From Escherichia coli (lineage in GTDB: Bacteria > Pseudomonadota > Gammaproteobacteria > Enterobacterales > Enterobacteriaceae), in assembly GCA_005400705.1 (NCBI GenBank), contig GCA_005400705.1_4079.1: a stretch of 64,000 nt of DNA; one strand, given 5' to 3'. The notes under the pieces were generated by a model. That model worked only from the letters and a program-made list of their open reading frames with translations. It had not been told where the DNA came from and did no database searches. Below are positions 1-64,000 of this stretch, piece after piece. How positions within the stretch are numbered: position 1 is the first letter of the stretch; every line of letters starts with the position of its first letter. A program made the translations under genes and the position numbers.

Positions 1-1
1 T

Positions 2-307
2 ACTAAATGGATTGCATATTGGGAGGATTCACCAGTTGCAATTGAAATGACTGTGATTACAACAGTACTTGAAACTGGTTACATCAAAGCCATTATAGTT
101 GATAAGAAAGTCCGTACTCTTGATGAAATTAATCCATATCCAGCCCGAAATTCTAAAGTTTTTGGTGTGTTGGTTGATGGTAAATTTATGATAGAAAAAG
201 ATGCAAAGGAATATGTAATTAATAAACTTCAAACTACATCAGAAAAAAAGGAAGTATTGGATCAAAACTCTGTTGATGCAATCAAAAAAGCATGGGGACT
301 AAAGTAA
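2..307 (+). CDS. hypothetical protein (5' end probably outside window)
   Basis: Frame is open from window start to stop at 305-307; first in-window ATG at 47. Confidence 0.45.
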   Translation, partial: TKWIAYWEDSPVAIEMTVITTVLETGYIKAIIVDKKVRTLDEINPYPARNSKVFGVLVDGKFMIEKDAKEYVINKLQTTSEKKEVLDQNSVDAIKKAWGLK

Positions 308-308
308 T

Positions 309-731
309 ATGTTCACACTAAGTAATGCAAAATATCTTTTTCTTATTAGTATTATTGGTTGGGTTATGGCTCCAGTGCTAAATGCACTGGGGTTTTCCGA
401 TGAACATAAACTTTTAAATGTTTCAGGTTTAATTCAGGGTATTTCATGGTATACATTAATTACATTTTCAGTGTGCATCAATACATTTGCCCGTGAACAT
501 CGACGTTTGTTATATCTGAAAGTATTTGGAACTACCCGATATAGTTTTGTTTACACTTTCATTTTAGTACCGTGTATGTTATATGCATTTGTATTTGATT
601 ACTATACATATCTATGGGTATGTGGAACTATGTTTGTTATGTTGGAATACATCAGAACTGTTCAAAACTCATATGCCGATGAATTTCATGATCTAGAAGT
701 TAAACGAAAATTAACGGAGCTAAACAAATGA
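309..731 (+). CDS. hydrophobic membrane protein
   Basis: 140 aa ORF, several hydrophobic segments, tight tiling with neighbours. Confidence 0.5.
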   Translation: MFTLSNAKYLFLISIIGWVMAPVLNALGFSDEHKLLNVSGLIQGISWYTLITFSVCINTFAREHRRLLYLKVFGTTRYSFVYTFILVPCMLYAFVFDYYTYLWVCGTMFVMLEYIRTVQNSYADEFHDLEVKRKLTELNK

Positions 732-1153
732 GAGGTTATAATAAGATTTGTATTTTTGTATTTTTAGTTTGTGCATTCAATTCGTTTGGTTACTACTGTA
801 CAGAAAATAATATTTCATATGGTTTAAATCCTTTGTGGTTTACAATTTCTAATGTAGCACAAATTGGTATTGCTCTTATGTCTGCACTTATGTTCTGTCC
901 AATTGTCACTATGGATACTGATCATGAAAGGCTTGGATTTCTCCGTGATACTGGAGACGAACCTTACAGTAGATTGATTGTGTTGTATCCATTTATTGTT
1001 ATTTTAGGTACTAACATCCAACTTGGGTCATTATCTAATAGTGTTACATCAGCAGCTATTGCTATATTTGCATTCACATTTTTTATGGTACACAAATCAG
1101 TACTTAATTGGTATATCACAAAAATGGCAGAAGAAGGTACTAAAAATACTTGA
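728..1153 (+). CDS. hydrophobic membrane protein
   Basis: 141 aa ORF, start overlaps upstream stop (ATGA). Confidence 0.5.
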   Translation: MRGYNKICIFVFLVCAFNSFGYYCTENNISYGLNPLWFTISNVAQIGIALMSALMFCPIVTMDTDHERLGFLRDTGDEPYSRLIVLYPFIVILGTNIQLGSLSNSVTSAAIAIFAFTFFMVHKSVLNWYITKMAEEGTKNT

Positions 1154-1178
1154 CATAATTTAGTATGTTATATATAAT
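1150..1178 (+). promoter_or_regulatory. sigma70-type promoter TTGACA-17-TATAAT
   Basis: ttgaca at 1150-1155, tataat at 1173-1178. Confidence 0.6.
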
Positions 1179-1212
1179 TATTTTGTTAAAAACAAATTAG
1201 AGTAAGGAACTT

Positions 1213-1464
1213 ATGAACATCGATAAGGTCAAAGAACTTAGTGCTGCACTAATTAAGAATGAAGAAGTTTGTGAAGAACTTCGCAGTACTATCAAAGTTG
1301 AGTACGCACGACTCCAAGGTATGCTTCAAGAATCAGAATGGGTAGTAACTAAATCTATCGAAGCAATCTATAAGGATATCGAATCCCTTTTCAACAAGAA
1401 AAGTAAGATTGAATCTGATTCATATAACAAACGTAAAGAGTTATCTACTGCACTTGGTATCTAA
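1213..1464 (+). CDS. hypothetical protein
   Basis: 83 aa ORF, RBS aaggaac upstream, promoter upstream. Confidence 0.6.
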   Translation: MNIDKVKELSAALIKNEEVCEELRSTIKVEYARLQGMLQESEWVVTKSIEAIYKDIESLFNKKSKIESDSYNKRKELSTALGI

Positions 1465-1470
1465 AAGTAT

Positions 1471-1499
1471 TTGACATAACAAATAATATGGAGTACAAT
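1471..1499 (+). promoter_or_regulatory. sigma70-type promoter TTGACA-17-TACAAT
   Basis: ttgaca 1471-1476, tacaat 1494-1499. Confidence 0.55.
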
Positions 1500-1538
1500 G
1501 TGCTCCTAATTTAATTATCAGCTAAAAAGGAAAACATT

Positions 1539-1799
1539 ATGAAATCTATTCTCGTTGCAGTTAACCTGGTTGCTTCCCCATCTTTCAACTTCAAACAAGT
1601 TGTTGCTGATAATCTGAAGAAGATCTGTCCAAACGCTGAATTAACTTTCTGTGTGTTTGATTCAGAAAAAGTAACTAAAGTTGATCTAAACTATCTTTTG
1701 AACGAAGTAAAAAGCGTTTCTGGTGAAAGTAACTTAAAAGTTCTTCATGATATTGCTGATGATTATGATGATACACTTGTAATTTCGGAGAAATTCTAA
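1539..1799 (+). CDS. hypothetical protein
   Basis: 86 aa ORF, RBS aaaggaaa upstream. Confidence 0.6.
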   Translation: MKSILVAVNLVASPSFNFKQVVADNLKKICPNAELTFCVFDSEKVTKVDLNYLLNEVKSVSGESNLKVLHDIADDYDDTLVISEKF

Positions 1800-1804
1800 A
1801 TAAA

Positions 1805-2224
1805 ATGTTTAGATTTCTTCAGTACTTAATCATTAAGTTCTTTGGTTATCATACGATTGAAGGAAAAGCTACACTTGCACATAAAATCTTTGTAGCATTA
1901 TGTACGGGTGATTATGACGTATTGAATAAGTACTGTAAATCGCAAGCATGTATTGATATAATGGCACTTCGTATCTATGAGTGCCAGTTCAATAGATATA
2001 ATTTTTACCAGTACAGATTTGATAAAGAAGAATTTGATAGCATCAAAATGCTAAAGAATTTATGTAACAATAAAAAGAATATGCATATATCAGAATTTGT
2101 TGCTTTGTATTTTTATTTAAAAAGTTCATTGTATATGAACACGATGCAAAGATTCGATACTAGAATTAATGTATTCACCGATAAAGAATTTTATATATAC
2201 GATAAATTCTTAGATAAGGTTTAA
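1805..2224 (+). CDS. hypothetical protein
   Basis: 139 aa ORF, co-directional tiling. Confidence 0.5.
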   Translation: MFRFLQYLIIKFFGYHTIEGKATLAHKIFVALCTGDYDVLNKYCKSQACIDIMALRIYECQFNRYNFYQYRFDKEEFDSIKMLKNLCNNKKNMHISEFVALYFYLKSSLYMNTMQRFDTRINVFTDKEFYIYDKFLDKV

Positions 2225-2225
2225 T

Positions 2226-2723
2226 ATGACAACTGTTTATATTGATAAACGATTAAATTTATTGATTACCGATTCTAGAGTTACGTCAACTATACCACGA
2301 AACTTATTTGGTTTTTTTCCACTAAGACCAAAATATCAATATGGAGTTGTTAATCAAAAAACTTTATATGTACATGACCGTTTATTCAGTGCTAGTGGGG
2401 CAGTAAGTGAAATTGATAAAGTACTGGATTGGTTAATTAATAAAGTACCAGTTATACCTGACAGAAAGTTAAGTTGCCATTGTGTGCTTCTTTCTAAAGA
2501 TTATGTTATTCATATGATTTTAACTAAAGGAAAGTTTATTAAAAAACTTGAATATCTACATGAAGACTACACTTTCTTTATGGGAAGTGGTGGAGAATAC
2601 ATGGTAGATGCTGCTATTCATGAAGAACATACAACTTTATATGATAAAGTGTTTAGTACTTTCATGGATGTGCATAACCATGATTGCTTCACAGATGATA
2701 ATATTAATGTATATCGATTTTGA
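2226..2723 (+). CDS. hypothetical protein
   Basis: 165 aa ORF, co-directional tiling. Confidence 0.5.
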   Translation: MTTVYIDKRLNLLITDSRVTSTIPRNLFGFFPLRPKYQYGVVNQKTLYVHDRLFSASGAVSEIDKVLDWLINKVPVIPDRKLSCHCVLLSKDYVIHMILTKGKFIKKLEYLHEDYTFFMGSGGEYMVDAAIHEEHTTLYDKVFSTFMDVHNHDCFTDDNINVYRF

Positions 2724-2744
2724 TTTCGTCATTAGGAGATGTAA

Positions 2745-3710
2745 GTGAAAAAGCTTGATTTAAATACAATTGCCGAAGAAGTTCTGGATGAATGTTTTGC
2801 TAATGAAGAAGTCAACACACTAGAAGCCTTAGATTTCGTTGAAGATAAAGATGAAAATGAAGGTAAAGTACAAAGCAGTTTCAAATATAATATTACACTT
2901 AAGCGACCACCAAATGTTTCCAATGAAGATCTAATTCGTGATATTCAAGCTGGTATCAATGTAAAGAAAAACACTGAACTGTTAGTTCGTTACAATTATG
3001 GACTGATTATTGATGTAGCAAGTAAATGTACTTGTTATATCCCATTTGAAGATAAGATTTCATATGGTGTTGAGGGGTTCATGAGAGCACTAAAAACCTT
3101 TGATCTTAATAAGAATGTGAAGTTCATTACCTATGCTTCTTCTAGTATTTACATGACAGTTTATAACGAAAGTTCTGACGCTAACTATATGGTACACTTC
3201 CCACGTTATATGAGTGTTCATAAGATCAAAGTAAAAAGATTCTGCCAGGAATATATGCGTAAACATGGTGTTCGCCCAACTCCTGAAATAATCTCAGAGG
3301 GTACTGGGATTGAGATTCAGCATGTTAATAATTGTTTGTTATTTCAAAGCGAATACACTTCACTGGATGCACCATTAGACGGTGTTACAGATGGTACACT
3401 AGGTGACATTATTCATTCACCTGCTTCTGATTTTAACCTCAATGTTGATAGTATTCGTGCACCTTTACGTTATGCTATCAATGAACTGACTAACGAATTG
3501 AGTACTAAAGAACGTGAGATTATCCAGCGTGTTCATGGTCTAGGTGAATATGAACCTGAAACGCTTCGTGAGATTGCTGATAATGGTTTTGTTGATGATA
3601 ATGGAAAATATGTTAAATCCCGTTCATCAATACACCGAAAGTACAGTGAAGCTATGCAAAAGCTTAAGAAGCTAGTACTTGCAAAAGGGTACGAATACGA
3701 AGATTTCTAA
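2745..3710 (+). CDS. sigma-70 family RNA polymerase sigma factor-like protein
   Basis: 321 aa, GTG start with RBS aggaga; region-2-like YGVEGFMRALKTFDLNKNVKFITYASSSIY and region-4-like LSTKEREIIQRVHGLGEYEPETLREIADN...VKSRSSIHRKYSEAMQKLKKL. Confidence 0.65.
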   Translation: MKKLDLNTIAEEVLDECFANEEVNTLEALDFVEDKDENEGKVQSSFKYNITLKRPPNVSNEDLIRDIQAGINVKKNTELLVRYNYGLIIDVASKCTCYIPFEDKISYGVEGFMRALKTFDLNKNVKFITYASSSIYMTVYNESSDANYMVHFPRYMSVHKIKVKRFCQEYMRKHGVRPTPEIISEGTGIEIQHVNNCLLFQSEYTSLDAPLDGVTDGTLGDIIHSPASDFNLNVDSIRAPLRYAINELTNELSTKEREIIQRVHGLGEYEPETLREIADNGFVDDNGKYVKSRSSIHRKYSEAMQKLKKLVLAKGYEYEDF

Positions 3711-3717
3711 AGAAAAA

Positions 3718-3744
3718 GGGTTGGCTTATGCCAACCTTTTTTTA
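3718..3744 (+). terminator. intrinsic terminator
   Basis: gggttggc-ttat-gccaacc hairpin followed by T7 run. Confidence 0.7.
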
Positions 3745-4268
3745 TGGGATGAAGTAAAAGTTTGTGATATAATTATCTTGTACAATTCTGTTGGCATGAT
3801 ATTCATGTACCTGATCCACTCGAAAACGTAGAGGGCAGTTGAGCAGTCCGACAGTGCGAACAGCAAAAGAAACCCGTTAGATGTGGGCATAGTTTGAACC
3901 CCTCACGGCAATGCGGCTGTATAAAGAACCACGTTAGGATAGCTGGTGGTTCCTTGATAGACATATAAGGATAACACCTTACGAATTATCTAAGGGAGAG
4001 TTATCAAATTTTGTACAGGAAAGTTGCGTCCAGAATTTGAGTACTCACATTAAGTATTTGATTGCATAGATACTTAATGAAGATACACTATGTTTAAAAG
4101 TGTAGACCGTCATATGAAACTGAAGTAGAGAGAAACAGGATGACCCGCTTTCGCACTCGTTATGAGTAATCTTCAATGCAATAGCTCTGATACCATCAGC
4201 GTCAAATTTCCCTCCTTGTGGGGGGGAAGAAAAATCCCTTCCTCAAATCCCGTCAATATTAAAAGTCC
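3745..4268 (+). ncRNA. candidate structured non-coding RNA (unclassified)
   Basis: About 520 nt without ORF, locally GC-richer, nested helices e.g. gataac-a-cctta-cgaattatc-taagg-gaga-gttatc and gaaccac...gtggttc. Confidence 0.25.
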
Positions 4269-4297
4269 TTGACAGTTATTAATCATTCGCGTAGAAT
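4269..4297 (+). promoter_or_regulatory. sigma70-type promoter TTGACA-17-TAGAAT
   Basis: ttgaca 4269-4274, tagaat 4292-4297. Confidence 0.5.
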
Positions 4298-4361
4298 ACG
4301 TAGTATTAGAAGCGAACAGACATCTCTTCGAGATGGATGATTAACCATTAAGGAATATCAA

Positions 4362-4571
4362 ATGAATTCAGTAATCTTTTTAGTAGTCGCTTTCTCTGTT
4401 AATTCCGGTGTACAAATTACCCCAATGAACTCAATGAACCAATGTTTTTCTGTACGTGACAGTACTTATGATCAAGTAAACCACATGTCACTTATGACAG
4501 TTAGTAAAGAAAGTATGTGGTGTTACAATAGTAATACTAACACAAAGCTTATTGTAGGACAAACTCAATGA
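4362..4571 (+). CDS. hypothetical protein
   Basis: 69 aa ORF, RBS aagga upstream, hydrophobic N-terminus. Confidence 0.45.
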   Translation: MNSVIFLVVAFSVNSGVQITPMNSMNQCFSVRDSTYDQVNHMSLMTVSKESMWCYNSNTNTKLIVGQTQ

Positions 4572-4798
4572 GTTATGGTGTTCGTTTTGAGATTCGTTCT
4601 ATTGTCATCAATGCAGAGAAACAAGTATCGTTGGATGGTGATATACGTGAAATTTATCTATCATGTATCCGTGCGAAATCTGAAGCAGATGCCTTAGTAC
4701 AAATGTATAGTTTTAACTTTTCAAATGGATTCTATTTGGTACGAGTTGTTGAAGTTAAAAAAGTAATTCTTGGTTGTTGCATAGAAGGAATAATGTAA
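4568..4798 (+). CDS. hypothetical protein
   Basis: 76 aa ORF, ATGA overlap with upstream gene. Confidence 0.45.
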   Translation: MSYGVRFEIRSIVINAEKQVSLDGDIREIYLSCIRAKSEADALVQMYSFNFSNGFYLVRVVEVKKVILGCCIEGIM

Positions 4799-5587
4799 AT
4801 GAGCACTATCGATGAACTGATTCAACGGAATTCAAAATATTACCAACCATCAGAAATTGTGGATAACATTACTAAATCTGAGTTTGGACCGAACACACGC
4901 AAACTCATTCATGTAATGTCACGTGATGGCTTTAAATGTGATTGTTGTGGTGAATCAAATGTAGTATTCACTTTACACAAGCACAGTACTAAAGAACGTT
5001 ATAAATTCAGACCTTATGTACTTAAAGGGAAACGTCTTGTACGCATGACGTTAGACCATAACGTACTGGACTGTCTTCAGGGCGGTAATGATAAAGAGAA
5101 CATGACTGCACTGTGTGAAGATTGTAACGCATTACGCCAGCATAAGTTTGCTGAATACAGTGAGTTTAAACACTGGTATCATAACGCGGATCGTTCAATC
5201 GAGCCTGACGTTAACTACTGCTTCATTGAGTACATTAAGAATGCAAAAGATACATACATTCTTAAATCAATGTCACCTATTACCGTGTTTCCTGAGAACC
5301 TATTCACTACATTAAAGAATAGTTTTATTGTAGGTGATATTGATGCATTCAAGTATTTTGACAAAGGTGCAAAACATTTTGAAATTCAATGTCTTAGTAC
5401 TGCACTATGTGAACTCATTAAAATTTACATAAAAGAGTGTTTGGGTATTGACAATGTACGTGTACCAGAGTATACTTTTTCTATTGAATTCGATTGTGAA
5501 TCAATCAAAGAGTTTGGAATTCTTTTCAATAAACAAATAGAACTTGCAATTCAAAACGAAATCAAGTACTATACTACTAACATTTAA
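4799..5587 (+). CDS. HNH-family endonuclease (homing endonuclease-like)
   Basis: 262 aa; CDCCG ... TLDHNVLDCLQGGNDKENMTALCEDCNALRQHK matches the HNH CxxC/H-N/CxxC/H pattern. Confidence 0.65.
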   Translation: MSTIDELIQRNSKYYQPSEIVDNITKSEFGPNTRKLIHVMSRDGFKCDCCGESNVVFTLHKHSTKERYKFRPYVLKGKRLVRMTLDHNVLDCLQGGNDKENMTALCEDCNALRQHKFAEYSEFKHWYHNADRSIEPDVNYCFIEYIKNAKDTYILKSMSPITVFPENLFTTLKNSFIVGDIDAFKYFDKGAKHFEIQCLSTALCELIKIYIKECLGIDNVRVPEYTFSIEFDCESIKEFGILFNKQIELAIQNEIKYYTTNI

Positions 5588-5602
5588 TCAGAGGAAATTA
5601 TC

Positions 5603-5785
5603 ATGCAAATCATCATTCTTATCGTTGGTATCATGTTAGGTGTTTATGGTCACTCATGGATGAACGAGAAGTTTCCTAATACGCGTCCTGAATATTGCAG
5701 TACTAATGTATTCCAGAATGGTGAGAAACCAAAGGAAAGTATTGGTAAAAAGCTGGACAAAGTACTTGATGTAATCAACGAATAA
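5603..5785 (+). CDS. hypothetical small protein
   Basis: 60 aa ORF, hydrophobic N-terminus. Confidence 0.45.
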   Translation: MQIIILIVGIMLGVYGHSWMNEKFPNTRPEYCSTNVFQNGEKPKESIGKKLDKVLDVINE

Positions 5786-5794
5786 GGGGAAAGT

Positions 5795-5995
5795 ATGTTT
5801 AAATCAAATTCGAATGTTGGTAAGAAGGTTCAATTACTTGAGGATGTATCCACTCTGAGTGGGATTTTCCCAAGAGGTCACATCATGACTATTATTGCCG
5901 AAACATCCCGTGGTTGGGACTTGGAAGATGCTGATGGTAATCGCATCCTTGAGGCTGGCTTCTATGGTCATCGTGAATATAAAATTATCGATTAA
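5795..5995 (+). CDS. hypothetical protein
   Basis: 66 aa ORF. Confidence 0.45.
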   Translation: MFKSNSNVGKKVQLLEDVSTLSGIFPRGHIMTIIAETSRGWDLEDADGNRILEAGFYGHREYKIID

Positions 5996-6092
5996 GGATA
6001 TAAAATGATGTTAGAGGCTATCATTGGTATTGTTAGTTTTAGTCATCTGTGTTGCTTGCTTTGGGTATATGATGATTTTTGGTGATTAATAC

Positions 6093-6120
6093 TTGACAGA
6101 AGATATCAGTACTGTATAAT
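6093..6120 (+). promoter_or_regulatory. sigma70-type promoter TTGACA-16-TATAAT
   Basis: ttgaca 6093-6098, tataat 6115-6120, AGTACTG in spacer. Confidence 0.6.
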
Positions 6121-6150
6121 GTTTATATCAAACGAAATCCACTTTAACAA

Positions 6151-6444
6151 ATGATAGGAAATATTATGTCTTTTTCTAAAGAAGAACGTGACCTTATTAA
6201 AAAAGCAATTTGGTTTTATGCTAATGAAGGGAAGTGCGATGAAGAAAAAGCACGTGAACTGTGTAATATCCTTGAGAAGAAACAAGAACTGAAAGTGTTT
6301 CGTATCCGTGATTTGGATGAAGGGGATCGTATTGTCCTAGCTGAAACAAAAGAAGAAGCAGAACAAATCTTCACTGATAAAAACGAAAATCCACATTGGA
6401 TGGAAGAAGTCTGTGATGTTAAAAAAGGTACTTATATCGATTGA
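6151..6444 (+). CDS. hypothetical protein
   Basis: 97 aa ORF; alternative start at 6166. Confidence 0.5.
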   Translation: MIGNIMSFSKEERDLIKKAIWFYANEGKCDEEKARELCNILEKKQELKVFRIRDLDEGDRIVLAETKEEAEQIFTDKNENPHWMEEVCDVKKGTYID

Positions 6445-6532
6445 CAGTACTGAATAATAGCAGTATAATGTTTATATCAAAGGGAATGCAGTGAAAGGAA
6501 AGACAGCATAATCGTACTCGTCACTGCGTTCC
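6441..6532 (+). promoter_or_regulatory. promoter (TTGACA-17-TATAAT) followed by long 5' stem-loop
   Basis: ttgaca 6441-6446, tataat 6464-6469, stem gggaatgcagtga (6482-6494) pairing tcactgcgttccc (6520-6532). Confidence 0.55.
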
Positions 6533-6562
6533 CGCCCTTTTAAATTAAATGAGGAATTAACT

Positions 6563-6871
6563 ATGTTTCAAACTAACACTCAAGGTTTTGTAATCATCGA
6601 TTTGAATCAAAACAGCGGTTATTGGATGAAACCTACTGACGCATGTATGCAGTTTGATTTCTTAGGTTACAGAATTAGTGTAAGTACTGGTGCTTCTGTA
6701 CTGAGAGGTGGTTGTATCGTTGAACATCTGGTAACTGATCCAGAAGGTCGTGAGTATGAAATCGCAGGTTCAGTACAAGATGCCATTATGTTTGTATGTC
6801 AGCGTGAAATGAATGGTTCGAATTCAAATGCACTGACTCATGCTCTTTCTCAAGAAGTGGAGGTTCGTTAA
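6563..6871 (+). CDS. hypothetical protein
   Basis: 102 aa ORF, RBS gaggaa upstream. Confidence 0.55.
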   Translation: MFQTNTQGFVIIDLNQNSGYWMKPTDACMQFDFLGYRISVSTGASVLRGGCIVEHLVTDPEGREYEIAGSVQDAIMFVCQREMNGSNSNALTHALSQEVEVR

Positions 6872-7116
6872 TGAAATATATTGTAGCAGTACTAATCGCT
6901 TTTCTACTCACTGCATGTGATGCTTCTACCAAAGAACGTACAAGTGATTTTGTTCTACCTGCTGAATTAAAAGAAGCAGGGTGTAAGATTTATCGTATGC
7001 AACAAGATGGTGCTGGTGCGACTTTGTACACTGTGTACTGTCCTAATGCAAACACTTCTACGTCGCATACGAGTGGGAAAATTCGTATGAATACATCAGT
7101 GGTTCATGGAGAATAA
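6871..7116 (+). CDS. putative lipoprotein
   Basis: 81 aa; signal peptide with lipobox LTAC. Confidence 0.5.
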   Translation: MKYIVAVLIAFLLTACDASTKERTSDFVLPAELKEAGCKIYRMQQDGAGATLYTVYCPNANTSTSHTSGKIRMNTSVVHGE

Positions 7117-7118
7117 CA

Positions 7119-7487
7119 ATGAGTCTTGATACAACTCGTGCAGCAAATATCTTAGAACGTTTGAATGATGAAGAATATCTTGCTAATGCAAAATATCAGC
7201 TTGAAAAACTCATTCGAAATGTAAAATATGTTGATATCACTACACAGCTTCCACTAGATGAATATCATAAGCTAAACGAAAATATTGTATATCACCCAAA
7301 TGAAATTTGGATTGAGTGGGAATCATGGACCCATTCGGTTCTCCGTATCGAGGGCTATTGTGTGAAATATGAAAGTTCACCAGGTGATTTTACAAAAAAA
7401 CTGTCGATATTGTGCACTGACACACATGAAATAGTTGAGGTGAATTTGAATCATATGAAGGGTTGCCGTTGGGGAGATCTTAAATGA
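7119..7487 (+). CDS. hypothetical protein
   Basis: 122 aa ORF. Confidence 0.5.
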   Translation: MSLDTTRAANILERLNDEEYLANAKYQLEKLIRNVKYVDITTQLPLDEYHKLNENIVYHPNEIWIEWESWTHSVLRIEGYCVKYESSPGDFTKKLSILCTDTHEIVEVNLNHMKGCRWGDLK

Positions 7488-7759
7488 TTAAAAAACTATT
7501 GACTGTGTTTGTTGTATTCTGTACAATGTTTCTTACAGCATGTAATGATGACGGCAGGTTTAGTGCAAAAGACTTAGTTCGTCAGGATTGTACATTCACA
7601 GGCAAGTCTTTTATTAACGAGTATGAAATATGTACACAATCAGGTCGTATCTGTGGTGGTTGGGAAAAACGTCAGGAGCGATTGTATGTATATGAATGCC
7701 CTGGACATCACAACAAAGTACTAAGCACACACAAACTTGTTTATGATAAGGTTGAATAA
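7484..7759 (+). CDS. putative lipoprotein
   Basis: 91 aa; signal peptide with lipobox LTAC, Cys-rich. Confidence 0.5.
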   Translation: MIKKLLTVFVVFCTMFLTACNDDGRFSAKDLVRQDCTFTGKSFINEYEICTQSGRICGGWEKRQERLYVYECPGHHNKVLSTHKLVYDKVE

Positions 7760-7974
7760 TGACTACCAATGAAATGATGCAGGTTATTTGGGATAAAGGT
7801 TGTGATATTAAAATCACTAGTACTGATGTTCGTGTATTCAAAACTGAATATATGGAGTACTTGGATCTTGATACTTATAATAATATTGTATCAATCGAAC
7901 ACAAAGGTGCAGTACTGGAAACGATTGATGTAGTACTCAAGAAAGCTACCGACCTATTAGGAGTGGCAGTGTGA
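7759..7974 (+). CDS. hypothetical protein
   Basis: 71 aa ORF. Confidence 0.45.
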   Translation: MTTNEMMQVIWDKGCDIKITSTDVRVFKTEYMEYLDLDTYNNIVSIEHKGAVLETIDVVLKKATDLLGVAV

Positions 7975-8117
7975 ATAACAAAGAGTGGGAAGATTACCGC
8001 AAGAAGTGCCGAGAGTTTGATAAAGAACTCACAGGTGCAGTGAACGCGGTAATGTGGGTATCTGCAATTATTGCAGTACTTGGTTTGGGTGCTATTATTA
8101 TTAATAAATTATTGTAA
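7971..8117 (+). CDS. small membrane protein (GTG start)
   Basis: 48 aa ORF below the ORF-track cutoff, GTGA overlap with upstream stop, C-terminal TM segment. Confidence 0.3.
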   Translation: MNNKEWEDYRKKCREFDKELTGAVNAVMWVSAIIAVLGLGAIIINKLL

Positions 8118-8125
8118 GGACTAAT

Positions 8126-8326
8126 ATGTTTACTTTATATCTTGCAGTAGTACTAACTAATGGTGAAATCACTCGCACCGTTGGTGAAGGTGTATATAAA
8201 ACACCTGAGCAGTGTTACTCTGCAACTCATTGGCCTCGTGATGCTGGTGATGAATCTCGCACTGAATACAAATGTATGAAGGTTAAAGGTGATTTTGTAA
8301 ATCTAAAGGTTATTGAGACTAAGTAA
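8126..8326 (+). CDS. hypothetical protein
   Basis: 66 aa ORF. Confidence 0.45.
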   Translation: MFTLYLAVVLTNGEITRTVGEGVYKTPEQCYSATHWPRDAGDESRTEYKCMKVKGDFVNLKVIETK

Positions 8327-8844
8327 TGGATATTAATGAGTTGTTGAAATTAGTGTTTAATCGTGAACGCCGCGATACAAGACCAATTGAATATCAAGAT
8401 GTGATACGCATTGAAACTGATTTCTGTTATGGTAAAACAACTCATGACCTTTTGAATCTCTCTGGAAAACGCTATGCTGATGTTTGTTTTTCAGAGAGAA
8501 GTGATGGTTCAGAAATAACGAGTACTGATATTGTTTGTTACGCACGCAGTGCTGATAAATCTTATGAAATAGAACTTATATATTCCCCTAGTTCTAAAAC
8601 AAATCATCACCGCCATATTTTATATGATGTTTACACACCACCTGGTATTGCTGAATATTTTGTTATTGATTATAGTACTGAAGAAAATGTGTTTCAACAA
8701 AGTTTGATTCATAACTTTGAGGTGAATGATCCATTAGTACCAAAGTTGTTCAAACTACTTGACACCATAGATGTTGATTTTGAATTTGTTATGTGCATTA
8801 GAACTTCTTTATTCAATGAATTCATGGAACTTTTTAATATATGA
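8326..8844 (+). CDS. hypothetical protein
   Basis: 172 aa ORF. Confidence 0.55.
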   Translation: MDINELLKLVFNRERRDTRPIEYQDVIRIETDFCYGKTTHDLLNLSGKRYADVCFSERSDGSEITSTDIVCYARSADKSYEIELIYSPSSKTNHHRHILYDVYTPPGIAEYFVIDYSTEENVFQQSLIHNFEVNDPLVPKLFKLLDTIDVDFEFVMCIRTSLFNEFMELFNI

Positions 8845-9062
8845 ATAGATACTATGTTGTGTATGAACACGTCTCTGAATTTAATAACATACGCGGGTTT
8901 TCCAGAGTAGTCACCAAGATGGATGTATTCATTCGTGCTCTTAGTGAAGTAGATGCACTGTTTAAATTGTTTGATGAAATTACAAAGTATAACACACCTA
9001 AAACACACCGCTATGTGGAAACTGTACATAGCATTATGCTAACTGAAAGTGATGAGGAATGA
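8841..9062 (+). CDS. hypothetical protein
   Basis: 73 aa ORF, ATGA overlap. Confidence 0.45.
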   Translation: MNRYYVVYEHVSEFNNIRGFSRVVTKMDVFIRALSEVDALFKLFDEITKYNTPKTHRYVETVHSIMLTESDEE

Positions 9063-9065
9063 TAA

Positions 9066-9284
9066 ATGAATTTATATCTAGTTGAAGGTTTAGTACAAGT
9101 CTATAAACCAGAAGGTGAAGGTCAACGTTTTTCACACGTAGAAGAATTTAAGTACGTTGTACAGGCTGATGGTCAGTACGATGCGGAAATTCAAGTAGAT
9201 GAATCATTCCGTAAGAAAAATGAAATTGGTAAATTTCAATACCAGAACTTACAATATAAAGTATGGCCTAGTATAAATGACTAA
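9066..9284 (+). CDS. hypothetical protein
   Basis: 72 aa ORF. Confidence 0.45.
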   Translation: MNLYLVEGLVQVYKPEGEGQRFSHVEEFKYVVQADGQYDAEIQVDESFRKKNEIGKFQYQNLQYKVWPSIND

Positions 9285-9492
9285 GATGTGGTGGTGTCAT
9301 GGTGTATATAACGTGTATGTAAATGGTAGATATAAAATGTCTAGTACCTATACAAGACGTGTTAATGCGAACAACCAAGTTGATGCTGCTTGTGAGATCA
9401 TTGAGTGGTATGCTGAGTTCAATGCACCTGACTATATGTACGAAATAGTTACAATAAATGTTGTACAAATCGATACATCTTTGATACAATAA
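9277..9492 (+). CDS. hypothetical protein
   Basis: 71 aa ORF. Confidence 0.4.
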   Translation: MTKMWWCHGVYNVYVNGRYKMSSTYTRRVNANNQVDAACEIIEWYAEFNAPDYMYEIVTINVVQIDTSLIQ

Positions 9493-9524
9493 CCACATCA
9501 AAAAAATTGCATCTGAGGATACTT

Positions 9525-10187
9525 ATGTTAGTTAATCTTAATTTCATCACTTCACCTGACTGGGCATTACGTGGAGTTTCTTTAAACTTCAAGGAAACTA
9601 TGTTTGATTACATTGGTGAGTGTACATTGGTAAATGCAACTTTTGACCCAAATCATCCGTTCTGGGCTGAAATTCATGATCCAACTGTAAACAACAATAC
9701 ATCTGTTATGACTATTGTCCAGACTAAACATGCAGGTATCCTTGCAGGTTATCGACCTGGACATGCAATTGAACACTTCACTGATTACGATGTAGTGGAT
9801 GAATACCCAATGATCCATGAAGATGGAAGTCTATACACATCTGAGGACTTCCGTGCTATCTTTAATAGTACTGATGATATTCTACCAAGTGGACGTCCAC
9901 GTCCTGAGTCTTATCTTATGCATCCATCTTATGGTGTAGCAGATACGCTTGAACAGATTATGAATAAGTACAAGAACCTAATTGAAGGTCCAGAAGAAAT
10001 TGTCCTGTGCTATCACCCAGTACTGAAGTCTGAACAACCAAAGGATGGTGGATGGCGTTGGCATAAGAATGGTGAGTATATCGGTACTAAACGAAGTAAA
10101 GAACGTTTTGAGTACTTGTATGATGAGCCAGATGTTGATGTGGTTTTGTGTTATAATTTTATTAAGGTGAAAAAGAAATGTATCTAG
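9525..10187 (+). CDS. hypothetical protein
   Basis: 220 aa from ATG 9525 (RBS gagga); ORF-track start 9507 lacks an RBS. Confidence 0.55.
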   Translation: MLVNLNFITSPDWALRGVSLNFKETMFDYIGECTLVNATFDPNHPFWAEIHDPTVNNNTSVMTIVQTKHAGILAGYRPGHAIEHFTDYDVVDEYPMIHEDGSLYTSEDFRAIFNSTDDILPSGRPRPESYLMHPSYGVADTLEQIMNKYKNLIEGPEEIVLCYHPVLKSEQPKDGGWRWHKNGEYIGTKRSKERFEYLYDEPDVDVVLCYNFIKVKKKCI

Positions 10188-10417
10188 TACTAAGTTTTGT
10201 TGTTGCACTATTGTTTATGTTTTATCCTACACTAGTAGCATTAGCCACTAAACGACCGATTGTAGATATCACTACTGTATTCTTGCTAAACGTGGCATTA
10301 GTACTGGTTTCTATTATCATTCCCGTGAGCTTTACTGTTATTGATATTGTGTCGGTATTACTCTTCGTAATCAGTTATCTTATGCTTATTGAAGAAAAAC
10401 CAGTTGACAACCATTAG
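10178..10417 (+). CDS. small membrane protein
   Basis: 79 aa, two hydrophobic helices. Confidence 0.45.
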   Translation: MYLVLSFVVALLFMFYPTLVALATKRPIVDITTVFLLNVALVLVSIIIPVSFTVIDIVSVLLFVISYLMLIEEKPVDNH

Positions 10418-10431
10418 TAGTACTGTATAAT
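10404..10431 (+). promoter_or_regulatory. sigma70-type promoter TTGACA-16-TATAAT
   Basis: ttgaca 10404-10409, tataat 10426-10431, AGTACTG in spacer. Confidence 0.55.
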
Positions 10432-10477
10432 GGTTCCTGTAGTCTGAAACTTAACACTTAAACTTGAGGTAAAAAAT

Positions 10478-10804
10478 ATGCTATCAGTACTAATTTCAAT
10501 TCCGTCTTTAATTCTGATTTGGCTTCTGGTTTACGAATGCTTTATTACTGATGATAATGATAAAAAAGAGTTCTCTGAGTTGTTTATGCTTGATTCACCG
10601 ATTGTGCGTATTTTCTATACAGTCGTTGTGGTTTCAGTAATTGTATGGGTTTTGAGTTTTATCTTCCCACTCGGTGCAGTAGTTAAAACTTTGGATTTAG
10701 TTGAGAACTTTGTTGCAATTATGTGGCTAATCAAAGCACTATTTGCAGGAAATGTTAAAATTTGGATTGATATTATCAAATTCAAGTTCACGAATAAGAT
10801 GTAA
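10478..10804 (+). CDS. small membrane protein
   Basis: 108 aa, multiple hydrophobic segments. Confidence 0.5.
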   Translation: MLSVLISIPSLILIWLLVYECFITDDNDKKEFSELFMLDSPIVRIFYTVVVVSVIVWVLSFIFPLGAVVKTLDLVENFVAIMWLIKALFAGNVKIWIDIIKFKFTNKM

Positions 10805-10831
10805 CAGTCAAAATACCTCTATAGTATTAAA

Positions 10832-10862
10832 TACTTCTGTACATATATATAGTACAGAAGTA
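10832..10862. promoter_or_regulatory. perfect palindrome (terminator or operator)
   Basis: tacttctgtac-atatatat-gtacagaagta. Confidence 0.4.
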
Positions 10863-10882
10863 TTTCTCGTTAGAGGTTTGTT

Positions 10883-11242
10883 ATGAAAAGTTATATAAAA
10901 TTAATAGCACTTGTGTGTGCATTATTTTCATGTTTTAGTTATGGTGCAGCAGCAGAAACATATTGTCGTAGTACTAAGGGAACGTGGCATGTATTGACTA
11001 ACGACCCTAGAAATGGTAAAAATATAGTTGTTGATGGCGTGATTTATCGTTTTAAAGTAGAAAGTATTATTGGTAATAAAAAAATCTCGACTTATAGAGA
11101 TGATTCTGGTACATTAGCAAACGTAATATTAATTGTAGACCCAAGAACTGGTAATGGTGATATCTATATAGTAATTTACTTGGACTCATCGGTACGCCGT
11201 GACCTAGATATAGATAAATTGAACTTACACTGTGAAATATAG
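10883..11242 (+). CDS. secreted protein (signal peptide)
   Basis: 119 aa, N-terminal signal peptide MKSYIKLIALVCALFSCFSYGAAA. Confidence 0.5.
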   Translation: MKSYIKLIALVCALFSCFSYGAAAETYCRSTKGTWHVLTNDPRNGKNIVVDGVIYRFKVESIIGNKKISTYRDDSGTLANVILIVDPRTGNGDIYIVIYLDSSVRRDLDIDKLNLHCEI

Positions 11243-11253
11243 GACTTAAAAAA

Positions 11254-11631
11254 ATGGTAAACACTATTTTACTTTTGTTGTTGAATATTCCAATTATTCT
11301 GTCTTTTTTAATTTCTATTTTTATGGCAGGATATTGTTTAGTTGCAGTAATTCATTTTATTTTAACAAACAAATATGTCCTAATTTCTAAGCTTGATTCT
11401 ATTTTTGCTTGCGATTCAATGGCTTATAACTTATGGTTAATTTGTTCTTGCATTATGGGAGTAACTTTCCTTCTGCATGTATTTGATGTCCTTGACCAAA
11501 AGTTCGTATACATCAGTACTGGATTGGCTCTTTATCCTGCTACGTGGTACTTGATTTACGTTGGTGATATATGGTATAGTACTTATAAAGAATATCAGTA
11601 CAAGAAATCACTTAACGTTGGAGGAAAATAA
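11254..11631 (+). CDS. membrane protein
   Basis: 125 aa, hydrophobic. Confidence 0.5.
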   Translation: MVNTILLLLLNIPIILSFLISIFMAGYCLVAVIHFILTNKYVLISKLDSIFACDSMAYNLWLICSCIMGVTFLLHVFDVLDQKFVYISTGLALYPATWYLIYVGDIWYSTYKEYQYKKSLNVGGK

Positions 11632-11633
11632 TC

Positions 11634-11984
11634 ATGAAAATTATTTTATTTTTTGTATGTATGTTAATGTGTGGATTGTCATATGCTGAACCATTGGAAG
11701 GTTTAGTTTGTACAGATGGTAATATTAAACATATCTATCAAGGTGATAGTGACGATCGAGATATTGTATATATTGATGGACAATCATATACGTTTGTTAA
11801 AGTGCATACAGTAGGCGACATTAGCTTCACTGAGTTTTCTAACGACACAGACCCTAACTTCTTAGCGTTTATTGAAGTAGATGTATATGAAGATAGTAAT
11901 GGTACACAATATGCTAAATTAGTTATGATGCGTCGTGGTGCTAAAGAAACTAGTTTTGGTGGCTTGTGTAAATATAAGGATTGA
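11634..11984 (+). CDS. secreted protein (signal peptide)
   Basis: 116 aa, signal peptide MKIILFFVCMLMCGLSYA; loosely resembles 10883 product. Confidence 0.5.
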   Translation: MKIILFFVCMLMCGLSYAEPLEGLVCTDGNIKHIYQGDSDDRDIVYIDGQSYTFVKVHTVGDISFTEFSNDTDPNFLAFIEVDVYEDSNGTQYAKLVMMRRGAKETSFGGLCKYKD

Positions 11985-11988
11985 TATT

Positions 11989-12180
11989 ATGTTGATTTAT
12001 CAAAGTGAAAATATTCGTGTTATGCAGCATCCCTACTTACAAATCTTTGATGTGCAGCAGTATATGGAAGGTGATGACCCAAGAACCTATGGTCGTAAGT
12101 ATGATTACTTCACTGTAAAGCAGTGTAAAAATATTAACGAAGTACGACAATTAGTTCAAGAACTTCAAAACAAAGGTTGA
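11989..12180 (+). CDS. hypothetical protein
   Basis: 63 aa from internal ATG with RBS aagga. Confidence 0.4.
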   Translation: MLIYQSENIRVMQHPYLQIFDVQQYMEGDDPRTYGRKYDYFTVKQCKNINEVRQLVQELQNKG

Positions 12181-12206
12181 CTTCGGTCAGCCTTTTTTGT
12201 TATAAT
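12175..12206 (+). terminator. fused terminator-promoter: hairpin GGTTGAC-TTCG-GTCAGCC, T-run, TATAAT
   Basis: Hairpin 12175-12192, T6 run, tataat 12201-12206; TTGACT inside stem lies 18 nt upstream of the -10. Confidence 0.65.
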
Positions 12207-12234
12207 TCTCTTAATAAATTAGAGGATTTTAATT

Positions 12235-12675
12235 ATGTATGTATATCGTTTTGAACTTAAATTTAGTTACATTGAACCTAACTTAGATCCTGCACGAACT
12301 GTAGGTCCGTTTGCACGGTATTCAACCAGATACAGTACTAAAAATGGATTTGACCGTTTGCTCATGACTACACCTTCTCAATTCCAACCTGAACCAACTG
12401 AGGATGGGATCTATTCAATCAAAAGTGGATGGGTATTTGGCTGTCAAAGTTTGAAAGATTTGTTCAGATTCTTCACTATGGACTTAGGTAAATTGCATCG
12501 TGCTGGGTTTGCTATATCTGTATATGAAGTTCCAGACCACCATGTAGACATTGGTCGTAATCAGGTTCAGTACTATTGCGGTAGTGCTAAATTAGTTCGT
12601 ATCATGTCAGTTAAGGAAGCAAAGGATGAGTTCCGACAAAGTAAAAGAGAAACAAATGAGGTAATATATGGATAA
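12235..12675 (+). CDS. hypothetical protein
   Basis: 146 aa ORF, RBS agagga. Confidence 0.55.
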   Translation: MYVYRFELKFSYIEPNLDPARTVGPFARYSTRYSTKNGFDRLLMTTPSQFQPEPTEDGIYSIKSGWVFGCQSLKDLFRFFTMDLGKLHRAGFAISVYEVPDHHVDIGRNQVQYYCGSAKLVRIMSVKEAKDEFRQSKRETNEVIYG

Positions 12676-13012
12676 AACTCAAATAGAATTAAAGAAATTT
12701 GTTTCATTCTATCTTCCTGATGACCCACGTAATTCACAAAAAGATATTGAATATTATAATATCCTATCTAAACAGTTAATGAGAAAGTTTCAACAGTGTT
12801 TAACAATATTCAATACAGATGGAAGACGTAGATACCGAATCGTTTCAATGAATGATGAAAACGCAAATTTCTTTGATTACGATGTAGTCTTTAGGGCATA
12901 TAATGATGATCGTATAAAATTAAATTATGATCAAATTATACTTGACCTGAATGTTATATGTGTTATAATTACTCACATAGCCGAACTTAATGGTTTTAAA
13001 GAATGGTATTGA
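12668..13012 (+). CDS. hypothetical protein
   Basis: 114 aa ORF. Confidence 0.5.
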   Translation: MDKTQIELKKFVSFYLPDDPRNSQKDIEYYNILSKQLMRKFQQCLTIFNTDGRRRYRIVSMNDENANFFDYDVVFRAYNDDRIKLNYDQIILDLNVICVIITHIAELNGFKEWY

Positions 13013-13026
13013 ATATAGGATAACAT

Positions 13027-13293
13027 ATGAAGCTTAAATTACAATATAATGGATTTACTTTACGTAATGATACTGAATTTATTAATCGTTCTCCTGGTGC
13101 TGAACTGTTTTTACGAGAGATGAACATTCCTTTCATCATTACTACAGTGGGCGACCGTGAAGTTCTACAATACGCAGAGCATCCGATCATTGATGTTCCT
13201 TGGTACTCTGAGCATATGTACATGGATATGGCACGTCGCTACAACTGTAAGTTCGTAGTTGAAGGTGATAAAATTACAGTCGAATTTAAATAA
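13027..13293 (+). CDS. hypothetical protein
   Basis: 88 aa ORF. Confidence 0.5.
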   Translation: MKLKLQYNGFTLRNDTEFINRSPGAELFLREMNIPFIITTVGDREVLQYAEHPIIDVPWYSEHMYMDMARRYNCKFVVEGDKITVEFK

Positions 13294-13304
13294 GGTAAAT
13301 TAAA

Positions 13305-13598
13305 ATGATCAGTACTTCAGTTAATGAAAGCATCGTCGCTGACGTAGAAATGGTTAAAGAATGTGCAGATGAAACTCTTCGTGATATGTACATTAATGAT
13401 TTAATTACTGAATACGGTAGTCGTGGTGTACACGAATTTATTCGTTTAAGTGGAGAGTTGATGAAAAATCGAATTCGTATGAAGCTTAACGTACATCCAA
13501 AAGCATGGGCATTTACATTAAAATACGCAGAAGATATTGTGAATTTGCGTCGAACTGAAGTATATGAACGTTTGCACAATGGTATGTTAGATAAATGA
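13305..13598 (+). CDS. hypothetical protein
   Basis: 97 aa ORF. Confidence 0.5.
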   Translation: MISTSVNESIVADVEMVKECADETLRDMYINDLITEYGSRGVHEFIRLSGELMKNRIRMKLNVHPKAWAFTLKYAEDIVNLRRTEVYERLHNGMLDK

Positions 13599-13650
13599 TT
13601 GTAAAATAGGAATTCTTAAATGAATTCCTTTTTGTTTATAAGGTATAGTA

Positions 13651-13872
13651 ATGAAATATATAGTACTTGTACTGATATTATTCAGTACTGTTGTAAGTGC
13701 TAAACAAAAAGAATATGTTAAATGTATAAATTATGAAGAGAAATATGTTGAAACATATAAAAAAAGTATAATTAAAAACGTTTCGATTACTAACAGAGCA
13801 ACAATCATTGTACTTAAAAATGGGTTAATTATGCTATATAAACCACACGTTAAATGTGAAATTATTAATTGA
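13651..13872 (+). CDS. secreted small protein
   Basis: 73 aa, signal peptide. Confidence 0.45.
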   Translation: MKYIVLVLILFSTVVSAKQKEYVKCINYEEKYVETYKKSIIKNVSITNRATIIVLKNGLIMLYKPHVKCEIIN

Positions 13873-13879
13873 GGAAATT

Positions 13880-14452
13880 ATGAATCGTAAAGGTCGTTTT
13901 AAAGTATCAAAAAAGAACAAAAGTTCTAGGTTTAAACCTATTGTTTTAACAGTTAAATCTAACAAAGAATTAACTGCACTTAGTAAAAAGATAATTTCAT
14001 CTAAGATTGAAGTATCATACGTAAATTCATTAAAATATATGAATGTCAAACCACTGGACCAACTCATTTCACTTATATTTGAACGTAATGATTTTGAGAT
14101 ATCAGTAGATGATTATAGAGCCTATAATGCTGGTTTCATTAATGTTACTTGTAATAAAAAACTAACTGAGTTGGAAAATTTGTCATGTATAATAAATCTA
14201 GATAAAGGTGTAGTGAAGTACCATTTTGTACATTTCACTAATATCAATAATGGAATGGGTGTACAATCCAGACCTATAGTGCCTACGTGTGATGTTACTA
14301 AATTAGCAAAGCTCAATGATGAAGAATATTTTCAAGAAAGCATTGTAACTGAGCATTTAGATGATATAATAGCTACTTACAAAGAATGCATATGGGTGTT
14401 GAATGCTATAAAACCTAAATTGTGTTTAATGAATATTGTTCGTGATTTATGA
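13880..14452 (+). CDS. hypothetical protein
   Basis: 190 aa from ATG 13880 (RBS gaggaa). Confidence 0.5.
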   Translation: MNRKGRFKVSKKNKSSRFKPIVLTVKSNKELTALSKKIISSKIEVSYVNSLKYMNVKPLDQLISLIFERNDFEISVDDYRAYNAGFINVTCNKKLTELENLSCIINLDKGVVKYHFVHFTNINNGMGVQSRPIVPTCDVTKLAKLNDEEYFQESIVTEHLDDIIATYKECIWVLNAIKPKLCLMNIVRDL

Positions 14453-14465
14453 ATGGGGAATCGTA

Positions 14466-14909
14466 ATGAGTTGGGTAAATGTTAATAGTATTGAACTTAA
14501 CGAACAAGATATTTTTGCATTTGTAAATTTAACTAATAACACAGTACTAAAAGGGCGTTTGTTCAGTGCGAGTGATGGATATAAATGGATCTCTTTGATG
14601 GATGATAGTGGTGTGATTTATAATGTAATGCAATTACCCCAATGGGTATATAGTAACACTGCCGACGATGTTCTTGCCGCAGTTATGCGTGAGTTTGAAA
14701 AACTCCCAGGTGGTGATATCAAAAACAAAGTTTTTAATGCAGAACGGAAAAATTATACAGCACAGCAGTTGGAATCCCTTGCCATTGCTGCTTATCAAGC
14801 TGCTATTAAGAAGCCAGAGTGCGTTATTCTTAAGTATGTACCAGACTTAAAACTTACGTTGGAAGACATGGATGCATTCATTTTTACATCTGAACTTGAT
14901 CAGTACTAA
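14466..14909 (+). CDS. hypothetical protein
   Basis: 147 aa from ATG 14466. Confidence 0.5.
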   Translation: MSWVNVNSIELNEQDIFAFVNLTNNTVLKGRLFSASDGYKWISLMDDSGVIYNVMQLPQWVYSNTADDVLAAVMREFEKLPGGDIKNKVFNAERKNYTAQQLESLAIAAYQAAIKKPECVILKYVPDLKLTLEDMDAFIFTSELDQY

Positions 14910-15024
14910 TTTAACTTTGGGACAACCATTCTTATTATGATATAATGTTTTATGTCATTCGATATAAATGACAACGGAACTATAAATATTATAGTAAAAT
15001 TTATCTCTTATAGGAGTTATAAAA

Positions 15025-15408
15025 ATGGTTGATAAATGGAATAAGAAAGATCCATCACATGATGTTGATATTTCTGGTCTAGACAATGCACATAAGCACA
15101 AGTATCTAGATTCACTAGGTCTTCTAAAACCGGACCAAAGTCTTGCACATGATCGTCCATCCCGTGAAAAAGCATTTAGCCTAGAATCACTAGGTCATGA
15201 GCTTAATCGTGTGTTTGAGGATCACCCAATCTATGTACGTGATATTATCGAGAAACTTAAAGTAACTCCTAAAGAGCACTTTAAAGCAACAGTACACTCT
15301 GCATTCCGTGCATTGCATGATTCTCTCAAGAAAACTCACAATCTTCGTAAAATTCATGATGAAATCGTGAATGCAATCGAAAGTGAAAAACATAAGTTCA
15401 AGAAGTAA
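15025..15408 (+). CDS. hypothetical protein
   Basis: 127 aa, RBS taggag; shares YLDSLGLL motif with 15655 product. Confidence 0.55.
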   Translation: MVDKWNKKDPSHDVDISGLDNAHKHKYLDSLGLLKPDQSLAHDRPSREKAFSLESLGHELNRVFEDHPIYVRDIIEKLKVTPKEHFKATVHSAFRALHDSLKKTHNLRKIHDEIVNAIESEKHKFKK

Positions 15409-15414
15409 TAAAAA

Positions 15415-15448
15415 GGGGTTGACTAAGGTCAGCCCTTTGTTGTATCAT
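15415..15448 (+). terminator. fused terminator-promoter (GGGTTGAC-TAAG-GTCAGCCC)
   Basis: Hairpin 15415-15436, then TTT; candidate -10 tatcat 18 nt after the stem TTGACT. Confidence 0.55.
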
Positions 15449-15477
15449 AACTTCTCAATATAACTGAGGTATCATAT

Positions 15478-15591
15478 ATGCAAGGTTTGAAATTTGTAGT
15501 TGCTGCACTCATCGCCGCAGTACTGGTTGGTGGTGTATTCTATGTAGTGGATCAAAAAGTAAATCCACCTGCACAAGAACAATCTAAGTAA
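15478..15591 (+). CDS. small membrane peptide
   Basis: 37 aa ORF between two terminator hairpins, RBS gaggt, single TM helix. Confidence 0.35.
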   Translation: MQGLKFVVAALIAAVLVGGVFYVVDQKVNPPAQEQSK

Positions 15592-15599
15592 CAAAATAA

Positions 15600-15630
15600 G
15601 GTTGACTTCGGTCAGCCTTTTCTTTATACT
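15600..15630 (+). terminator. fused terminator-promoter (GGTTGAC-TTCG-GTCAGCC)
   Basis: Hairpin 15600-15617, T-run, tatact 15625-15630 (17 nt spacer from stem TTGACT). Confidence 0.6.
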
Positions 15631-15654
15631 ATAAATATAGTCATAGAGAAAAAA

Positions 15655-16932
15655 ATGAAATCTATGGAGAGAAATCAAATGCCAAGTAATTTTACTGATA
15701 AAAATGGTGGTAACATGGCTGGTCACTCTGATAAATGGAGTGAACGCAACCGCCGTCCAAATAGTTATCAAGCAGGTCAAGGTTCACGTGGGTCACGTAA
15801 TCAAGGAACTGGTCTAGCTGGTAAAGCAAACGCAGAAGCAGGTGAAGTTAAGAGTACTGAGAACATGACTGAGCTAGAAAAGCTACGTTATGTTAATTCA
15901 TTGGGACTTCTTAATGCTACACAAAAACAACGTCTAGCTGATATGGAACGTGAAGAAAAAGAAAAATCTGCTCCTGCTAAAGAAGAACCAAAACAAGAAG
16001 CACCAAAGGCGGTTAACCCTGTCAAAGAACTGTCTGATAAGTTAGGTAAGATTTTTGCTAATAAACCACAACTTATCCAAGGTATTGTGAAAGAATTGCA
16101 ATCTGTACCTAAAGAAGAATTAAAAGTCAAAGCACAAGCTGTACTTGATGCAATGAGTGGAAATACCAGTACTGAACCAACTGAAGTATTCAGTACTATA
16201 ATGCGTGCACTTGAAGGTACGCAACAAGGTGATGTGCCTGCACAAGAGGAAGTAAGTCTTGAAAGCGTACTTAAAACATTTGATAGTATTGGTAAAGAAG
16301 ACCGTGCTAATGCTCAACAAGTTAAGAATGTACTAGCTAAGTTAGAAAACCGTCTGGAAGGTAAAGACGATAAGATTAAATTAGTATCTGATGCAGTTAA
16401 CGATGCACTTAAATCTTACGTACAAGGTGAAAAGAGTCGTTTTGTAACTGCAATGGATGCTGCATTCAATACTATGAAAAAGTATGAAGCTGATCACGGT
16501 GAGAAGGTTACACGAGATGGTTATCTGATGCGTGATGATGAAGAAGGTGCAGTAGAACAGAACGATGTTCATTCAGACGAAGAAATTGATGACATGGAAG
16601 CTGAACTGTCACAAGACCGCCAAATGACTGAAAAATCCCATAACGAACTACAGAAATTAATGCAATGGGTTGCAGATGTTGGTGAAAAAGCTGGTGCTGA
16701 TAAGAAGAGTATAAACCGAAATCTTAGTTGGATTAAAGATAAAGTTGGTAACAACGCTCGTAAACTACAAAAAGCGTGGACTGATGTAGTGAATGGTGCT
16801 GTTGACATTGATGTTGAATCCGGTGAGGCATATGATTATGCATTGACTACACTTGATGACTCTTTCCGTGATTACGAAAATGGAAATGTAACTCCTTGGG
16901 AAAAGGACATCATGAGCAAATACGGTAAATGA
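15655..16932 (+). CDS. hypothetical charged (K/E/D-rich) protein
   Basis: 425 aa, largest plus-strand ORF, predicted coiled-coil-like; N-terminal YVNSLGLL motif. Confidence 0.65.
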   Translation: MKSMERNQMPSNFTDKNGGNMAGHSDKWSERNRRPNSYQAGQGSRGSRNQGTGLAGKANAEAGEVKSTENMTELEKLRYVNSLGLLNATQKQRLADMEREEKEKSAPAKEEPKQEAPKAVNPVKELSDKLGKIFANKPQLIQGIVKELQSVPKEELKVKAQAVLDAMSGNTSTEPTEVFSTIMRALEGTQQGDVPAQEEVSLESVLKTFDSIGKEDRANAQQVKNVLAKLENRLEGKDDKIKLVSDAVNDALKSYVQGEKSRFVTAMDAAFNTMKKYEADHGEKVTRDGYLMRDDEEGAVEQNDVHSDEEIDDMEAELSQDRQMTEKSHNELQKLMQWVADVGEKAGADKKSINRNLSWIKDKVGNNARKLQKAWTDVVNGAVDIDVESGEAYDYALTTLDDSFRDYENGNVTPWEKDIMSKYGK

Positions 16933-16942
16933 TAAAACAAAA

Positions 16943-16974
16943 GGTTGACTTCGGTCAGCCTTTTTTTGTAAATA
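16943..16974 (+). terminator. fused terminator-promoter (GGTTGAC-TTCG-GTCAGCC)
   Basis: Hairpin 16943-16960, T7 run, weak -10 taaata. Confidence 0.6.
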
Positions 16975-17003
16975 CAAAAGAGGAATTAAGAAGAGGGATT
17001 ACA

Positions 17004-17255
17004 ATGAAAAAATATATTATATTTGGAATTGTATTATTTTCCAGTACTACTTATGGTGCAGATTATCATTGCTCCGTAGCAAGGCAGGATTTCAGAAATG
17101 GGGAGTTCTATACTACCTCATACACAAAAGGAATAATACACGACACCGACAGAACTATTGGATTTAATGCGTTTGACAACAAAGATTCATATACTTCAGG
17201 TATACTATCTGAGCGTAAGACGGATGTACTCGGAATAGAAAAAGAGTTTCGGTGA
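17004..17255 (+). CDS. secreted small protein
   Basis: 83 aa from ATG 17004 with RBS; signal peptide; ORF-track start 16929 lies in the terminator. Confidence 0.5.
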   Translation: MKKYIIFGIVLFSSTTYGADYHCSVARQDFRNGEFYTTSYTKGIIHDTDRTIGFNAFDNKDSYTSGILSERKTDVLGIEKEFR

Positions 17256-17259
17256 TTCC

Positions 17260-17589
17260 GTGGCAATGTGTAATGACATTGAAAGTACTAAAAAAATTTA
17301 TTATAATAATGAAATAAATTATCGTTTTCATAATTTAACCACAAATAAAAGTTTACTATTTTACAATTGTAAAGAAGTAAAACTCCCACCAGACAATAGC
17401 TGTACTCCAACTAATCAACCCCCAGCACAATGTAATACTCCCTCTGAACCTGATAAAAATAAAAAAGACAAAGATAAAGATAAAAAAGAAGACAAAAAAC
17501 CTTTAAAAGATAAAAAGAAAGATAAAAAACCTAATCCGTTTAAAAATAATAAACCAGCACAACCCGATATGACGTGTAAAATAAAATAA
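17260..17589 (+). CDS. hypothetical protein with K/D-rich low-complexity tail
   Basis: 109 aa; KDKDKDKKEDKKPLKDKKKDKK. Confidence 0.4.
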   Translation: MAMCNDIESTKKIYYNNEINYRFHNLTTNKSLLFYNCKEVKLPPDNSCTPTNQPPAQCNTPSEPDKNKKDKDKDKKEDKKPLKDKKKDKKPNPFKNNKPAQPDMTCKIK

Positions 17590-17598
17590 GGATATAAA

Positions 17599-18018
17599 AT
17601 GAAAAAGATTTTTTTAAGTATTATTTTAGTACTTTTTAGTTTTAATGTATATGCAGCAGATGCTAAACAGGTTGCTAATACAGTAAAAGATGTTATAGTA
17701 GACAATGCTCCTACCTTAGAGGAAATTGGGGTAAAAACTTGTGATATTGTAATATATAATTTAGTTAATGATGAACGAGTTATGTTGAATACGTATGAAC
17801 AAGTAGTCCCATTGGTTGAATCTGGTGCTGCTTTTAGCTTTACATATAAAGTTAAATTAACAGGAGGGGTTGAAGTTAATCTTGACATTGATACCGCTTC
17901 AGTACTAAAAGATAAACTAGGATATGTGTTCAATCGTATTCGTGAAGAAGGTCATCTTAAGTATGTTTATGAAAGTAAAATACTAAAACGTGCAATAGTT
18001 ATAGAAAACTGTAAATGA
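17599..18018 (+). CDS. secreted protein (signal peptide)
   Basis: 139 aa, signal peptide MKKIFLSIILVLFSFNVYA. Confidence 0.55.
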   Translation: MKKIFLSIILVLFSFNVYAADAKQVANTVKDVIVDNAPTLEEIGVKTCDIVIYNLVNDERVMLNTYEQVVPLVESGAAFSFTYKVKLTGGVEVNLDIDTASVLKDKLGYVFNRIREEGHLKYVYESKILKRAIVIENCK

Positions 18019-18026
18019 TAATAAAA

Positions 18027-18059
18027 GGGTTGACTTCGGTCAGCCTTTTTTGTTATGAT
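18027..18059 (+). terminator. fused terminator-promoter (GGGTTGAC-TTCG-GTCAGCC)
   Basis: Hairpin 18027-18045, T6, tatgat 18054-18059. Confidence 0.65.
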
Positions 18060-18087
18060 GTTGATATTAACTACAGAGGATAAAGTA

Positions 18088-18729
18088 ATGACTAAGCAAG
18101 AAATATTCAAAACTTTAATTGACATTTTGCGTCCATCAAAAACTCGTTGTGCGATGGAGTTTGATATTCCTTATGCTGAACGCGTAATCTTTCCACAAGT
18201 TAAAGCTGCTGGACTTACTTTGCTTGGAATGGGGATGTACTCTGTAGTAGTTGAACATAAAAACTATCCTGGGCGTGCATTTAAAGTAACCACTTCACGC
18301 TGGGATGGTTTTCGTGCTTATGCAATGTACTGCATTGAAAACGCAGGAACCAAGTTTCTTCCAGTGATCTACAGTGCAAACGAACAAGGAAACTTTGGAT
18401 GGTATGAGATGGACAAGTACTATCCTATAATTAAACAAAAAAATAATTATGATGACTTTGTTAGTACTAAAATTGGAGATTTATATTCTTATGCACATGC
18501 TGGTCAGTATGCTACTTCAGTGAATGATATGCGTGGAAATTCTGAAGAGATTGCTATTGCGACGGTCGCTGCTAACATCATGAAAGAGTTTCACGGGTGT
18601 TTTGTACCAGACATTCATTCCAGTAATGTCATGATGGATAAAGATGGCAATGTATTCATTACTGATCCTCTTTCGTGTGATGTACGTAGAGAAATACCAG
18701 TTACTGAAGAAGATCCAGTTTTTTATTGA
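18088..18729 (+). CDS. kinase-like (phosphotransferase-fold) protein
   Basis: 213 aa from ATG 18088 (RBS gagga); DIHSSNVMMDKDGNVFITDP resembles the APH/protein-kinase catalytic loop and metal-binding Asp. Confidence 0.45.
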   Translation: MTKQEIFKTLIDILRPSKTRCAMEFDIPYAERVIFPQVKAAGLTLLGMGMYSVVVEHKNYPGRAFKVTTSRWDGFRAYAMYCIENAGTKFLPVIYSANEQGNFGWYEMDKYYPIIKQKNNYDDFVSTKIGDLYSYAHAGQYATSVNDMRGNSEEIAIATVAANIMKEFHGCFVPDIHSSNVMMDKDGNVFITDPLSCDVRREIPVTEEDPVFY

Positions 18730-18791
18730 CAGAACTGATGTAATGAGGTATTCTTAATAAACCATTAAAAAGTGCGGTAAAGGATAAAATC

Positions 18792-19073
18792 ATGCGTTCA
18801 TTTGAAAACTTAATAGGTAAGAATCTTTTATCTGAAATTGATGCAGACGTTAAAGAATTATCCAAATCAAAAAGTTACATTCATTTGGATGAACTATTTG
18901 TTAAGTACGGTGAGATTGGTTTTAAGTCATTATTTGTTTTTACTATGAAAGTACATAGTTTAAAGTACTTCGATTTGAGTGCTAAAGATGGTGAACCGAA
19001 TCTATATTACATGTATTACCTTAAGAACAAAGATGAAGCTAATACATTACTCTCTGAATATATATTGGGGTAA
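18792..19073 (+). CDS. hypothetical protein
   Basis: 93 aa ORF. Confidence 0.5.
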   Translation: MRSFENLIGKNLLSEIDADVKELSKSKSYIHLDELFVKYGEIGFKSLFVFTMKVHSLKYFDLSAKDGEPNLYYMYYLKNKDEANTLLSEYILG

Positions 19074-19075
19074 AA

Positions 19076-19414
19076 ATGGAACAATATTTTGAATTAATAA
19101 ACAAAGTATCATTTTATGTAGTATCTTTGGTTTGGGTGTATTATATGTTTTGCTACATTATTGCATTCTTCCGATACACTACTTTATATGAACGTATCTA
19201 CTATGATGCCCCAATTTCATTCTTGATGTTTTGTGCATGTACGTGGGGAATATTAGAAGTACTGATATGTGGGTATAGTACTGATGAATTAAATCTGGTA
19301 TCGGTGTTGACTGGGTTTTCATTTGTTGTTATGATAGCTGCCGTTCCAGTATGGTTGTTCTTTGGACTAGTTCATCGCATTGATATATGGCGTTCTAATA
19401 TCCCTGAAAAGTAA
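19076..19414 (+). CDS. small multi-pass membrane protein (paralog family M)
   Basis: 112 aa, 3-4 hydrophobic helices, C-terminal RSNIPEK. Confidence 0.55.
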   Translation: MEQYFELINKVSFYVVSLVWVYYMFCYIIAFFRYTTLYERIYYDAPISFLMFCACTWGILEVLICGYSTDELNLVSVLTGFSFVVMIAAVPVWLFFGLVHRIDIWRSNIPEK

Positions 19415-19417
19415 GGA

Positions 19418-19765
19418 TTGGTAATGATTTATTACACTAACATGTTTGCCTATGCTGTTGCTTGCATTTACATTGTTTACTTCTTATTCGGTGGAGTACT
19501 GTGCTTCTTTAAGTACAAAACGTTGTTCAACCGAATGTACCCAAATCATCCAATTGTAGTTGTACTTTTGATTCTTTCAGTTTCTCAAATAATCGTTGAA
19601 ACTACAATGGGTATCAGTAGTGTACATTATAGTTTTGGTACTATAGTAATTATTACTATGCTTATTGCATACATTTTAGTACTTGGATATGGTATCTTTG
19701 GTAATATTGGTATGAAAATGTATCATCGAATTAAAACATTACGTGATAATCTACCGGAGCGTTGA
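19418..19765 (+). CDS. small multi-pass membrane protein (paralog family M)
   Basis: 115 aa, C-terminal RDNLPER. Confidence 0.55.
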   Translation: MVMIYYTNMFAYAVACIYIVYFLFGGVLCFFKYKTLFNRMYPNHPIVVVLLILSVSQIIVETTMGISSVHYSFGTIVIITMLIAYILVLGYGIFGNIGMKMYHRIKTLRDNLPER

Positions 19766-19766
19766 T

Positions 19767-20111
19767 ATGTATAATTTGAACCTAATCTCATATATTATAA
19801 CAACACTGTTTACATTCTATGCCTTTGTTGGTATAATCCTACTGTACTTTAAATTTTATAAAGTGTTTAACCGTTTCTATCCTTCAATGGAGAATGAGTT
19901 TTTCTTTGTGTTGTACGTATGTTACACATTCATGGCTACATGTTTCACTGTAGTCGATGGTGTCATCGGCATTAAAACTGCTGCACCAAATGGTAGTACG
20001 CTGGTTGCATTTATTCTTACCGGATTCCTTGCAACTTATATTGCCTTCATTGCAACATGGTCAGTGGTTGAATTTCTCTTGCGACTACGAAAGAATATGC
20101 CGAATCGATAG
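19767..20111 (+). CDS. small multi-pass membrane protein (paralog family M)
   Basis: 114 aa from ATG 19767, C-terminal RKNMPNR. Confidence 0.5.
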   Translation: MYNLNLISYIITTLFTFYAFVGIILLYFKFYKVFNRFYPSMENEFFFVLYVCYTFMATCFTVVDGVIGIKTAAPNGSTLVAFILTGFLATYIAFIATWSVVEFLLRLRKNMPNR

Positions 20112-20120
20112 GAGACATAT

Positions 20121-20375
20121 ATGTTTGCATTGCGTAACAAAAACACTAAAGAAATATTATGTTTAGATACCGTATGGGATTGTGCGGGATCAACTACAGT
20201 TCTTGAAGAAGGAACTGGATATTGCGTGTTTGTTGTACATGATAGGAATGAACTCGAATTATTACTTGCTGAGTTCAATGCTGGTGGTAATCCTAACAGT
20301 ACTGAATACCCTGAGATTATCAATCCAGCACCACCAGGCTCTTATGAAATTCTACAACTGTGGGAGTTGAAGTAA
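20121..20375 (+). CDS. hypothetical protein
   Basis: 84 aa ORF, RBS aggaga. Confidence 0.5.
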   Translation: MFALRNKNTKEILCLDTVWDCAGSTTVLEEGTGYCVFVVHDRNELELLLAEFNAGGNPNSTEYPEIINPAPPGSYEILQLWELK

Positions 20376-20755
20376 TGCGTCAAATGCACAAAGTAACCGA
20401 GCTAAACAAGCGTCTGGTTAAACAATCAATGTTCGAGGATAAAGAGTCTTATTATAACTTTAAACGTGCTGTAGAGGCTGCTATCCACATTCAGAAGCTT
20501 AAAGAACGTGGTTGTATTATTCTGGAAAATGGGTCGGAAGTTGTAACGGATGACTTTAGTGTAGCGTTTGATGTTTCACCTGACGGGACGCTATCAATGC
20601 CCCGCTTAGGAACTGGAAACATGACTGTTTGGGTTGGCTTCACTATGGGGAATGTACCTGGTACTGTGTACGTAGATGATGCGGAATTGAAAGACAGTTT
20701 CAAAAACTTATCTTATCTTGAACCACAATACGCACATGAAATGAATTTATTTTGA
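20375..20755 (+). CDS. hypothetical protein
   Basis: 126 aa from ATG overlapping upstream stop (TAATG). Confidence 0.5.
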   Translation: MRQMHKVTELNKRLVKQSMFEDKESYYNFKRAVEAAIHIQKLKERGCIILENGSEVVTDDFSVAFDVSPDGTLSMPRLGTGNMTVWVGFTMGNVPGTVYVDDAELKDSFKNLSYLEPQYAHEMNLF

Positions 20756-20756
20756 G

Positions 20757-20815
20757 TTGACAAACACATTCAGTACTGTATAATGCTTATCAAGGGGATG
20801 AACTTCTCATCCCTA
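20757..20815 (+). promoter_or_regulatory. promoter TTGACA-16-TATAAT plus 5' stem-loop
   Basis: ttgaca 20757-20762, tataat 20779-20784, stem gggatga-acttc-tcatccc. Confidence 0.55.
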
Positions 20816-20831
20816 CAATCGAGGAACTACC

Positions 20832-21386
20832 ATGATTACTTTTAAGAAAACTGCTAACCACATCCATGAAATCTACATTAACGGTCACAAAGCTGGCCTT
20901 CTTCGTTTACTCGCCCATCATCCTGATGTTACCGTATCTGATAATGAACCTAAAGATTGGCGTGTATTTTTCTTTGGAAAGTACAGTGATTTTCAAGTAT
21001 CAAACCTGAAGAACATTCGTTCAGTATGCACGTTAACTGAAATTAAAGAAAAGTTAGAAAAAGCATTGAAAACTAATCCAGATGGTGTTCTTCCACCTGA
21101 TAACTTTGTAGAGAAAGGTTATGCATTAGCTCATTTCAAAGATGGTACTATTCAATCTATCAGTACTGAATATGAATATCAATGGACTGAGTACTTCACT
21201 TATGGATCGCGTAATACATTGATGGCTTCACGTAGTAAATTGGAAGAAGTACTGACTCGTATGAATGAACGCGAACGTCAATTTTATGACAAACCAGAAA
21301 TGTGGAGTTCAACTTACATTGACCGTATTGACTATGTTATTATGACTCCAATCTTTGACACTGCTTACTATGATTCTTTGAAATAA
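20832..21386 (+). CDS. hypothetical protein
   Basis: 184 aa, RBS gaggaa. Confidence 0.6.
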   Translation: MITFKKTANHIHEIYINGHKAGLLRLLAHHPDVTVSDNEPKDWRVFFFGKYSDFQVSNLKNIRSVCTLTEIKEKLEKALKTNPDGVLPPDNFVEKGYALAHFKDGTIQSISTEYEYQWTEYFTYGSRNTLMASRSKLEEVLTRMNERERQFYDKPEMWSSTYIDRIDYVIMTPIFDTAYYDSLK

Positions 21387-21397
21387 GGATAACTTAT

Positions 21398-21574
21398 ATG
21401 AAACTACGTACTCGTAATCGACTGATGGATGCACTGTACCATGAACAGCTTTCACTGAATGAAGTGAAGCGACAGTTAATGTACACATATCTGTTACCCG
21501 CTCGCATTGCAAAACAACGTGCTAAAGAATTGCTGAAAGAAGCAATCGAGTACTGGGAATCTGATTCATACTAA
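21398..21574 (+). CDS. hypothetical small protein
   Basis: 58 aa ORF (below ORF-track cutoff), RBS aagga. Confidence 0.4.
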   Translation: MKLRTRNRLMDALYHEQLSLNEVKRQLMYTYLLPARIAKQRAKELLKEAIEYWESDSY

Positions 21575-21613
21575 TATTACGTGATATGTCACGTTAATTA
21601 AGTGAGGCGATAA

Positions 21614-21865
21614 ATGAAAATATTATTAGTTTTAATACTACTAATAGTTTTACCATTTACTTTAGTATCCCCTGGACTTGCATGGAATGTATTTGTGTAC
21701 TTAGTATGTACTATTGTAGTAAATGGTATCTTGTTCTTAGTTCTATTCATAAATGGAATAGGACACGGTGGAGGATGGACCAGTACTGCTGATATTGTAC
21801 ATAAAACCACTATGTCTTTATTTGTAGTGTGGAATTTATTCTGGACTTGGTTTGTGTTCTTCTAA
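21614..21865 (+). CDS. small membrane protein
   Basis: 83 aa, hydrophobic. Confidence 0.5.
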   Translation: MKILLVLILLIVLPFTLVSPGLAWNVFVYLVCTIVVNGILFLVLFINGIGHGGGWTSTADIVHKTTMSLFVVWNLFWTWFVFF

Positions 21866-21874
21866 TTAAAAAAT

Positions 21875-22246
21875 ATGAATATAGATTTGAAAGGTGCAAC
21901 CCGAACTGTTATCCTCATTGGGGAATACGCTATCAAGATTCCAACCTTTAAAAGTTGGAAGCTATTCTTAACAGGGATGATAGCTAACCTCAATGAACGT
22001 TCGTGGATGCAGTACTCCAAGCGTAGTGATACTGGTATCTGTCCTACTTTGTGGTCATCATGTACTGGACTAGTAACTGTACAGAAACGTTGTAAGCCAG
22101 TGCAACATAGGGGTTTATTTTGGGTGGAGTTGTGTGCTTTAGCATTGAATACAGAGTTAAGTACTGACTTCTTCTATTCAGATGCGAAGCCAGAAAACTT
22201 TGGGTATCTGGGTGGTAAGTTAGTTAAACTTGATTATGGAGATTAA
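21875..22246 (+). CDS. kinase-like small protein
   Basis: 123 aa; EYAIKIP (Lys motif), DAKPENFG (catalytic-loop-like), KLDYGD (DFG-like). Confidence 0.4.
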   Translation: MNIDLKGATRTVILIGEYAIKIPTFKSWKLFLTGMIANLNERSWMQYSKRSDTGICPTLWSSCTGLVTVQKRCKPVQHRGLFWVELCALALNTELSTDFFYSDAKPENFGYLGGKLVKLDYGD

Positions 22247-22247
22247 T

Positions 22248-22517
22248 ATGTACGCACTGTATAATAAAGAAAAGAAACGATTTGCTAAGGTTGAAATTTC
22301 GATTGATACATTTGATATGTTGGAGTACTGTATTGTAACTGACCTATCTGCTAACTTGTATTACGTTCATGATGACGTATCAGTACTGCAACGATTGCTT
22401 GAGAATTCCAAAAGTCAATGCCAGGACATCCATGATGGTTCATCTTATGAAACACCTGAGTGTCCCCACGGGCAACTCGATGGGTATGAGATTGTTAAGT
22501 TGGGAATTGTTGAGTAA
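22248..22517 (+). CDS. hypothetical protein
   Basis: 89 aa from ATG 22248 with RBS ggaga. Confidence 0.5.
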   Translation: MYALYNKEKKRFAKVEISIDTFDMLEYCIVTDLSANLYYVHDDVSVLQRLLENSKSQCQDIHDGSSYETPECPHGQLDGYEIVKLGIVE

Positions 22518-22523
22518 AAGGTA

Positions 22524-22552
22524 TTGACACCGTACTCATTTAACTGTATTAT
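22524..22552 (+). promoter_or_regulatory. sigma70-type promoter TTGACA-17-TATTAT
   Basis: ttgaca 22524-22529, tattat 22547-22552. Confidence 0.5.
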
Positions 22553-22582
22553 GTATGTACACCAACTAATGAGGAATCGGAA

Positions 22583-22942
22583 ATGGCATCTTTATCTGAA
22601 ATCACTGAACTGAATCCACTGGTAATTAGTACTGTTCAACGCACCAAGACGTTTTACTTCCGTCCTGCTGATGGATGGAAACGTGGAATGAATGGTGACT
22701 ATCGAGTACTGGAAGATTCGCTCATCGAGCGTATCAACTCTGAACTACAGAAGTATGAAGGTGTTAAAGTTGTCCGTTCAACTTCTCGTTATTTTGAGTA
22801 CTACATTGAGTCTTCAACTGTAAATGAAAACTCATCATTCTCGGTGGATAACACTGATATTCTTCGCAATGCAGTTGGTTTGCTATGCAACATTGCAGAA
22901 GAAATGGGATTAACTATCACCACAATGAGTGAGTTAGAATAG
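22583..22942 (+). CDS. hypothetical protein
   Basis: 119 aa, RBS gaggaa. Confidence 0.55.
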   Translation: MASLSEITELNPLVISTVQRTKTFYFRPADGWKRGMNGDYRVLEDSLIERINSELQKYEGVKVVRSTSRYFEYYIESSTVNENSSFSVDNTDILRNAVGLLCNIAEEMGLTITTMSELE

Positions 22943-22952
22943 AATAAAAAAA

Positions 22953-22984
22953 GGGTTGACTTAGGTCGGCCCTTTTGCTATTAT
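22953..22984 (+). terminator. fused terminator-promoter (GGGTTGAC-TTAG-GTCGGCCC, G-U wobbles)
   Basis: Hairpin 22953-22972, TTTT, tattat 22979-22984. Confidence 0.55.
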
Positions 22985-23012
22985 ATCTATATCGAAACGA
23001 AGGAGACAAACC

Positions 23013-23786
23013 ATGACCCGTCAAGAGAAAGCAATCCAAATCGAAAAAAACTTCAATAGCATGATGGCTGCACTGGAATGCCTTCTTGATACACAAGCTA
23101 ACTCTATCAACTCTCTGATCGTATCAGGTAAAGGTGGTGTTGGTAAAACTTATAACGTTGACCAACGGTTGCAGAAAGCTGATGATAACTTTGAAATCGA
23201 CTACAAGAAAATCAGTGGTAAAGTAACTACTTTGGGTCTGTACGAAGCACTGTATCGTTCACGTCATGCCGCATCAGTACTGTTACTTGATGACGTTGAT
23301 ATCTTCTCTGACGAGACTAATATTGATTTGCTTAAAGCTGTGTTGGATACGTCAGAGAAGCGTGTAGTTTCTTACGCGACTTCTGCTAAGTACCTGGAAC
23401 AGCAGGGTATCCCTAAGCAGTTTGAATTCCGTGGTAAAGTAATCTTTCTGACTAACAAAAACCTGTCACAGATTGCTAAAGGTAAAAGCAGCTTAGCACC
23501 ACACATCGATGCACTGATCACTCGTAGTATCTTTGTTGACCTGCAACTGTTCACCAACGAAGAAGTGATGATTCACATTGAGAACATCATGAACAAAACT
23601 AACATCCTTGAAAACAATGGTGTTAACAAAAATGGTTGTAAAGCAATCCTGAATTGGATGCTGAACAACGAAGAACGTTTGCGTAGTCCATCACTGCGTA
23701 TGCCAGTACTGATCGCTGGTTTGTATAATAAATTCCCATACGATTGGGAATCAATGGCAGAGAATATGTTCCTTGAGAAAATTTAA
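23013..23786 (+). CDS. P-loop NTPase (AAA-like ATPase)
   Basis: 257 aa; Walker A GKGGVGKT, Walker B VLLLDDVD. Confidence 0.6.
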   Translation: MTRQEKAIQIEKNFNSMMAALECLLDTQANSINSLIVSGKGGVGKTYNVDQRLQKADDNFEIDYKKISGKVTTLGLYEALYRSRHAASVLLLDDVDIFSDETNIDLLKAVLDTSEKRVVSYATSAKYLEQQGIPKQFEFRGKVIFLTNKNLSQIAKGKSSLAPHIDALITRSIFVDLQLFTNEEVMIHIENIMNKTNILENNGVNKNGCKAILNWMLNNEERLRSPSLRMPVLIAGLYNKFPYDWESMAENMFLEKI

Positions 23787-23853
23787 TTACATGTATTGAC
23801 AGTACTACACTATGGTAGTACTATAACTTAATATTCACCACCGGAGATACGAT

Positions 23854-24192
23854 ATGCTTGAGTTTTTTAATTCAGATACAATGCTTAGTATTACTTTGAT
23901 TTATCTGTTTGGTTTTTTCTTTTATCATGCACTAGTTGTAGTACTATGGTATTTTAAAAAGAAAATCGTTTTCAAACTGTATCCTGATGGAAACATTTCA
24001 CTACTTCTTTTCACTATTATCCAAGGTATGTTTGCAATTGTTGGTCTTATCGCACACTTAATTTATTGTGCTAATCCACAGTTGAACTCAATATCACAAT
24101 ATATTGTATTCCTTGGATTACTAATTTGGGTGCTGATATACTTGTTTAATCTCATCATTAATGGAAGAGCAAAAATTCGTGGGGACTTCTAA
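23854..24192 (+). CDS. small multi-pass membrane protein (family M)
   Basis: 112 aa, hydrophobic. Confidence 0.5.
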   Translation: MLEFFNSDTMLSITLIYLFGFFFYHALVVVLWYFKKKIVFKLYPDGNISLLLFTIIQGMFAIVGLIAHLIYCANPQLNSISQYIVFLGLLIWVLIYLFNLIINGRAKIRGDF

Positions 24193-24539
24193 TGTTTGAA
24201 TCTTATCTTGAGTTTTTAAAGAGTAGTTCTGTTGCACATTCAATTGCAGGGATTATTCTAACAGGTTATGTAACATTTTGGGTAGTTATGTTTCTAGGAT
24301 GGTATTTTAAACGACAATTCTATAAGCGTAATGGTGAAGATTTTATGAATTCTTTCATTAATCAATCGTTGTTTGCATCAACATTGATAGCATGTATTGT
24401 AGCAACACTCACAGGAAAGGTACTGCCAGCATTCTCCGCAGTTTACGGTACATTGGGTATGATATGTGTAGTTTTTTACTTGACCATTAAAATTTGTTGT
24501 GTTATGATTGAACTTCGAAATAAGATACCGGAGGAATGA
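24192..24539 (+). CDS. small multi-pass membrane protein (family M)
   Basis: 115 aa, C-terminal LRNKIPEE. Confidence 0.5.
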   Translation: MFESYLEFLKSSSVAHSIAGIILTGYVTFWVVMFLGWYFKRQFYKRNGEDFMNSFINQSLFASTLIACIVATLTGKVLPAFSAVYGTLGMICVVFYLTIKICCVMIELRNKIPEE

Positions 24540-24874
24540 TGGAGTACTTTATTGATTTACTGCCGTGGTATATGAAAGTTAGTACTTTGTACTATATTAT
24601 TAGTGCTGGATTCTACTTTCTGATGTGGTTCTTTAAACGACCAATTTCAGTATTCATCGCTGATAACATGCTGCAATTAAAATTACACGCATGGTTTGGT
24701 ATGGCGATGATTATGCCTATTATTCACTACTCAATGATTAGTAGAGGTTTCCGTTCTAATGGTGAACCAATTGTATTAGTATTCTATTGGGGTTCAACTA
24801 TTGCATATGTAAGTTTGTTGTTGTTCCCAGTCGTTCATAAGTTACGTGCTAAAATTCCTGATGCGAGGTACTAA
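24536..24874 (+). CDS. small multi-pass membrane protein (family M)
   Basis: 112 aa, C-terminal LRAKIPDARY. Confidence 0.5.
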   Translation: MMEYFIDLLPWYMKVSTLYYIISAGFYFLMWFFKRPISVFIADNMLQLKLHAWFGMAMIMPIIHYSMISRGFRSNGEPIVLVFYWGSTIAYVSLLLFPVVHKLRAKIPDARY

Positions 24875-25188
24875 TGGATATAGTAACATTGATTTACACG
24901 TTGTATTCATTCTATTTCATTATGTGTTGGGTTGGATTTTTATTTGTACTCAAGATGTTTGATTATGTTGAAAAACAGATAAAAGAATTTTGTATTCCTT
25001 TTATCGGTTCAACCATTATTAGTGTTTCTTGTGTGTATTTTTTGGTTTTTGATCCACCAGATAACACTGCAATGATTGACTTGATGTTACTACCAACAAC
25101 TGTTACTTTTTTATGTAGTCTGATGCCGCCGATTAGCCGTGGACTAACAGAATTTAGACGCAATCAAAAGCGTAAACGAGGGATGTAA
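24874..25188 (+). CDS. small multi-pass membrane protein (family M)
   Basis: 104 aa, basic C-terminus. Confidence 0.5.
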   Translation: MDIVTLIYTLYSFYFIMCWVGFLFVLKMFDYVEKQIKEFCIPFIGSTIISVSCVYFLVFDPPDNTAMIDLMLLPTTVTFLCSLMPPISRGLTEFRRNQKRKRGM

Positions 25189-25556
25189 TGGAAATTGCTC
25201 TTATTATCTTAACTGCTATGCTGTTTATTAGTACTGTGGTTATAATTGGTAAATTCTTTTGTGTATCATTTTTAGAAACGGTATACGATGAAATTGCTGA
25301 TGATTATGAATTACAAGCCGGATTTTTCATTACGTATTGGCTTAGTTTATTTTGTCTAGTCATTGCTTGGATTTTACATATCTTTAAATGGGGTATGGTA
25401 GACGGTGATCCTATTATGGCAATTATTGTTCTAGTGTTTGGTATCCTTGGTGGTGCAGTGCATAATCTAATGGTTATCTGGCAAACTGTTCAATATGTTT
25501 TGGTTCCCTATTTCGAAAAGATGCACAGTACAATTAAAAAACGTAAACGAGGTTAG
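25188..25556 (+). CDS. small multi-pass membrane protein (family M)
   Basis: 122 aa, basic C-terminus KKRKRG. Confidence 0.5.
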   Translation: MEIALIILTAMLFISTVVIIGKFFCVSFLETVYDEIADDYELQAGFFITYWLSLFCLVIAWILHIFKWGMVDGDPIMAIIVLVFGILGGAVHNLMVIWQTVQYVLVPYFEKMHSTIKKRKRG

Positions 25557-25557
25557 T

Positions 25558-25920
25558 ATGAACGGGATAGAATTATCTTTCGTTGGTCAATTACTAGTAA
25601 TGGCGTATACATTTATCTTCTCACTGAATGCATTCGTGTGCATTGGGAAGTACTTCCATAAGCGACCATTATCAAATATATATGATGTAATCCAAAAGAG
25701 ATATAGTCCAGCATATACTGTGTTGGGTACAGTATTCAATTTTGGTTTTATTGTATTAATAATTGGACTGTTCACATCCTCTTTGAATACAATAACCTTC
25801 GGTCTTATGATATGTTCATTGGTATTAGCCGTAATTATATGTTGTTTAGTACTACACCTTGTGATACTATTATATATAAAGATCTCTGAAATCCACCAAC
25901 GTTTGGGTATGAGGAAATAA
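25558..25920 (+). CDS. small multi-pass membrane protein (family M)
   Basis: 120 aa from ATG 25558. Confidence 0.45.
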   Translation: MNGIELSFVGQLLVMAYTFIFSLNAFVCIGKYFHKRPLSNIYDVIQKRYSPAYTVLGTVFNFGFIVLIIGLFTSSLNTITFGLMICSLVLAVIICCLVLHLVILLYIKISEIHQRLGMRK

Positions 25921-25921
25921 T

Positions 25922-26293
25922 ATGAGTTACCGTGAGATATTTTCCATTATTTCAATTATTATGTTCAGTACTGGAACACTGGTATGGTTATTATATTTCT
26001 TCTGTATTAATCCAGTGTATAATATGTTATGTAATATTAAATCAAGTGCCGGATATATCACTTTTATGGTCTTTATGGGATATTATTGTCTAAGCATTTT
26101 AGGTGTTGTTTTGGTTGTTATATTTGATGTGGGGCCAAATAGTGATGGTATGGAAATACATGAATTAATAACCATGTTTGGATGTATGATACCAACAGCA
26201 CTACTGTTTGTAGCTACTGGTAGTGGATTGATAAAATTATATAATTATTTAAAATCCATTCATAATTCCATTCATAATAAGCGTATGTCATAA
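25922..26293 (+). CDS. small multi-pass membrane protein (family M)
   Basis: 123 aa, hydrophobic. Confidence 0.5.
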   Translation: MSYREIFSIISIIMFSTGTLVWLLYFFCINPVYNMLCNIKSSAGYITFMVFMGYYCLSILGVVLVVIFDVGPNSDGMEIHELITMFGCMIPTALLFVATGSGLIKLYNYLKSIHNSIHNKRMS

Positions 26294-26335
26294 TAAAAAA
26301 TCCAGTACTATTAAGTACTGGATGTATAAGGAGTT

Positions 26336-26998
26336 ATGATGAAATCAAAATTAGGTTTGTTTTATAAAAACTATTTTGTTAAACAACGTAAATTTATAAA
26401 AAAATATTTCTCTGGTGAGAAGTCTAGTCCTATAATTTTTAAAAGACCAAGTTATAATACTTACTTAGCTTGTGCTAAACAGTCTAAGAAATTTATTACT
26501 CTTTTAAATAAAAACAAAATTAAAGCTTCTTATGTTGAAACGAGAAGAAACTCATCAATAACTCCTGGTGATTTTATTGAGTACGGATGTTTCAATATTA
26601 AGTATAATGATAATACATACTTTATGGATATTGATTGTAATACATCCAATCTTTTTAACATTGTAGTAAATCCATTAAAACAATATAATGTTTATGGTGA
26701 TTCTATTATCAAATTAATCAAAAACAAAGATGGCTTTGATTTTGAAATAAATGTTTTAGATGATAATTTTGACGAAGTACCCGTAAACCCTGAAATCTGT
26801 GATATTTTAAACAGTTTAAAAGGTAGTACCTACAATATATCATCTGATTTAATGTTTCAGTACTCATTAATCCATAAAGATATTGAAAAGTATATTGAAT
26901 GCTCCAGAATTTTGAATTTTCTCTATGATGAATTTAAAAAGAGTTCTAAAATAACTGCATACACTTTGTACAATATTCCTAAAATGGTGAATCTTTAA
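26336..26998 (+). CDS. hypothetical protein
   Basis: 220 aa, RBS aaggag; 3' end converges on the minus-strand array. Confidence 0.55.
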   Translation: MMKSKLGLFYKNYFVKQRKFIKKYFSGEKSSPIIFKRPSYNTYLACAKQSKKFITLLNKNKIKASYVETRRNSSITPGDFIEYGCFNIKYNDNTYFMDIDCNTSNLFNIVVNPLKQYNVYGDSIIKLIKNKDGFDFEINVLDDNFDEVPVNPEICDILNSLKGSTYNISSDLMFQYSLIHKDIEKYIECSRILNFLYDEFKKSSKITAYTLYNIPKMVNL

Positions 26999-27604
26999 CA
27001 AATACAGTACTGGCAACTCCACCGTCTGTAATATATTGTCCAGTACTGTAAATTTGTATACCATCGGTTAAGTAAGTTCTGTATAAAGTTGCTGTAACAT
27101 ATACGTTATTCATATTCATCTCTATTGGTAGTACACATTTGGTATAGGCCGACACATCTGTTTGTGTACCTATACCCAATTGACCTGCGTTATCGCCTGT
27201 GTTATTACCAGTTGCGTAAACACCCAATGAAGTTATAATATGATTAGAAAAATATGAATAACCCAAACTCTTGAGATTCTCTACTGTACAACGTACCATC
27301 TGACATAAGGGCAAAAACTGTTGTATCAGATGAAGCTATTTTTGTTACAGAAGGTTGTATGTTCTGTTTTGATGATGTGATAATTCTTCGAAAGGGTAGC
27401 ATTGTATCCTCCAAATGTAAATCATTATTATATTTAGGACAAAAAAATGCCAGTACAAGGCACTGGCATAAAATCTAAGCAGAAGGCATATCCTTCATCT
27501 TAATAAATGAAAATTGTGTACCAGTATTTGTGGTTCCAATTTCTTTATTTCAGGAAGAGTTGGTTTAATATTTCCGTACTTGACCATTCTTGCAAAAGGT
27601 AACA
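26979..27604 (-). pseudogene. decayed ninth copy of the RCC1-like leader-peptide family
   Basis: Intact start MLPFARMVKYGNI near 27604 hits a stop after about 35 codons; C-terminal fragment ORF 26979-27314 still has GQLGIG. Confidence 0.5.
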
Positions 27605-27678
27605 TAATTCCCTCCTTTTATTTGTTATACTATATTTAATACAAATAAGAAAGCCAGTATCAAGTACTGGCTTTTACA
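27605..27678 (-). promoter_or_regulatory. family cassette: hairpin GCCAGTA-CTTGA-TACTGGC, TATAAT-like element, AAGGAGG RBS
   Basis: Conserved block preceding each RCC1-like paralog. Confidence 0.5.
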
Positions 27679-28869
27679 TTACAATTGTCTAGGTGTATCC
27701 AGTACATATCTATTTGTACGAGGACCACCATCATCATCAGTTCCGGTTGAATATATATTTTTCATATCAGCAGTTAGGAAAGTACGATACGAACCGCGAT
27801 ATATTTTTATTTTATCATACATAGAATATGTTATTTCTGACGGCAATGGACATGCAGTAAATTTACCAATGGTAACATCAGAACCAACACCCAATGTGCC
27901 AGCATAACTACTCGCATTTAAACCAGTTGCATATACACCTGCACTCGTAACTAGTATACTAGATTGTGTTGGGTATCCAGTATGAATTGAATACAAAGTA
28001 CCGGGTGGTAAGGTTGTACTATTGTTTCCTAAAACTCCATTAACAGTGCTAGATGTAGTTTTATTTCCCCATGCTCCATTATTAGCTAATCCACCAACTA
28101 GAAACTGACGTGCTCCTGTATTTGGATTCTCCACTAAAGCACTGACTGAACCCATTGAGCATACAGTGTATTGTAACGTTTTTGTGTATGTTGTACTTGG
28201 CTGATATAAAGTATATTCATTATATAAAGTCCATGTAGTGCTGGAACTTATACCGGATGTACCACCACCAATATATAAATTATTTTGTGTATCAAAAAAC
28301 ATTGCACAGCTATTTGTTGACATTATTTGTGCAATATCAACATCTGGTGTTACAGCTTTAACAAATGAACCATCGGTTATTTGTTGAGTTTTTCCAGTAC
28401 CATCAGCGAATTGTTTAGCCCCACTCCAACCAGTACTCCATATTGTATTATTATCCATTAAGAAAGTAAACCACGTAGTACCTGCATACATCTGTTTAAT
28501 TGAAGTACTTGAACTTTGTGTGAACAAATTTTCAATATATTGGTTATAACTTAAAAATGATGTAGTACTAGTTTCTAAACCAATATGACTACCATATCCA
28601 CAATAAAAATAATTTAAGTCATTATCTTGTACTAACAAAGTTCCTTCTGACATCCAACAATCGTTAACGTTTTCTCTAATTAATGTCCATGTTCTTAATG
28701 CAGTGTTGTTTCCTCTCCCAAACTTCCCAAAACTATTATTGCCTCGTGCGTATAGTTGACCATCAGTATAAAGTACAACAACATCACTATTGATTGGTAT
28801 TATTTTCTTAATTTGAAGAGGCTCAGGTGTAATATTTCCATAATCAAACATTCTAACAAAAGGTAACAT
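27679..28869 (-). CDS. RCC1-like repeat (beta-propeller) protein with MLPFVRMFDYGN leader, paralog 1
   Basis: 396 aa from ATG with RBS aaggagg; G-x-F/L-G-x-G repeats; ORF-track extension MPVLDTG... reads through the upstream hairpin. Confidence 0.7.
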   Translation of the reverse strand: MLPFVRMFDYGNITPEPLQIKKIIPINSDVVVLYTDGQLYARGNNSFGKFGRGNNTALRTWTLIRENVNDCWMSEGTLLVQDNDLNYFYCGYGSHIGLETSTTSFLSYNQYIENLFTQSSSTSIKQMYAGTTWFTFLMDNNTIWSTGWSGAKQFADGTGKTQQITDGSFVKAVTPDVDIAQIMSTNSCAMFFDTQNNLYIGGGTSGISSSTTWTLYNEYTLYQPSTTYTKTLQYTVCSMGSVSALVENPNTGARQFLVGGLANNGAWGNKTTSSTVNGVLGNNSTTLPPGTLYSIHTGYPTQSSILVTSAGVYATGLNASSYAGTLGVGSDVTIGKFTACPLPSEITYSMYDKIKIYRGSYRTFLTADMKNIYSTGTDDDGGPRTNRYVLDTPRQL

Positions 28870-28939
28870 ATTTCCTCCTTTATTCATTATACTATATTTA
28901 ATACAAAAAGAAATGCCAGTATCAAGTACTGGCATAATA
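28870..28939 (-). promoter_or_regulatory. family cassette (hairpin, TATAAT, AAGGAGG)
   Basis: Near-identical to the other inter-paralog blocks. Confidence 0.5.
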
Positions 28940-30118
28940 TTATCGGTTAAATTTAAAATCTGTTATGTGTGTCCATGTATGATTTAATGGTGTACTCATT
29001 GGTGTAAAGCCAGCAGGGTCTGACAAAGCTGTACCACGTGCGTACATAAATTGATTGCCAGTACAATCCATTATAGCATAAGAACGTGTTGCTGTGCCAC
29101 ATTTGAACCCAACTGCACTACTTGGGGTCGGTAATACTTCAAATGTAGGTGCATTTGAACTACCACCCCCATCTTTTGTTCCAGCTATGTACAGAACTCC
29201 ATTAGTATCAATGATTAAGTTAGTCCAATATGCTTGTTCTCGACCAGCATAAAAATATGTTAAATCACCGGGTACAAATGGTAACGTTCCTTTATATATT
29301 GTGGTATTAACATTCACTGGTGCACCAGCTACACCCCATGAACTCATATAGTTTCTCCCACTTGCGTAGAATGTAGTTCCTTTACCGTAAAGTATTAATG
29401 TTGCTTGACTTGTTCGCATTGCATTATATTCAAACTCAGGATCATCAGTAGCGTCCTTAAAAATCTGTGTCCATGTTGTTATATTGCCAGTAGTTGTAAC
29501 ACCCATTTGATAATAATAATTATCACCAGTAGCATAGAATTCTTTAGGGCCAGTTTGTACAATTGCATTCCCATTAGTTAACCAAAAATCTAATGTATTA
29601 GTCTTGATCTTGGTTGGTGTGTAATTCGCCACGGTATTTCCTTTTCCGAAATAACCATTAGCGTTATTTCCATGACCCCATAAATCACCATTAGTTGTGC
29701 GTAGGAATAATGTACCAGTATTGAATCCAACTTTTTCTATAGTACTTATGTCAATACCAACAGCAGTGTACTTCGTTGTAAAATCTTGAAAAGTACTCCA
29801 ATAATTTGATGAACCATTAAACATGGTTTGTCTGCCAGTGTACTTCACTTTATTATCGTTAGTGATAAGTAATGTCCCCCACACTGACGCGAACATTAAC
29901 TTAACATTTTCCATAACAAAGTATGGCTTACCGTATGCTGACGCGGTAGTGTTTAAACCTAATAGTTGTCCATCATTACTACAACCCCATACTTCGCCGT
30001 TATCCAAAAGCATCAACATAGTAGGTTTGCCAGATGATACATCCAAAAAGAAATCTTTTGGTGTTGGTACACCAGGTGTGATATTCCCATAATCAAACAA
30101 TCTTACAAAAGGTAACAT
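28940..30118 (-). CDS. RCC1-like repeat protein with MLPFVRLFDYGN leader, paralog 2
   Basis: 392 aa; conserved leader and RBS. Confidence 0.7.
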   Translation of the reverse strand: MLPFVRLFDYGNITPGVPTPKDFFLDVSSGKPTMLMLLDNGEVWGCSNDGQLLGLNTTASAYGKPYFVMENVKLMFASVWGTLLITNDNKVKYTGRQTMFNGSSNYWSTFQDFTTKYTAVGIDISTIEKVGFNTGTLFLRTTNGDLWGHGNNANGYFGKGNTVANYTPTKIKTNTLDFWLTNGNAIVQTGPKEFYATGDNYYYQMGVTTTGNITTWTQIFKDATDDPEFEYNAMRTSQATLILYGKGTTFYASGRNYMSSWGVAGAPVNVNTTIYKGTLPFVPGDLTYFYAGREQAYWTNLIIDTNGVLYIAGTKDGGGSSNAPTFEVLPTPSSAVGFKCGTATRSYAIMDCTGNQFMYARGTALSDPAGFTPMSTPLNHTWTHITDFKFNR

Positions 30119-30189
30119 ATTTCCCTCCTTTATTCATTATACTATATTTAATACAAATAAGAATGCCAGTATCAAGTACTGGCATTATG
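30119..30189 (-). promoter_or_regulatory. family cassette (hairpin, TATAAT, AAGGAGG)
   Basis: gccagtacttgatactggc hairpin and tatagtataatgaataaaggaggg. Confidence 0.5.
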
Positions 30190-31299
30190 TTATTTTGGTA
30201 AATCAATTTTAGTAAAGACTGCAACATCTTCACTTGCTCCTGGTATTGCGTAATAAGAACCAGTACTATACACATCTCCATTTTTGGTTAATATCGATGT
30301 CAAACCATCACTAAAAAGAACATCCCTAATCTCACTAACTTCAACTGGTAATTGTAAATTGGTAGCACTATATATAGCACCAGTTTGAGAATTGTTTAAT
30401 CCCAAACCACGGTTCGCCCCAACACCCTTCTGATATGTACTAGTAATTACCATTTGTGTAGCAGTATTTAAGGCAGGTGAATTCGTCATAAACAACGGAG
30501 AACTATTAGGCAAAGTACTTACAGGAACGGCACGGAATGTAGTCGTACCTGAACTAAGAAAGTTTGGAGTTTGACCACATACGAAATATGATGTACCATT
30601 ATAGTAATTGAATGCATTACCACCAATGGCTGCATCGATTACACCAGAACTACGCAATCCCCAAGTGTTAATTTGTGTTTGGTTCCCCGTACCATGCTGT
30701 CCACTACTATTCCATCCAGAACTATATAGCTTATTATCTAATGTAAGATACATACTATCATTCGCATTGGTCATTACTTTACGAACGTTCGTAGCACATT
30801 GAGTTAATGTGTAAATTGATGAGGAACCAATACCCAAAGAACCACGATATCCATTATCTCCTGCACCATAGAGTACTGAATTAGTGCTAAGTACAAATAT
30901 TAAACCATTTGTACATACAATATTAGCAATTTCACTTACTGGTATAGCATTGGTAAACCAATTAGTCCTTTCAACTAATACAGTACTGTAAGAAGTAGTT
31001 GTAGAAGATGAGAACCAGTACGTTTGACCTGATGTCCATATCGTATTATCATTTTTAATAATAACAAGTGTACGATCACCCACGAAAAAATTAGAAACAT
31101 CTGTACTTACTAATATCCATGAAGATACCGTGTTGGTATTACCATTTCCAGATTCACCACCTTGATTTCTACCTATGTAATATAAATCATGTGAATCAGT
31201 CAATAAGAATTGACCTTGTGTAGAAGCACCAACTTTAATTATATTTTTAGGACCAGGTACAATATTTCCGTACTTAACCATTCTTGCAAAAGGTAACAT
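30190..31299 (-). CDS. RCC1-like repeat protein with MLPFARMVKYGN leader, paralog 3
   Basis: 369 aa; GSLGIG, GQHGTG motifs; only 10 nt downstream of paralog 4 (likely co-transcribed). Confidence 0.7.
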   Translation of the reverse strand: MLPFARMVKYGNIVPGPKNIIKVGASTQGQFLLTDSHDLYYIGRNQGGESGNGNTNTVSSWILVSTDVSNFFVGDRTLVIIKNDNTIWTSGQTYWFSSSTTTSYSTVLVERTNWFTNAIPVSEIANIVCTNGLIFVLSTNSVLYGAGDNGYRGSLGIGSSSIYTLTQCATNVRKVMTNANDSMYLTLDNKLYSSGWNSSGQHGTGNQTQINTWGLRSSGVIDAAIGGNAFNYYNGTSYFVCGQTPNFLSSGTTTFRAVPVSTLPNSSPLFMTNSPALNTATQMVITSTYQKGVGANRGLGLNNSQTGAIYSATNLQLPVEVSEIRDVLFSDGLTSILTKNGDVYSTGSYYAIPGASEDVAVFTKIDLPK

Positions 31300-31309
31300 A
31301 ATTCTCTCC

Positions 31310-32440
31310 TTAATTTAATAATGCCCCTGGCAAATCCACTTTGACGAATTGTGCATATGCTGAGGAATTTTGATCAAAGTTTGGTCCCAATCCATAAAAT
31401 GAGCTAATGCCGTCTTCATTTGTGTATATGATATAAACGTTCTTTACATCATTTCCGCATATAAATCGAATGTCTTTCGTTTGTGTTCCCGCTGGAACAT
31501 TACGAAGGTTCACAACGCCATTACTTGCATTGTTATCAGCCGACGCAATTGGTAATTGATTTTGACCATATTGACCACGCATATTTTTTGCATCTAAACC
31601 AAACACAGTATTTGATACCGCACCAACTTTCAAAAATGAACCAAAACTATTATTGAATGACTTTGGAAATGTACCACTATAAACACTTCTCCCATCTGAT
31701 AATACCGCTGAACTGAATTTCCCGTTATTCGATATGGCAAATTCATTGTAAGGAAGTGTACCCATTTTGGTATATACAGAATATGAATTAGTGGAAGTAT
31801 TATCAATAATCTTATTACCATTATATCCAATACCATACTGGTATCCGTCTGCATCTTGAACTATACACAAAGGACCACTTGGGGTTTGTGTCAACGAAAC
31901 AACACGTTCAACTTGTATATCACCAAATGTATTTCTTCGCCATGTTCTATCTATTATAGTACTAGTATTACCCAAAGATAATTCCACACTATATAATAGA
32001 TTGTTTTCAGTAAAAATGGCAACATAATATGCGTGGTTAATAACTTGCTTCATCCCAGCATCAATAACTTCCTGTGGAATATGATCAGTAACATCCAACC
32101 AATCAAGGTTAGATGATGCAATATCTGGAGTACTGAATTTGTCAAATCTAGTTGAGCCACAAACTAGCACTCTATCATCATTTGTCAAAGCCACTGTGCT
32201 AGTCTGCATATTAGAACTGAATGATTTAACATTACTAATGTTAGACTTGTACCAACCCTTATCAGCAGCACCCACCGTGAATCCGGTTCCCATTGATCCA
32301 CTTGTACTTGTACCATAAGCCCACATCTCACCACTATATGTTAGTGCCATACAGTGGCTTCCATTTGCTTGGAAATCCTTTATACCAGTGGGAGCAACCA
32401 CTGTATTCCCATAATCAAACATTCTAACAAAAGGTAACAT
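31310..32440 (-). CDS. RCC1-like repeat protein with MLPFVRMFDYGN leader, paralog 4
   Basis: 376 aa from ATG 32440 (RBS ggag); ORF-track start 32455 adds 5 codons without an RBS. Confidence 0.65.
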   Translation of the reverse strand: MLPFVRMFDYGNTVVAPTGIKDFQANGSHCMALTYSGEMWAYGTSTSGSMGTGFTVGAADKGWYKSNISNVKSFSSNMQTSTVALTNDDRVLVCGSTRFDKFSTPDIASSNLDWLDVTDHIPQEVIDAGMKQVINHAYYVAIFTENNLLYSVELSLGNTSTIIDRTWRRNTFGDIQVERVVSLTQTPSGPLCIVQDADGYQYGIGYNGNKIIDNTSTNSYSVYTKMGTLPYNEFAISNNGKFSSAVLSDGRSVYSGTFPKSFNNSFGSFLKVGAVSNTVFGLDAKNMRGQYGQNQLPIASADNNASNGVVNLRNVPAGTQTKDIRFICGNDVKNVYIIYTNEDGISSFYGLGPNFDQNSSAYAQFVKVDLPGALLN

Positions 32441-32515
32441 AACTAAAATCTCCATATAATAATTATAATGTATTTACAAAAAAATACCAGTACATATTTC
32501 AGTACTGGTATAATG
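32441..32515 (-). promoter_or_regulatory. family cassette variant (hairpin ACCAGTACTGAAATATGTACTGGT, TATAAT)
   Basis: Palindromic hairpin plus tataat. Confidence 0.45.
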
Positions 32516-33688
32516 TTATGGTAAAATAATAGCTTGTAACGAACTCATACCCAATGTTGGGACACTCGCCTGTGGTGCTGGTGCATTCACTTTTGGTGAT
32601 GAAACCGCATAAGTCATTCCTGTACCCAAATCTGGATCAAAAACTACAGAACAATAATCCCCATTGTATATAAGTCCATTAGTATATCCTTGTGCACTTT
32701 GAATGCATTTCGTGAACGTACCAATGTCAGTAGTGGCATTTATTAAGTTCCTCCCACGGTAGCCACAGGTGTATATGAAATTATCAACACCTATGTACAT
32801 ACTCGCAGAACCAGAAGAACTACATAGATAAGACATATAAGCACGCATGTTTTTAGGAGCAACTGACAATGTACCAGCATAGAATTTATTATTCATACTC
32901 GAAATATCACCATCACCCAAAGCACCAAAACTCCCCCAACCAGTACCATAATATCTCTTATCACTCAAGAATATAATACAGTTGTTATTACACATCTTGA
33001 CTTGATATATCAATGAAGGATCAACCCCAGGGAATGATTCAGTGTATGTTAGAACAGCCAGATCAGTACTAGCATTACATTGATGATATGTATTAGTACC
33101 AGCGGACAATATTGTACCATCAACTAATAGAATCCTCGAAGTGCCAGTACCAGCAATACAAGCAACAGCATTACCTGTATATATTTGTCTGAAAGTAAAG
33201 AAACCAACAGTCTTACTCCCCTGTCCACTCCAACCAGTATTATCAACACCACATGCCCATACTGAACCATCTTGCATGATCATCATTACACCATAGCGTT
33301 CTATCGAAATATAGACAATCTTCGTAGTATCAACTGCACTAAATCTAGAAGTTATATCAGTCCAAACCTTTACACTCACCGCCGTCGCACCGAAAGTAGG
33401 ATCTTCCCCTGCTATCATTATCCTACCATTGTTAGTCAGATACATTGTCTGACTATAACCAGTACTACAAAACTTAACACTATCAGTCTCTGGAACTTTT
33501 AACCACTCGTTGTAACGTGTTACGTTAGTGTTATTACCTAACTGATAATAGTTATTCATCCCAGATACATATAACACACCATCCTTTATTAAACTATAAG
33601 TCGCACTATAGTCACTACAGGTATAACGTGTACCCACAGGTCGCTCAACGACGTTCCCATAATCAAACATTCTAACAAAAGGTAACAT
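32516..33688 (-). CDS. RCC1-like repeat protein with MLPFVRMFDYGN leader, paralog 5
   Basis: 390 aa; GALGDG motif. Confidence 0.7.
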   Translation of the reverse strand: MLPFVRMFDYGNVVERPVGTRYTCSDYSATYSLIKDGVLYVSGMNNYYQLGNNTNVTRYNEWLKVPETDSVKFCSTGYSQTMYLTNNGRIMIAGEDPTFGATAVSVKVWTDITSRFSAVDTTKIVYISIERYGVMMIMQDGSVWACGVDNTGWSGQGSKTVGFFTFRQIYTGNAVACIAGTGTSRILLVDGTILSAGTNTYHQCNASTDLAVLTYTESFPGVDPSLIYQVKMCNNNCIIFLSDKRYYGTGWGSFGALGDGDISSMNNKFYAGTLSVAPKNMRAYMSYLCSSSGSASMYIGVDNFIYTCGYRGRNLINATTDIGTFTKCIQSAQGYTNGLIYNGDYCSVVFDPDLGTGMTYAVSSPKVNAPAPQASVPTLGMSSLQAIILP

Positions 33689-33768
33689 AATTAAATCTCC
33701 AAAATTAAAATAATTAGATAGTATTTACAAAAAATACCAGTACATATTTCAGTACTGGTATCGTAGCG
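33689..33768 (-). promoter_or_regulatory. family cassette variant
   Basis: Same hairpin type as 32441-32515. Confidence 0.45.
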
Positions 33769-34911
33769 TTAAAATGGCATCTTAACCTCTTTATATACTA
33801 ATATATCACCGGATAAACCAGGAAACGCAGAACCATTACCACATGCATATATAGTACTATCATTCCACACTGCTTGATGGTAATTGCCTATAGTACATTT
33901 ATAATTCGATAAATCAGTCACACCAGGTGTTAGTACATAATATACTGGTCCACTAGGTAAATTAAAATCAAATCTACCAAAGTAGTTCAAACCAGATGAA
34001 TAGGACTTGTCATTAGCAAATATTACAGTACCATCTTCTGTAAAAGAACTGTGAGAAATGTCTTTGAGATTGTTCACAACACCAGACGGTATTGATGTAT
34101 TCAACGTAAAGGACGTCAATGGTGCTGCACTTGGTGTGTTGTTCGCCGTGTAACCATAATATGCATAACCAGCTACATATACACTCGAATCTGAACAAAA
34201 TAAAAATGCACTCCTATAACCCAACCTAATACTCTCTATAGTCTTACTAAAAGTAACTTTAGTAAAGGTAGGAACTAAACCACTATATCCTACCCCACAT
34301 GTACCAAAATCATTCTTCCCAGTACTGTACAATTCGTTATTATTTGTAAGGTAAAATGACGCAGCAGCACCGCTATCTAAAGTACTGTAAACGTCTTTTA
34401 CATTACTCGCAATCAATTTAAATGCACTCAATACGGTAGCCGAACCATTGTTAGACAGCGTTGTTGAATCCGTGCCTTGTCCTATTGTATATAAATCTCC
34501 AGTACTAGTCAAAACAAATATACCATTAGTCGCCATAACAATTCTGTCATTCTTTAAATTAAATGAACTAAAAAGTGTACTTATATCAGTAAAGGTAGTA
34601 TAACGCCCACTCTGCCCTATACTCGATAAATTCCCACTCAAATAAACCTTATTATCATTACCAACAGCTACATAACAACCCCACCCAGCATATATCTGAT
34701 CAATGCCTTGTATCGGTATTTGTAACCATTCACTACCAGTTACCGAAGCAGTACTTCCAGTTCCAAGTTCACCAGAGTTATTAGCTCCGAATACATATAA
34801 ATTCCCACTATCCGATAAAACAACTGTATTACCAACTCCAGTTTTTATATCCTTGATACCATTCTTAGGAGCAACATTCCCATAATCAAACATTCTAACA
34901 AAAGGTAACAT
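33769..34911 (-). CDS. RCC1-like repeat protein with MLPFVRMFDYGN leader, paralog 6
   Basis: 380 aa; GELGTG motif. Confidence 0.7.
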   Translation of the reverse strand: MLPFVRMFDYGNVAPKNGIKDIKTGVGNTVVLSDSGNLYVFGANNSGELGTGSTASVTGSEWLQIPIQGIDQIYAGWGCYVAVGNDNKVYLSGNLSSIGQSGRYTTFTDISTLFSSFNLKNDRIVMATNGIFVLTSTGDLYTIGQGTDSTTLSNNGSATVLSAFKLIASNVKDVYSTLDSGAAASFYLTNNNELYSTGKNDFGTCGVGYSGLVPTFTKVTFSKTIESIRLGYRSAFLFCSDSSVYVAGYAYYGYTANNTPSAAPLTSFTLNTSIPSGVVNNLKDISHSSFTEDGTVIFANDKSYSSGLNYFGRFDFNLPSGPVYYVLTPGVTDLSNYKCTIGNYHQAVWNDSTIYACGNGSAFPGLSGDILVYKEVKMPF

Positions 34912-34983
34912 ATTTCCCTCCTTTATTCATTATACTATATTTAATCAAAAAGAAAAGCCAGTACTTGAGTACTGGCATAGTTT
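34912..34983 (-). promoter_or_regulatory. family cassette (hairpin, TATAAT, AAGGAGG)
   Basis: gccagtactcaagtactggc hairpin, tatagtataatgaataaaggagg. Confidence 0.5.
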
Positions 34984-36111
34984 TCAAAAAGGTAAATCAA
35001 TTTGCTTAGTAATAATAGTATCTAACGGTATTGAACACAATGAGAAATTCTTTCCACCCGTATTTTCAGGATTATATCCATTCATCCATACATTATTACC
35101 TTCGTAAAATGTATTCCAGTATAAAGCCCCACTATATCGTGTATTCGAATTGAACGATGGAAAGTTGAATTCTTGGAATGATGTAAAATATGGAATGGAA
35201 CTTGAACTACTTCCCGTAAATGGGGTATACCCAGTTGCTATTAGTTTGTTTGTATCTGCATTAATTAAAAATACAACACTAGTCGAATAGTCCAACGAAT
35301 CAGGATGATATATATTACTCATATCACCTATAGTAAAACCAACATCAAAAACTTTACTATGTGCACCACTACCAGCAAAAGTAGTTCCAGTTGCATATAT
35401 TTTATTATCAGATGTTATCATTACAAAACCAGCACCAGAAACAAAACTGCATTTTATATCATAAGATATATCATCAAACAACGGAACAAATGTGGTTGCA
35501 TCACCCGATGTTGCTTTAACTTGAAAGCTGTTATTTGAACCTGAACCATATACAGTTCCATCGTTTTTAATCTTAAACAATGTATCGCCAAGGTAACCGC
35601 CAAATATATTATCCACATTAGTGTCAAGTACAGTCCACGCTGAAACATAATTTTTATGTCCTAAACCTAATGCACCACTTCGATTCCATCCTCTTCCATA
35701 AAGTGTTCCGTCTTTCATTAATATAAATGCTGTATAACCACATAACATTTTTTTAATTTGGGTAACATCTATACCAGTGAAATACACACCCCAGTCAGTA
35801 TATCCTTGTTGGAAAGTATCAGAATTCGTGAATGCATATGTTGAACCTGAACCATATATTTTATCACCTTTAATAACAACGGAAAACAATCCTAACCATA
35901 AGTCATCAACTTCAGTTGTGATTTGTTGAACTGCTCCTAACGATACAAACTGTGTACTTAAACCCGCATTATAGTTTGAATCTTCACCGTGTGCATATAC
36001 AGTGCCATCTTGCATTAGAAACATTTCAAGAGTGTAACTAACAACACTTTTCTTTATATTATTAACTTCGATTATATTCCCATAATCAAACATTCTAACA
36101 AAAGGTAACAT
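34984..36111 (-). CDS. RCC1-like repeat protein with MLPFVRMFDYGN leader, paralog 7
   Basis: 375 aa; GALGLG motif. Confidence 0.7.
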   Translation of the reverse strand: MLPFVRMFDYGNIIEVNNIKKSVVSYTLEMFLMQDGTVYAHGEDSNYNAGLSTQFVSLGAVQQITTEVDDLWLGLFSVVIKGDKIYGSGSTYAFTNSDTFQQGYTDWGVYFTGIDVTQIKKMLCGYTAFILMKDGTLYGRGWNRSGALGLGHKNYVSAWTVLDTNVDNIFGGYLGDTLFKIKNDGTVYGSGSNNSFQVKATSGDATTFVPLFDDISYDIKCSFVSGAGFVMITSDNKIYATGTTFAGSGAHSKVFDVGFTIGDMSNIYHPDSLDYSTSVVFLINADTNKLIATGYTPFTGSSSSSIPYFTSFQEFNFPSFNSNTRYSGALYWNTFYEGNNVWMNGYNPENTGGKNFSLCSIPLDTIITKQIDLPF

Positions 36112-36183
36112 AATTCCCTCCTTTATTCATTATACTTTATTTAATACAAATAAGAATTCCTGTATCGAGTACTGGCATTCAAT
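36112..36183 (-). promoter_or_regulatory. family cassette (hairpin, TATAAT, AAGGAGG)
   Basis: gccagtactcgatacagg hairpin-like, tataatgaataaaggagg. Confidence 0.45.
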
Positions 36184-37332
36184 TTATTGTAAAAAGGACA
36201 TATCTACTTCTGTATAACTAAGAATGTTTTGACCAGCAATTCCACCCATTACTACTATTGCATACCCACAATAATATAATTTCCCAGTGTCCGTAAGTAT
36301 AAGTGAACCAGAAGGTGTTCTTACCAAATTACACGAACTATTAAAAGAAGTATACGAAGGAGTATAGGAGTACTGATCAATATTATTACCAACACCTAAT
36401 TGACCACCCCTATTCGAACCAGATGCATAAAGTACTTCATCTGCTTTGACAATATGTGATGCCATGTTACCAACACATGCATATACACCATATACCCCTG
36501 TACTCAATAATGTAGGAGTCTTGTATTGAATATCAGTACTAGTAGATGTTCCACCTGTGCCAAATTCATTACCATATTGTGCTCCGTACTGCTTCCCACA
36601 TGCGTACAAATTATTATCGGACTTAATAAAAAATGTACTCTGATAACTTACATCAAAATCTATAACATCCGAAGAAATCATCGTTACCCCAGTAATCGAA
36701 GTTTGATTACCAGTACCCAACTGGTAGTAATAGTTAAAACCACAACCCCATAAAGTATTATCTTCTCGCAAATAAATGTTACCAACAGCCTTTTTAACAG
36801 ATGTTATAGTACTGACCTTCTTGAAGGTATTAAATGAATCAATGTTAGTACCATCTCCAAAGGAGGATATGTTCGATGCGTTATTAGCACCACAACAATA
36901 TAATGTCCCATCCTTCAGTACTAAATTTACCTTCATATCATTAAAACTGCTCATATACTCAATATCAGATACACTAATACCACCTGATGTTATCCACGTA
37001 GTACAGTCCGTCCATAACGTCTTCCTATCAGTTACCCCAGTAAATGCCTCCGTGTTACCAGTGATAAACACTTTACCAGTACCCTTTTCTTCATACAATT
37101 GACAATCACTACTGTTATCTTCCAATAAAACCCTCTGTACATTCTCTGCACAAAGAATAAATTTACTCGATGCTACACCTGTTCCAGTACCCCAATTCGT
37201 CGCAGAAGATGCATACAACTTATGTGTTAGTGTATCATGCAAATACATAGAACCACTAGAATATATTTTAAAACGCCCAGAGTTGGTAGGTGCTTCATTC
37301 CCATAATCAAACATTCTAACAAAAGGTAACAT
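36184..37332 (-). CDS. RCC1-like repeat protein with MLPFVRMFDYGN leader, paralog 8
   Basis: 382 aa; GQLGVGNN motif; first gene of the minus-strand block. Confidence 0.7.
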   Translation of the reverse strand: MLPFVRMFDYGNEAPTNSGRFKIYSSGSMYLHDTLTHKLYASSATNWGTGTGVASSKFILCAENVQRVLLEDNSSDCQLYEEKGTGKVFITGNTEAFTGVTDRKTLWTDCTTWITSGGISVSDIEYMSSFNDMKVNLVLKDGTLYCCGANNASNISSFGDGTNIDSFNTFKKVSTITSVKKAVGNIYLREDNTLWGCGFNYYYQLGTGNQTSITGVTMISSDVIDFDVSYQSTFFIKSDNNLYACGKQYGAQYGNEFGTGGTSTSTDIQYKTPTLLSTGVYGVYACVGNMASHIVKADEVLYASGSNRGGQLGVGNNIDQYSYTPSYTSFNSSCNLVRTPSGSLILTDTGKLYYCGYAIVVMGGIAGQNILSYTEVDMSFLQ

Positions 37333-37375
37333 AATTCCCTCCTTTATTCATTATATCATATTTACCCCATAACCC

Positions 37376-37404
37376 TTGACATCCTTTCAGTACTGGTGTA
37401 CTAT
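37376..37404 (+). promoter_or_regulatory. candidate promoter TTGACA-17-TACTAT in divergent region
   Basis: ttgaca 37376-37381, AGTACTG in spacer. Confidence 0.4.
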
Positions 37405-37429
37405 AGAAGGAATATAAGGAGAACTACAC

Positions 37430-37657
37430 ATGACAGCTACACTTAAGTACTACATTAATACTCTAAATGAACTAGAGTACGCGAAGTTTCTCGCGGATTG
37501 TTCGTGGCTAATAGAGCTAAAAACACATAACAGTACTGGATGTAACCTTATGCTGAACAGTGCACTTGATACCCTTGTAGTGAGTATTTTACACAGCAAC
37601 ATCTGCGTGGATAGCAATAAACAATTATCAAAAATCTTAGTACTGGTAGCTATATGA
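37430..37657 (+). CDS. small protein, tandem family A
   Basis: 75 aa, RBS aaggag. Confidence 0.5.
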   Translation: MTATLKYYINTLNELEYAKFLADCSWLIELKTHNSTGCNLMLNSALDTLVVSILHSNICVDSNKQLSKILVLVAI

Positions 37658-37866
37658 ACACTATGAACATTAAACAGTACTACATCGATGCACTACCAAC
37701 AAAAGGTCTACGAGAAAGCCTACTGTATACACAAAATAATTTTATACACTACAAACGTTATCCTAAACTCCTGAACTCGTACAGGAATAATAACATAAGA
37801 AATGCTTTACAAGGGGTAGAAAGTATGCAATACTATTACATCCTTACCCTTTTAATCGAGTACTAA
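37654..37866 (+). CDS. small protein, tandem family A
   Basis: 70 aa; QYYIDALP N-terminus, C-terminal LTLLIEY. Confidence 0.5.
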   Translation: MNTMNIKQYYIDALPTKGLRESLLYTQNNFIHYKRYPKLLNSYRNNNIRNALQGVESMQYYYILTLLIEY

Positions 37867-37867
37867 T

Positions 37868-38053
37868 ATGTATAAAGAATTCTACTGTAGTAAGCTGCAC
37901 AAACAATACAGAGATTCATTTCCCAATGAACCTATGGACATGAATAGTCCCTTTTATAATTTTGACTTCAGACTGGAGACACGTTATGCAATAGAACATC
38001 AATTTCCTGAAACTAAGTACTTAGCTATCATGAACCTCATCTTTAAGTTCTAA
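37868..38053 (+). CDS. small protein, tandem family A
   Basis: 61 aa. Confidence 0.45.
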   Translation: MYKEFYCSKLHKQYRDSFPNEPMDMNSPFYNFDFRLETRYAIEHQFPETKYLAIMNLIFKF

Positions 38054-38274
38054 AAGAGTACTATATGAAAACTATGAACATTCATCAGTACTACTTAGAT
38101 ATTCTCCCTAAAGATGTGCAGAACATCCTTAAACAAGAATTCAGTACTTTAAAAAAACCTTAAAAGATCCGCACCGAATGTACTCATCCTGCACCAAATA
38201 AATGTAGTTGATAATATTCTACAAGGTGTACCAGGAACCGAGTACTTTAATATAGTAAGGCTAATTACATTACA

Positions 38275-38460
38275 ATGAATCATATAAGCTACTATTACCA
38301 AAAACTATCCGACCGAGACAAGTACAGCCACAACTCCCATGTATGGTACTACAAACGCGGTAGTATAAGGGACAAACAACATTACTTCTGTACTGCTATA
38401 AAAGAAACACTAACAACTAAGTACACGTACAGAGCAGTACTGAAACTTATTGATATGTAA
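38275..38460 (+). CDS. small protein, tandem family A
   Basis: 61 aa; C-terminal YTYRAVLKLIDM. Confidence 0.45.
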   Translation: MNHISYYYQKLSDRDKYSHNSHVWYYKRGSIRDKQHYFCTAIKETLTTKYTYRAVLKLIDM

Positions 38461-38470
38461 AGAGAATACT

Positions 38471-38656
38471 ATGAATACATTTGAGTACTATACAAATAAA
38501 CTATCTATGCCAGAAAGATCTCATCTCTATGTGTGGAGAAATGCGTATAAAAGCGGCAATAAACTTATACAAAGAAATTCCCTTACAGTGTGTACAAATT
38601 TAATTAAAGCAGAGTACCGCACATATATTGAAGTACTGAAACTAATCTCTATCTAA
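38471..38656 (+). CDS. small protein, tandem family A
   Basis: 61 aa from ATG 38471; C-terminal EVLKLISI. Confidence 0.45.
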   Translation: MNTFEYYTNKLSMPERSHLYVWRNAYKSGNKLIQRNSLTVCTNLIKAEYRTYIEVLKLISI

Positions 38657-38664
38657 GGTACTCT

Positions 38665-38844
38665 ATGCAAGAATTCTATATCTATAAACTTCAGCACAAA
38701 GATAGATACAACTATAATAAATTCCAAAGGTACTACACAGTCGGGAACAAAAGAGATAAAAAACGATACTTTCTATCATGTACAGTAGAAGCACAAAACG
38801 AAAAGTACACGTACAGAGAAGTACTGAAACTCATCTCAATCTAA
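38665..38844 (+). CDS. small protein, tandem family A
   Basis: 59 aa (below ORF-track cutoff); C-terminal YTYREVLKLISI. Confidence 0.4.
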   Translation: MQEFYIYKLQHKDRYNYNKFQRYYTVGNKRDKKRYFLSCTVEAQNEKYTYREVLKLISI

Positions 38845-38852
38845 GGAATAAT

Positions 38853-39032
38853 ATGCAAGAATACTATATAGAACACATAAGCATTAAAGACCGTTTCATG
38901 TACGACACCTTCGTGAAGTACTACAACCTGGCAACTAACAGTACTAAAAATATTAATCTCAATAGCTGCATTCATCACGCACTAACAAAAGATAATCCCT
39001 TCAGGGAAATCCTCGCACTAGCATCTGTATAA
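38853..39032 (+). CDS. small protein, tandem family A
   Basis: 59 aa from ATG 38853 with RBS aagga. Confidence 0.45.
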   Translation: MQEYYIEHISIKDRFMYDTFVKYYNLATNSTKNINLNSCIHHALTKDNPFREILALASV

Positions 39033-39042
39033 AGGAAACCAA

Positions 39043-39702
39043 ATGAAACTTAATGCACACAGCAAACAATACCTTAAGCACTTTAAGTACCTCAACAGTA
39101 TTCAAGCAGAATCTATTACATCTGCATATACGTATCACCCTAATGTACTAAAGAAACGAAATAAAAAGAAAAAATCCAGAAATGTTCTCGTATCTAAGAA
39201 CCTCAAATCGTACTTGAAGAAAAATAATATAGCTCTTGCTTTTATTAATATCTATAATACTGATTTAAAAGTATTGAGTACTAATACCAGCACAAAAGCA
39301 CTAAAGAATGCATCTATCTATATACACATGGATAATATCCCGTGCACTATAATTCTATCTTTCGGGAATGTATACTTCTTCGGGAATTGTAATAGCACCC
39401 ATGATATCAGTACTGCACAATTCCAAATCGGCGATATGTACTGCATGGGTTCAGAAAAAATACACGATAACATGCACTTCTTCCAAAAGCAACGTACTAA
39501 CGAAACTGATACAGTACTGCAATTCCTCAAAGAATTACAAAACAAAGAATTATCCGAGGAAGAAGAATTCATGTACAGTACTGTAATCGATAATCCAGAA
39601 CTCTATAAAAACGCGTACAATCTAACAAAACATGTACAGGAACTTATCAGTACTGATAAGAAATTTCATCACCTCATTACGTATATTTCAAACTATGTAT
39701 AA
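39043..39702 (+). CDS. hypothetical protein
   Basis: 219 aa, RBS aaggaaa; interrupts family A array. Confidence 0.55.
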   Translation: MKLNAHSKQYLKHFKYLNSIQAESITSAYTYHPNVLKKRNKKKKSRNVLVSKNLKSYLKKNNIALAFINIYNTDLKVLSTNTSTKALKNASIYIHMDNIPCTIILSFGNVYFFGNCNSTHDISTAQFQIGDMYCMGSEKIHDNMHFFQKQRTNETDTVLQFLKELQNKELSEEEEFMYSTVIDNPELYKNAYNLTKHVQELISTDKKFHHLITYISNYV

Positions 39703-39877
39703 AGAATACTACAAAGATAAAATCCCAATGCATCTACAACACCATATACCAAACGTTGCATTGGGTATCAAAGATCACGCAAAGATAATGTTCCAACAAT
39801 GTACTAAGTACACGCTCATATACGATGATAATCCATATATGCTGTACTACGTAGTAATGCTAACATTCAGGTACTAA
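39695..39877 (+). CDS. small protein, tandem family A
   Basis: 60 aa from ATG 39695; MYKEYYKDKIP ... LTFRY. Confidence 0.45.
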   Translation: MYKEYYKDKIPMHLQHHIPNVALGIKDHAKIMFQQCTKYTLIYDDNPYMLYYVVMLTFRY

Positions 39878-39878
39878 T

Positions 39879-40058
39879 ATGAATACTTATAAAGAATTCT
39901 ACCTCTCGTACCTTAATTCCGATATAGTAACATCCAATACATTCAGTACTAAAATTATCTATAATGAATTAATGAAAGAATGTATTAAAGGTGCTATTAA
40001 CCCTAAAGATACGTATGACTTGTACTATGCAGTACTAACCCTTGTTTTCACGAAATAA
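39879..40058 (+). CDS. small protein, tandem family A
   Basis: 59 aa (below cutoff); TAATATG overlap. Confidence 0.4.
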   Translation: MNTYKEFYLSYLNSDIVTSNTFSTKIIYNELMKECIKGAINPKDTYDLYYAVLTLVFTK

Positions 40059-40066
40059 CACATAAT

Positions 40067-40258
40067 ATGAATAACCACAAAGAATACTACATAGAGAAAC
40101 TCCCAATGTATCTCCAACACCTTGTACCAACAGAACCATTGGGTATAGAAAAAAACTACGAAAAAGACTACTTCATTCAGTGCACTAAATCCTCGATATA
40201 TATTGAAGACTATAATCGAGTACTGTATCACATCCTTTTACTAATATATAGGTACTAA
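40067..40258 (+). CDS. small protein, tandem family A
   Basis: 63 aa; C-terminal LLLIYRY. Confidence 0.5.
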   Translation: MNNHKEYYIEKLPMYLQHLVPTEPLGIEKNYEKDYFIQCTKSSIYIEDYNRVLYHILLLIYRY

Positions 40259-40259
40259 T

Positions 40260-40442
40260 ATGCACAAAGAATACTACACACAATTTCTCCCCAGCATTTT
40301 TGAACACTACGCCAGATACAAAGTCCCTATGGATAACGATTTGGCAGTACTGGGATTCAATAACTGCATAGAACGAAGTATAGAAAATAGTAGTAGTTAT
40401 GACCAGCTATATAACACTATCCTACTTATATTCAGGTACTAA
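40260..40442 (+). CDS. small protein, tandem family A
   Basis: 60 aa; C-terminal ILLIFRY. Confidence 0.5.
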   Translation: MHKEYYTQFLPSIFEHYARYKVPMDNDLAVLGFNNCIERSIENSSSYDQLYNTILLIFRY

Positions 40443-40443
40443 T

Positions 40444-40629
40444 ATGCATAAAGAATACTACACACAATTTGTTAAAGGGAACTACAAACATGCCGTACCC
40501 AGAACCCCTTTAAATTCTCATGACCCAAGTACTATATTCTTGTTTAATGACGCAATACGTACAGTACTCAATACTAAAGATGAAGATGTGCAGTACGTAT
40601 TCTTACTATTACTTATATACAGACACTAA
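40444..40629 (+). CDS. small protein, tandem family A
   Basis: 61 aa from ATG 40444; C-terminal LLLLIYRH. Confidence 0.45.
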   Translation: MHKEYYTQFVKGNYKHAVPRTPLNSHDPSTIFLFNDAIRTVLNTKDEDVQYVFLLLLIYRH

Positions 40630-40634
40630 CTAAT

Positions 40635-40844
40635 ATGAATAAAGAACATAAAGAATTCTACTCCAAATACATAAGCCCCTCAGAACAAATGTTTCTAAGG
40701 ACTACTCCACCTTTAAGTACTAATACATTTTTCGGCAGAGTATGCTACAATAATTGTATTCAAATGACTTTAAACGCAAACGAAGATGGTAACAGTACTA
40801 ACCTGTACTCAGGTATCATAGGTATACTATTCCTGTATGAATAA
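40635..40844 (+). CDS. small protein, tandem family A
   Basis: 69 aa. Confidence 0.45.
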   Translation: MNKEHKEFYSKYISPSEQMFLRTTPPLSTNTFFGRVCYNNCIQMTLNANEDGNSTNLYSGIIGILFLYE

Positions 40845-41025
40845 TTACAAAGACTTCTATTTGAATACACTACCTACTGTACTTTCTCTAAGTGCTCAAT
40901 GTAAAATCCCGCTGGATAATGCTTACGCCAGATATAGCTATTCCATAACTGTTAATCGATGTATAGAGAATCATTGCAGTACTAACCAGTACTATAACAT
41001 AATCCTACTTATATTCAGGTACTAA
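40837..41025 (+). CDS. small protein, tandem family A
   Basis: 62 aa; C-terminal ILLIFRY. Confidence 0.5.
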   Translation: MNNYKDFYLNTLPTVLSLSAQCKIPLDNAYARYSYSITVNRCIENHCSTNQYYNIILLIFRY

Positions 41026-41026
41026 T

Positions 41027-41209
41027 ATGAATAAAGAACATAAAGAATTCTATATACGAAAACTAACATTCGTCCCCGTAAGAATATATAAAGAATGCGA
41101 CCCAAGATTATACCTATGGCACTTCAATGAGTGCATAAAAGATTCTATATACCATAAGAACTATAAAGAACAATTGTGCTCAGTACTAACACTAGTACTA
41201 TCATATTAA
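41027..41209 (+). CDS. small protein, tandem family A
   Basis: 60 aa. Confidence 0.45.
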   Translation: MNKEHKEFYIRKLTFVPVRIYKECDPRLYLWHFNECIKDSIYHKNYKEQLCSVLTLVLSY

Positions 41210-41224
41210 TTAATAGAGAATACT

Positions 41225-41416
41225 ATGTATAAAAACTTCTATATAAGTAAACTAAAAGAAAATGAACAAGTATGGATTAGATCTATAATTCCACTGGCAT
41301 TTAATAGATATGCATTTAACAGATGTACCGAGATTGCTATAGACCCTTATAATATTAAAGAGAATGTACAGTATAATCAGTACTACTATATCTTAATGCT
41401 TATATATAGAAAGTAA
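41225..41416 (+). CDS. small protein, tandem family A
   Basis: 63 aa; C-terminal ILMLIYRK. Confidence 0.45.
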   Translation: MYKNFYISKLKENEQVWIRSIIPLAFNRYAFNRCTEIAIDPYNIKENVQYNQYYYILMLIYRK

Positions 41417-42054
41417 TTAAACACAAGTAGACAGGGGAAGCTCCTAGTGAACAACCTTTATGTACAGGCGAATTGTTAAAATTCAGCCTGGACAAATGCG
41501 ATCACTAGGATTCTCCCCAGGCTAAACCCCGTAATCATAGGTAGTCATAAGTAATCATATATAAACATTTATATGAGCACCGTAGAATCACAGAATGATT
41601 ATATATGATTCAGTACTGATTAGTATAGACAAGATTGCTCAAGAATGCACGGAAATGTGTGTGAATGATTCAGTACTGATATCCCACTAAGTAGGCAGAG
41701 GAAGTCTGCCGTACTTTTTAGTTTCCAAGCTCCTTTTCCATTTTTCAAATTACATCAAATGTAATCAAAAGTAATCACGCAATGATTAGTACTGAATTAT
41801 TACTTTCACCTTAATTACAATTACCCTTTTACCCTTCGGGGTAAAATTCCATTACCCCTTGAGGCTCCAGCAAAAAGTTGGTTAGTACTCCATCCTAAAT
41901 CTCGATCCTAAAAATTTTGGAGTACCTATGAAATAAAAGTTGGATCTTCGAAAGTTGAAATTTACGTTGGGACGTTTATGATTTGTGGGATATAATGATG
42001 TTTGTAGTCGGGTAGTTCTCAAGAATATCAGTACTGAATGATGAAAGAAAGCTA

Positions 42055-42082
42055 TTGACTTTATGATTCAGTACTGTATAAT
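42055..42082 (+). promoter_or_regulatory. orphan promoter TTGACT-16-TATAAT with no ORF downstream
   Basis: ttgact 42055-42060, tataat 42077-42082, followed by gttttacat as in the PeSL-type promoters. Confidence 0.5.
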
Positions 42083-42088
42083 GTTTTA

Positions 42089-42200
42089 CATAGAGAGATG
42101 AGTTGCCGCAAACAATTCATTCACTCTACTTCCTGTCGTGAGACAGTACAGAAAGATAGTTCCTCCTATGGGTGGTACATCTTTTAGAACCTCTTTTTTC
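42089..42200 (+). ncRNA. candidate small RNA
   Basis: About 110 nt from the orphan promoter to the T-run ctcttttttc at 42191-42200, no ORF. Confidence 0.25.
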
Positions 42201-42410
42201 GTAATATGAACAGTACTGATATTAACAGAATGGTGTCAGTACTGATTTTAATTTAATGCATTATGCCACCAGCACAAGCTGGTGGATTCCCTCTAACAGT
42301 ATTCAGTACTACATGATGGTCTTCATCCTCCTAGGGTAACATAGTGAGGGCTATGATGGCAGTACTGAATACTCCCTTTCAAAAGATAGATCTATGGTAT
42401 AGTACTGACG

Positions 42411-42600
42411 GATTTTGGGCGTAGTTACCCTGGATGGATTTTGGACGTAGATATGTCTAGCCCTCCAGAAGTCTGGAAGTAAAGATGGCTATCCATCTAG
42501 ACGGCTAAACGGCTAGATTTCTGGATGGCTGGATGGCTAGACGTTTGGACGGCTAAACGGCTAGATGGTTACACGTCTGGAAGTATAGACGGCTAAATCA
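42411..42600. repeat. iteron-like direct repeats
   Basis: gacggctaaacggctagat twice (42500-42518, 42548-42566); ggatggct three times; gtctggaagta twice; gattttgg(g/a)cgtag twice. Confidence 0.6.
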
Positions 42601-43337
42601 AAATTTTATTTTGTTTTTTCCAATAGTTCCCCTACCGCGTGGGGATAGTTTCCCCGCAGTATCTGGAGTTAGATTTTTCTGAATCTGGAATCATTATCTT
42701 ATAAACTGGGGGCAATGTCAACCGCCTGGACGGATATTTTTAAAAATTTTTTCAGTACTGAATTTTGGGCGTAACTATGCACCCGGTGGGCTTGAGTCTT
42801 TCTCGACTTGATGGAACTATTATACAGTACTGGAAAAATAAAGCAATACCCTGGAAGCAAAAAAGTTTTAATTAATTTGCTTGCTATCCTGGGCCGGACT
42901 ATGGTACTATATTTCAGTACTGAGAAAGTGCGTTTACCTGCTAGGGTGCGGGAGTGTATCCTTTTTTTATATCTTGAATTTTGGGCGTAATTCCGCACCC
43001 TCTGGGGTTTCCGCTTTCTCGCGTCTATGTAGTAATTATACGCTTTTTCAGGATCAAGTCAATACCTAAAAACAAAATAATTGAAAATAATTTAACGCGT
43101 TTAAACGGCCCGTAAAGCCCTGGAATGATTGGAATGGTGCAAATGTATAGCTTAGGTGTATTAATGCGTTAGAATGCGTCTGAGGCCGTTTTACGGGGTA
43201 TAGGGATGATTTGGTGGATTGATTCAGTACTGAATGATAGTACTACTATATAGAAAGATAGTTCCCCTGAATGGTTGCAGTACTGAATGATAGTTCCCCT
43301 ATATAGAAAGAAAACTATTTTAAAAGTATTTGTAGAA

Positions 43338-43402
43338 AGTACTTGCAAACTAAGTTTAACGGCGTATAATGTTTTACATCGAGAGCGGGAACACTTCCCG
43401 CT
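43338..43402 (+). promoter_or_regulatory. PeSL-like cassette (promoter AGTACTTGCAAAC..TATAAT, stem-loop GCGGGAA-CAC-TTCCCGC)
   Basis: tataat 43365-43370 within gtataatgttttacatc; hairpin 43385-43401. Confidence 0.6.
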
Positions 43403-43425
43403 ACATATTACGAGAGATTAAAACG

Positions 43426-43788
43426 ATGGCGACTCAAATCACTAAAATTATTGCTAACCTGGTTAACTTTCGCGACGAGATGAAAGATCTTCCGGCAGAA
43501 ACGGTAAAAATTCACATTTCAGCTTATCGGGAACTTATTGCAATGTTACCGCTTAAGCGTGAACAATACGCCGCGACCGTGATGCTTGATGCGATGATCC
43601 ATAAGATGATCGCCAGTGATTTAACGATGGTTTATCAGTATATGGGCGAAAATTTCGCGGTGTATAGTAAACCAGTACCAGGAATGGAAAGTACAGAAGT
43701 ATTACACGGTTTAAATTTAAAACAAGATGCATGGGATAATATGCCTCGTTTCCTGGTATGGGCTGACAGTGGCAAGATTTACGAATAA
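43426..43788 (+). CDS. hypothetical protein
   Basis: 120 aa from ATG 43426 downstream of the cassette hairpin; ORF-track start 43369 is the ATG inside tataATGtttt. Confidence 0.55.
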   Translation: MATQITKIIANLVNFRDEMKDLPAETVKIHISAYRELIAMLPLKREQYAATVMLDAMIHKMIASDLTMVYQYMGENFAVYSKPVPGMESTEVLHGLNLKQDAWDNMPRFLVWADSGKIYE

Positions 43789-43797
43789 GTTTTAGAA

Positions 43798-43860
43798 AGT
43801 ACTTGCAAACTAAGTTTAAAAGCGTATAATGTTTTACATCAGGTGGGGAATAGTTCCCCA
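43798..43860 (+). promoter_or_regulatory. PeSL-like cassette
   Basis: agtacttgcaaactaagtttaaaagcgtataat then hairpin tggggaa-tag-ttcccca 43844-43860. Confidence 0.6.
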
Positions 43861-43881
43861 CTATATAAGAGGATTAAAAAA

Positions 43882-44121
43882 ATGGCTAAATCAAAAATGT
43901 TCTTAGGTCACAAAAACAAAACTCATTGGAATGTAAGCCTTTGGATTAATAACGATGAGTCATTGTACCGGTTGGCCCAGGACTTTATTAACGATAGCAC
44001 TAATCGCAATGATGCGGCCCGTCATATGATGTTATTTTTAGAACAGACTGGACAAGATAAAACACCGGACGGATTCAAATATAGCACTACTGCGATCCGT
44101 GCGGCGATGGTTGGAATGTAA
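43882..44121 (+). CDS. hypothetical protein
   Basis: 79 aa from ATG 43882, RBS gagga. Confidence 0.55.
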   Translation: MAKSKMFLGHKNKTHWNVSLWINNDESLYRLAQDFINDSTNRNDAARHMMLFLEQTGQDKTPDGFKYSTTAIRAAMVGM

Positions 44122-44136
44122 TAGAATATATTTAAA

Positions 44137-44170
44137 GTACTATCGCAAAAAATGATAGTACTTTATAATA
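44137..44170 (+). promoter_or_regulatory. promoter with upstream palindrome AGTACTATC...GATAGTACT
   Basis: Palindrome 44137-44163, tataat 44165-44170; same design at 55759-55794. Confidence 0.5.
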
Positions 44171-44206
44171 GTGTTTTATTCATACACAAACGATAAGGGC
44201 AACAGC

Positions 44207-44473
44207 ATGAATATTAAGTATTTTGCGACGCGTGAACAAGCTCGGATCGCCGCACGCCAGGACGGGGCAACGTTTAAAGATATGGGCGTACAATCGGAAC
44301 GTGGTAAACGTTGGGCCATTATAAAGCGTAGTACCGCCAGATCATTACAGTACTGGTTAGCGGCGTTAAAAAGTCCTGATAGTGTATCGCGTCGAGTGGT
44401 AGAAATAAAGCTCGACCGAAAGGGCAACCGCGTGACCGTGTACCGTACTAAAAAGATAGCAGTACTTGAATAA
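44207..44473 (+). CDS. hypothetical protein (paralog of 55839 product)
   Basis: 88 aa; FATREQARIAARQDGATFKDMG ... DRKGNRVTVY shared with the 55839-56234 product. Confidence 0.55.
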   Translation: MNIKYFATREQARIAARQDGATFKDMGVQSERGKRWAIIKRSTARSLQYWLAALKSPDSVSRRVVEIKLDRKGNRVTVYRTKKIAVLE

Positions 44474-44474
44474 A

Positions 44475-44538
44475 AGTACTTGCATACTATGTTTAAAGGC
44501 GTATAATGTTTTACATCGAGAGCGGGAACACTTCCCGC
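44475..44538 (+). promoter_or_regulatory. PeSL-like cassette
   Basis: aaagtacttgcatactatgtttaaaggcgtataat, hairpin gcgggaacacttcccgc 44522-44538. Confidence 0.6.
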
Positions 44539-44559
44539 CTATAACCTGGAGTAATAAAA

Positions 44560-44790
44560 ATGACTAATATGTATATGACTGAAGTTAAAACTGTAAAAGA
44601 TACTACCACGAATAAAACTACTTACTTACAGCGGATCTGTGGTGTCTGGCAACGTATCAGCAAAATAAAGTACTATAAATTGACATCACATGCTAACCGT
44701 TCGGATTCATTCAGTACTGAAATAAAAGGTAATAAAGTACACCAATACGGCACTTATTATTATTATAGCCTGGATGCGATTGCAGTATAA
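44560..44790 (+). CDS. hypothetical protein
   Basis: 76 aa, RBS ggag. Confidence 0.55.
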   Translation: MTNMYMTEVKTVKDTTTNKTTYLQRICGVWQRISKIKYYKLTSHANRSDSFSTEIKGNKVHQYGTYYYYSLDAIAV

Positions 44791-44820
44791 GCAGTTTACA
44801 AATCTTTACAATTGCCGGTA

Positions 44821-44849
44821 TTGACTTATTTTGTCAGTACTGGCATAAT
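44821..44849 (+). promoter_or_regulatory. promoter TTGACT-17-CATAAT (AGTACTGG class)
   Basis: ttgact 44821-44826, agtactggcataat. Confidence 0.45.
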
Positions 44850-45032
44850 GTATTCATTGGCAGATAAGCCGTAGCCCATAGGGTGCGGGAGTGTATCTAT
44901 AGAAAAAGTAGTTTATTACAGTTACAATTGTGCACCCGGTGGGTTAGCTGTTGTCATGGGGTATATTATACCAGTACTGGATAGTGCTGTCAATACCTTT
45001 TTACTATTCAGTACTGAAAACTATTTTTAAAA

Positions 45033-45065
45033 AGTACTTGCAAACTATGTTTAAAGGCGTATAAT
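45033..45065 (+). promoter_or_regulatory. PeSL-type promoter driving the structured element
   Basis: agtacttgcaaactatgtttaaaggcgtataat. Confidence 0.55.
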
Positions 45066-45150
45066 GTTTTACATCAGGACGGGGAACGAAATAAGTAACT
45101 TCCCGTTAAGTAGCCCAGGAGTAAGGCACACGAAAAACTCCCCTGATAAA
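45066..45150 (+). ncRNA. candidate structured small RNA, copy A (identical copy at 54907-54990)
   Basis: No ORF; closing helix atcagg...cctgat and inner hairpin acgggga...ttcccgt; about 100 nt identical in both copies. Confidence 0.35.
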
Positions 45151-45155
45151 ATAGT

Positions 45156-45183
45156 TTGACAAATGTTTTTAAAAGCGTATAAT
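45156..45183 (+). promoter_or_regulatory. sigma70-type promoter TTGACA-16-TATAAT
   Basis: ttgaca 45156-45161, tataat 45178-45183. Confidence 0.55.
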
Positions 45184-45215
45184 ACTTACATCAACTACTG
45201 AATGAGGGTTACAAA

Positions 45216-45827
45216 ATGAAAACTATCACTACTACTACTTTCGTTATGGCTTTTTCTGAATTGAACGCAGAACAACAAACGTCAGCTATCGAACTGGTTC
45301 GGGATCGGGAACGTTCAAGCGGTGATGATTTCTTTTCTGAGTCAGTGATCGAGTACTATAAAGAAACAGTACTACCAGAATATGGAATTGATGACGCTGA
45401 TTTGCAATTCAGTGGTTTTTGGTCGCAGGGTGACGGTGCATCAATCAGTACTGACCACGTTGACGCTGTGAAGTTTTTACGCAAGATTAAAGCATTAACT
45501 AAGTATCGTTCTATCCGTCACCTGCTGAATGAAGATGATTTGGCGATGAGTGTAAAGCGTTCTCACTCCCACTACTCGCATGAAAACACTGTAAGCGGGT
45601 ACATTGAATCGGGGTACACTGATTTAACCGCAAAACAAGAAACGTTAGTTAATGAGCTTGAGGAACTACTCACTGAAACTATTCGTGAATTATCCCGCAA
45701 GTTGTACCGTGATTTAGAGAATGCATATGAGGATCAATTCACTACTGAAAACATTACGGCACTGATTGAGGGTAACGAATATCAATTCAATGTTATTGAT
45801 GGCGTAGTAGAATCTATCGAATATTAA
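45216..45827 (+). CDS. hypothetical acidic protein
   Basis: 203 aa, RBS gagggt. Confidence 0.6.
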   Translation: MKTITTTTFVMAFSELNAEQQTSAIELVRDRERSSGDDFFSESVIEYYKETVLPEYGIDDADLQFSGFWSQGDGASISTDHVDAVKFLRKIKALTKYRSIRHLLNEDDLAMSVKRSHSHYSHENTVSGYIESGYTDLTAKQETLVNELEELLTETIRELSRKLYRDLENAYEDQFTTENITALIEGNEYQFNVIDGVVESIEY

Positions 45828-45883
45828 TTCAGTACTGAATCAATGGCGGGAGTGGTTCCCGCCTATAACCAGGAGTAAGCATC

Positions 45884-46117
45884 ATGATCGAACAAATTCA
45901 AACGACCACAAGCCGGAGCGGAACGAAAGTACATTACATCGCTGATACTGATAAAGGTGTACCCTATTGTGCTGTACACGTAAATACTGACGGTGACTAT
46001 TGGTTAACTGTATACGGGCGTTACTCGTTTGCTTTTAGTGCACATTGTAAGATCCTGGAAGTAGTGAAGCCTACCGGTAAGAATATCACGCCGGGAAAAT
46101 GTTTTACTAAGCACTAA
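45884..46117 (+). CDS. hypothetical protein (paralog of 47039 product)
   Basis: 77 aa; GVPYCAVHVNT.G.YW.TVYG.YSF ... PTGKNIT shared with 47039. Confidence 0.6.
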   Translation: MIEQIQTTTSRSGTKVHYIADTDKGVPYCAVHVNTDGDYWLTVYGRYSFAFSAHCKILEVVKPTGKNITPGKCFTKH

Positions 46118-46118
46118 A

Positions 46119-46185
46119 AAGTACTTGCATACTAAGTTTAAAAGCGTATAATACTTTATATCGAGGCGGGGGAATGGTTCCCGCC
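46119..46185 (+). promoter_or_regulatory. PeSL-like cassette
   Basis: aaagtacttgcatactaagtttaaaagcgtataat, hairpin ggcggggg-aatgg-ttcccgcc. Confidence 0.6.
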
Positions 46186-46203
46186 TTTACTGAGGATTAT
46201 CTA

Positions 46204-46491
46204 ATGAGCAAAGTAATTAACTATACAGTACTAAGCAAGTCATTATCTATTAGCCAGTGCACCGATGGTTTTTGGCTGTACGATGAAACGCGTGGCATGA
46301 ATTTAGCTATGCGGGAGAAAACTGCTGAGGCGGCGTATTTACAAGCCCTGGAATACTACCAGGAACGTTTAAAGGAAGTAGAAAACAATTATCAAAATTT
46401 AAAAGAGAAAGTAGATAATTTCGTTTGTCAATTCGTTGACGATGACGAGGAAGACGGGCACTACTGCAACCGTTGCGGATCTTACAATTAA
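46204..46491 (+). CDS. hypothetical protein
   Basis: 95 aa from ATG 46204; C-terminal CNRCGSYN. Confidence 0.5.
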   Translation: MSKVINYTVLSKSLSISQCTDGFWLYDETRGMNLAMREKTAEAAYLQALEYYQERLKEVENNYQNLKEKVDNFVCQFVDDDEEDGHYCNRCGSYN

Positions 46492-46554
46492 GTACTTGCA
46501 ATTAGTTTTCAGTACTGTATAATGGTTTACATCAAAGGGAGAAATGGTTCTCCC
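46491..46554 (+). promoter_or_regulatory. PeSL-like cassette
   Basis: agtacttgcaattagttttcagtactgtataat, hairpin gggaga-aatggt-tctccc. Confidence 0.6.
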
Positions 46555-46573
46555 TGGTAATGAGGAAAATAAA

Positions 46574-46795
46574 ATGGCTAATATCACTACTCTTTCCCAA
46601 CTGGAAGCACTGGTTAAATCTATGCGGGAACATGCCGACAAAATCGGCGTACAAGATCCAGCCGTTTGCTTCTGCGACGAATTGAATGATGATACCCTGG
46701 TAATAGCAGAAGTCCAGGACGTTTCTAACTATTCCTCGCGTTACACTGGCGGCGTAGCAAATAAAGGTGACTTCTGTTTATACCTTACAAAATAA
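46574..46795 (+). CDS. hypothetical protein
   Basis: 73 aa from ATG 46574, RBS gagga. Confidence 0.55.
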   Translation: MANITTLSQLEALVKSMREHADKIGVQDPAVCFCDELNDDTLVIAEVQDVSNYSSRYTGGVANKGDFCLYLTK

Positions 46796-46798
46796 CAA

Positions 46799-46836
46799 CG
46801 CGGGGAGATAATAACTCCCCGTTACTTTTTCAGTAC
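46799..46836 (+). terminator. intrinsic terminator
   Basis: cgcggggag-ataataa-ctccccg then ttacttttt. Confidence 0.6.
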
Positions 46837-46958
46837 TGAATCATTTAATAGACGGATCTCGGCACCCGGTGGGTTAGTGACTGTTTCGTCTTGATGTAGT
46901 AATTATGCCAGTACTGGATGCACTTGTCAACAATTATTTTTCAAATACTTTTTATTAA

Positions 46959-47017
46959 AATACTTGCAATTAGTTTTTAAACGCGTATAATGTTTTGCAT
47001 AGGGGGAGCGGTTCCCC
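46959..47017 (+). promoter_or_regulatory. PeSL-like cassette
   Basis: tacttgcaattagtttttaaacgcgtataat, hairpin gggga-gcggt-tcccc. Confidence 0.55.
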
Positions 47018-47038
47018 TGGTAACTAAGGAATAATAAA

Positions 47039-47275
47039 ATGCTTGAACAAATCAAATCAACGTCTTCGAATGTAACGGGAACGGTAGCACACTTTACTAG
47101 TGATGAATCGCGGGGCGTTCCCTATTGTGCTGTACATGTAAACACTGAGGGTAACTACTGGTTTACGGTTTACGGTTCATATTCATTTGGACGGCCAGGG
47201 CATCAAAAAATTCTGGATAAAGTACAGCCAACGGGTAAAAATATCACTGCTGAAATGTTTTATAAAAAATCATAA
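47039..47275 (+). CDS. hypothetical protein (paralog of 45884 product)
   Basis: 78 aa, RBS aagga. Confidence 0.6.
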   Translation: MLEQIKSTSSNVTGTVAHFTSDESRGVPYCAVHVNTEGNYWFTVYGSYSFGRPGHQKILDKVQPTGKNITAEMFYKKS

Positions 47276-47276
47276 A

Positions 47277-47339
47277 GTACTTGCAATTAGTTTTTAGTAC
47301 TGTATAATATTTTACATCGCAAGGGGGAGCGGTTCCCCC
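47277..47339 (+). promoter_or_regulatory. PeSL-like cassette
   Basis: aagtacttgcaattagtttttagtactgtataat, hairpin ggggga-gcggt-tccccc. Confidence 0.6.
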
Positions 47340-47359
47340 TGGTAACTAAGGATAATCAA

Positions 47360-47659
47360 ATGAAAATTGCAATCATCGCCCTGGCTTTATCTGTTTCCTC
47401 TTTCGCTGTTAATGCGTCATTAGATGTAAGTAGTGAAAAATTCATTCAGTGCACTGTTGCAATGACCGATGAAAGTACTGGCGAGATTGTTTTAAAGGAT
47501 TTAGAGATCCAGCCCGAAGCATTTAAAAACGGGCCGTTCCATGAAGAAGACGAAAAAGGTAGCACGACAATTTATTACGATGCAAGTACTAAACGCGGTT
47601 CGGTCACTGTTATGGATACTGAGAAAGTAACTCATACTGGCGTTATTAATTGCCGTTGA
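47360..47659 (+). CDS. secreted protein (signal peptide)
   Basis: 99 aa, signal peptide MKIAIIALALSVSSFAVNA. Confidence 0.55.
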   Translation: MKIAIIALALSVSSFAVNASLDVSSEKFIQCTVAMTDESTGEIVLKDLEIQPEAFKNGPFHEEDEKGSTTIYYDASTKRGSVTVMDTEKVTHTGVINCR

Positions 47660-47680
47660 TAGATACTACGGGGTAACATC

Positions 47681-47911
47681 ATGACTAAGCGAATTGTTTT
47701 ACTTAACGAAAGCAGTACTACACAACTACTTAACGCCGTGCATTATGATATTGAAACGAGCGTTAATCTTATCAGTACTGTAGTACTGTTGGACACTGGA
47801 AAGGTCGCCAATGATAAAGCGATTGCAGGTATACTAACGGATCTTGAGCCTGGTAGCAGTGCACCAATAACGTTAAATGGTAAAGTGTTTAATATTTTAC
47901 TCACTGATTAA
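47681..47911 (+). CDS. hypothetical protein
   Basis: 76 aa. Confidence 0.5.
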   Translation: MTKRIVLLNESSTTQLLNAVHYDIETSVNLISTVVLLDTGKVANDKAIAGILTDLEPGSSAPITLNGKVFNILLTD

Positions 47912-47917
47912 GTACAT

Positions 47918-47941
47918 AGCCCACCTGGTGGGCTTTTTTGT
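47918..47941 (+). terminator. intrinsic terminator
   Basis: agcccacc-t-ggtgggct then T6. Confidence 0.7.
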
Positions 47942-47992
47942 TTTTGTAGTATCGTAGTACTGAGATACTTTGAAAATAGTTTTAAAAAATAG

Positions 47993-48020
47993 TTGACATT
48001 ACCGCAGAAAAGCGTAGAAT
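47993..48020 (+). promoter_or_regulatory. sigma70-type promoter TTGACA-16-TAGAAT
   Basis: ttgaca 47993-47998, tagaat 48015-48020. Confidence 0.5.
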
Positions 48021-48143
48021 GTATTACATCAAGACGGGGAGCACTAAGTAGACCGCCAGTAAGTCGAACGAAAAACTGGACACGTCGAGAAAACTTTGAT
48101 ACACTAATAAACGTAAACTAAACTTTAATTGAGGATTTATAAA

Positions 48144-48626
48144 ATGGCTAATGTAAAATCATTCATCAAAGCACTGGTAGCAAATGAAACTAACGTCGCG
48201 GCAGAGATCCTGGCTGATCTGGATAACGATACCATGAAAGCGGTACGCAATAATTTTAACATCGCTTATAGTACTGCGAAAGAACTACAAGCAAATAAAG
48301 CGGCAGAAATTGAAGCGGCAAAGGCGGCCCGTGAAGCAGAACTACAAGCAACAATTGAAAGTATCCAGGCGGCAGTAGTTGGATTGGATCTGGAAGTAGT
48401 TACAGAGATGGCACAAAAAGCCCTGGCGGTTAAGTATGGGGAAGATAAGCCGGAATCTAAGCCTAAAAAATGGATTCAAAAACGTGTAGCGGTAGTACTG
48501 GACAACGGGGAAGAATATCTGATTCCGGTGCGTGGTAACTGCATTGCGGTAGTACTGGATGCGATTAACTCCAGTGGTATGACTCGCGAGGAATGGATCG
48601 AAGCTCATCGCAAAGTTGAAGCATAA
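48144..48626 (+). CDS. hypothetical protein
   Basis: 160 aa from ATG 48144 (RBS gagga); alternative start 48129. Confidence 0.55.
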   Translation: MANVKSFIKALVANETNVAAEILADLDNDTMKAVRNNFNIAYSTAKELQANKAAEIEAAKAAREAELQATIESIQAAVVGLDLEVVTEMAQKALAVKYGEDKPESKPKKWIQKRVAVVLDNGEEYLIPVRGNCIAVVLDAINSSGMTREEWIEAHRKVEA

Positions 48627-48647
48627 CAATTAAAGTACTGAATCACT

Positions 48648-48675
48648 AGCCCACCTTAAACGGTGGGCTTTTTTG
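48648..48675 (+). terminator. intrinsic terminator
   Basis: agcccacc-ttaaac-ggtgggct then T6. Confidence 0.7.
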
Positions 48676-48823
48676 TGTTTATCGTTTACCAGGCCACCAG
48701 CACCGCCTAGAAACGATTCTAACGCATTAAACTGATTATCTGATGCATTGCCCTAGCTGGTGGCGTTAAGGCTGTAAGAACGCGATTGAGAGCGTTTAAA
48801 GTATTTTGCAAAAAGTAATAAAA

Positions 48824-48888
48824 AGTACTTGCACGATTAAGAGATTAGCGTATAATGTTTTACATCGAGAGGGGGAAACGGTTCTCCT
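48824..48888 (+). promoter_or_regulatory. PeSL-like cassette
   Basis: aaagtacttgcacgattaagagattagcgtataat, hairpin ggggaa-acgg-ttctcc. Confidence 0.55.
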
Positions 48889-48911
48889 TCCAAATCAAAG
48901 GAATTAAAACA

Positions 48912-49139
48912 ATGGCTATCGTAATCACTCGCGTAACTGGTACTACTGGCAATTCTTCTACTGTTGCTGTAATTACTAATAAGAAAGGTGCGGAATTGCA
49001 TTTTGCAATGGATAAATGGGCCGTTAATGAGTTCGGTCAGTGGGCAAGTGTAGCATACATTGAAACCTATCAAGTGCCGTCGATTAGTTTAACTGATTTG
49101 GGCGTTGAGCGTATCCTTTGCCTGGATGAATTAAATTAA
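48912..49139 (+). CDS. hypothetical protein
   Basis: 75 aa from ATG 48912, RBS aaggaa. Confidence 0.55.
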   Translation: MAIVITRVTGTTGNSSTVAVITNKKGAELHFAMDKWAVNEFGQWASVAYIETYQVPSISLTDLGVERILCLDELN

Positions 49140-49140
49140 A

Positions 49141-49206
49141 AAAGTACTTGCAAAGTAAATCAGATAAAGTATAATACATTACATCAAGGGGAGAAATGGT
49201 TCTCCC
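49141..49206 (+). promoter_or_regulatory. PeSL-like cassette
   Basis: aaagtacttgcaaagtaaatcagataaagtataat, hairpin gggaga-aatggt-tctccc. Confidence 0.6.
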
Positions 49207-49225
49207 TGATAATGAGGAAACTAAT

Positions 49226-49369
49226 ATGAAAACTTGTCAATGTGGTAAAAAATCTATTACTGGTTTAAAGCGGGGCGTTGCACTTTGCCAGTACCATTAT
49301 AATTTACAAGTATGGGGTAAAGAATGGGCCGACCAGGTGGAAGCAGCAAAGAAAGCAAAAAGTAAGTAA
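49226..49369 (+). CDS. small Cys-containing protein
   Basis: 47 aa (below cutoff), RBS gagga; CQCG...C..H. Confidence 0.45.
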   Translation: MKTCQCGKKSITGLKRGVALCQYHYNLQVWGKEWADQVEAAKKAKSK

Positions 49370-49388
49370 AAATATTATCACAGTACTA

Positions 49389-49417
49389 TTGACATAGTTT
49401 GATAGTACTGGCATAAT
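49389..49417 (+). promoter_or_regulatory. promoter TTGACA-17-CATAAT (AGTACTGG class)
   Basis: ttgaca 49389-49394, gatagtactggcataat. Confidence 0.5.
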
Positions 49418-49450
49418 AGATTTTATCAAGACAACTAAGAGGAAATTAAA

Positions 49451-49795
49451 ATGGCTAATATCAACACTATCGCAAAACAAAATATCAACCTGTCTTCTGT
49501 TGAAGTTGTACATATTGCCGCTCGGCGTTGGTTCCAGGCTTCATATGGTAACACTTATTTCTCTTTAAGTGTAGACGTAGAAATTGATGGTAATTTTATT
49601 GAAGTAGTAAACGTGCCGTTCCAATATGGATACGGGGATCACTTTGACACTGTAGCAATGGAAGAATTTAGCAAGGTTATTAATATGGAAGATAAGGAGT
49701 TTACACGCGGATCGTACCTTTCACGTTTTTGCCGTGATAATAATATCACTGTTTACAGTTCGGTAACTGATGTTAAACGCAAAAAAGATCTTTAA
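49451..49795 (+). CDS. hypothetical protein (paralog of 55420 product)
   Basis: 114 aa; shared features incl. C-terminal DVKRKKD. Confidence 0.55.
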   Translation: MANINTIAKQNINLSSVEVVHIAARRWFQASYGNTYFSLSVDVEIDGNFIEVVNVPFQYGYGDHFDTVAMEEFSKVINMEDKEFTRGSYLSRFCRDNNITVYSSVTDVKRKKDL

Positions 49796-49875
49796 TTCGC
49801 TTTACTTTATGCAGATACTTTGATATAGTGTCTGCATAGGGGAAAGAAATTAAATTAACTTAAGAGGAACGTATA

Positions 49876-50145
49876 ATGAAAAATATCAGTACTTTAATCG
49901 ATGCAGGTACACATGTTCGGCGGTCAATGGTTGCAACCAGTACTACAAAACAAGTAGCGAGCGGTTATCTTGTATTTGTGCACGATGGTAAACTCCTGGA
50001 ACGTTCAATCAATTTTGATGTTAAAAACAATTGCCGTTTTATTATCTTTCGCCGTGAACAATATAAGATCGACATTCCAGCGAAGCCCATTAGCGGTGCG
50101 TACAACGTGCAATCATTGTTTGAGCGTCAACCATACACCTATTAA
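49876..50145 (+). CDS. hypothetical protein
   Basis: 89 aa, RBS agagga. Confidence 0.5.
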   Translation: MKNISTLIDAGTHVRRSMVATSTTKQVASGYLVFVHDGKLLERSINFDVKNNCRFIIFRREQYKIDIPAKPISGAYNVQSLFERQPYTY

Positions 50146-50196
50146 TCAAAACATCGTTAGCGGTTGATTTAGGCCGCTTATATTGAGGATTATACC

Positions 50197-50469
50197 ATGA
50201 ACGTTAATCAAGTACTGAATGAGATCGAAAGCATCATTAAACCGATGAAGCGTACTGATGCTATGTTAACACCGGAAGAATGCCGCCTATATGAGCGTTA
50301 TAGCGTCGAACAAGTCCAGGCAATGGCTATGGCTACCACAGCCGTTAAACCGCCTGAGAATGCGTTACAGGACGTTACAGGGGATTATATCATCAATCCA
50401 GTACTAGGGAAGATGGCTGCAATCACCGAAGATCAACAAGACTACTTAAGCCAGTACTTAAAAGGTTAA
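50197..50469 (+). CDS. hypothetical protein
   Basis: 90 aa, RBS gagga. Confidence 0.5.
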   Translation: MNVNQVLNEIESIIKPMKRTDAMLTPEECRLYERYSVEQVQAMAMATTAVKPPENALQDVTGDYIINPVLGKMAAITEDQQDYLSQYLKG

Positions 50470-50474
50470 TTAAT

Positions 50475-50684
50475 ATGCTTACTGTACAGGATAAGATCGA
50501 CATCTTAAAGGTTAATATGTATGTGATTGATGCCGTACCTGGTAAAGTATTTGCATACGATGATAGTACTGTAAGCGATTTCTACTATAGCCAGGACGTG
50601 GGGGATCTTTCTGTACAGTCGGTTATTGAAAACGTAGTTAATGCAGCGTATGAGCATTTACTTTCAAATAGTACTTGCAATTAG
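50475..50684 (+). CDS. hypothetical protein
   Basis: 69 aa. Confidence 0.45.
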   Translation: MLTVQDKIDILKVNMYVIDAVPGKVFAYDDSTVSDFYYSQDVGDLSVQSVIENVVNAAYEHLLSNSTCN

Positions 50685-50734
50685 TTTTTAAACGCGTATA
50701 ATGTTTTACATGAAGGGGAGAAATGATTCTCCCC
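50670..50734 (+). promoter_or_regulatory. PeSL-like cassette
   Basis: agtacttgcaattagtttttaaacgcgtataat, hairpin ggggagaa-atga-ttctcccc. Confidence 0.6.
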
Positions 50735-50753
50735 ACTAATTAAGGAATATGAA

Positions 50754-50900
50754 ATGAAAGCATCAAAAAAGAGTAATACCAAGAAAGCATGTTCACCTTT
50801 CGCTGGGGTATTCCCTTTACGTTTCGTTGATGAAGTGGTTTCCTACCCGCCGGGCCTTACTCCTGAGATGGTAGAAAGTTTGCGTAAATCTAAAAAATAG
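50754..50900 (+). CDS. small basic protein
   Basis: 48 aa (below cutoff), RBS aagga. Confidence 0.4.
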   Translation: MKASKKSNTKKACSPFAGVFPLRFVDEVVSYPPGLTPEMVESLRKSKK

Positions 50901-50963
50901 TACTTGCAATTAGTTTTCAGTACTGTATAATGTTTTACATGAAGGGGAGAAATGATTCTCCCC
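50899..50963 (+). promoter_or_regulatory. PeSL-like cassette
   Basis: agtacttgcaattagttttcagtactgtataat, hairpin ggggagaa-atga-ttctcccc. Confidence 0.6.
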
Positions 50964-50981
50964 AATAACAGGAGAAACAAA

Positions 50982-51134
50982 ATGAAACAATACAACGCTC
51001 GGTTTGATGTTACTATCGGTAACGGCAAAGGTCAATTCTCTTTCAGTACTCGCAAAAGTTATACAGAAAACTTCCTGCGTAATTGTGCACTGACCGCCGC
51101 TCAAATTAAACATTACTTTCAGGCTAAAAAATGA
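50982..51134 (+). CDS. small protein
   Basis: 50 aa from ATG 50982, RBS aggaga. Confidence 0.45.
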   Translation: MKQYNARFDVTIGNGKGQFSFSTRKSYTENFLRNCALTAAQIKHYFQAKK

Positions 51135-51220
51135 AATCATTAGCTTACTATAGTTCGGCCCTGGTCGGTACATTGATCGCGGCATTGTTAGTAACCTATC
51201 TATTCTTTATGGTGATTTAA
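51131..51220 (+). CDS. small hydrophobic peptide
   Basis: 29 aa, ATGA overlap, single TM helix. Confidence 0.25.
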   Translation: MKSLAYYSSALVGTLIAALLVTYLFFMVI

Positions 51221-51364
51221 ATGAATCCAACAGGTTTAAATTATAAAAGTTGTTCGGCGTTTACGAAAGCAAATAAAGCGAATGCACGTAAAGCGAAAGT
51301 ACAGGAATACATCAAGCAAGGCATGACGCGAAAGGCGGCGATTCTAAAAGCTAAAAATAAATGA
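51221..51364 (+). CDS. small basic protein
   Basis: 47 aa, start abuts upstream stop. Confidence 0.35.
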   Translation: MNPTGLNYKSCSAFTKANKANARKAKVQEYIKQGMTRKAAILKAKNK

Positions 51365-51371
51365 AAAAAGT

Positions 51372-51402
51372 GGTTGACTCCGGTCAGCCATTTTGCTATT
51401 AT
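51372..51402 (+). terminator. fused terminator-promoter (GGTTGAC-TCCG-GTCAGCC)
   Basis: Hairpin 51372-51389, TTTT, tattat 51397-51402. Confidence 0.6.
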
Positions 51403-51488
51403 ATATTCATTGAGAGATAGCTCACTAGCCCACAGGGTGCATAAGTGTATCTATTATATAAGTATTGAGTACTGAAAACTATTTTTAA

Positions 51489-51554
51489 AAAGTACTTGCA
51501 AACTATCTCAATTGGCGTATAATGTTTTACATCGCAAGGGGAAACGGTTTCCCC
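51489..51554 (+). promoter_or_regulatory. PeSL-like cassette
   Basis: aaagtacttgcaaactatctcaattggcgtataat, palindromic stem ggggaaac-g-gtttcccc. Confidence 0.6.
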
Positions 51555-51574
51555 TGGTAATAAGGAAACGAATC

Positions 51575-51916
51575 ATGACTATCTCAATTGCTCAATCTAA
51601 CTTTGAAAACGAAATCATCGCCCAGGCACTGCGTTTAAATGATGGTCGGGCCGAAATTAATTACGGTTTCAATTCAGGCGGTTGCGAAAAATATCAGTAC
51701 TTTGTAACGGCTGATGGCGGTGTCCTGGGGATCAATACAGTTATTGTAAACATTCAGAAAATTAATTTCAATGATCCAGAAGATAGCCAGTTTTACATCA
51801 CGGGCGTGAACGTGAACTATGAGGATGATTATCTAACTGATGATCACACTGGCGAGAAGTTAGAAAGTGCATACGGTGAAGATGATTATCAGTCCGGTCC
51901 AGAAGATTTTGAATAA
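51575..51916 (+). CDS. hypothetical acidic protein
   Basis: 113 aa from ATG 51575, RBS aagga. Confidence 0.55.
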   Translation: MTISIAQSNFENEIIAQALRLNDGRAEINYGFNSGGCEKYQYFVTADGGVLGINTVIVNIQKINFNDPEDSQFYITGVNVNYEDDYLTDDHTGEKLESAYGEDDYQSGPEDFE

Positions 51917-51930
51917 TATTAAAAAATAGT

Positions 51931-51990
51931 TTGACAATAGATTATAGTACTGTATAATAAGTTACATCAAGGGGAGAAATGATTCTCCCC
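51931..51990 (+). promoter_or_regulatory. PeSL-like cassette (TTGACA-16-TATAAT)
   Basis: ttgaca 51931-51936, tataat 51953-51958, hairpin ggggagaaatgattctcccc 51971-51990. Confidence 0.6.
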
Positions 51991-52010
51991 ACTAACAAAG
52001 AGAAAACAAA

Positions 52011-52223
52011 ATGGCTAATATCTGCACTGTACTGAAAAATGCAAAACAAGTTTTATTTTCTGATCATGAAAATTTCAACAAGGATATTACGGGCGTTCGG
52101 AATATCAAAGATGTAAAAAGTGTTATGGGTATCTATTGCAATATGAAACGTGTTGGTACGTTCGGCGACAAAGTACTATACCAGGCAGGGGATTATAACT
52201 TTACATTAACCATTATCAATTAA
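52011..52223 (+). CDS. hypothetical protein
   Basis: 70 aa. Confidence 0.55.
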   Translation: MANICTVLKNAKQVLFSDHENFNKDITGVRNIKDVKSVMGIYCNMKRVGTFGDKVLYQAGDYNFTLTIIN

Positions 52224-52241
52224 AATATATTACCAGTACTA

Positions 52242-52270
52242 TTAACAATGATTGATAGTACTGGCATAAT
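52242..52270 (+). promoter_or_regulatory. promoter TTAACA-17-CATAAT (AGTACTGG class)
   Basis: gatagtactggcataat. Confidence 0.45.
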
Positions 52271-52314
52271 AACTTTTATCAACAGTAGTTAACTTAACAA
52301 AAGAGAGAAACAAA

Positions 52315-52458
52315 ATGATCGCACTAGATTCATTCATCGACGCAGTACTGGCAAAAACTGGCGAGGATCTGACCGCAGAACAATACGCGATGATCGAACA
52401 ATGTCAGCAAAACGGTAAATCGGTGAAAGATACTGTTAAGATTATCCGCAAGATGTAA
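52315..52458 (+). CDS. small protein
   Basis: 47 aa (below cutoff), RBS agagag. Confidence 0.4.
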   Translation: MIALDSFIDAVLAKTGEDLTAEQYAMIEQCQQNGKSVKDTVKIIRKM

Positions 52459-52563
52459 GATTATAGCCCACTGGTTAACGCTGGTGGGCTATAATTCATT
52501 ACCCTATACAATGCCAGTACTCAACCGTTTATCTCGTTAGAATGCGTTACAGGACGTTTACCA

Positions 52564-52761
52564 ATGATTAGCATGAAATCAGTACAAAAACAAATAGAAA
52601 CATTATCAAAAATTAAACGTAAACAGTACTCGTTAGAATATACAATCAATGGTAACTATCATCTAATGAAAGAGAATAATTTTATCGTCATTGATGAATC
52701 ATTGCAAGTTATTAGTATAGTACTGAAAGCATTAATCAATGACAGAAAAAAATTAAAATAA
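52564..52761 (+). CDS. hypothetical protein
   Basis: 65 aa. Confidence 0.45.
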   Translation: MISMKSVQKQIETLSKIKRKQYSLEYTINGNYHLMKENNFIVIDESLQVISIVLKALINDRKKLK

Positions 52762-52765
52762 TCTA

Positions 52766-52794
52766 TTGACAATATCCTCCAGTACTGGCATAAT
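52766..52794 (+). promoter_or_regulatory. promoter TTGACA-17-CATAAT (AGTACTGG class)
   Basis: ttgaca 52766-52771, agtactggcataat. Confidence 0.5.
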
Positions 52795-52856
52795 ACTTAC
52801 ATCAAGACGAGAACGTCACCAACCCATAGGGTGCACAAATGTAACTATATAATATC

Positions 52857-52929
52857 GATCAATAAATGATCAAAAAAGTACTGGATCAATTTAGCATAAG
52901 GCGTATAATTCTGATCAATTCTTGATCAA
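52857..52929. repeat. cluster of five (T)GATCAA repeats (GATC sites)
   Basis: gatcaa at 52857, 52868, 52884, 52913, 52924, flanking a tataat at 52903-52908. Confidence 0.5.
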
Positions 52930-53090
52930 AGGCAATATACGCAGTTGAATTTATATAGACAGTACAAAGGCGTTACTATCCGTGGTAATGCTGGTGGATA
53001 TGTAGTATCATATGGTTTGAATAAGATAAACACTAGTAGTATTATTGTAGCATTACAGTACTATAGTATTTTTATAATGAGGTTAAAATA

Positions 53091-53348
53091 ATGGCAGTAG
53101 GATACGCGAAAGACGGGGCCGAACAAGACGAGATTCATGCAGTGATTCAGGCCGCCGTTAACCACGCTAGAAAGCAAATTAACGCACAAAGAGAATCACT
53201 GGTACATTGCCTCGACTGCGGCGATAAAATTCCTGAGAATCGACGCCAGGCCGTTATAGGGTGCATGTATTGTATTACTTGCCAGGAGGATCATGATAGT
53301 ACTTTTAAAAGAGATCCGCGTAATTGTTGGCATAGATCTATGAGATAA
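53091..53348 (+). CDS. TraR/DksA-family C4 zinc-finger protein
   Basis: 85 aa; CLDCGDKIPENRRQAVIGCMYCITCQ gives CxxC-x17-CxxC as in TraR/DksA. Confidence 0.65.
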   Translation: MAVGYAKDGAEQDEIHAVIQAAVNHARKQINAQRESLVHCLDCGDKIPENRRQAVIGCMYCITCQEDHDSTFKRDPRNCWHRSMR

Positions 53349-53354
53349 AAAGTA

Positions 53355-53383
53355 ATTGACAGTACTGAAAGATAGTGTATAAT
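53355..53383 (+). promoter_or_regulatory. sigma70-type promoter TTGACA-17-TATAAT
   Basis: ttgaca 53355-53360, tataat 53378-53383. Confidence 0.55.
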
Positions 53384-53412
53384 GTTTTATATCTTAACTG
53401 AGGATAGAAATC

Positions 53413-53769
53413 ATGGGAATACAACATATCACGCGTACTACTGACAATGGCGAGATCACTGGTTATCAAGTACAGGGCAAAGTAGCACAATTGCAGTACT
53501 GGTTTGTTAAACGTGGAATCATTGCACCGGATCTTGATTATGACCGTGTAGCGTTTATTGATTCTCTTTATGTTGATCCTGATAGTCGGGGCAATGGTGA
53601 AGGTAACGAATTAATGAATGCCTTTATCGATGCCGCCGATGATTCAGATTGTATCATCTTAGAATGCGATACGGGAGAAGATAACGCCTTTAATCTTAAA
53701 GAATGGTACGAAGGTTTCGGATTCGAGGTATTGATAGATAGTGAATATCCTATCATGATTTTATCATAG
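53413..53769 (+). CDS. hypothetical protein, possibly GNAT-like acetyltransferase
   Basis: 118 aa; IDSLYVDPDSRGNGEGNELMNAFIDAA loosely resembles GNAT motif A. Confidence 0.5.
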   Translation: MGIQHITRTTDNGEITGYQVQGKVAQLQYWFVKRGIIAPDLDYDRVAFIDSLYVDPDSRGNGEGNELMNAFIDAADDSDCIILECDTGEDNAFNLKEWYEGFGFEVLIDSEYPIMILS

Positions 53770-53830
53770 TACTTGCATTTAGTTTTCAGTACTGTTATAG
53801 TACTTGCATCAAGGGGAAACATCTTCCCCT
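53768..53830 (+). promoter_or_regulatory. PeSL-like cassette (degenerate -10)
   Basis: agtacttgcatttagttttcagtactgttatag, hairpin aggggaa-acatc-ttcccct. Confidence 0.45.
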
Positions 53831-53847
53831 ACTAAGAGGAAATAAAA

Positions 53848-54036
53848 ATGGAAAACTTATCAAGTATTTTAGTACAAGATGATTTCGGTAATCCTGGAAG
53901 TGCTATCATTGTTCGGGGTAATAAAGCAACGTTTGTTATTGCTGGTGGACCCGTACAGCGTAGCATTAAAAATAATGCTGTTACCATTAATAATGTACGC
54001 TATCGCTTAGATAAAGAATTGATTCATAAACTGTAA
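53848..54036 (+). CDS. hypothetical protein
   Basis: 62 aa, RBS agagga. Confidence 0.5.
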   Translation: MENLSSILVQDDFGNPGSAIIVRGNKATFVIAGGPVQRSIKNNAVTINNVRYRLDKELIHKL

Positions 54037-54044
54037 AAAAGTAC

Positions 54045-54104
54045 TGGACAATAGATTATAGTACTGTATAATAAGTTACATGAAGGGGAGAAATGATTCT
54101 CCCC
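54045..54104 (+). promoter_or_regulatory. PeSL-like cassette
   Basis: tggaca-16-tataat (54067-54072), hairpin ggggagaaatgattctcccc. Confidence 0.55.
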
Positions 54105-54122
54105 AGTACTGAGGAAAGAAAA

Positions 54123-54335
54123 ATGCAAGGTCAACTAATCGTTCGTAAATGGTCTGATACTAACGCTAAACCGTGGGATGTACAATACATCGGCCCCAAT
54201 GGTGAATCCAGATATCAACCAGGTGTAACGCATAGTACTGAGCAATTCGCCGCCGCTCATCGTGAACGTCTGTTACAATCAATGCAGCAAGGTTCCGGTG
54301 AAAAATTCATTCAGGATCATTGGCTGAAAGATTAA
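54123..54335 (+). CDS. hypothetical protein
   Basis: 70 aa from ATG 54123, RBS gagga. Confidence 0.55.
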   Translation: MQGQLIVRKWSDTNAKPWDVQYIGPNGESRYQPGVTHSTEQFAAAHRERLLQSMQQGSGEKFIQDHWLKD

Positions 54336-54336
54336 A

Positions 54337-54400
54337 AAGTACTTGCACAGTACTGAATAAAGTGTATAATGTTTTATATCGAGAGGGGAATAGTTCCCCT
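54337..54400 (+). promoter_or_regulatory. PeSL-like cassette
   Basis: aaagtacttgcacagtactgaataaagtgtataat, hairpin gaggggaa-tag-ttcccctc. Confidence 0.6.
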
Positions 54401-54421
54401 CCTAACAAAAAGGAAAGTATA

Positions 54422-54595
54422 ATGATCCAAGTAGAATTATCAGTACTGAAAGATCTATTTTATCGGTTAGGTACTAATGGCGAGTATCCTAAAAGTGATA
54501 CCGCAAAACTTTTTGTATCACTCGACTTATGGCAACGCGAACAATTAGTAATGTCGTGGCGTAAAGGTAAAGCAGATCGCGAGGTGAAAGCATGA
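54422..54595 (+). CDS. small protein
   Basis: 57 aa from ATG 54422, RBS aaggaaag. Confidence 0.45.
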   Translation: MIQVELSVLKDLFYRLGTNGEYPKSDTAKLFVSLDLWQREQLVMSWRKGKADREVKA

Positions 54596-54741
54596 AAGAA
54601 TTCTTATTTGAAGTAGTGTTTCAAGGTGTCGGTAATAACCAACTGATTCGATCAAGTGGTTATAATGTTAACCAGGCATGGAATAACATTAAACAAATGT
54701 ACCCTAACGCTATCACCTATCGCAACCCGAAAGAAGTTTAA
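54592..54741 (+). CDS. small protein
   Basis: 49 aa, ATGA overlap. Confidence 0.35.
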   Translation: MKEFLFEVVFQGVGNNQLIRSSGYNVNQAWNNIKQMYPNAITYRNPKEV

Positions 54742-54755
54742 AAATAATTGAAAAA

Positions 54756-54789
54756 GGGATTGACTCCGGTCAGTCCCTTTGCTATTATA
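54756..54789 (+). terminator. fused terminator-promoter (GGGATTGAC-TCCG-GTCAGTCCC)
   Basis: Hairpin 54756-54777, TTT, tattat 54784-54789. Confidence 0.6.
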
Positions 54790-54873
54790 TACGCATAGAA
54801 ACAAATCAGCCCACCGGGTGCATAAATGTATCTATTGTTTGCTGGTGGCTAGTACTGAAAACTATTTTTAAAA

Positions 54874-54906
54874 AGTACTTGCATTGTACTTAGAATCAAG
54901 TATAAT
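54874..54906 (+). promoter_or_regulatory. PeSL-type promoter driving the structured element
   Basis: aaagtacttgcattgtacttagaatcaagtataat. Confidence 0.55.
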
Positions 54907-54990
54907 GTTTTACATCAGGACGGGGAACGAAATAAGTAACTTCCCGTTAAGTAGCCCAGGAGTAAGGCACACGAAAAACTCCCCTGATAA
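54907..54990 (+). ncRNA. candidate structured small RNA, copy B
   Basis: Sequence identical to 45066-45150. Confidence 0.35.
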
Positions 54991-54996
54991 AATAGT

Positions 54997-55024
54997 TTGA
55001 CAATAGAAAGTAAACGAGTATAAT
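54997..55024 (+). promoter_or_regulatory. sigma70-type promoter TTGACA-16-TATAAT
   Basis: ttgaca 54997-55002, tataat 55019-55024. Confidence 0.55.
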
Positions 55025-55057
55025 ACTTACATCAACCACTGATAAGGAAACATTAAA

Positions 55058-55333
55058 ATGCGGATTCTACTGACAGCTAACGAAATCGAACAAGTACTGA
55101 CTACTAACCTGGAACAATGGAAACGTGATGCAGATATCCAGGCGGTTCAATGGCTTAACGATAAGTTAACGCCGGATGACTTAAGCAAGATTGTAGATCC
55201 TCAATTCTACGAAGATATCCACGACACCGCGTTAAGCGTCGAGGATGTACTTGATAAGCACTACATTGATACTGATTTACAGGTTTACGGTCGTAAAAAC
55301 TTTATCACTATCCACGACATTTACAATAATTAA
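55058..55333 (+). CDS. hypothetical acidic protein
   Basis: 91 aa, RBS aaggaaa. Confidence 0.55.
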   Translation: MRILLTANEIEQVLTTNLEQWKRDADIQAVQWLNDKLTPDDLSKIVDPQFYEDIHDTALSVEDVLDKHYIDTDLQVYGRKNFITIHDIYNN

Positions 55334-55336
55334 GTA

Positions 55337-55398
55337 TTGACAAAGTATCTTAGTACTGTATAATAGTTTACATCAAGTGAGGGGAAACGGTTCCCCTC
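55337..55398 (+). promoter_or_regulatory. PeSL-like cassette
   Basis: ttgaca-16-tataat (55359-55364), hairpin gaggggaaacggttcccctc. Confidence 0.6.
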
Positions 55399-55419
55399 CT
55401 AACAAAGAGAGAAATAAAA

Positions 55420-55743
55420 ATGGCTATGATCCTTACCCAGAAAGTAGAACTGAAAATTGTAACCTCCTTTGACATTAAAGTTAATCGCTGGACTGATCGG
55501 AACGGCAATACTTACCACTCTTGCTACGTGTCTGCATTGATTGGTGATCGTTGGGAAGACCTGGGACACGAAACTTTTACATACGGTTACGGTACGCAAG
55601 GCGAATACACGGGCTTGGAGATCATTAAAGAAACCGTTATAGGTTTCAACCCGAAAGAAAAAGTTATTCACCGCATCGAAAAAGAGATTAACAAAGAAAT
55701 AACAGTTCGCTACTACGATGTAAAACGTAAGAAAGACATGTAA
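55420..55743 (+). CDS. hypothetical protein (paralog of 49451 product)
   Basis: 107 aa, RBS agagag. Confidence 0.55.
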   Translation: MAMILTQKVELKIVTSFDIKVNRWTDRNGNTYHSCYVSALIGDRWEDLGHETFTYGYGTQGEYTGLEIIKETVIGFNPKEKVIHRIEKEINKEITVRYYDVKRKKDM

Positions 55744-55758
55744 TAGAATCCATTTAAA

Positions 55759-55794
55759 GTACTATTTGACATTACACAGATAGTACTTTATAAT
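55759..55794 (+). promoter_or_regulatory. promoter with palindrome AGTACTAT...ATAGTACT
   Basis: ttgaca 55766-55771 inside the palindrome, tataat 55789-55794. Confidence 0.5.
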
Positions 55795-55838
55795 AGACTC
55801 TAGCTTGTAGTACTAACTTAACTAATAGGATGTATACC

Positions 55839-56234
55839 ATGATTACTAAATTCTACGCTACCCGTGAAGCTGCCCGTATTGTTGCACGCGAGGAAGGAGC
55901 AGCATTTAAAGACATGGGCAAAGATGCACCGAAAGGCCAACGCTGGGCCGTACAGTTCAAAGAGATCTCTGATATTGTGAATTCACCGGAGCCAGTACTG
56001 ACAGCAGCAGAACAGAAGAAAGCTGATGAACTGTCAGCAGTTCTTAACGCTCAAGATGACTTTATCGCGGGTTCTGATATTAAAGTTTCCGTAAATTCGA
56101 ATGCATGGACTCACGCGGATCATCTGGCTAACTTGAAGCGTCCAAGTGTACTGATTCGCAACCAACGAGAGATCCGCCACGACCGCAAGGGAAACAGTGT
56201 TACTGTATTCAGTAAACGCCGCCAGGTTATCTAA
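55839..56234 (+). CDS. hypothetical protein (paralog of 44207 product)
   Basis: 131 aa from ATG 55839, RBS agga. Confidence 0.55.
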   Translation: MITKFYATREAARIVAREEGAAFKDMGKDAPKGQRWAVQFKEISDIVNSPEPVLTAAEQKKADELSAVLNAQDDFIAGSDIKVSVNSNAWTHADHLANLKRPSVLIRNQREIRHDRKGNSVTVFSKRRQVI

Positions 56235-56255
56235 TAACTTGCAGTACTAACAACA

Positions 56256-56290
56256 CGGCGGGTTCAGTTCCCGCCTTTTTTTTATAGGAT
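56256..56290 (+). terminator. intrinsic terminator
   Basis: ggcggg-ttcagtt-cccgcc then T9. Confidence 0.7.
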
Positions 56291-56298
56291 AAACTAAA

Positions 56299-56553
56299 AT
56301 GATGAAGGTACAACTATCTAAAGATAATATCTTGCGGGTACACTATAAAGCACCACAGAGAATCATCACAAAGGCCGTACAGCTTGCTAATGAGTTTATT
56401 AATGGTAGTCTATTACCCAGGAAGTTAAGCAACGGGAAACTACGTGTTATCGATGTAGACACTAACAATAGAATAGTAATTGAGAGTACTGGAAAAATTA
56501 ATCTATATGAACACCAACAATACAATAAAAAAATAAAACTAATATCACGTTGA
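56299..56553 (+). CDS. hypothetical protein
   Basis: 84 aa. Confidence 0.5.
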   Translation: MMKVQLSKDNILRVHYKAPQRIITKAVQLANEFINGSLLPRKLSNGKLRVIDVDTNNRIVIESTGKINLYEHQQYNKKIKLISR

Positions 56554-56578
56554 CAGTACTCAATTGTTTTAGTATTAT
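56550..56578 (+). promoter_or_regulatory. promoter TTGACA-17-TATTAT
   Basis: Near-identical to the 56826 promoter and leader. Confidence 0.5.
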
Positions 56579-56606
56579 GTACACATACCAACACGGGAGA
56601 AACAAA

Positions 56607-56825
56607 ATGAAATTATCTAAAATCGAAAAGAAAACTATTGATGAAGCAGTTAAGCACGGTTATACCTTTCGTAATGATTCACATTTTACCAATTTTCAAC
56701 AAGGGTATCGTACTATTAAAAAACTAATTGACAAAGGTTTATTAGTTGAAGTCAATAACGGCAATGGCATTGAGTATCAACCAACACAGGACGCATTTTA
56801 TTTTAAGAAATATAATATTATCTAA
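56607..56825 (+). CDS. hypothetical protein
   Basis: 72 aa from ATG 56607, RBS gggaga. Confidence 0.5.
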   Translation: MKLSKIEKKTIDEAVKHGYTFRNDSHFTNFQQGYRTIKKLIDKGLLVEVNNGNGIEYQPTQDAFYFKKYNII

Positions 56826-56854
56826 TTGACAGTACTCAAATGTTTTAGTACTAT
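56826..56854 (+). promoter_or_regulatory. promoter TTGACA-17-TACTAT
   Basis: Duplicate of the 56550 cassette. Confidence 0.5.
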
Positions 56855-56883
56855 ATGTACATACCAACACGGGGAAAAACAAA

Positions 56884-57126
56884 ATGATTACTTTAGAAAA
56901 ACGTATCAAAGAAACTACATCGCTGGTGGAACTGTTAACAGTACTGAAATGTAAAACAACACCATTCAGCACGCCGGACTTTATTAATATGGTTGATGTT
57001 AATGGTCGCTATCGCATCACGGTCGAACAAGGAGCGGCGAAAGTATTCAGTACTAAAAACACCAAGGAAGTGATCCACGCCGTTAATGTTAAAAAAGTAG
57101 TTGCCATTGATAGTAAAGTACTGTAA
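56884..57126 (+). CDS. hypothetical protein
   Basis: 80 aa. Confidence 0.5.
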   Translation: MITLEKRIKETTSLVELLTVLKCKTTPFSTPDFINMVDVNGRYRITVEQGAAKVFSTKNTKEVIHAVNVKKVVAIDSKVL

Positions 57127-57157
57127 TATAGTTTCATTAACTCAAGGAGAACATGCA

Positions 57158-57742
57158 ATGCGTAATTATACTAAATTCATCCGTACACTGTCAGAAATGG
57201 AAACCAACAAAGAGATCCTTTCAGCTTGTCGGTTAGCTGGCCTGGAGATCATCGGTGCTGGTTCTTCCCGTATAGTATTCGCTTTAAATGATCGGTTAGT
57301 GATTAAGGTCGCGAATTGTGATGCGGGTGTAGAACAAAATGAAACTGAATGTAAGGTATGGAATTTTTTAGACTATGACCGCCCTCAGTTGAAACAGTAC
57401 TTTGCAAAGGTGCATATGCATTTATGCGATCCTGATAATATGTTTATCGTTATGGATCGGTTGAGTACTGCAAGCAAAGGCAGTGTGAAGCACGTTAACG
57501 CGTGCAATGAATTAAAGTACAATATTAAACGTAATGCCATTGAACGCCAGCACCGCTTTGCTGATGCACTACAACACGTTGATGATACCTTATCAACACT
57601 AACTATAAGAGATATCAGAAAACAGAATATCGGCCAGGATCGCAACGGCTTGATTAAAGTACTTGATTACGGTTTAACCCGCAATATCTGGAATCAGTAC
57701 TATAAAAAGCGTGATGTAAAAGCCGTAACTATAACACGATAA
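57158..57742 (+). CDS. protein kinase-like protein
   Basis: 194 aa from ATG 57158 (RBS aaggaga); Gly-rich IGAGSSRIVF, Lys in VIKVA, RDIRKQNIG (HRD-like), VLDYGL (DFG-like). Confidence 0.5.
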   Translation: MRNYTKFIRTLSEMETNKEILSACRLAGLEIIGAGSSRIVFALNDRLVIKVANCDAGVEQNETECKVWNFLDYDRPQLKQYFAKVHMHLCDPDNMFIVMDRLSTASKGSVKHVNACNELKYNIKRNAIERQHRFADALQHVDDTLSTLTIRDIRKQNIGQDRNGLIKVLDYGLTRNIWNQYYKKRDVKAVTITR

Positions 57743-57756
57743 AAAAGATTAAAAAA

Positions 57757-57790
57757 GGGATTGACTCCGGTCAGTCCCTTTGCTATTATA
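57757..57790 (+). terminator. fused terminator-promoter (GGGATTGAC-TCCG-GTCAGTCCC)
   Basis: Hairpin 57757-57778, TTT, tattat 57785-57790. Confidence 0.6.
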
Positions 57791-57871
57791 TATGCATGAA
57801 AACAATCTAACCCACCGGGTGCATAAATGTATCTATTATATAAGTATTCAGTACTGAAAACTATTTTTAAA

Positions 57872-57937
57872 AAGTACTTGCATACTATCTCAATTCGCGT
57901 ATAATGTTTTATATCGAGAGGGGGAAATGGTTCTCCC
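57872..57937 (+). promoter_or_regulatory. PeSL-like cassette
   Basis: aaagtacttgcatactatctcaattcgcgtataat, hairpin ggggaa-atgg-ttctcc. Confidence 0.6.
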
Positions 57938-57959
57938 TGGTACATTAAGGAATAAAATC

Positions 57960-58367
57960 ATGACTACTACCAATCAAGCTCGGAACATCACCAACGATAA
58001 AAATCATGCTGCAATGGTCGCTGGATACATTGAAGCTATGCAATTCAGTACTGTATACAATGAGAACGGCGATTACCTGGAAGATTATGAATTATCAGAG
58101 CAAGCCCATCAAGCGGCAGTGATTGCATGTTCACGTTTCCTTGCTGTACATGGTGAAGATATGGAAACAGTACAAAAACACCATAATCCTGATTATACTT
58201 ATAATCATGCAGGTCATGATCTCTTTCTTACTCGCGAAGGTCACGGCACTGGCTTTTGGGATCGTGATATCGGTCACTATGACGATGTATTCACTAAGTA
58301 CTGCGAAGAAATCAACGTTTGCGATCCCTATGTAGGCGATGATAATCTAATCTATATGGGCGAATAA
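57960..58367 (+). CDS. hypothetical His-rich protein
   Basis: 135 aa from ATG 57960, RBS aaggaa. Confidence 0.55.
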   Translation: MTTTNQARNITNDKNHAAMVAGYIEAMQFSTVYNENGDYLEDYELSEQAHQAAVIACSRFLAVHGEDMETVQKHHNPDYTYNHAGHDLFLTREGHGTGFWDRDIGHYDDVFTKYCEEINVCDPYVGDDNLIYMGE

Positions 58368-58373
58368 AAGTAT

Positions 58374-58432
58374 TTGACAAAGTATATCAGTACTGTATAA
58401 TAGTTTACATCAAGGGGAGAATAGTTCTCCCC
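58374..58432 (+). promoter_or_regulatory. PeSL-like cassette
   Basis: ttgaca-16-tataat (58396-58401), hairpin ggggagaa-tag-ttctcccc. Confidence 0.6.
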
Positions 58433-58456
58433 ACACCAATAAAAGGAAACAAAATT

Positions 58457-58729
58457 ATGTCCAGCTACTCCGCTACTATGATCATTAAAGATATGAACGG
58501 TAATCCTACTTCTGCTGGTGGATCATTTGGAAATATTAACTTAGATGGGCGGTTATCCATGCAATCAGCCATTGATGCAGCGAAAGAAGTTTTTAAGAAT
58601 GAATGTACTGTAAGTAAGCTGGATTATATGGGATTCGCTATCGAGAAAACTAATCGTTTTGTGAACTACAAAAATCCACTGATGATCGATACTAACCTGA
58701 AAGCAAACGAAGTGGAATACTTATTATGA
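58457..58729 (+). CDS. hypothetical protein
   Basis: 90 aa, RBS aaaggaaa. Confidence 0.55.
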   Translation: MSSYSATMIIKDMNGNPTSAGGSFGNINLDGRLSMQSAIDAAKEVFKNECTVSKLDYMGFAIEKTNRFVNYKNPLMIDTNLKANEVEYLL

Positions 58730-58917
58730 CAGTTGAAGAAGTTAAAAAAGTACTGGCAGTACTACGCTATCATAATCATTGTAAGGTGAAGAATGATCCT
58801 GATTATGTTGATTCATCCCTGGAGGAAGACACCTTAAACGCGATAAGCCATATGCAAACATTAGCAAAGCGTATGACCGAAAAGAATAGGCCGGACTATA
58901 TCGGAAATAAAATTTAA
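58726..58917 (+). CDS. hypothetical protein
   Basis: 63 aa, ATGA overlap. Confidence 0.45.
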   Translation: MTVEEVKKVLAVLRYHNHCKVKNDPDYVDSSLEEDTLNAISHMQTLAKRMTEKNRPDYIGNKI

Positions 58918-58986
58918 AAAGTACTTGCATTGTAGTTAGATTAACGTATAATGTTTTATATCGAGAGGGGGAAATGGTTTCCCCTC
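58918..58986 (+). promoter_or_regulatory. PeSL-like cassette
   Basis: aaagtacttgcattgtagttagattaacgtataat, hairpin gagggggaaa-tgg-tttcccctc. Confidence 0.6.
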
Positions 58987-59004
58987 AAGTCCAGGAGATA
59001 CACC

Positions 59005-59268
59005 ATGAACGCTATTGAAATCACTATCAATGCACACGTATACGACAACGTAGTACTGCAAACTACTATGACCGCTAACGATACCAGTACTTTGCGGAAT
59101 ACTGTTATTAGTGCTGTATGTGCCGCTATCGGTGATGTCGCCCTGGAAAATGCAAAACACGTAAACGATGGTTTCACTATGTGCAAACGTGATAACGCAA
59201 AACATATCATCGTAGAAGGTTACGGCGGTGTAGAATATAATGTTTATATGAAAAAAGTACTTGCATAG
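59005..59268 (+). CDS. hypothetical protein
   Basis: 87 aa from ATG 59005, RBS aggaga. Confidence 0.55.
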   Translation: MNAIEITINAHVYDNVVLQTTMTANDTSTLRNTVISAVCAAIGDVALENAKHVNDGFTMCKRDNAKHIIVEGYGGVEYNVYMKKVLA

Positions 59269-59318
59269 TACTGAATAAAGCGTATAATGTTTTGCATAGG
59301 GGGAGATATCCTCCCCCA
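59265..59318 (+). promoter_or_regulatory. PeSL-like cassette
   Basis: aaagtacttgcatagtactgaataaagcgtataat, hairpin gggggag-atatc-ctccccc. Confidence 0.6.
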
Positions 59319-59335
59319 CTAAAAGGAGTATTAAA

Positions 59336-59560
59336 ATGGCTAACTTTGATGAACTGATGCGGGAAGTAGCTAACCTGGCAGAAGAGAAGAAATCATTCGA
59401 TTCTATCTATAACACCGCTCACCGTGATTCAGTACTGGCATGTAACCAGGATCAAAAAGATGAACTAATCGCCACATATCATGAAGCATGGAAGTACTAC
59501 CGACAATGGGAGAAAGAAGAAAGCGAGTCTACCATCGAAGGTATCAATAATCTAATCTAA
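59336..59560 (+). CDS. hypothetical protein
   Basis: 74 aa, RBS aaggag. Confidence 0.55.
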   Translation: MANFDELMREVANLAEEKKSFDSIYNTAHRDSVLACNQDQKDELIATYHEAWKYYRQWEKEESESTIEGINNLI

Positions 59561-59579
59561 AAGTTTTATTTCAGTACTA

Positions 59580-59608
59580 TTGACATAGCTTGATAGTACT
59601 GATATGAT
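59580..59608 (+). promoter_or_regulatory. promoter TTGACA-17-TATGAT (AGTACTG class)
   Basis: ttgaca 59580-59585. Confidence 0.45.
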
Positions 59609-59635
59609 AACTTTACTAACTAAAGGGGAAACATA

Positions 59636-59893
59636 ATGGAACAGTTCACACAATATCGGGTAAATCCAATTGCTACAGCCTACGTAGAAGACCATAAAAC
59701 GTTACCAGTACTGCAACCAGTTAAAGGCCGTATCTATCGTGGCCTTGCCTGGGATACGGCCCAGGATGGATATAAAACCGTCGCCGTGGGGATGTATTGC
59801 GGGAATGGTGAATGGTTTGATCCTAACAATCCGATTGCACTTGACAGTACTGAAAAAATGAAATGGTCCGACTACATCGAAGATATTTCATAA
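59636..59893 (+). CDS. hypothetical protein
   Basis: 85 aa, RBS aagggga. Confidence 0.55.
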   Translation: MEQFTQYRVNPIATAYVEDHKTLPVLQPVKGRIYRGLAWDTAQDGYKTVAVGMYCGNGEWFDPNNPIALDSTEKMKWSDYIEDIS

Positions 59894-59900
59894 AAACTAT

Positions 59901-59961
59901 TTGACAGTACTAACCAGTAATGTATAATGTTTTACATAGAGCGGGGGAATAGTTCTCCCGC
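59901..59961 (+). promoter_or_regulatory. PeSL-like cassette
   Basis: ttgaca-16-tataat (59923-59928), hairpin gcgggggaa-tag-ttctcccgc. Confidence 0.6.
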
Positions 59962-59983
59962 CAATAGTTTGGAGTAAAACATT

Positions 59984-60184
59984 ATGTCTATCGCTATCGC
60001 CCTGGTTGAAGTACTGAAAGAAGCTAAAGCCAACCTTATCGATGTACAGATTAAGGAATTGCAAAACGGCTTAATCGGCTGTACTTGTACCGCTGGTGGA
60101 GCGGCAGACTATCGAGAACACGAATCACTCGAATCACTGGTTCGGTATCTTACCATGATCGTTGATGATTGGAGAATCATCTAA
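59984..60184 (+). CDS. hypothetical protein
   Basis: 66 aa, RBS ggag. Confidence 0.5.
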   Translation: MSIAIALVEVLKEAKANLIDVQIKELQNGLIGCTCTAGGAADYREHESLESLVRYLTMIVDDWRII

Positions 60185-60201
60185 CAAAAAAGAATAAAAA
60201 A

Positions 60202-60234
60202 GGGATTGACTCAGGTCAGTCCCTTTGCTATTAT
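60202..60234 (+). terminator. fused terminator-promoter (GGGATTGAC-TCAG-GTCAGTCCC)
   Basis: Hairpin 60202-60223, TTT, tattat 60229-60234. Confidence 0.6.
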
Positions 60235-60347
60235 ATACGCATAGACAAAAACTAGCCCACAGGGTGCATAAGTGTATCCAAAATATATAGTTAATAACGG
60301 TGAGTAACTATCTGCTGGTGGAGTGAAAACTATTAATAAAAAAAGTA

Positions 60348-60376
60348 TTGACAAAGTATATCAGTACTGCGATAAT
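60348..60376 (+). promoter_or_regulatory. promoter TTGACA-17-GATAAT
   Basis: ttgaca 60348-60353, AGTACTG in spacer. Confidence 0.5.
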
Positions 60377-60429
60377 GTATCTCGTAGGGCGGCAATGGTG
60401 CGACGGCCCACAAAGTTAGGAGATTCAAA

Positions 60430-60762
60430 ATGACTACTTCAATCGCTATCGTTAAAGCTTTCATCCGTACTAATGTTTCCTCTGTATTCATCGACGGCCT
60501 CGACCGTAACGTAGAATACTCAATCATTATCGCACAAACGGCAAACGGTTCTCGGTACATCCTGAATGATAGTGAAGCAAATCACTACTACTTCACTAAA
60601 GCCACTGGCTTTAAACGCATCGATGCTGATGTAGTATACGCTAAGATGAATAAGCTGGTAGACAAGATTAACGCGAAAGGTACTATCGATTTACAGTACT
60701 GGACCGAAACCGATCCAGAATATGGATCACACCGCTACCTGAATCCAGGTATCAAAATGTAA
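60430..60762 (+). CDS. hypothetical protein
   Basis: 110 aa, RBS aggaga. Confidence 0.55.
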   Translation: MTTSIAIVKAFIRTNVSSVFIDGLDRNVEYSIIIAQTANGSRYILNDSEANHYYFTKATGFKRIDADVVYAKMNKLVDKINAKGTIDLQYWTETDPEYGSHRYLNPGIKM

Positions 60763-60763
60763 A

Positions 60764-60830
60764 AAGTACTTGCATAGTACTTAGATTCATGTATAATGTT
60801 TTACATAGAGAGGGGGAAATGGTTCTCCCT
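60764..60830 (+). promoter_or_regulatory. PeSL-like cassette
   Basis: aaagtacttgcatagtacttagattcatgtataat, hairpin gagaggggg-aaatgg-ttctccctc. Confidence 0.6.
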
Positions 60831-60851
60831 CCTAAATTAAGGAGTTTTATC

Positions 60852-61253
60852 ATGACCTTCTCAATCACTTCCTTCGCTGACGTTTTAGTACTGGCTCGGA
60901 CTTTTGGTAAAGATGCACTGGAGTACGCTGTAAGTAATGGCACTATCCAACCGGAACAGTGCCGCATCATTGGAAACTGCAAACGTTGGGCGGTATCCAA
61001 TACTATTGCACTGGAAAACTTCAACGATGGCAACAATGAATATTCTGTTGATGCAGTATTCGAAGCCGTAGACCTGGGCGGTATCTATAACACTAACCTG
61101 AATGATGTGCGTATCGTTCGCACTGGCTTCGGTGCTTATGATGTATCTATCCGTGAAGCTATGGACAAGGGATACATTAGCAAGGACCAGTTAGCTTACA
61201 TCATGCAGCAAACTAAGGAGCGTAACGAAGCCCGTACTATCTTAGGGTTGTAA
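60852..61253 (+). CDS. hypothetical protein
   Basis: 133 aa from ATG 60852, RBS aaggag. Confidence 0.55.
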   Translation: MTFSITSFADVLVLARTFGKDALEYAVSNGTIQPEQCRIIGNCKRWAVSNTIALENFNDGNNEYSVDAVFEAVDLGGIYNTNLNDVRIVRTGFGAYDVSIREAMDKGYISKDQLAYIMQQTKERNEARTILGL

Positions 61254-61321
61254 GCGTTACACATCACCAAACATCATAGGCCGCCTTGTAGCGGCCTTAA
61301 CTATATCAGGAGTACATACAC

Positions 61322-61531
61322 ATGATCTATACAGTATATAGCGTTCTAGGTACTATTGCAGGCGTACACGATAACGTCGATAGTGCTATGCGTACAGTAC
61401 TGCAACAGGTTCCACTAAAGCCTAAGACCATTAAGCAGATGACAGCACGACTAACCAGGGCGACGGCTGGCGTGGAAGTATGGCAGGACTATGGGGATAC
61501 ACAGATAATCGTAAGCGTAACGAAGGATTAA
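61322..61531 (+). CDS. hypothetical protein
   Basis: 69 aa, RBS aggag. Confidence 0.5.
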   Translation: MIYTVYSVLGTIAGVHDNVDSAMRTVLQQVPLKPKTIKQMTARLTRATAGVEVWQDYGDTQIIVSVTKD

Positions 61532-61564
61532 TGCGTAAAAGGATTTAGTACTGATTCAGAAAAA

Positions 61565-61640
61565 AGTCAAGGCGTTTTTAAAATTATGCGTTAAAAAAAT
61601 GCATAGGTAATCCCTTGACTTTTTTGAAATAAAAGGGATT
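61565..61640. promoter_or_regulatory. long inverted repeat at block boundary
   Basis: aaaaaagtcaagg ... ccttgactttttt flanking an internal palindrome atgcgttaaaaaaatgcat. Confidence 0.4.
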
Positions 61641-61750
61641 GGACTATGGCAAAATGCGTAGGGGGGCTAAAGTGCGGGTAACTTAGCGACTTCGATAAAA
61701 GGGTATTACGAATAAAATGTTATTGACTTTTTATATAAATCGTATAAAAT

Positions 61751-61978
61751 ATGATTGATAATAATTTTAAGGGAGTCCCTGTGCGTATTTTAACTCAAGC
61801 AGAACACCACGAAAGACTTATCAATAACATGGCTATGATAATGTATAAGTCCCATGAACGTGGTATTGCCTATAAGCGTGAATTAGTACTGGAACTATTC
61901 ATTGGAACTAACTTTCAGGAAAGGTATGTCAACGATTGGATTTGGTATTTAATTGAAGATATAACGAGTAAACTATGA
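61751..61978 (+). CDS. small protein, tandem family B
   Basis: 75 aa; GTNFQERYV core motif. Confidence 0.5.
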   Translation: MIDNNFKGVPVRILTQAEHHERLINNMAMIMYKSHERGIAYKRELVLELFIGTNFQERYVNDWIWYLIEDITSKL

Positions 61979-62169
61979 TAATTTTAACTAAAAAAGAATA
62001 TCAAGAACTGTTACGTAAAAACTACGTAAAGATTTACAATACAGACACACACGTAGAACGAATGGAGTTATACCTTTTGATTACATTGGGAACTAACTAT
62101 CAGGAAAGATGGGTGATTCAATATATGGATACATTGAAAAATAAAATATTGTCCACGAGGAAACAATGA
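61975..62169 (+). CDS. small protein, tandem family B
   Basis: 64 aa; ATGA overlap; GTNYQERWV. Confidence 0.5.
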   Translation: MIILTKKEYQELLRKNYVKIYNTDTHVERMELYLLITLGTNYQERWVIQYMDTLKNKILSTRKQ

Positions 62170-62375
62170 AAATCATAACACACAGACAAGCATTGGGTCG
62201 TATGGTGAAGTATCTTGAATTGATGGTGTCTATACCAAAGAGCTTACCAAAAACTGAAAGAGCGATACATTCAGCAGAGTATCGTCTGTTAGCAGTACTG
62301 AATACTAACTACCAAGATGAATATGTTGACGATTGGATTCTATCATTAATAGAAGATATAAAGAGTAAACTATGA
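62166..62375 (+). CDS. small protein, tandem family B
   Basis: 69 aa; ATGA overlap; NTNYQDEYV. Confidence 0.5.
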   Translation: MKIITHRQALGRMVKYLELMVSIPKSLPKTERAIHSAEYRLLAVLNTNYQDEYVDDWILSLIEDIKSKL

Positions 62376-62584
62376 TTTTTTTAACACCAGAAGAATATAA
62401 GATACGTTTTGTTTCTGTCCAGAATAAAATCTTAATTATATACAATTCAAATGCAGACCTTAACTTATCAAGGGTATTAGAAAAAGATTTACTTATGGGT
62501 GCATTTTTGGATACAGACTTTCAGGAGTATTATGTAGGGGAATACTTAATTGCACTCAAGAATTATATTAAGAGTAAACTATGA
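62372..62584 (+). CDS. small protein, tandem family B
   Basis: 70 aa; ATGA overlap; DTDFQEYYV. Confidence 0.5.
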   Translation: MIFLTPEEYKIRFVSVQNKILIIYNSNADLNLSRVLEKDLLMGAFLDTDFQEYYVGEYLIALKNYIKSKL

Positions 62585-62796
62585 ATATCATTGCAAACTC
62601 AAATCAATATACCGAACGCGTCGCTGCAAGACAACTTGAAATTCTCATAGTATACGAAGAGACTTCTGATTTAAACTTAGCCGAGGTATTGGAAAATGAT
62701 ATACTATTGGGTGCATTCCTCGGCACAGACTATCAGGAGCACTTCTTGAATGAGTATATAATTGCACTCCAGAAATACATTAAGAGCAAACTATGA
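62581..62796 (+). CDS. small protein, tandem family B
   Basis: 71 aa; ATGA overlap; GTDYQEHFL. Confidence 0.5.
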   Translation: MNIIANSNQYTERVAARQLEILIVYEETSDLNLAEVLENDILLGAFLGTDYQEHFLNEYIIALQKYIKSKL

Positions 62797-63029
62797 AACA
62801 TTTAAGTAATTCCGAGAAGAATAAAATTATCGTTGCTGCAATAAACAAATATTTTACACTTCCTCACACAGAAGGTTTATGTGTAAGAGAACACAGGATA
62901 AACACCACCGATATACGCATGATGGCTGTACTGGGGACTAACTTTCAGAAGGAGTATGTTGATGCACACATTACCGCACTGATGAACTTTATAATGGGAA
63001 AGGTAAATGAAACACTTAACACTAGATGA
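62793..63029 (+). CDS. small protein, tandem family B
   Basis: 78 aa; ATGA overlap; GTNFQKEYV. Confidence 0.5.
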   Translation: MKHLSNSEKNKIIVAAINKYFTLPHTEGLCVREHRINTTDIRMMAVLGTNFQKEYVDAHITALMNFIMGKVNETLNTR

Positions 63030-63264
63030 ATATGAAACTATAGTCCGTAAACTAACCCCTATAGCAAGGATAGTCTACGATGACCCCAGCCTTACATGGA
63101 ACCAAATGCGAGCTAAAGTTAATGAGCTATGGTTGCTGTACTTTATGGGAACGCAATATCAAGATAAGTTTTGCACAGAATATGTCGAACAATTAATGAA
63201 TGTTATACAGGATAAACTAGATGATTATTGGCTCGCAAAACATGAAGACTTTATCAGGAGTTGA
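63007..63264 (+). CDS. small protein, tandem family B
   Basis: 85 aa; GTQYQDKF. Confidence 0.5.
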   Translation: MKHLTLDEYETIVRKLTPIARIVYDDPSLTWNQMRAKVNELWLLYFMGTQYQDKFCTEYVEQLMNVIQDKLDDYWLAKHEDFIRS

Positions 63265-63493
63265 GTATCAAACTGCCCTATTCTCTTTAATCCATACCCT
63301 TAGAAAAAACAATGCCTTACATGGTGCACCTGAAGTGGATGTTATCAACGGTGAACTTTATCTGATGAAATTCATTGGAACAAACTATCAAGATCTGTTC
63401 ATTCAACGATACCTATCAGCATTAAGAAACCAAATCCAATATAAAACCATCAAGGCCAAAAAAGAATGGAATAAACAATGCGACACAGACTAA
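63242..63493 (+). CDS. small protein, tandem family B
   Basis: 83 aa from ATG 63242; GTNYQDLF. Confidence 0.45.
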   Translation: MKTLSGVEYQTALFSLIHTLRKNNALHGAPEVDVINGELYLMKFIGTNYQDLFIQRYLSALRNQIQYKTIKAKKEWNKQCDTD

Positions 63494-63729
63494 ATCACAA
63501 AATGTATTGTAAACTATTGCAGACACTGGCACAGAAACACTATGACACGGTATCTGAAATATTACCCTATGATATCATGCGTTTACTTCACTGTGAGGCC
63601 GAGATGCTTGTACTGATGACAGGCACAGATAAAAAAGCAATTGCCAAATCAATAGATATGTTCATCGAAGCACAATGTCAACACATTAGAACCGAGATAT
63701 GGAGGCGAGAGAATGATAACCCTAAATGA
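63478..63729 (+). CDS. small protein, tandem family B (divergent)
   Basis: 83 aa; overlaps upstream gene. Confidence 0.45.
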   Translation: MRHRLNHKMYCKLLQTLAQKHYDTVSEILPYDIMRLLHCEAEMLVLMTGTDKKAIAKSIDMFIEAQCQHIRTEIWRRENDNPK

Positions 63730-63928
63730 GTATCAGTATCATTGGAGGTTACAAGCTATAAGAAGGAAAGTTGTTAGTATTTCTTTAGACAAGTCTATTG
63801 CACAAGAGGACAAATGTGTTATAATAGCTGAAATGAAGTTGGGTGTTTTCGTAGGGACAAACTATCAAAACATCTACACTGACGTATTGTTAAGTGTCTT
63901 ACGTAACAAGGTGATATCAAAAGAATGA
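63713..63928 (+). CDS. small protein, tandem family B
   Basis: 71 aa; GTNYQNIYT. Confidence 0.5.
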   Translation: MITLNEYQYHWRLQAIRRKVVSISLDKSIAQEDKCVIIAEMKLGVFVGTNYQNIYTDVLLSVLRNKVISKE

Positions 63929-64000
63929 GAAAATTACAAGGCTTTGAATACATCAGGCTCCTGAAAACATGTGGCAGCAGAAGGAGAATGATATCAAGCG
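63925..64000 (+). CDS. small protein, tandem family B (3' end outside window)
   Basis: ATGA overlap start; open to window end. Confidence 0.35.
   Translation, partial: MRKLQGFEYIRLLKTCGSRRRMISS

Follow-up and report, generated by a model that had tools for sequence, protein, structure and literature searches.

What might be the purpose of a short segment that recurs, letter for letter, between promoters in the early region of a phage genome? The stretch of DNA analysed here (64,000 nucleotides, hereafter the window) is from a PBECO4/121Q-like jumbo coliphage (Asteriusvirus), and in its early region, near the leading end of the genome, a string of 102 nt is present exactly twice on the + strand, at 45060-45161 (copy A) and 54901-55002 (copy B); 100 shuffles yielded 0 matches to this duplicate.

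A duplicated segment between early promoters

Weaker similarity (90%) extends over 45010-45201 versus 54851-55042, and the spacers of the flanking promoters on either side differ between the two copies. The preliminary description, which reported an identical segment of about 100 nt that follows one promoter and runs into the next, is borne out on both points, each copy lying between sigma-70-type promoters (Table 1); its intervals were rightly located, with three of their four ends shifted by one base. Its argument that perfect identity speaks for function is weak, as the copies differ in other strains: those of 121Q differ from each other and those of EJP2 are only about 80% alike. Copies within each genome share haplotypes, which fits gene conversion or homogenisation within genomes. 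Such evidence for function as sequence comparison offers comes from other phages, not from the identity of copies A and B. Across three phage groups the genes around the element differ, with at least five arrangements seen, and in both Outra and A7_1 it is about 90% identical to the window copy, a conservation exceeding that of its neighbour genes (72% amino-acid identity between those of Outra and A7_1). The 91-aa product encoded downstream of copy B is common to Justusliebigvirus muut, at 97% amino-acid identity.

More than 20 repeats of a promoter with a stem-loop occupy the window between 42 and 60 kb. The upstream promoter of copy A is one of more than 20 members of a repeated promoter family, to which that of copy B, with a -35 scoring under the threshold of the promoter scan, also belongs; each copy therefore has a promoter of its own, as would be expected of a stand-alone sRNA gene. 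An own terminator or otherwise defined 3' end, the other mark of such a gene, was found at neither copy, the scan having detected nothing resembling a terminator before the next gene, and ARAGORN found no tRNA or tmRNA gene in the whole window. Having no terminator, the element continues without a break into the second promoter and the gene beyond it, and it thus forms the 5' leader domain of the transcript that the upstream promoter initiates. It had been proposed as an sRNA or a regulatory leader; the leader stands and the independent sRNA gene does not, the terminator being absent, so that any discrete RNA would need processing. That the element is simply part of a 5' UTR, the outcome named beforehand as telling against the proposal, is in this sense what was found.

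Table 1. Features at the three copies of the element (window coordinates)
Feature	Coordinates	Strand	Details and basis
Copy A, upstream promoter	45038..45065	+	TTGCAA 45038-45043, 16-nt spacer, TATAAT 45060-45065; promoter scan
Copy A, predicted +1	A45073		7-nt spacing, as at the annotated T7 A1 start
Copy A, folded leader domain	45073..45147	+	MFE fold, consensus fold, covariance model R1
Copy A, hairpin P2	45079..45106	+	MFE and consensus fold
Copy A, conserved core	45107..45141	+	covariation, model R2, homology to T7 A1-A2 leader
Copy A, downstream promoter	45156..45183	+	TTGACA-16-TATAAT, 12/12; promoter scan
Gene downstream of copy A	45216..45827	+	203 aa, phrog_5162, protein of unknown function
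Copy C, promoter	47993..48020	+	TTGACA-16-TAGAAT; predicted +1 A48028
Copy C	48028..48090	+	R1 and R2 matches; no P2 hairpin
Copy B, upstream promoter	54879..54906	+	-35 TTGCAT, -10 TATAAT 54901-54906; sequence and promoter repeat family
Copy B, predicted +1	A54914	+	
Copy B, folded leader domain	54914..54988	+	identical to copy A; core 54948-54982
Copy B, downstream promoter	54997..55024	+	TTGACA-16-TATAAT, 12/12
Gene downstream of copy B	55058..55333	+	91 aa, phrog_14947, protein of unknown function

Fold, covariation and a divergent third copy

The MFE fold of the segment (-19.4 kcal/mol, z = -2.6) contains both of the pairings first noticed, ACGGGGA/UUCCCGU inside AUCAGG/CCUGAU. The outer helix, AUCAGG (45073-45078) with CCUGAU (45142-45147), encloses hairpin P2 and the pseudoknot core, and in copies A and B it uses the predicted first six transcribed bases (+1 to +6). 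In P2, ACGGGGA (45079-45085) pairs with UUCCCGU (45100-45106) around a variable loop of 14 nt; the stem is maintained via G-U changes, its apical part is replaced in EJP2, and a hairpin abutting the core is enriched across the motif family. In a consensus fold of 16 variants, 95.8% of cells in the folded domain are paired, and covariance model R1, built only from A/B-type copies, scores copy A at 106.7 bits.

Within this domain lies a core which in the family as a whole spans ~36 nt and consists of UAAGUAG, a 3-bp helix (S1') and a 4-5-bp helix (P3) in pseudoknot arrangement, and an A-rich ACGAAAAA loop. The order in copy A is UAAGUA, S1' (G45113-C45115 with G45125-C45127), P3 (G45118-G45121 with C45138-C45141) and the L3 loop ACACGAAAAA (45128-45137), the two helices reading GCC/GGC and GGAG/CUCC in copies A and B; model R2 scores the copy A core at 50.2 bits (E = 4e-13). 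We regard the core, as modelled, as a candidate H-type pseudoknot, in which S1' has only 3 bp and both helices may form at once.

Among 43 distinct cores, 99.7% of cells are paired, as against 79.9% in shuffles and 17-34% with the partners slid, and both sides have changed in four of the seven pairs, with the proviso that descent and horizontal transfer among the sequences make independent covariation events fewer than such cell counts suggest. (A smaller version of the count used 20 sequences.) P3 appears as GGAG/CUCC, GGUG/CACC, CCAG/CUGG, CCUG/CAGG and CUUG/CAAG, the last having arisen in two unrelated backgrounds, and the middle pair of S1' is A-U, U-A or C-G in 42 of 43 variants. With the helix bases unconstrained, a scan returned 68 distinct matches, 60 with perfect 4/4 P3 pairing and the remaining eight with at most two P3 pairs. 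The G-U pairs are compatible with the sense strand only. All three copies in the window match the conserved unpaired UAAGUA(G), UAA and A(C/U)GAAAAA in fixed register, as well as the 4-bp P3 and 3-bp S1' in pseudoknot arrangement, the invariance of loop bases being partly by construction because the search pattern preset several of them.

The third copy in the window (C), divergent from the identical A and B, was found by R1 (E = 8e-4). Its promoter follows directly after a terminator at 47918-47934, and it constitutes the 5' UTR of a gene beginning at 48145. Closure is by a different outer helix, GACG (48033-48036) with CGUC (48083-48086), around a core at 48045-48079 with P3 CCAG/CUGG and S1' GAC/GUC. 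Model R2 gives 52.7 bits (E = 7e-14) for copy C and 50-53 bits (E about 1e-13) for the window copies in general. A blastn search with copy C led to phiA1122 553-587, at 91% identity, and to T7-like leaders.

Distribution among enterobacterial phages

Beyond copy C, R1 retrieves the T7-like, Munch, LTH01 and Hallingskeid leaders, and for the T7-like similarity R2 gives E-values of 1e-14 to 1e-18, which speak against a chance resemblance. The covariance-model search that had been suggested at the outset was thus productive, yielding first a third copy and then the T7 A1-A2 leader; the preliminary description was right in seeing a structured RNA with the hairpins it named, one that looks functional and lies on the sense strand, and it missed the conserved core, copy C and the T7 homology. 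In the T7 sequence with its promoter annotation, the motif occupies nt 551-586, between A1 (+1 at 498) and A2, and T7 and T7-like podoviruses carry one copy in this A1-to-A2 leader. Altogether its carriers among other enterobacterial phages number in the hundreds, and they include members of three Autographiviridae subfamilies, of Vequintavirinae and of Stephanstirmvirinae as well as several jumbo phages; in the enterobacterial myoviruses it lies in the early regions of several groups.

As in the window, the motif lies on the sense strand, shortly past a sigma-70 early promoter near the leading end, being located in the direct terminal repeat or leading genome end (matches are annotated inside direct terminal repeats); it is promoter-proximal, with its 5' end closed by a helix in all myovirus copies inspected. 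A promoter-motif-promoter layout was seen at 72 of 87 distinct loci, versus 8% of controls. The distance from motif to next -35 ranges from 2 to more than 40 nt, the offsets of the following strong promoter clustering at 2, 14-17 and 21-28 nt; the copy A downstream promoter begins 14 nt past helix P3. In podoviruses a boxA follows 17-430 nt downstream in the same untranslated leader (42 loci), at only 17-37 nt in LIMEzero-type and Cronobacter phages; none was found near myovirus copies, including all three in the window.

Rfam 15 gave no match at gathering score for the whole window, no relevant match for 44950-45250 at E up to 10, and none for the T7 and phiA1122 leaders at E up to 1. Searches of E. 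coli genomes and of species-representative bacterial genomes yielded no homologue, our literature search found no paper describing the motif, and neither Rfam nor the searchable papers record a function for the T7 segment. The motif between T7 A1 and A2 is apparently undescribed.

Possible roles and known systems

We favour, at a probability of roughly 0.55, the view that the segment is a transcribed leader between tandem early promoters of host RNA polymerase and acts as RNA, through its fold, as a put/nut-like host-factor-binding module; as to function, such a module is our leading guess, made from sequence. In copies A and B the outer helix would pack the motif and its variable hairpin into a closed domain, with the conserved unpaired bases offering a conserved host factor a place to dock while the RNA is still being transcribed, in the first moments of infection. 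The likeliest effect would be on the elongating host polymerase or its nascent transcript, and the element would then resemble HK022 put, or the RNA part of nut and rrn sites, as a module for processivity or antitermination. The one observation that speaks for membership of the put/nut type is the boxA in the same leader at the 42 podovirus loci, and this activity is accordingly put forward as a candidate. In the window, ordinary strong terminators (46800, 48648, 56257) close the units that begin with the motif, so that read-through is not evident, which counts against a put/nut-like role; in T7-likes the A2 and A3 transcripts lack the motif, and any cis effect would thus be limited to A1 transcripts. 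Such a role also leaves unexplained the near-constant strong promoter right after the motif.

The main rival is a stable trans-acting non-coding RNA (sRNA, decoy or sponge), which we consider unlikely, if a serious contender. In a decoy version, the upstream promoter would exist to make the RNA and the gene would be served by its own promoter; cleavage in the following AU-rich stretch, with exonuclease trimming to the outer helix, would leave a ~75-nt RNA with paired ends that, during the first minutes of infection, titrates or inhibits a host factor (e.g. a nuclease, Rho, Hfq/S1 or a defence protein). The layout at 72 of 87 loci versus 8% of controls is what this would predict, as is an outer helix joining the predicted +1 to +6 bases to the 3' boundary, with closure by different helix sequences in other myoviruses; the position at the leading genome end and the conservation of loops across unrelated phage families with common hosts also agree with it. 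In T7, RNase III cuts off the A1 leader at R0.3, so that the T7 motif ends up in a discrete non-coding RNA, again as a trans-acting role would have it. However, copies A and B have no terminator, copy C and the LIMEzero-type copies are in a gene's only 5' UTR without a strong second promoter, no target complementarity was identified, and the bacterial genomes searched offered no homologue hinting at mimicry.

A DNA-level upstream element of the downstream promoter (UP element, A-tract bend or Fis-type site), the RNA being roleless, is quite improbable: T7-likes do have an A-tract, GAAAAA, 6 bp upstream of the A2 -35, and most loci have a strong promoter after the motif at the clustered offsets, but neither a DNA-binding site nor a bend predicts free base-pair covariation and one-strand G-U pairs, the distance to the -35 varies (2 to more than 40 nt), and some copies lack a good downstream promoter. 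Less probable still is the remnant of a promoter cassette, now "empty", in which a stem-loop, an RBS (AGGAG) and a decayed start (ACG) would survive from a deleted gene and would travel with PeSL-type recombination between promoters. The layout resembles that of its neighbours (stem-loop, CCAGGAGTAAG, and ACG in place of the ATG of others), copy A of EJP2 has ATG where ACG stands, and the variety of gene contexts, at least five, is that expected of shuffled cassettes. This reading is nevertheless disfavoured by the covariation, to judge from the aligned cores, as the SD-like GGAG varies (GGUG, CCAG, CCUG, CUUG), always with a compensating change 20 nt downstream; moreover, conservation of the motif spans T7-like podoviruses and jumbo myoviruses alike, and it exceeds that of adjacent genes. 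A small protein or leader peptide is scarcely credible, for although a mechanical 31-aa ORF (45064-45159) can be listed, and a 9-codon ORF from ACG 45130 has an SD-like sequence 8 nt ahead of the ACG/ATG, the former begins before the predicted +1, inside the -10 hexamer, ACG initiates translation very poorly, homologue indels of 2, 3, 4 and 8 nt break the frame, and stop positions and peptide sequence vary between copies, in keeping with the original reading of the segment as free of ORFs.

Returning to the host-factor-binding leader, and extending it to the family, we tentatively suggest that the pseudoknot, hitherto unrecognised and present in the first transcript made from the leading end by T7 and many unrelated virulent enterobacterial phages, may bind a conserved host component (polymerase or elongation factors, a nuclease or a defence protein) and thereby reprogram or protect early phage expression. 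If so, podoviruses and jumbo myoviruses would share an RNA-based device for taking over the host, passed between them by horizontal transfer. The T7 early leader is among the most studied of DNAs, and a covarying pseudoknot there would be an unannotated functional RNA; that T7 has it in common with jumbo, rV5-like and phAPEC8-like phages suggests that host takeover includes a shared step at the RNA level, made by host polymerase before there is any phage protein. The motif would also serve as an annotation marker of early leaders and the leading genome end in enterobacterial phages, and promoter cassettes in plastic regions may be able to carry an RNA payload besides orphan genes.

Among known systems, pseudo-ToxI of phage PhiTE, a phage RNA mimic of a type III antitoxin, is an instance of a phage RNA pseudoknot able to neutralise a host protein, as the motif might be; unlike it, the motif has no repeat array and no known toxin partner. 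The H-type pseudoknots of preQ1-I and SAM-II share with the core its size (about 35 nt) and its modelled topology, in which a short 5' helix is joined by a loop-formed second helix and an A-rich stretch leads into the final helix strand. The motif differs from such riboswitch aptamers in lacking an expression platform and an Rfam match, and in lying upstream of a promoter rather than of an RBS or terminator. HK022 put, lambda nut and the rrn boxB-boxA-boxC sites are likewise promoter-proximal structured RNAs in untranslated early leaders of host polymerase, and the podovirus motif shares its leader with boxA, whereas the window copies have none; put consists of two stem-loops, as opposed to a pseudoknot, and the likeness seen is one of position, not of sequence or structure. 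The PeSL cassettes of T4-type phages combine a strong sigma-70-like promoter, AT-rich upstream, with an adjacent stem-loop before orphan genes (PMC2839356), and recombination between them, which yields mini-circles, shuffles modules in the plastic region (Arbiol et al. 2010, PMC2839356; Comeau et al. 2014, PMC4122927). The window phage is not T4-type, yet between 42 and 60 kb it has the same repeated promoter and stem-loop before small orphan genes, in mosaic contexts that fit shuffling; the stem-loops of PeSL cassettes have been described as terminators or attenuators that conserve nothing in sequence apart from the hairpin (PMC2839356; PMC4122927), in contrast to the specific pseudoknot, with conserved loops common to unrelated phage families, seen here. 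The sequence-level homologues are the T7 A1-A2 leader and its counterparts in T3, K1F, phiA1122, and KP34-like, LIMEzero-like and Cronobacter podoviruses. In T7-likes the next -35 is 2-3 nt past the motif, versus 14 nt in the window, a separate hairpin closes the 5' end in place of an outer helix that includes the predicted +1, and boxA lies further downstream, where the window has none; the T7-type sequence, UAAGUAG-ACAG-CCUG-(A)UAAG-UCGC-ACGAAAAA-CAGG, nevertheless shares with the window the same two helices, on the sense strand, and the same place between a sigma-70 early promoter and the next -35.

Three copies of a leader element and its relatives

The early region of this PBECO4/121Q-like jumbo coliphage carries three copies of a conserved, covarying, sense-strand RNA motif that recurs, close to the promoter, in the early leaders of many enterobacterial phages. 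Two of them, copies A and B, constitute the duplicate that a preliminary description had placed between two promoters and furnished with specific hairpins. Each element of that description was recovered: a 102-nt string occurs on the + strand of the window exactly twice, at 45060-45161 and 54901-55002 (chance expectation, none), each copy is flanked by two sigma-70-type promoters, and the MFE fold reproduces the hairpins named. Similarity extends into the flanks (90% between 45010-45201 and 54851-55042), with differing spacers in the flanking promoters (repeat family D9). Transcription of copy A is predicted to start at A45073, since the distance of 7 nt from the -10 box is that of T7 promoter A1, whose transcript starts AUCGAGAGGG, as do many cassettes in the window. 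From the element to the start codon that follows it, neither copy A nor copy B shows a terminator-like site.

Features of the leader elements and surrounding early region (window coordinates)
Feature	Position	Strand	Detail
Copy A upstream promoter	45038-45065	+	TTGCAA-16-TATAAT
Copy A outer helix	45073-45078 with 45142-45147		
Copy A hairpin P2	45079-45106		
Copy A unpaired segment	45107-45112		UAAGUA
Copy A helix S1'	45113-45115 with 45125-45127		
Copy A helix P3	45118-45121 with 45138-45141		
Copy A A-rich loop	45128-45137		
Copy A next -35	45156		
Copy A downstream promoter	45156-45183	+	TTGACA-16-TATAAT, perfect
Copy A downstream gene start	45216		ATG
Copy B parts	copy A coordinates +9841		
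Copy B downstream promoter	54997-55024	+	perfect second promoter
Copy B downstream gene start	55058		ATG
Copy C promoter	47993-48020		TTGACA-16-TAGAAT
Copy C	48031-48089		R1 match
Convergent promoter, forward	44821-44849	+	TTGACT-17-CATAAT
Convergent promoter, reverse	44993 to 44965	-	TTGACA-17-TATAAT with TG, perfect consensus
Composite terminator/promoter	51367-51402, 54753-54788, 57754-57789, 60199-60234		four copies
Family D13 motif	42938, 44875, 51429, 52823, 54810, 57811		six early intergenic sites
8-nt-period array	42435-42594		GGATGGCT / AGACGGCT

The third, divergent copy emerged from a covariance-model search of the kind suggested in the preliminary description, using a model (R1) built from 16 A/B-type variants. 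Copy C lies in the 5'UTR of a gene starting at 48145 and lacks the variable hairpin P2; the GGAG of copies A and B, which resembles a Shine-Dalgarno sequence, is replaced by CCAG, and its partner CUCC by CUGG. As a blastn query, copy C matched Yersinia phage phiA1122 at 553-587, the Salmonella, Klebsiella and Erwinia jumbo phages 7t3, Munch, fENko-Kae01 and Hallingskeid, and Vequintavirinae phage LTH01. The homologous stretch of T7, nt 551-586, follows the annotated E. coli promoter A1 (+1 at 498), precedes the -35 of A2, and reads UAAGUAG-ACAG-CCUG-AUAAG-UCGC-ACGAAAAA-CAGG. Used in turn as a query, the T7 segment matched 486 phage records, of which those examined cover Studiervirinae, Slopekvirinae and Melnykvirinae from Escherichia, Klebsiella, Salmonella, Yersinia, Enterobacter, Citrobacter, Serratia, Cronobacter and Aeromonas hosts; a further locus, from an IMG/VR contig, is Pantoea phage LIMEzero. 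The duplicated segment is a member, with the T7 A1-A2 leader, of a seemingly undescribed RNA family. That leader (nt 498-625) folds far better than shuffles (z = -3.7); the fold comprises P3, a CCGG/CCGG hairpin and a hairpin at the 5' end (+2 to +36).

Rfam, at gathering and permissive thresholds, gave no relevant family for the window or for the T7 and phiA1122 leaders, and no tRNA or tmRNA was detected by scanning. No match to the element occurred among 5,426 E. coli genomes, and when species-representative bacterial genomes were scanned with a strict pattern, one T3-like phage contig and three helix-less chance matches were returned; a host origin was rejected, neither search having found a bacterial copy. 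A metagenome scan yielded Asteriusvirus-like contigs only, plus one chance match. The literature covered, which excluded older subscription papers on T7, offered no description of the motif, only papers printing the T7 template sequence.

Pairing and covariation in the core

The core spans about 36 nt and comprises UAAGUAG, the helices S1' (3 bp) and P3 (4 bp), and an A-rich loop. The structure [[[..((((....]]]..........)))) was tested on 20 distinct cores and then on 43, which are linked through common descent and horizontal transfer and in which several loop bases are fixed by the retrieval pattern; 99.3% and 99.7% of cells were paired, respectively, versus 73.5% and 79.9% in shuffles and 18-36% and 17-34% with slid partners, and 4/7 pairs changed on both sides in either set. 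P3 occurs as GGAG/CUCC, GGUG/CACC, CCAG/CUGG, CCUG/CAGG and CUUG/CAAG, the last having arisen separately in the myovirus LTH01 and a T3-like podovirus, and also as CCUG/CGGG, which contains a G-U pair. The middle pair of S1' is A-U, U-A or C-G in 42/43 variants. We infer that both helices form simultaneously, as a pseudoknot.

A scan of IMG/VR with all helix bases left free retrieved 68 distinct sequences; P3 is fully paired (4/4) in 60 of them and has at most two pairs in the remaining 8, a bimodal outcome such as would be expected from a real family mixed with chance matches. A second covariance model (R2), from the 43 cores, retrieved the three window copies and no other (E about 1e-13; next match, E = 0.3), and one copy per podovirus leader; the podoviruses showed no second copy beyond A2 or A3. 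Outside the core, a hairpin of at least 5 bp ends 0-2 nt before it in 60% of distinct flanks versus 20% of shuffles, with many arm sequences. An outer helix, as read from the sequences, closes all inspected myovirus copies in lineage-specific forms (AUCAGG/CCUGAU, GACG/CGUC, GACGG/CCGUC, CGGC/GCCG, GCGGC/GUCGC).

Mobility of the element and other features of the early region

Over this region Escherichia phage vB_EcoM_phAPEC6 shares 99% identity with the window, about 30 other PBECO4-like jumbo phages share 96-99%, and 121Q (Asteriusvirus) shares about 94%. Where genome ends have been mapped, the left end is 3.4-3.7 kb from the element, and one record annotates direct terminal repeats containing it; terminal repeats of about 21 kb are reported (PMC13070987). 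Comparison with related phages, likewise proposed at the outset, revealed the same element, 75-80 nt long and at 88-100% identity, in Asteriusvirus and also in Justusliebigvirus (outra, muut, EmilieFrey) and Vequintavirinae (A73, W70, A7_1, A5-4). Its upstream promoters vary among these phages, the upstream proteins are of unknown function, and the downstream genes represent five unrelated families, each likewise of unknown function, which suggests no gene-specific regulation. Neighbouring genes, where homologous, have diverged further than the element: a 203-aa protein is 71% identical in amino acids between the window and EJP2, and the outra and A7_1 proteins are 72% identical.

Perfect identity of copies A and B, originally advanced as an argument for function, is not the evidence for it. 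P2 differs between the two copies of 121Q, the EJP2 orthologue of copy A resembles copy B at no more than about 80%, and one metagenomic phage bears two different haplotypes. Given such differences, and the tendency of copies inside one genome toward common haplotypes, the identity in the window fits recent duplication or gene conversion. The same EJP2 copy (10343-10412 of that locus) has ATG where all others have ACG, a replaced P2 with a GAGA loop, and then a different second promoter with its own stem-loop. The motif sequence GUAGCCC of copy A (45110-45116) can pair with GGGUUAC (45205-45211), which overlaps the Shine-Dalgarno of the 203-aa gene; this alternative pairing appears in the full-leader MFE fold and was not seen for copy B.

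Other arrangements were observed nearby. An ORF-free stretch upstream of copy A (44791-45037), conserved above the downstream gene among the window, 121Q and the divergent EJP2, contains a long inverted repeat (GCCCATAGGGTGC...GCACCCGGTGGGT) and a convergent promoter pair around a structured segment of about 100 nt, the minus-strand member being directed back into the repeat. The composite terminator/promoter is a 12-bp hairpin, AAAGGGATTGAC-TCCG-GTCAGTCCCTTT, whose stem includes the -35 TTGACT of a TTGACT-17-TATTAT promoter; the D13 motif is CCCAYMGGGTGC...GTATCTAT. Between 43370 and 59320, the predicted initial transcribed sequence of many early cassettes is that of T7 A1, followed by a GGGGA.../...UCCCC hairpin. 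By colinearity with fEgEco12 (element at 3396), the physical left genome end would be near 41,680, and the 8-nt-period array would therefore sit just inside the terminal repeat.

Possible roles in early leaders

In 72/87 distinct loci the motif is followed within 90 nt by the start of a promoter scoring at least 10/12, versus 8% of random stretches of the promoter-rich window; the two are 2 nt apart in most T7-like phages and 14 nt apart in copies A and B. In podoviruses, boxA (YGCUCUUUA) follows later in the same leader in 42 loci, and in LIMEzero-type and Cronobacter phages it lies just 17-37 nt from the motif; none above chance was found in the early region of the window or near its copies. 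Motif-headed units in the window terminate at ordinary strong terminators. We infer that the motif acts, through its fold and conserved unpaired bases, on a conserved host partner. Its location, and the boxA that accompanies it in podoviruses, lead us to favour an effect in cis, exerted co-transcriptionally on the host polymerase or the nascent transcript.

A trans-acting small RNA, set free by processing, would match the promoter-motif-promoter layout and the closed ends almost as well. The small RNA originally envisaged is thus partly supported, as a structured, apparently functional RNA and not as a stand-alone gene, there being no terminator before the next gene. Remaining readings are unlikely. 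The G-U pairs are compatible with the sense strand only, and a role at the DNA level is improbable; a vestigial ribosome-binding site and start, initially attractive, was rejected because the apparent Shine-Dalgarno GGAG is one version of a covarying helix. Nor is coding plausible: the description of the segment as ORF-less held, the mechanical 31-aa ORF at 45064-45159 beginning inside the -10 box and having its frame shifted by indels in homologues, and ACG- or ATG-started micro-ORFs were likewise rejected because indels break the frame.

The motif resides in a region (42-60 kb) with more than 20 repeats in which a 5' stem-loop comes after an early promoter, ahead of small orphan genes. In T4-type phages, PeSL cassettes of strong sigma-70 promoters and stem-loops mediate modular shuffling (PMC2839356; PMC4122927), one described subclass having its stem-loop downstream of the -10, and the repeats in the window match the PeSL definition.

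Follow-up and report, generated by a model that had tools for sequence, protein, structure and literature searches.

Solitary CRISPR-repeat-like hairpins, also known as RNA anti-CRISPRs, are short and conserved sequences of non-coding phage, plasmid and island DNA that lie in early-entering regions, and in phage T5 it is the terminal-repeat DNA that is injected first. The promoter-early stem-loops (PeSLs) of T4-type phages were reportedly proposed by Arbiol et al. in 2010 to be mobile regulatory cassettes for modular shuffling. For the T5 left terminal repeat, the preprint by Davison (bioRxiv 10.1101/866236) proposes the DnaA boxes and palindromes of the repeat regions as an injection stop signal. 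In this study, a stretch of 64,000 nucleotides (the window), which comes from a jumbo coliphage of 121Q/PBECO4 type (Asteriusvirus) and represents its terminal-repeat early region, was found to carry several copies of an element of ~36 nt made up of an A-rich tract, a variable closing stem and AGAATGCGTTACAG-NN-CGTTTTAG. The element is apparently previously undescribed, as literature searches with its sequence returned unrelated primers only and no published description.

Comparatively, the element resembles the PeSLs in being a short conserved non-coding hairpin, repeated between small early genes of a plastic region and at module boundaries, that supplies homology for exchange; flank classes recombine at it in ~4-kb plasmids, and the cassettes 3' of it differ in rep-region plasmids. 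However, it has no sigma-70 promoter and is near-identical across unrelated phage families, plasmids and islands, while the true PeSL analogues in the window are more than 20 promoter-plus-leader-hairpin cassettes, from which the element is separate. With REP/BIME sequences it shares a length of ~35 nt, an imperfect hairpin, many copies, a mostly intergenic location, some inverted pairs and co-transcription with its neighbours, but REPs are chromosomal whereas the element is confined to mobile DNA, with 1 to 4 copies per replicon and no associated transposase evident. In T5-like phages the copies fall within the untranslated repeat regions treated in the Davison preprint, which belong to the left terminal repeat, and the Asteriusvirus copies also belong to a long terminal repeat, of which the first ~1.7 kb are non-coding and rich in repeats; the preprint's section on these regions deals with T5-like repeats, palindromes and DnaA boxes only, and mentions neither the motif of the element nor its wider spread. 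Like the RNA anti-CRISPRs, the element is a short conserved hairpin in the non-coding mobile DNA of early-entering regions, but no Rfam CRISPR repeat family matches it even at permissive E-values, and by eye ~16 of 26 positions agree with the enterobacterial I-F repeat, with a different order of parts.

The core of the element was first recognised as a 19-mer, GAATGCGTTACAGGACGTT, which the earlier note placed inside CDS 50197-50469 and again in an untranslated leader, and we confirmed exactly two + strand matches (50358-50376 and 52540-52558); no third site exists in the window at ≤2 mismatches, and 100 shuffles gave zero. This main pair survives exact re-checking as a maximal exact repeat of 20 nt, AGAATGCGTTACAGGACGTT, at 50357-50376 and 52539-52558. 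A profile was built from 25 sequences, all of them non-Asteriusvirus, and its nhmmer search of the window gave four matches, all on the + strand, scoring between 27.6 and 11.0 bits, against a best score of 7.7 bits among 20 shuffled windows. The strongest is the intergenic copy (52533..52567, +; match from 52536, E=1.1e-7, 27.6 bits), which has CGTTAG..GTTTA in common with the copies of phi92 and the T5-like phages. It overlaps the leader and ribosome-binding site of a small early gene (52564..52761, +; 65 aa, phrog_36844, homologue of 121Q gp292); 5 nt separate the end of the second exact copy from ATG 52564, and AGGA at 52550-52553, within the copy and 5' of that ATG, is likely its Shine-Dalgarno sequence. 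A hairpin after the upstream gene (52465..52492, +) carries a Chi octamer at 52480-52487; the octamer lies 59 nt 5' of the element core, in every relative as in the window. Chi octamers as a whole were 28-fold over expectation.

The second match is embedded in coding sequence (50346..50376, +; E=3.4e-6, 22.8 bits, model positions 2-31) and includes the family 5' flank AAACCGCCTGAG. Its host is a small early gene (50197..50469, +; 90 aa, homologue of 121Q gp284) whose product has no Pfam or PHROG family and is annotated as a hypothetical protein in the relatives; the copy lies in frame as ..P-E-N-A-L-Q-D-V.., the 20-mer reading E-N-A-L-Q-D-V. A third, more diverged copy (43163..43197, +; E=0.0017, 14.3 bits) sits in a 1.1-kb non-coding repeat region adjoining the left genome terminus and is also present in a metagenomic Asteriusvirus contig (L047). 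A metbox-like array of 12 units was also noticed at 42498-42594. The fourth copy is degenerate (48767..48801, +; E=0.018, 11.0 bits) and lies 3' of a terminator, ahead of the next early promoter; a Chi octamer at 48756-48763 ends 3 nt before it (Chi at -21 from the core), and three relatives (L001, L006 and L008) have AGAATGCGATTGAGAGCGTTTAAAG at this position, which is better preserved. The copies in the Asteriusvirus window are partly decayed. It had also been claimed that the 12-mer GTTAGAATGCGT recurs near 43160 and, as reverse complement, near 48712. The + strand copy was borne out, at 43168 within the third copy, whereas the exact reverse complement was not: the - strand there reads TGCGTTAGAATCGTT, agreeing with the 12-mer at 9 of 12 positions and showing 3 mismatches to a related 15-mer, and the better + strand copy at 48767-48801 had been overlooked. 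The 48712 region corresponds to a weak partial inverted copy (48701..48730, -), which at E=8.1 is not significant alone. An inverted partial copy followed ~40-65 nt 3' by a forward copy was seen in three places, namely at 48701-48730, at 43095-43125/43163 (with the partial inverted copy on the - strand at 43104-43118), and in an IncX1 plasmid, where gaatcgctttctaacgctttg lies 40 nt 5' of copy 1.

With reference to conservation, nine related phages were compared; where the record of an Asteriusvirus relative opens with the terminal repeat, the window copies map ~1.5-11 kb into that record. Six of the nine keep the CDS copy exactly; it is 1 base off in UB, 4 bases off in SHEFM2K (3 of its 4/20 differences being synonymous) and deleted in 121Q, whose homologue of 50197..50469 has a 3' deletion. 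Two alleles of this gene exist, and they diverge over a patch of ~50 nt in which the 5' half of the element is included. All 10 aligned genomes (9/9 relatives) carry an identical intergenic copy, but the entire surrounding intergenic region is 98% conserved, so that no special constraint on the 20-mer can be inferred there. Since both copies are found in nearly all nine relatives, the repeat is not a recent local scar.

Beyond this phage group, the core was matched in the non-coding DNA of T5-like, phi92/rV5-like and K64-1 phages and in 1,495 plasmids, of which 1,480 matched over at least 80% of the 37-nt consensus and 993 are conjugative. In order, the element comprises an A-rich tract, the first arm of a variable closing stem of 5 bp, (T/C)AGAATGCGTTACAG-NN-CGTTT(T/A)A and the second arm of that stem. 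Around a near-invariant core the flanks are 65-87% identical or else unrelated, and 45 metagenome contigs carry the core in at least six different flank contexts. In the three plasmids inspected (IncX1, IncX4, and pO177B2 with the same rep-side layout), the element is held at one fixed place adjoining the replication origin; the IncX1 order is iterons, DnaA boxes, a ColE1-like primosome-assembly sequence, two copies of the element, and stbDE. In T5-like phages the element adjoins DnaA boxes, with a LexA-box-like palindrome and the DnaA boxes 3' of it. In ~4-kb MobQ plasmids it lies inside the relaxase (mobQ) gene, at the 3' end, and the window's CDS copy agrees with it in 25 of 26 bases and is read in the same frame. 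Because each window copy matches outside members in different flanks, neither is simply derived from the other. Among 5,426 E. coli genomes the element occurs at 1 chromosomal place; being essentially absent from these chromosomes, it was not assigned a host chromosomal origin. In a scan of one genome per species we obtained 6 matches against ~4 expected by chance on a rough estimate, of which only a Kluyvera small-plasmid contig looked real. Chromosomal islands hold two inverted copies 3.1-3.6 kb apart with a small tyrosine recombinase between them; no single recombinase is present in all contexts. The orientation is almost always that of the local genes, the K64-1 copy being antisense. The family is usually at home in non-coding DNA, with the CDS copy as the exception, which reverses the direction of the earlier claim that a coding fragment had been reused in intergenic DNA.

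In the ~4-kb plasmids, the element stands exactly at the boundary between homologous and unrelated flanks. Downstream sequences that are unrelated to each other (25-29% identity) there follow the same upstream class, with the element as the junction: upstream class U2 occurs with downstream class D0 in 3 contigs and with D2 in 4, U0 was found with both, and D0 and D2 are 29% identical, which is the random level. Similarly, the toxin-antitoxin cassette 3' of the element differs between IncX1 and pO177B2. These data show that the element marks breakpoints between homologous and non-homologous DNA. A link with recombination, as suggested earlier, holds in the broad sense, through the ~4-kb plasmid junctions and the divergent patch of the CDS allele, but not as a local scar; the two window copies, from which illegitimate recombination in this block had been directly deduced, are old and kept in related phages.

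The predicted fold differs between strands: for 59 of 63 distinct variants the sense strand gives the more stable fold (mean -9.1 vs -4.9 kcal/mol for the antisense strand), an asymmetry that is due to G-U pairs, and canonical copies show fold z-scores of -2.9 to -5.2. In the window, the CDS copy gives a hairpin of -11 kcal/mol (z=-2.0) and the intergenic copy a weak one of -6.5 kcal/mol (z=-0.34). In the closing stem, 61% of cells are paired, compared with 51 ± 2.8% in shuffles, and the stem's covariation score is 0.305 vs 0.176 shuffled (0/500 shuffles as high for either measure), with two-sided changes at 5/5 pairs, in a test on related sequences with a structure picked after viewing them. 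The inner stem never changed on both sides, which makes its support one-sided; the variable NN are mostly purines and still pair with UU in 27/34 and 29/34 sequences. RNAalifold gave zero consensus structure from the 34-sequence alignment, and the structural case consists of the hand-named stems and the strand asymmetry.

Various known identities were tried for the element and rejected. A sigma-70 promoter with TAGAAT as its -10 lacks a conserved -35, the copies differing from one another in the bases 5' of TAGAAT, and CAGAAT stands in its place in many of them; a promoter scan found no site at 52500-52560 and, within 50340-50380, only a weak 9-of-12 match at 50364. No intrinsic terminator was called at the window copies, the sense hairpin being without a U-tail and the antisense hairpin weak. 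Rfam 15 gave no window match at gathering thresholds and, at E≤5, no element match in the 42-53 kb part of the window or at six outside loci, and a tRNA or tmRNA fragment was set aside as ARAGORN found zero such genes in the window. A XerC/XerD site, which consists of two 11-bp arms (..CATAA / TTATG..) with a 6-8 bp spacer, was compared through the dif, cer and psi cores, and no TTATG..AAAT arm exists on either strand of the consensus. A DsrA decoy or mimic of the rpoS leader was rejected because the duplex energies of 8 variants, taken with DsrA and rpoS-leader sequences verified in E. coli, were no better than shuffles (z -1.8 to +1.3). Conservation as a peptide motif (..NALQDV..) is contradicted by the TAG that most non-coding copies carry just upstream in that frame, and the variable NN fall on codon positions 1 and 2 with position 3 invariant, contrary to protein-type constraint. 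A Tus/Ter site, invertase crossover, integron attC, R6K iteron, MetJ box, CpxR/OmpR-type direct repeats, P22 boxB and the cspA cold box showed only partial resemblance when their consensus sequences were compared with the element by eye. A toxin-antitoxin operator was suggested by RelE/ParE-type neighbours in K64-1, pO177B2 and IncX1, but these cassettes are not the same, and the majority of contexts have no cassette. As for transfer origins, the oriT of MOBQ4 plasmids maps between mobC and mobA (PMC6856555), whereas in the small plasmids, which are only putatively MOBQ4, the relaxase gene carries the element at its 3' end, and no AAGTGCGCCCT-like nic sequence (≤2 mismatches) was found in five small plasmid contigs. 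In IncX plasmids the oriTs are located within long inverted repeats, close to taxC and to repX/ddp3 (PMC3402527), whereas the IncX1 plasmid has just two copies of the element, which adjoin each other in direct orientation on the side of the origin that faces stbDE.

Among the rival explanations, a chance coincidence of the 20-mer is barely conceivable. By composition, a 350-kb genome should contain ~0.28 direct 20-mer pairs, and therefore repeat length alone is not overwhelming genome-wide, and many windows were presumably scanned; yet only ~0.009 pairs are expected per 64-kb window, and chance is excluded by the copies in other genomes, both sites scoring independently against the other-genome profile. 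It is very improbable that the repeat is nothing more than a local scar or short-patch gene conversion, in which one site was copied onto the other in a phage ancestor. The 20 nt are indeed identical between upstream flanks that are dissimilar (p=0.3-0.7) and downstream flanks that are marginally similar (p=0.02-0.09), and the allele differences in the CDS form a patch centred on the element. Nevertheless, both copies are conserved in related phages, each matches outside members past the shared 20 nt and in different flanks, the window holds two more copies, and the same core recurs in T5-like and rV5-like phages, ~1,500 plasmids and other contexts. The outside copies thus largely refute this reading, and a recent transfer out of Asteriusvirus is unlikely. 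We consider it equally hard to accept that the element has no function of its own, as a selfish or hitch-hiking sequence or the relic of an ancestral module spread by recombination: its position at mosaic junctions, its decayed copies in the Asteriusvirus window and its tolerance in two unrelated coding sequences would suit this, but the core is near-invariant against diverged or unrelated flanks and has been retained in the plasmids, at a fixed place in the three inspected, and in conserved T5 repeat regions.

Two functional alternatives deserve attention. The element may be a duplex-DNA site for a host or plasmid protein of replication, priming or maintenance, with an incidental hairpin potential, a reading which we regard as rather unlikely although it has several points in its favour, including the IncX1 pair beside iterons, DnaA boxes, the primosome-assembly sequence and stbDE, the T5-like order of element, LexA-box-like palindrome and DnaA boxes, the recurrence of CGTT(A/T) in the core with a 10-bp phase, and 'spacer' bases conserved like the repeats, as for a long specific site. 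It is opposed by the strong G-U-based asymmetry of folding, by an outer stem that covaries though its sequence varies, by an orientation that follows local transcription, and by DnaA boxes that are not above chance near the window copies (25 found vs 25.5 expected). An intrinsic terminator on the opposite strand, in which the A-tract would become a U-tract after the hairpin and halt antisense or convergent transcription, appears improbable. An A-rich tract does lie 5' of almost every copy, the reverse complement of the phi92 copy immediately follows the convergent gene gp037 at its stop codon, with UUUUUAUUUU next, and the reverse strand of IncX1 copy 2 folds at -10.2 kcal/mol before UUUUUU; but the reverse-strand fold is poor on average with loops of 8-15 nt, the terminator scan was empty at the window sites, the open reading frame list has no - strand genes around the window copies, and a terminator would not need a loop and stem conserved across unrelated genomes.

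We judge the chances to be about even that the element is a putative sense-strand RNA hairpin which also serves as a recombination linker. The transcribed hairpin would be recognised sequence-specifically by a host factor that all carriers meet, possibly an RNA-binding protein or a processing nuclease, and its 25-35 conserved bases, close to the minimum for homologous exchange, would make it a linker at module swaps. The copy in CDS 50197-50469 may be an element turned into, or captured as, coding sequence, and the copy before 52564 may influence translation through its overlap with the ribosome-binding site. Against the RNA hairpin stand the weak folding of both named window copies, the antisense K64-1 copy, the lack of an RNAalifold consensus and of two-sided changes in the inner stem, and an intergenic copy no more conserved than its surroundings; moreover, the conserved loop and stem sequence is equally compatible with a DNA-binding site.

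More tentatively, and with some doubt, we suggest that a new shared ~36-nt RNA hairpin engages one host factor across all carriers (T5-like, rV5-like and Rak2-like phages, ~1,500 enterobacterial plasmids that were IncX where inspected, small MobQ plasmids and chromosomal islands), with a universal phage-plasmid module linker as its by-product. It is likewise possible, though doubtful, that the carrier DNA in this reading is the first-entering or origin-proximal part, and the shared host factor might be used, for example, in stabilising or processing early transcripts or in blunting host defence. The same ~25-nt core is kept by lytic phages of three unrelated families, by a major family of resistance plasmids (its two typed examples being IncX1 and IncX4) and by small mobilisable plasmids. 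If the core is functional, these carriers would share a dependence on one host component, giving a new handle on early infection and plasmid maintenance, and if it is mainly a linker, it would be a concrete sequence for phage-plasmid module exchange; both readings are testable in the classical systems T5 and R6K.

The 19-mer GAATGCGTTACAGGACGTT occurs exactly at two places in the window, 50358 and 52540, both on the + strand; no third match was found in the window with up to two mismatches allowed, and none appeared in 100 shuffles. The longest exact repeat at these places is the 20-mer AGAATGCGTTACAGGACGTT, starting at 50357 and 52539, and this pair is among the few exceptions in a window whose exact repeats of at least 17 nt come nearly all from promoter, leader-hairpin or terminator families. 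Direct 20-mer pairs are expected 0.009 times in the window and about 0.28 times in a 350-kb genome of the same composition, so that in a large scan the length of the repeat is not decisive by itself. The repeat is genuine and not a product of chance; its explanation is that both sites belong to a dispersed element, a hairpin-forming sequence of about 36 nt with the 20-mer as its core, for which our literature searches returned no description. The earlier note had read the pair as a coding fragment reused in intergenic DNA, a recombination scar at 50350-52560; as worded this is unsupported, since these are two copies of one family and neither site was copied onto the other. Its shorter 12-mer is matched exactly at 43168, and the supposed reverse complement at 48712 is inexact, the - strand reading TGCGTTAGAATCGTT and agreeing at 9 of 12 positions; such secondary matches proved to be diverged family members.

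Asteriusvirus jumbo coliphages, among them 121Q, PBECO4 and phAPEC6, match the window at 91-96% identity. Positions 42250-43330 correspond to nt 572-1664 of records that start at the annotated direct terminal repeat, which places the physical left terminus at about 41680 and therefore the repeat pair 8.7-10.9 kb into the terminal repeat. This region is a succession of very small genes, most with their own sigma-70 promoter and leader hairpin. The first copy lies in frame, read as E-N-A-L-Q-D-V, in a 90-aa gene without known family (50197-50469), and the second stops 5 nt short of the ATG (52564) of a 65-aa gene, the AGGA inside it being likely the ribosome-binding site of that gene. With a profile of 25 sequences from which Asteriusvirus was excluded, four + strand copies were detected, all of them in the terminal repeat: 52536-52560 (E=1e-7), 50346-50376 (E=3e-6), 43163-43197 (E=0.0017) and 48767-48801 (E=0.018). 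The same profile gave no score above 7.7 bits in 20 shuffled windows.

Other repeats are also found in this part of the genome. An early promoter (AAAGTACTTGCA..N..GTATAATGTTTTACAT) recurs more than 20 times over 42044-61759, each time ahead of a G-rich leader hairpin and a ribosome-binding site. There is one such unit per small gene (for example 50668-50724, 50897-50953 and 51489-51545), and these units are counterparts of the promoter-early stem-loop cassettes known from T4-type phages. The gene content between these cassettes differs among relatives; a homologue of 121Q gp290 is absent here between 52223 and 52315. A second family is a terminator hairpin (GGGATTGACTCCGGTCAGTCCC) with TTGACT in its stem and TATTATAT after it (51367-51410, 54751-54796, 57752-57797 and 60195-60242), so that terminator and promoter appear to overlap in one element. 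The hexamer AGTACT, often as CAGTACTG, appears strikingly frequent throughout the window in promoter spacers and gene interiors (52255-52262 and 52781-52788, for instance).

Just inside the left terminus, 42200-43330 is a 1.1-kb stretch without a convincing ORF, dense in repeats, palindromes and Chi sites and harboring two element copies; its layout resembles that of the untranslated repeat regions in T5's left terminal repeat, which have been linked to the injection stop signal. The E. coli Chi octamer GCTGGTGG occurs 14 times in the window (3942-60314, mainly 42266-60321) against 0.5 expected, with a maximum of 4 in 300 shuffles. Twelve sites are on the + strand and two on the - strand; ten of the former lie at 42278-60314, the early region in the terminal repeat, and two sites stand back to back, CCACCAGCacaaGCTGGTGG, at 42266-42285, about 590 bp inside the left terminus. 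Under the standard RecBCD rule, - strand sites suit entry from the left end and + strand sites suit entry at the right-end repeat copy, and the arrangement looks like built-in RecBCD protection. At 42498-42594, in non-coding DNA with the genome end about 0.8 kb away, we also observed 12 tandem 8-nt units (AGACGGCT, AAACGGCT, AGATTTCT, GGATGGCT and others), with a periodicity that may begin near 42435. These match the MetJ box AGACGTCT at a mean of 6.0 of 8 positions in one register and at no more than 2.0 in the other seven; in natural MetJ operators the number of boxes is 2-5. The surrounding 1.1 kb is 97-98% identical in the relatives listed, 36 records contain most of it, and the array could be a MetJ sponge or mark a MetJ-controlled region. 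No title or abstract describing such an array was found in our literature search.

The element consensus consists of an A-rich tract (often AAUAAAAAC), one half of a closing stem, (U/C)AGAAUGCGUUACAG-NN-CGUUUU(A), and the other half of the closing stem, which is 5 bp long and variable in sequence; the NN positions are mostly purines, preserving the pairing with UU. Canonical copies form a single hairpin with 12-14 pairs, G-U pairs among them (-12.7 to -22.7 kcal/mol, z -2.9 to -5.2), and in 59 of 63 distinct variants the sense strand folds more stably than its complement. The closing stem, picked like the inner one after inspection of sequences that are related to one another, is paired in 61% against 51% in shuffles (0 of 500 as high), shows both-sided changes at all five pairs, and has a covariation score above every shuffle and slid control. 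The inner stem is 87% paired yet invariant, and for that reason lacks the support of both-sided changes; RNAalifold by itself predicted no structure for the element. The repeat-pair copies in the window fold only weakly to moderately (-6.5 and -11 kcal/mol) and look partly decayed.

Outside the window, copies were located by short-query BLAST with the core, the matches extending to about 24-30 nt. In phi92/rV5-like phages the element follows a terminator where a convergent gene ends, and in T5-like phages the left terminal repeat holds up to three copies, in its untranslated repeat regions. One T5-like copy directly precedes a LexA-box-like palindrome and the DnaA boxes that Davison described. 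In the Klebsiella jumbo phage K64-1 the element is inverted and has a terminator on one side and a ParE-like toxin gene on the other. The element points the same way as the transcription around it in the window and in phi92, T5-like phages, the IncX1 plasmid, small plasmids and islands; K64-1 departs from this. In the 46-kb plasmid pO177B2 the rep gene flanks the element on one side and a RelE/ParE toxin-antitoxin module on the other, and in MobQ plasmids of about 4 kb it is contained in the relaxase gene, at the 3' end, identical to the phage coding copy at 25 of 26 nt and in the same reading frame. A 37-nt consensus matches 1,495 plasmids (1,480 at no less than 80% of its length), 993 of them conjugative; the two that we opened are IncX1 and IncX4. 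The IncX1 plasmid (NZ_CP010168.1) shows repX, iterons, DnaA boxes, a ColE1-like primosome-assembly sequence, an inverted partial copy, two direct copies separated by 189 nt, and stbDE. The interval from its DnaA boxes to the element contains a sequence (2560-2680 of locus L073) nearly identical to a stretch adjacent to the ColE1/pBR322 origin (ccgcttcctcgctcactaactcgct..ggctgcggcgagcgg), and that ColE1 stretch is a primosome assembly site.

A metagenome scan with AGAATGCGTTACAGNNCGTTT yielded 45 loci in at least six unrelated flank contexts, islands included. In three enterobacterial chromosomal islands (L045 2158-5367, L048 5868-9552, L030 1381-4922), two inverted copies 3.1-3.6 kb apart enclose a small tyrosine recombinase of 192-205 aa, together in L048 with a Dam methylase fused to a helix-turn-helix domain, a layout which suggests that the segment may be invertible or mobilisable. 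E. coli chromosomes are essentially free of the element (one place among 5,426 genomes), and scanning one genome per species turned up about as many matches as chance would give by our estimate, plus one Kluyvera small-plasmid contig.

Several known classes were rejected: promoter or terminator, by a site scan of the window copies and the strand folding energies; Rfam family, tRNA and CRISPR repeat, with no match in our searches; and oriT and a DsrA decoy. A peptide motif was likewise rejected, as an in-frame TAG occurs in most non-coding copies and bases vary at codon positions 1 and 2. The consensuses of Xer, Ter, invertase, attC, iteron, metbox and boxB sites showed partial resemblance only.

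Among nine relatives the intergenic copy shows no differences; the region is 98% conserved throughout, and hence this identity is not evidence of special constraint. The coding copy is exact in six relatives, differs by one base in UB and by four in SHEFM2K (three synonymous), and is missing from 121Q owing to a 3' deletion. In the sequence flanking the 20-mer, similarity between the two window copies is absent upstream (p=0.3-0.7) and marginal downstream (p=0.02-0.09).

The recombination proposed in the earlier note holds in another form than a scar, namely as switching of flanks and cassettes at the element and as an allele patch over it. The two alleles of the phage coding sequence are about 90% alike, save for a patch of about 50 nt at about 50% identity that covers the element's 5' half. 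Among 18 contigs of small plasmids, the classes formed by the upstream flanks are related (65-87% identity), and those formed by the downstream flanks are unrelated (D0 against D1/D2, 25-29%). One upstream class is followed by either downstream class, with the switch exactly at the element (U2-D0 in three contigs, U2-D2 in four), and U0 is also joined to both. In rep-region plasmids, the toxin-antitoxin cassette immediately after the element differs between plasmids.

The main rival explanation is a duplex-DNA site within origin-proximal or first-entering DNA. The sense-strand folding bias, the changes in the closing stem and the orientation with local transcription are consistent with the reading that we propose, in which a host factor would bind the element as an RNA hairpin of the sense strand, and the element may serve also as a recombination linker.

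Follow-up and report, generated by a model that had tools for sequence, protein, structure and literature searches.

Palindromes placed over the -35, the -10 or the +1 of a promoter, with a stronger and a weaker site, are the usual form of phage repressor operators such as OR and OL of lambda. In another kind of promoter (IS10 pIN, IS50, dnaA P2) a GATC is part of the -35 or the -10 and activity depends on methylation; E. coli hosts have Dam, and clusters of GATC mark oriC and P1 oriR. Joint control by Dam and a regulator was described for gtr of phage P22, where four GATCs in two pairs (-110/-97 and -46/-33, with one in the promoter) lie within OxyR sites and their methylation abolishes binding of the regulator (PMC2909390). 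SeqA prefers pairs of GATC on the same face of the helix about 10 or 20 bp apart (PMC2912659), while in P1 pac the methylation of seven TGATCA/G hexamers controls cleavage (PMC10028697). How Rak2-like jumbo phages regulate their genes has hardly been mapped. Among the papers searched, those on the Asteriusvirus relatives fEgEco12, Sharanji and phAPEC6 make no mention of promoters or GATC sites, the CBB paper predicts promoters with GATC sites absent from its account, and the literature on the strings TGATCAA and TTGATCAA consisted of unrelated papers only.

The stretch of DNA analysed here (64,000 nt, referred to as the window) belongs to a jumbo coliphage of the genus Asteriusvirus, 121Q/PBECO4 group. 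The segment 52400-53500 matched 42 phage records, all from the 121Q/PBECO4 jumbo-phage group (genus Asteriusvirus where classified), with Escherichia phage vB_EcoM_JNE01 as the closest (98.9%), and in vB_Ec-M-J the homologous stretch is located approximately 12.1 kb inside an annotated direct terminal repeat of 21,525 bp. Restriction mapping bore out terminal repeats of about 21 kb in fEgEco12 (PMC13070987), and repeats of that size were predicted for Sharanji (PMC11895373). From about 44 to 61 kb the window is densely occupied by small + strand ORFs, each with its own copy of a repeated sigma-70-type promoter in front. This early promoter (AAAAAGTACTTGCA-N17-GTATAATGTTTTACAT, -10 end GTATAAT) has at least 20 copies in the terminal-repeat region. 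Scans of the window for tRNAs and against Rfam gave no matches. Outside this region, on the minus strand, positions 27679-37332 hold a tandem array of eight paralogous ORFs (369–418 aa), RCC1-like and named 'regulator of chromosome condensation' in the 121Q annotation.

The first-pass annotation had pointed to five GATCAA repeats around a TATAAT, and this arrangement is present: five GATCs start at 52857, 52868, 52884, 52913, and 52924, that is within 72 bp, all reading GATCAA on one strand (+ strand contexts cGATCAAt, tGATCAAa, gGATCAAt, tGATCAAt, and tGATCAAa, in order) and separated by 11, 16, 29, and 11 bp. The TATAAT at 52904-52909 falls between sites 3 and 4, and a second one (52848-52853) lies just 5' of site 1. 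Relative to a start inferred as 7 nt past the -10, the sites are at -60, -49, -33, -4, and +8. The window contains 148 GATCs, followed by AA in 15% of the cases. Five or more GATCs per 72 bp were reached in 0.35% of 2000 dinucleotide-preserving shuffles of the window, and under uniform placement the value was 0.37%, or 2.1% using the higher local GATC density; for same-strand GATCAA the shuffles had a maximum of 3 per 72 bp (in 0.7% of them), compared to the 5 observed. In the complete 121Q genome (348,532 bp, joined from seven pieces for these counts) GATC is the second most avoided 4-base palindrome, with 620 occurrences vs. 1182 expected (O/E 0.52), and at least 4 GATCs per 100 bp are found at this locus only. 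The cluster had been noted with the proviso that a local frequency equal to the genome average would speak against it; the genome-wide density check points the other way, as this is the sole dense GATC spot in a GATC-depleted genome and is rare in shuffled sequences. The GATCAA cluster is real and highly non-random.

The base composition of these phages showed further biases. The genome-wide depletion of GATC, approximately two-fold, spares the terminal-repeat early region (4.5 GATC/kb in window 44000-61500 vs. 1.5/kb elsewhere in the window), and the 140–150 kb bin of 121Q has 49 GATCs where 50 are expected. GCGC is wholly absent, both from the 64-kb window (about 60 expected) and from the 348.5 kb of 121Q (153 expected), while CCGG has an O/E of 0.56 and GTAC of 1.42. 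Such a very strong avoidance of GCGC points to a restriction enzyme or phage nuclease targeting this motif.

GATC sites 1 and 2, as well as 4 and 5, pair up in two 17-bp dyads with GATC starts 11 bp apart, following the consensus TGATCAA-N3-TTGATCA, which was derived from these same sites. O1 (CGATCAATAAATGATCA, 52856-52872, GATCs at about -60 and -49) is an imperfect palindrome matching 12/14 positions, and O2 (TGATCAATTCTTGATCA, 52912-52928) is a perfect one (14/14) that spans the inferred start (-4 to +12). As in an operator, the dyad is longer than the methylation motif and recurs with the same half-site. GATC site 3 lies in an orphan half-site (TGGATCAA, 52882-52889) at the -35 position, which in one group of relatives (group B, see below) is the right half of a perfect palindrome. 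O2 is the sole site scoring 14/14, both in the window and across 121Q (about 0 expected). The 121Q genome holds 77 perfect 7-N3-7 palindromes when any sequence is allowed, and O2 alone of these has GATC in its arms. Counting the sites of three lineages, T at -1 and AA after the GATC are each found in 11/13. The distances between O1 and O2 in these lineages (56, 16, and 43 bp) lack a constant helical phase, thus cooperative looping between them is not supported. Two further, weak matches to the dyad were found in 121Q, both intergenic: AGATCAAGGATAGATCA at 189213-189229 (12/14, about 5 expected per genome), over the ribosome-binding site and start codon of gp409, and CGATCAAAAAATGATCT at 215907-215923 (11/14, about 55 expected per genome), following a terminator and preceding gp467. 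A regulon of GATC dyads in 121Q is not claimed, since both matches are within chance expectation. The second of them shares a 16-nt string with O1 of group B.

The cluster overlaps a promoter (52871-52909, + strand) that comparison of paralogous modules places as a diverged copy of the AAAAAGTACTTGCA-N17-GTATAAT early promoter (repeat family D8, 9 copies, 63–73% identity), the similarity to the family extending over 52869-52909. It is composed of an A-tract and AGTACT (52871-52882), TGGATC (52882-52887) at the -35, a 16-nt spacer and TATAAT (52904-52909), with GATC site 3 in the place of the family's -35 TTGCA; judging from the promoter sequence, transcription would start at about 52916-52918. 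On the minus strand, the TTGATC of GATC site 2 could be read as the -35 of a weak promoter-like match (9/12). A second promoter-like site lies upstream on the + strand (52766-52794; TTGACA, 17 nt, CATAAT, TG before the -10), scoring 11/12 in a consensus scan; it belongs to the TTGACA..AGTACTGGCATAAT repeat family (D6, D17) and is invariant in 12 relatives. Between the two, at 52823-52845 on the + strand and directly followed by the TATAAT at 52848-52853, is a conserved element, CCCAyNGGGTGCAyAArTGTAwC (CCCATAGGGTGCACAAATGTAAC, family D20), with six copies in the window vs. 0.6 expected and retained in jumbo phages of at least 10 host genera. GATC is missing within 120 bp of all five paralogous modules in the window, and in these another palindrome, TTCAGTACTGAA, stands where O1 would be; this suggests that the GATC sites are a replacement specific to this copy.

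The conserved element is part of a noncoding module of about 95 nt (approximately 44872-44936, 51360-51465, 52823-52853, 54745-54840, 57745-57840, and 60190-60285) made up, in order, of a terminator-like hairpin with a promoter -35 in its stem (AAAAAGGGATTGACTCCGGTCAGTCCCTTTGCTATTAT), the element itself and a -10-like TATTATATAA. Across 86 records of jumbo phages infecting at least 10 host genera the module is > 80% identical (3–11 copies per genome); it is far better conserved than the adjoining genes and has no match in Rfam, and it might serve as the recognition site of a phage activator or sigma factor, as in a middle-type promoter, or be some other kind of cis element. Furthermore, AGTACT palindromes are found on nearly all early promoters of window 44000-61000 (e.g., 53356-53383, 54334-54399, 57869-57934). 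The form at the -35 is AAAAAGTACTTGCA, that at the -10 CAGTACTGTATAAT and that near -50 TTCAGTACTGAA; the density of AGTACT is two- to three-fold that of the remainder of the window. These palindromes may represent a second, general class of operators.

The promoter had been assigned to the TraR/DksA-like gene downstream. This gene does belong to the same unit, behind the family promoter at 52869-52909, but the first gene after the promoter is an ORF of 48 codons. The latter (52945-53091, + strand, TTG start) matched phrog_38664 (E=3.7e-31) and its stop overlaps the next start (TAATG), so the two genes are predicted to be translationally coupled. The TraR/DksA-like C4 zinc-finger gene (53091-53348, + strand, 85 aa) matched PF01258 above the curated cut-off (E=3.7e-9) and NF008243 below it (78.6 bits), and is annotated as DksA-like in relatives. 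An AAAGG on the + strand (52928-52932), invariant in the alignment of groups A and B, lies 12 nt before the TTG/GTG start and is tentatively proposed as a Shine-Dalgarno sequence with long spacing. Frame and length of the small ORF are kept between groups A and B and its changes are conservative despite DNA identity of only about 60%, which marks it as a real gene. Homologues are present in Erwinia phage Hallingskeid, Pectobacterium phage CBB (unannotated, also within the terminal repeat), Cronobacter phage GAP32 and Serratia phage BF. The protein had no Pfam match at E-values up to 10, a profile of its family gave only chance-level matches among PDB sequences (E above 0.7), and a single-sequence AlphaFold model consisted of one long helix (pLDDT 69.5) and was uninformative. 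A search of a large protein database with the 48 aa returned one near-identical match, and in IMG/VR both the joint pattern and the small protein were matched by 121Q alone. In the UNVERIFIED record TH47 the small gene has a premature stop codon, which may reflect a pseudogene or a sequencing error.

Promoter and small gene together form a cassette of 330 bp (52762-53090) between an ORF of 65 aa and the TraR/DksA-like gene. Junction alignment with the empty site of phAPEC6 showed 10-bp direct repeats (TTAAAATAAT, + strand) at 52752-52761, holding the stop codon of the upstream 65-aa ORF, and at 53082-53091; phAPEC6 has a single copy of TTAAAATAAT and no cassette, its upstream ORF being joined to the DksA-like gene via TAATG. 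The repeats at the cassette ends fit a deletion or an insertion by microhomology. About nine records lack the cassette, including phAPEC6, UE-S1, ph0011, G17, A4, and Sharanji (group C). When the 64 small ORFs of the terminal-repeat region (window 40600-63500) were scanned in bulk against Pfam, one ParE-like toxin domain (PF24732, E=3e-10) was found besides matches to DUF7249, DUF7217, and DUF1033, and none had a recognisable DNA-binding domain, helix-turn-helix and ribbon-helix-helix included. A cognate DNA-binding protein for the palindromes was thus not found among these neighbouring ORFs, and the small protein is without characterised relatives.

The promoter segment was compared among relatives. 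In group A (≥ 95% identity, seven distinct sequences aligned) all five GATCs are kept and O2 varies in its central N3 alone. Group B (PBECO4, BF17, JP4, the Salmonella SD phages and others) has approximately 78% identity at this segment vs. approximately 90% in the flanking genes; O1 is kept as TGATCAAAAAATGATCT, a perfect palindrome (TGATCAATACTTGATCA) lies over the -35 with TTGATC as the hexamer, and GATC is absent 3' of the -10. The two perfect copies of O2 in groups A and B differ at one central N3 base and may share their origin, by duplication or gene conversion, rather than having arisen independently. In Hallingskeid the conserved element is followed by an O1-like TTGATCAAGAAATGATCAAA (TGATCAAGAAATGATCA), a promoter TTGACT-17-AATAAT and TGATCAATAATTGATCt, which spans the -10. 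The dyads scored 14/14 and 12/14 in PBECO4 and 13/14 each in Hallingskeid. The distance from O1 to AAATGTA is 13 nt in group A, group B and Hallingskeid, and O1 is identical at 17/20 positions between Asteriusvirus and Hallingskeid while the adjacent small protein is only about 35–40% identical. O2 is placed over the +1 in group A, the -35 in group B and the -10 in Hallingskeid (13/14), always overlapping the core promoter, although the promoters were in all three lineages predicted from consensus hexamers. In a recombinant of A and B (1300-1660 of a piece of the metagenome contig OERM01000014.1), A-type up to GATC site 3 and B-type downstream, three GATCs are left with O1 and the orphan half-site only; as the perfect palindrome is absent there, O2 does not seem indispensable. 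The small-gene homologues of CBB, GAP32, and Serratia BF stand behind promoters without GATC palindromes. Taken from these alignments, the GATC decoration appears specific to the small-gene promoter in two lineages, retained across genera and not universal.

The dyad symmetry, the conserved flanks, the pairing of one strong with one weak site and the overlap with the core promoter are the signature of an operator. We consider it about an even bet (probability approximately 0.5) that the GATCAA cluster consists of operator-like, protein-binding sites which give this one early promoter a separate control through a putative dimeric binder. A dimeric DNA-binding protein encoded by the phage or the host would bind each palindrome; occupancy of O2 would block RNA polymerase at the start site, or at the -35 (PBECO4 lineage) or -10 (Hallingskeid), and O1 would act as a second, weaker site. 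As GATC is at the core of each half-site, N6-adenine methylation by the host Dam or by the PF05869 enzyme of the phage would change binding, and the promoter could then behave in one way on the fully methylated DNA that enters the cell and in another on freshly replicated copies. Binding to the putative operator is probably sensitive to methylation, given the GATC core in every half-site and a phage-encoded Dam-family enzyme. That enzyme, gp417 of 121Q and a candidate GATC methyltransferase, matched PF05869 (Dam, E=7e-32) and scored 91.5 bits against TIGR01712, just below the NCBIfam equivalog cut-off of 97. VT2Dam presumably belongs to the same PF05869. The target of M.EcoVT2Dam is GATC (PMC6602927), and Dam-family methyltransferases were reported in Sharanji and phAPEC6 (PMC11895373, PMC7247149).

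The first-pass annotation had proposed a methylation- or SeqA-sensitive promoter, and this is a live hypothesis because of the GATC pairs spaced by 11 bp, the enterobacterial host and the PF05869 Dam-family methyltransferase in the phage group. Taken by itself it is the main rival to operators with a binder of their own: no dedicated factor would be needed if SeqA bound hemimethylated GATC pairs after replication, or if methylation altered the binding of RNA polymerase at the -35 and the start, and either parental or replicated DNA, but not both, would carry an active promoter. The 11-bp pairs recur in every lineage with the above-background density and the geometry preferred by SeqA (PMC2912659), they make up the only dense cluster in a genome that otherwise avoids GATC, the group to which the phage enzyme is assigned includes the GATC-targeting M.EcoVT2Dam, and the Pfam scan of 64 ORFs detected no phage DNA-binding protein nearby. 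SeqA and Dam, however, read GATC only, leaving the conserved T before it, the AA after it and two perfect 7+7 palindromes unexplained, and the Asteriusvirus enzyme, a candidate GATC methyltransferase, stays just short of the equivalog cut-off (91.5 vs. 97 bits), so we regard control by Dam and SeqA alone as possible but on the whole doubtful. Unlikely, in our judgement, is a more elaborate epigenetic timer, in which the Dam-family enzyme of the phage would fully methylate the GATCs of virion DNA, hemimethylated copies would be bound after replication by SeqA or a methylation-reading dimer, and the promoter shared by a small effector and a TraR/DksA-like modulator of RNA polymerase would be switched between parental and progeny genomes, the avoidance of GATC and the lone dense cluster being part of the design.

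The sites could also have no regulatory function and be by-products of local duplication or gene conversion in a fast-evolving, dispensable cassette, with TTGATC merely resembling a -35 TTGACA. Relatives without the cassette are viable, groups A and B differ in layout and a recombinant with three GATCs exists, TTGATC is the -35 in group B and more than 20 paralogous promoters in the region could act as donors for conversion; yet GATC is selected against elsewhere (O/E 0.52) and concentrated here, O1 is conserved between genera while the adjoining coding sequence diverged, two lineages retain perfect palindromes that vary in the spacer only, and GATC is found in none of the five paralogous modules, which leaves this explanation quite unlikely. 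In an RNA-level reading, the palindromes would form hairpins when transcription from the upstream promoter reads through, and these would influence how stable the small-gene message is, how it is processed or how it is translated. Such an element would agree with the 7-bp hairpin of O2 (-5.6 kcal/mol, z = -2.0) and with whole leaders whose folding is somewhat more stable than that of shuffled sequences (z = -1.5 to -2.6). We consider it very improbable, given that the hairpins are weak, AU-rich and not matched in Rfam, that a transcript with the inferred start at about 52917 is missing the left arm, and that the position of O2 relative to the coding start differs among the three lineages. The small replication or segregation site that had been offered as an alternative in the first reading is unlikely, as close relatives of the same genome type (phAPEC6, UE-S1, ph0011, G17, A4, Sharanji) are viable without any of the 330-bp segment, making an essential origin, partition or packaging site very unlikely. 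Clustering of GATC as at oriC or P1 oriR, and TGATCA hexamers as in the array of P1 pac, would agree with a cis site for replication, segregation or packaging, but no DnaA boxes, iterons or AT-rich unwinding element were seen adjoining the locus, conservation as an essential site is contradicted by group C, a promoter of the early family underlies the cluster, and the position about 12 kb inside the 21-kb terminal repeat is away from the genome end; together with a hexamer arrangement different from that of P1, this renders such a site very improbable.

Overall, the finding is modest and of specialist interest, palindromic operators and GATC-bearing regulatory sites both being known kinds. If the sites are methylation-sensitive, they would link the Dam-family enzyme of a lytic phage to the timing of a TraR/DksA-type regulator of RNA polymerase, and if a dedicated repressor binds them, the palindrome could serve as bait for a new small DNA-binding protein. 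The locus offers a handle of approximately 170 bp, with a defined operator-like sequence, naturally occurring versions that have 5, 4, 3, or 0 sites, and relatives without the cassette.

Several known binders were compared by eye and rejected. The OxyR half-site ATAGnTnnnAnCTAT, as quoted in PMC2909390, is not matched by the 17-bp palindrome. The IHF site (WATCAAnnnnTTR) was matched at 7/9 only, with both mismatches at conserved positions, the half-sites of FNR (TTGAT-N4-ATCAA) have a different order and spacing, and the crossover sites of Hin/Gin were likewise discarded. For DnaA boxes, site 3 alone resembles oriC I3 (TGGATCAA), and group B has TTGATCAA there.

In comparison with the switches that combine Dam with a regulator (P22 gtr, E. 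coli agn43, Salmonella opvAB, and Mu mom with OxyR and Dam), the locus shares paired GATCs in a short regulatory region, with five sites from -60 to +8 where at least two would be expected, and resembles P22 gtr in that its phage promoter has GATCs in two pairs and a further one at -33. The GATCs of a pair are, however, 11 bp apart, against 13 bp in gtr, on comparison with consensus sequences they did not appear to lie inside sites of the methylation-sensitive regulators OxyR, Lrp, Fur, or HdfR, and heritable phase variation is not an obvious purpose in a lytic phage. A density far above background and pairs about one helical turn apart recall the sequestration by SeqA at oriC and the dnaA promoter, which differ from this locus in that SeqA needs GATC alone, whereas the flanks are here conserved into a 17-bp palindrome, and in that the present cluster is small (five sites) and lies on the promoter of an accessory cassette, not at an origin. 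With P1 pac (HEX4 + HEX3) the locus has in common a TGATCA core repeated within a short coliphage stretch (PMC10028697), but it consists of two dyads instead of 4+3 hexamers flanking a cleavage site, is intergenic and on a promoter instead of inside the terminase gene, is not at the start of packaging and is absent from close relatives. Like IS10 pIN, IS50, and dnaA P2, it has a GATC at the -35 in both Asteriusvirus versions (TGGATC, TTGATC) and, in group A, at the start site, while those promoters carry one or two GATCs and no palindromic flanks. The operators of the lambda OR/OL type match in the 17-bp dyad with a free central spacer, the combination of a perfect and an imperfect site and the overlap with the core promoter in three lineages, and differ in that here the core of the half-site is itself a methylation target.
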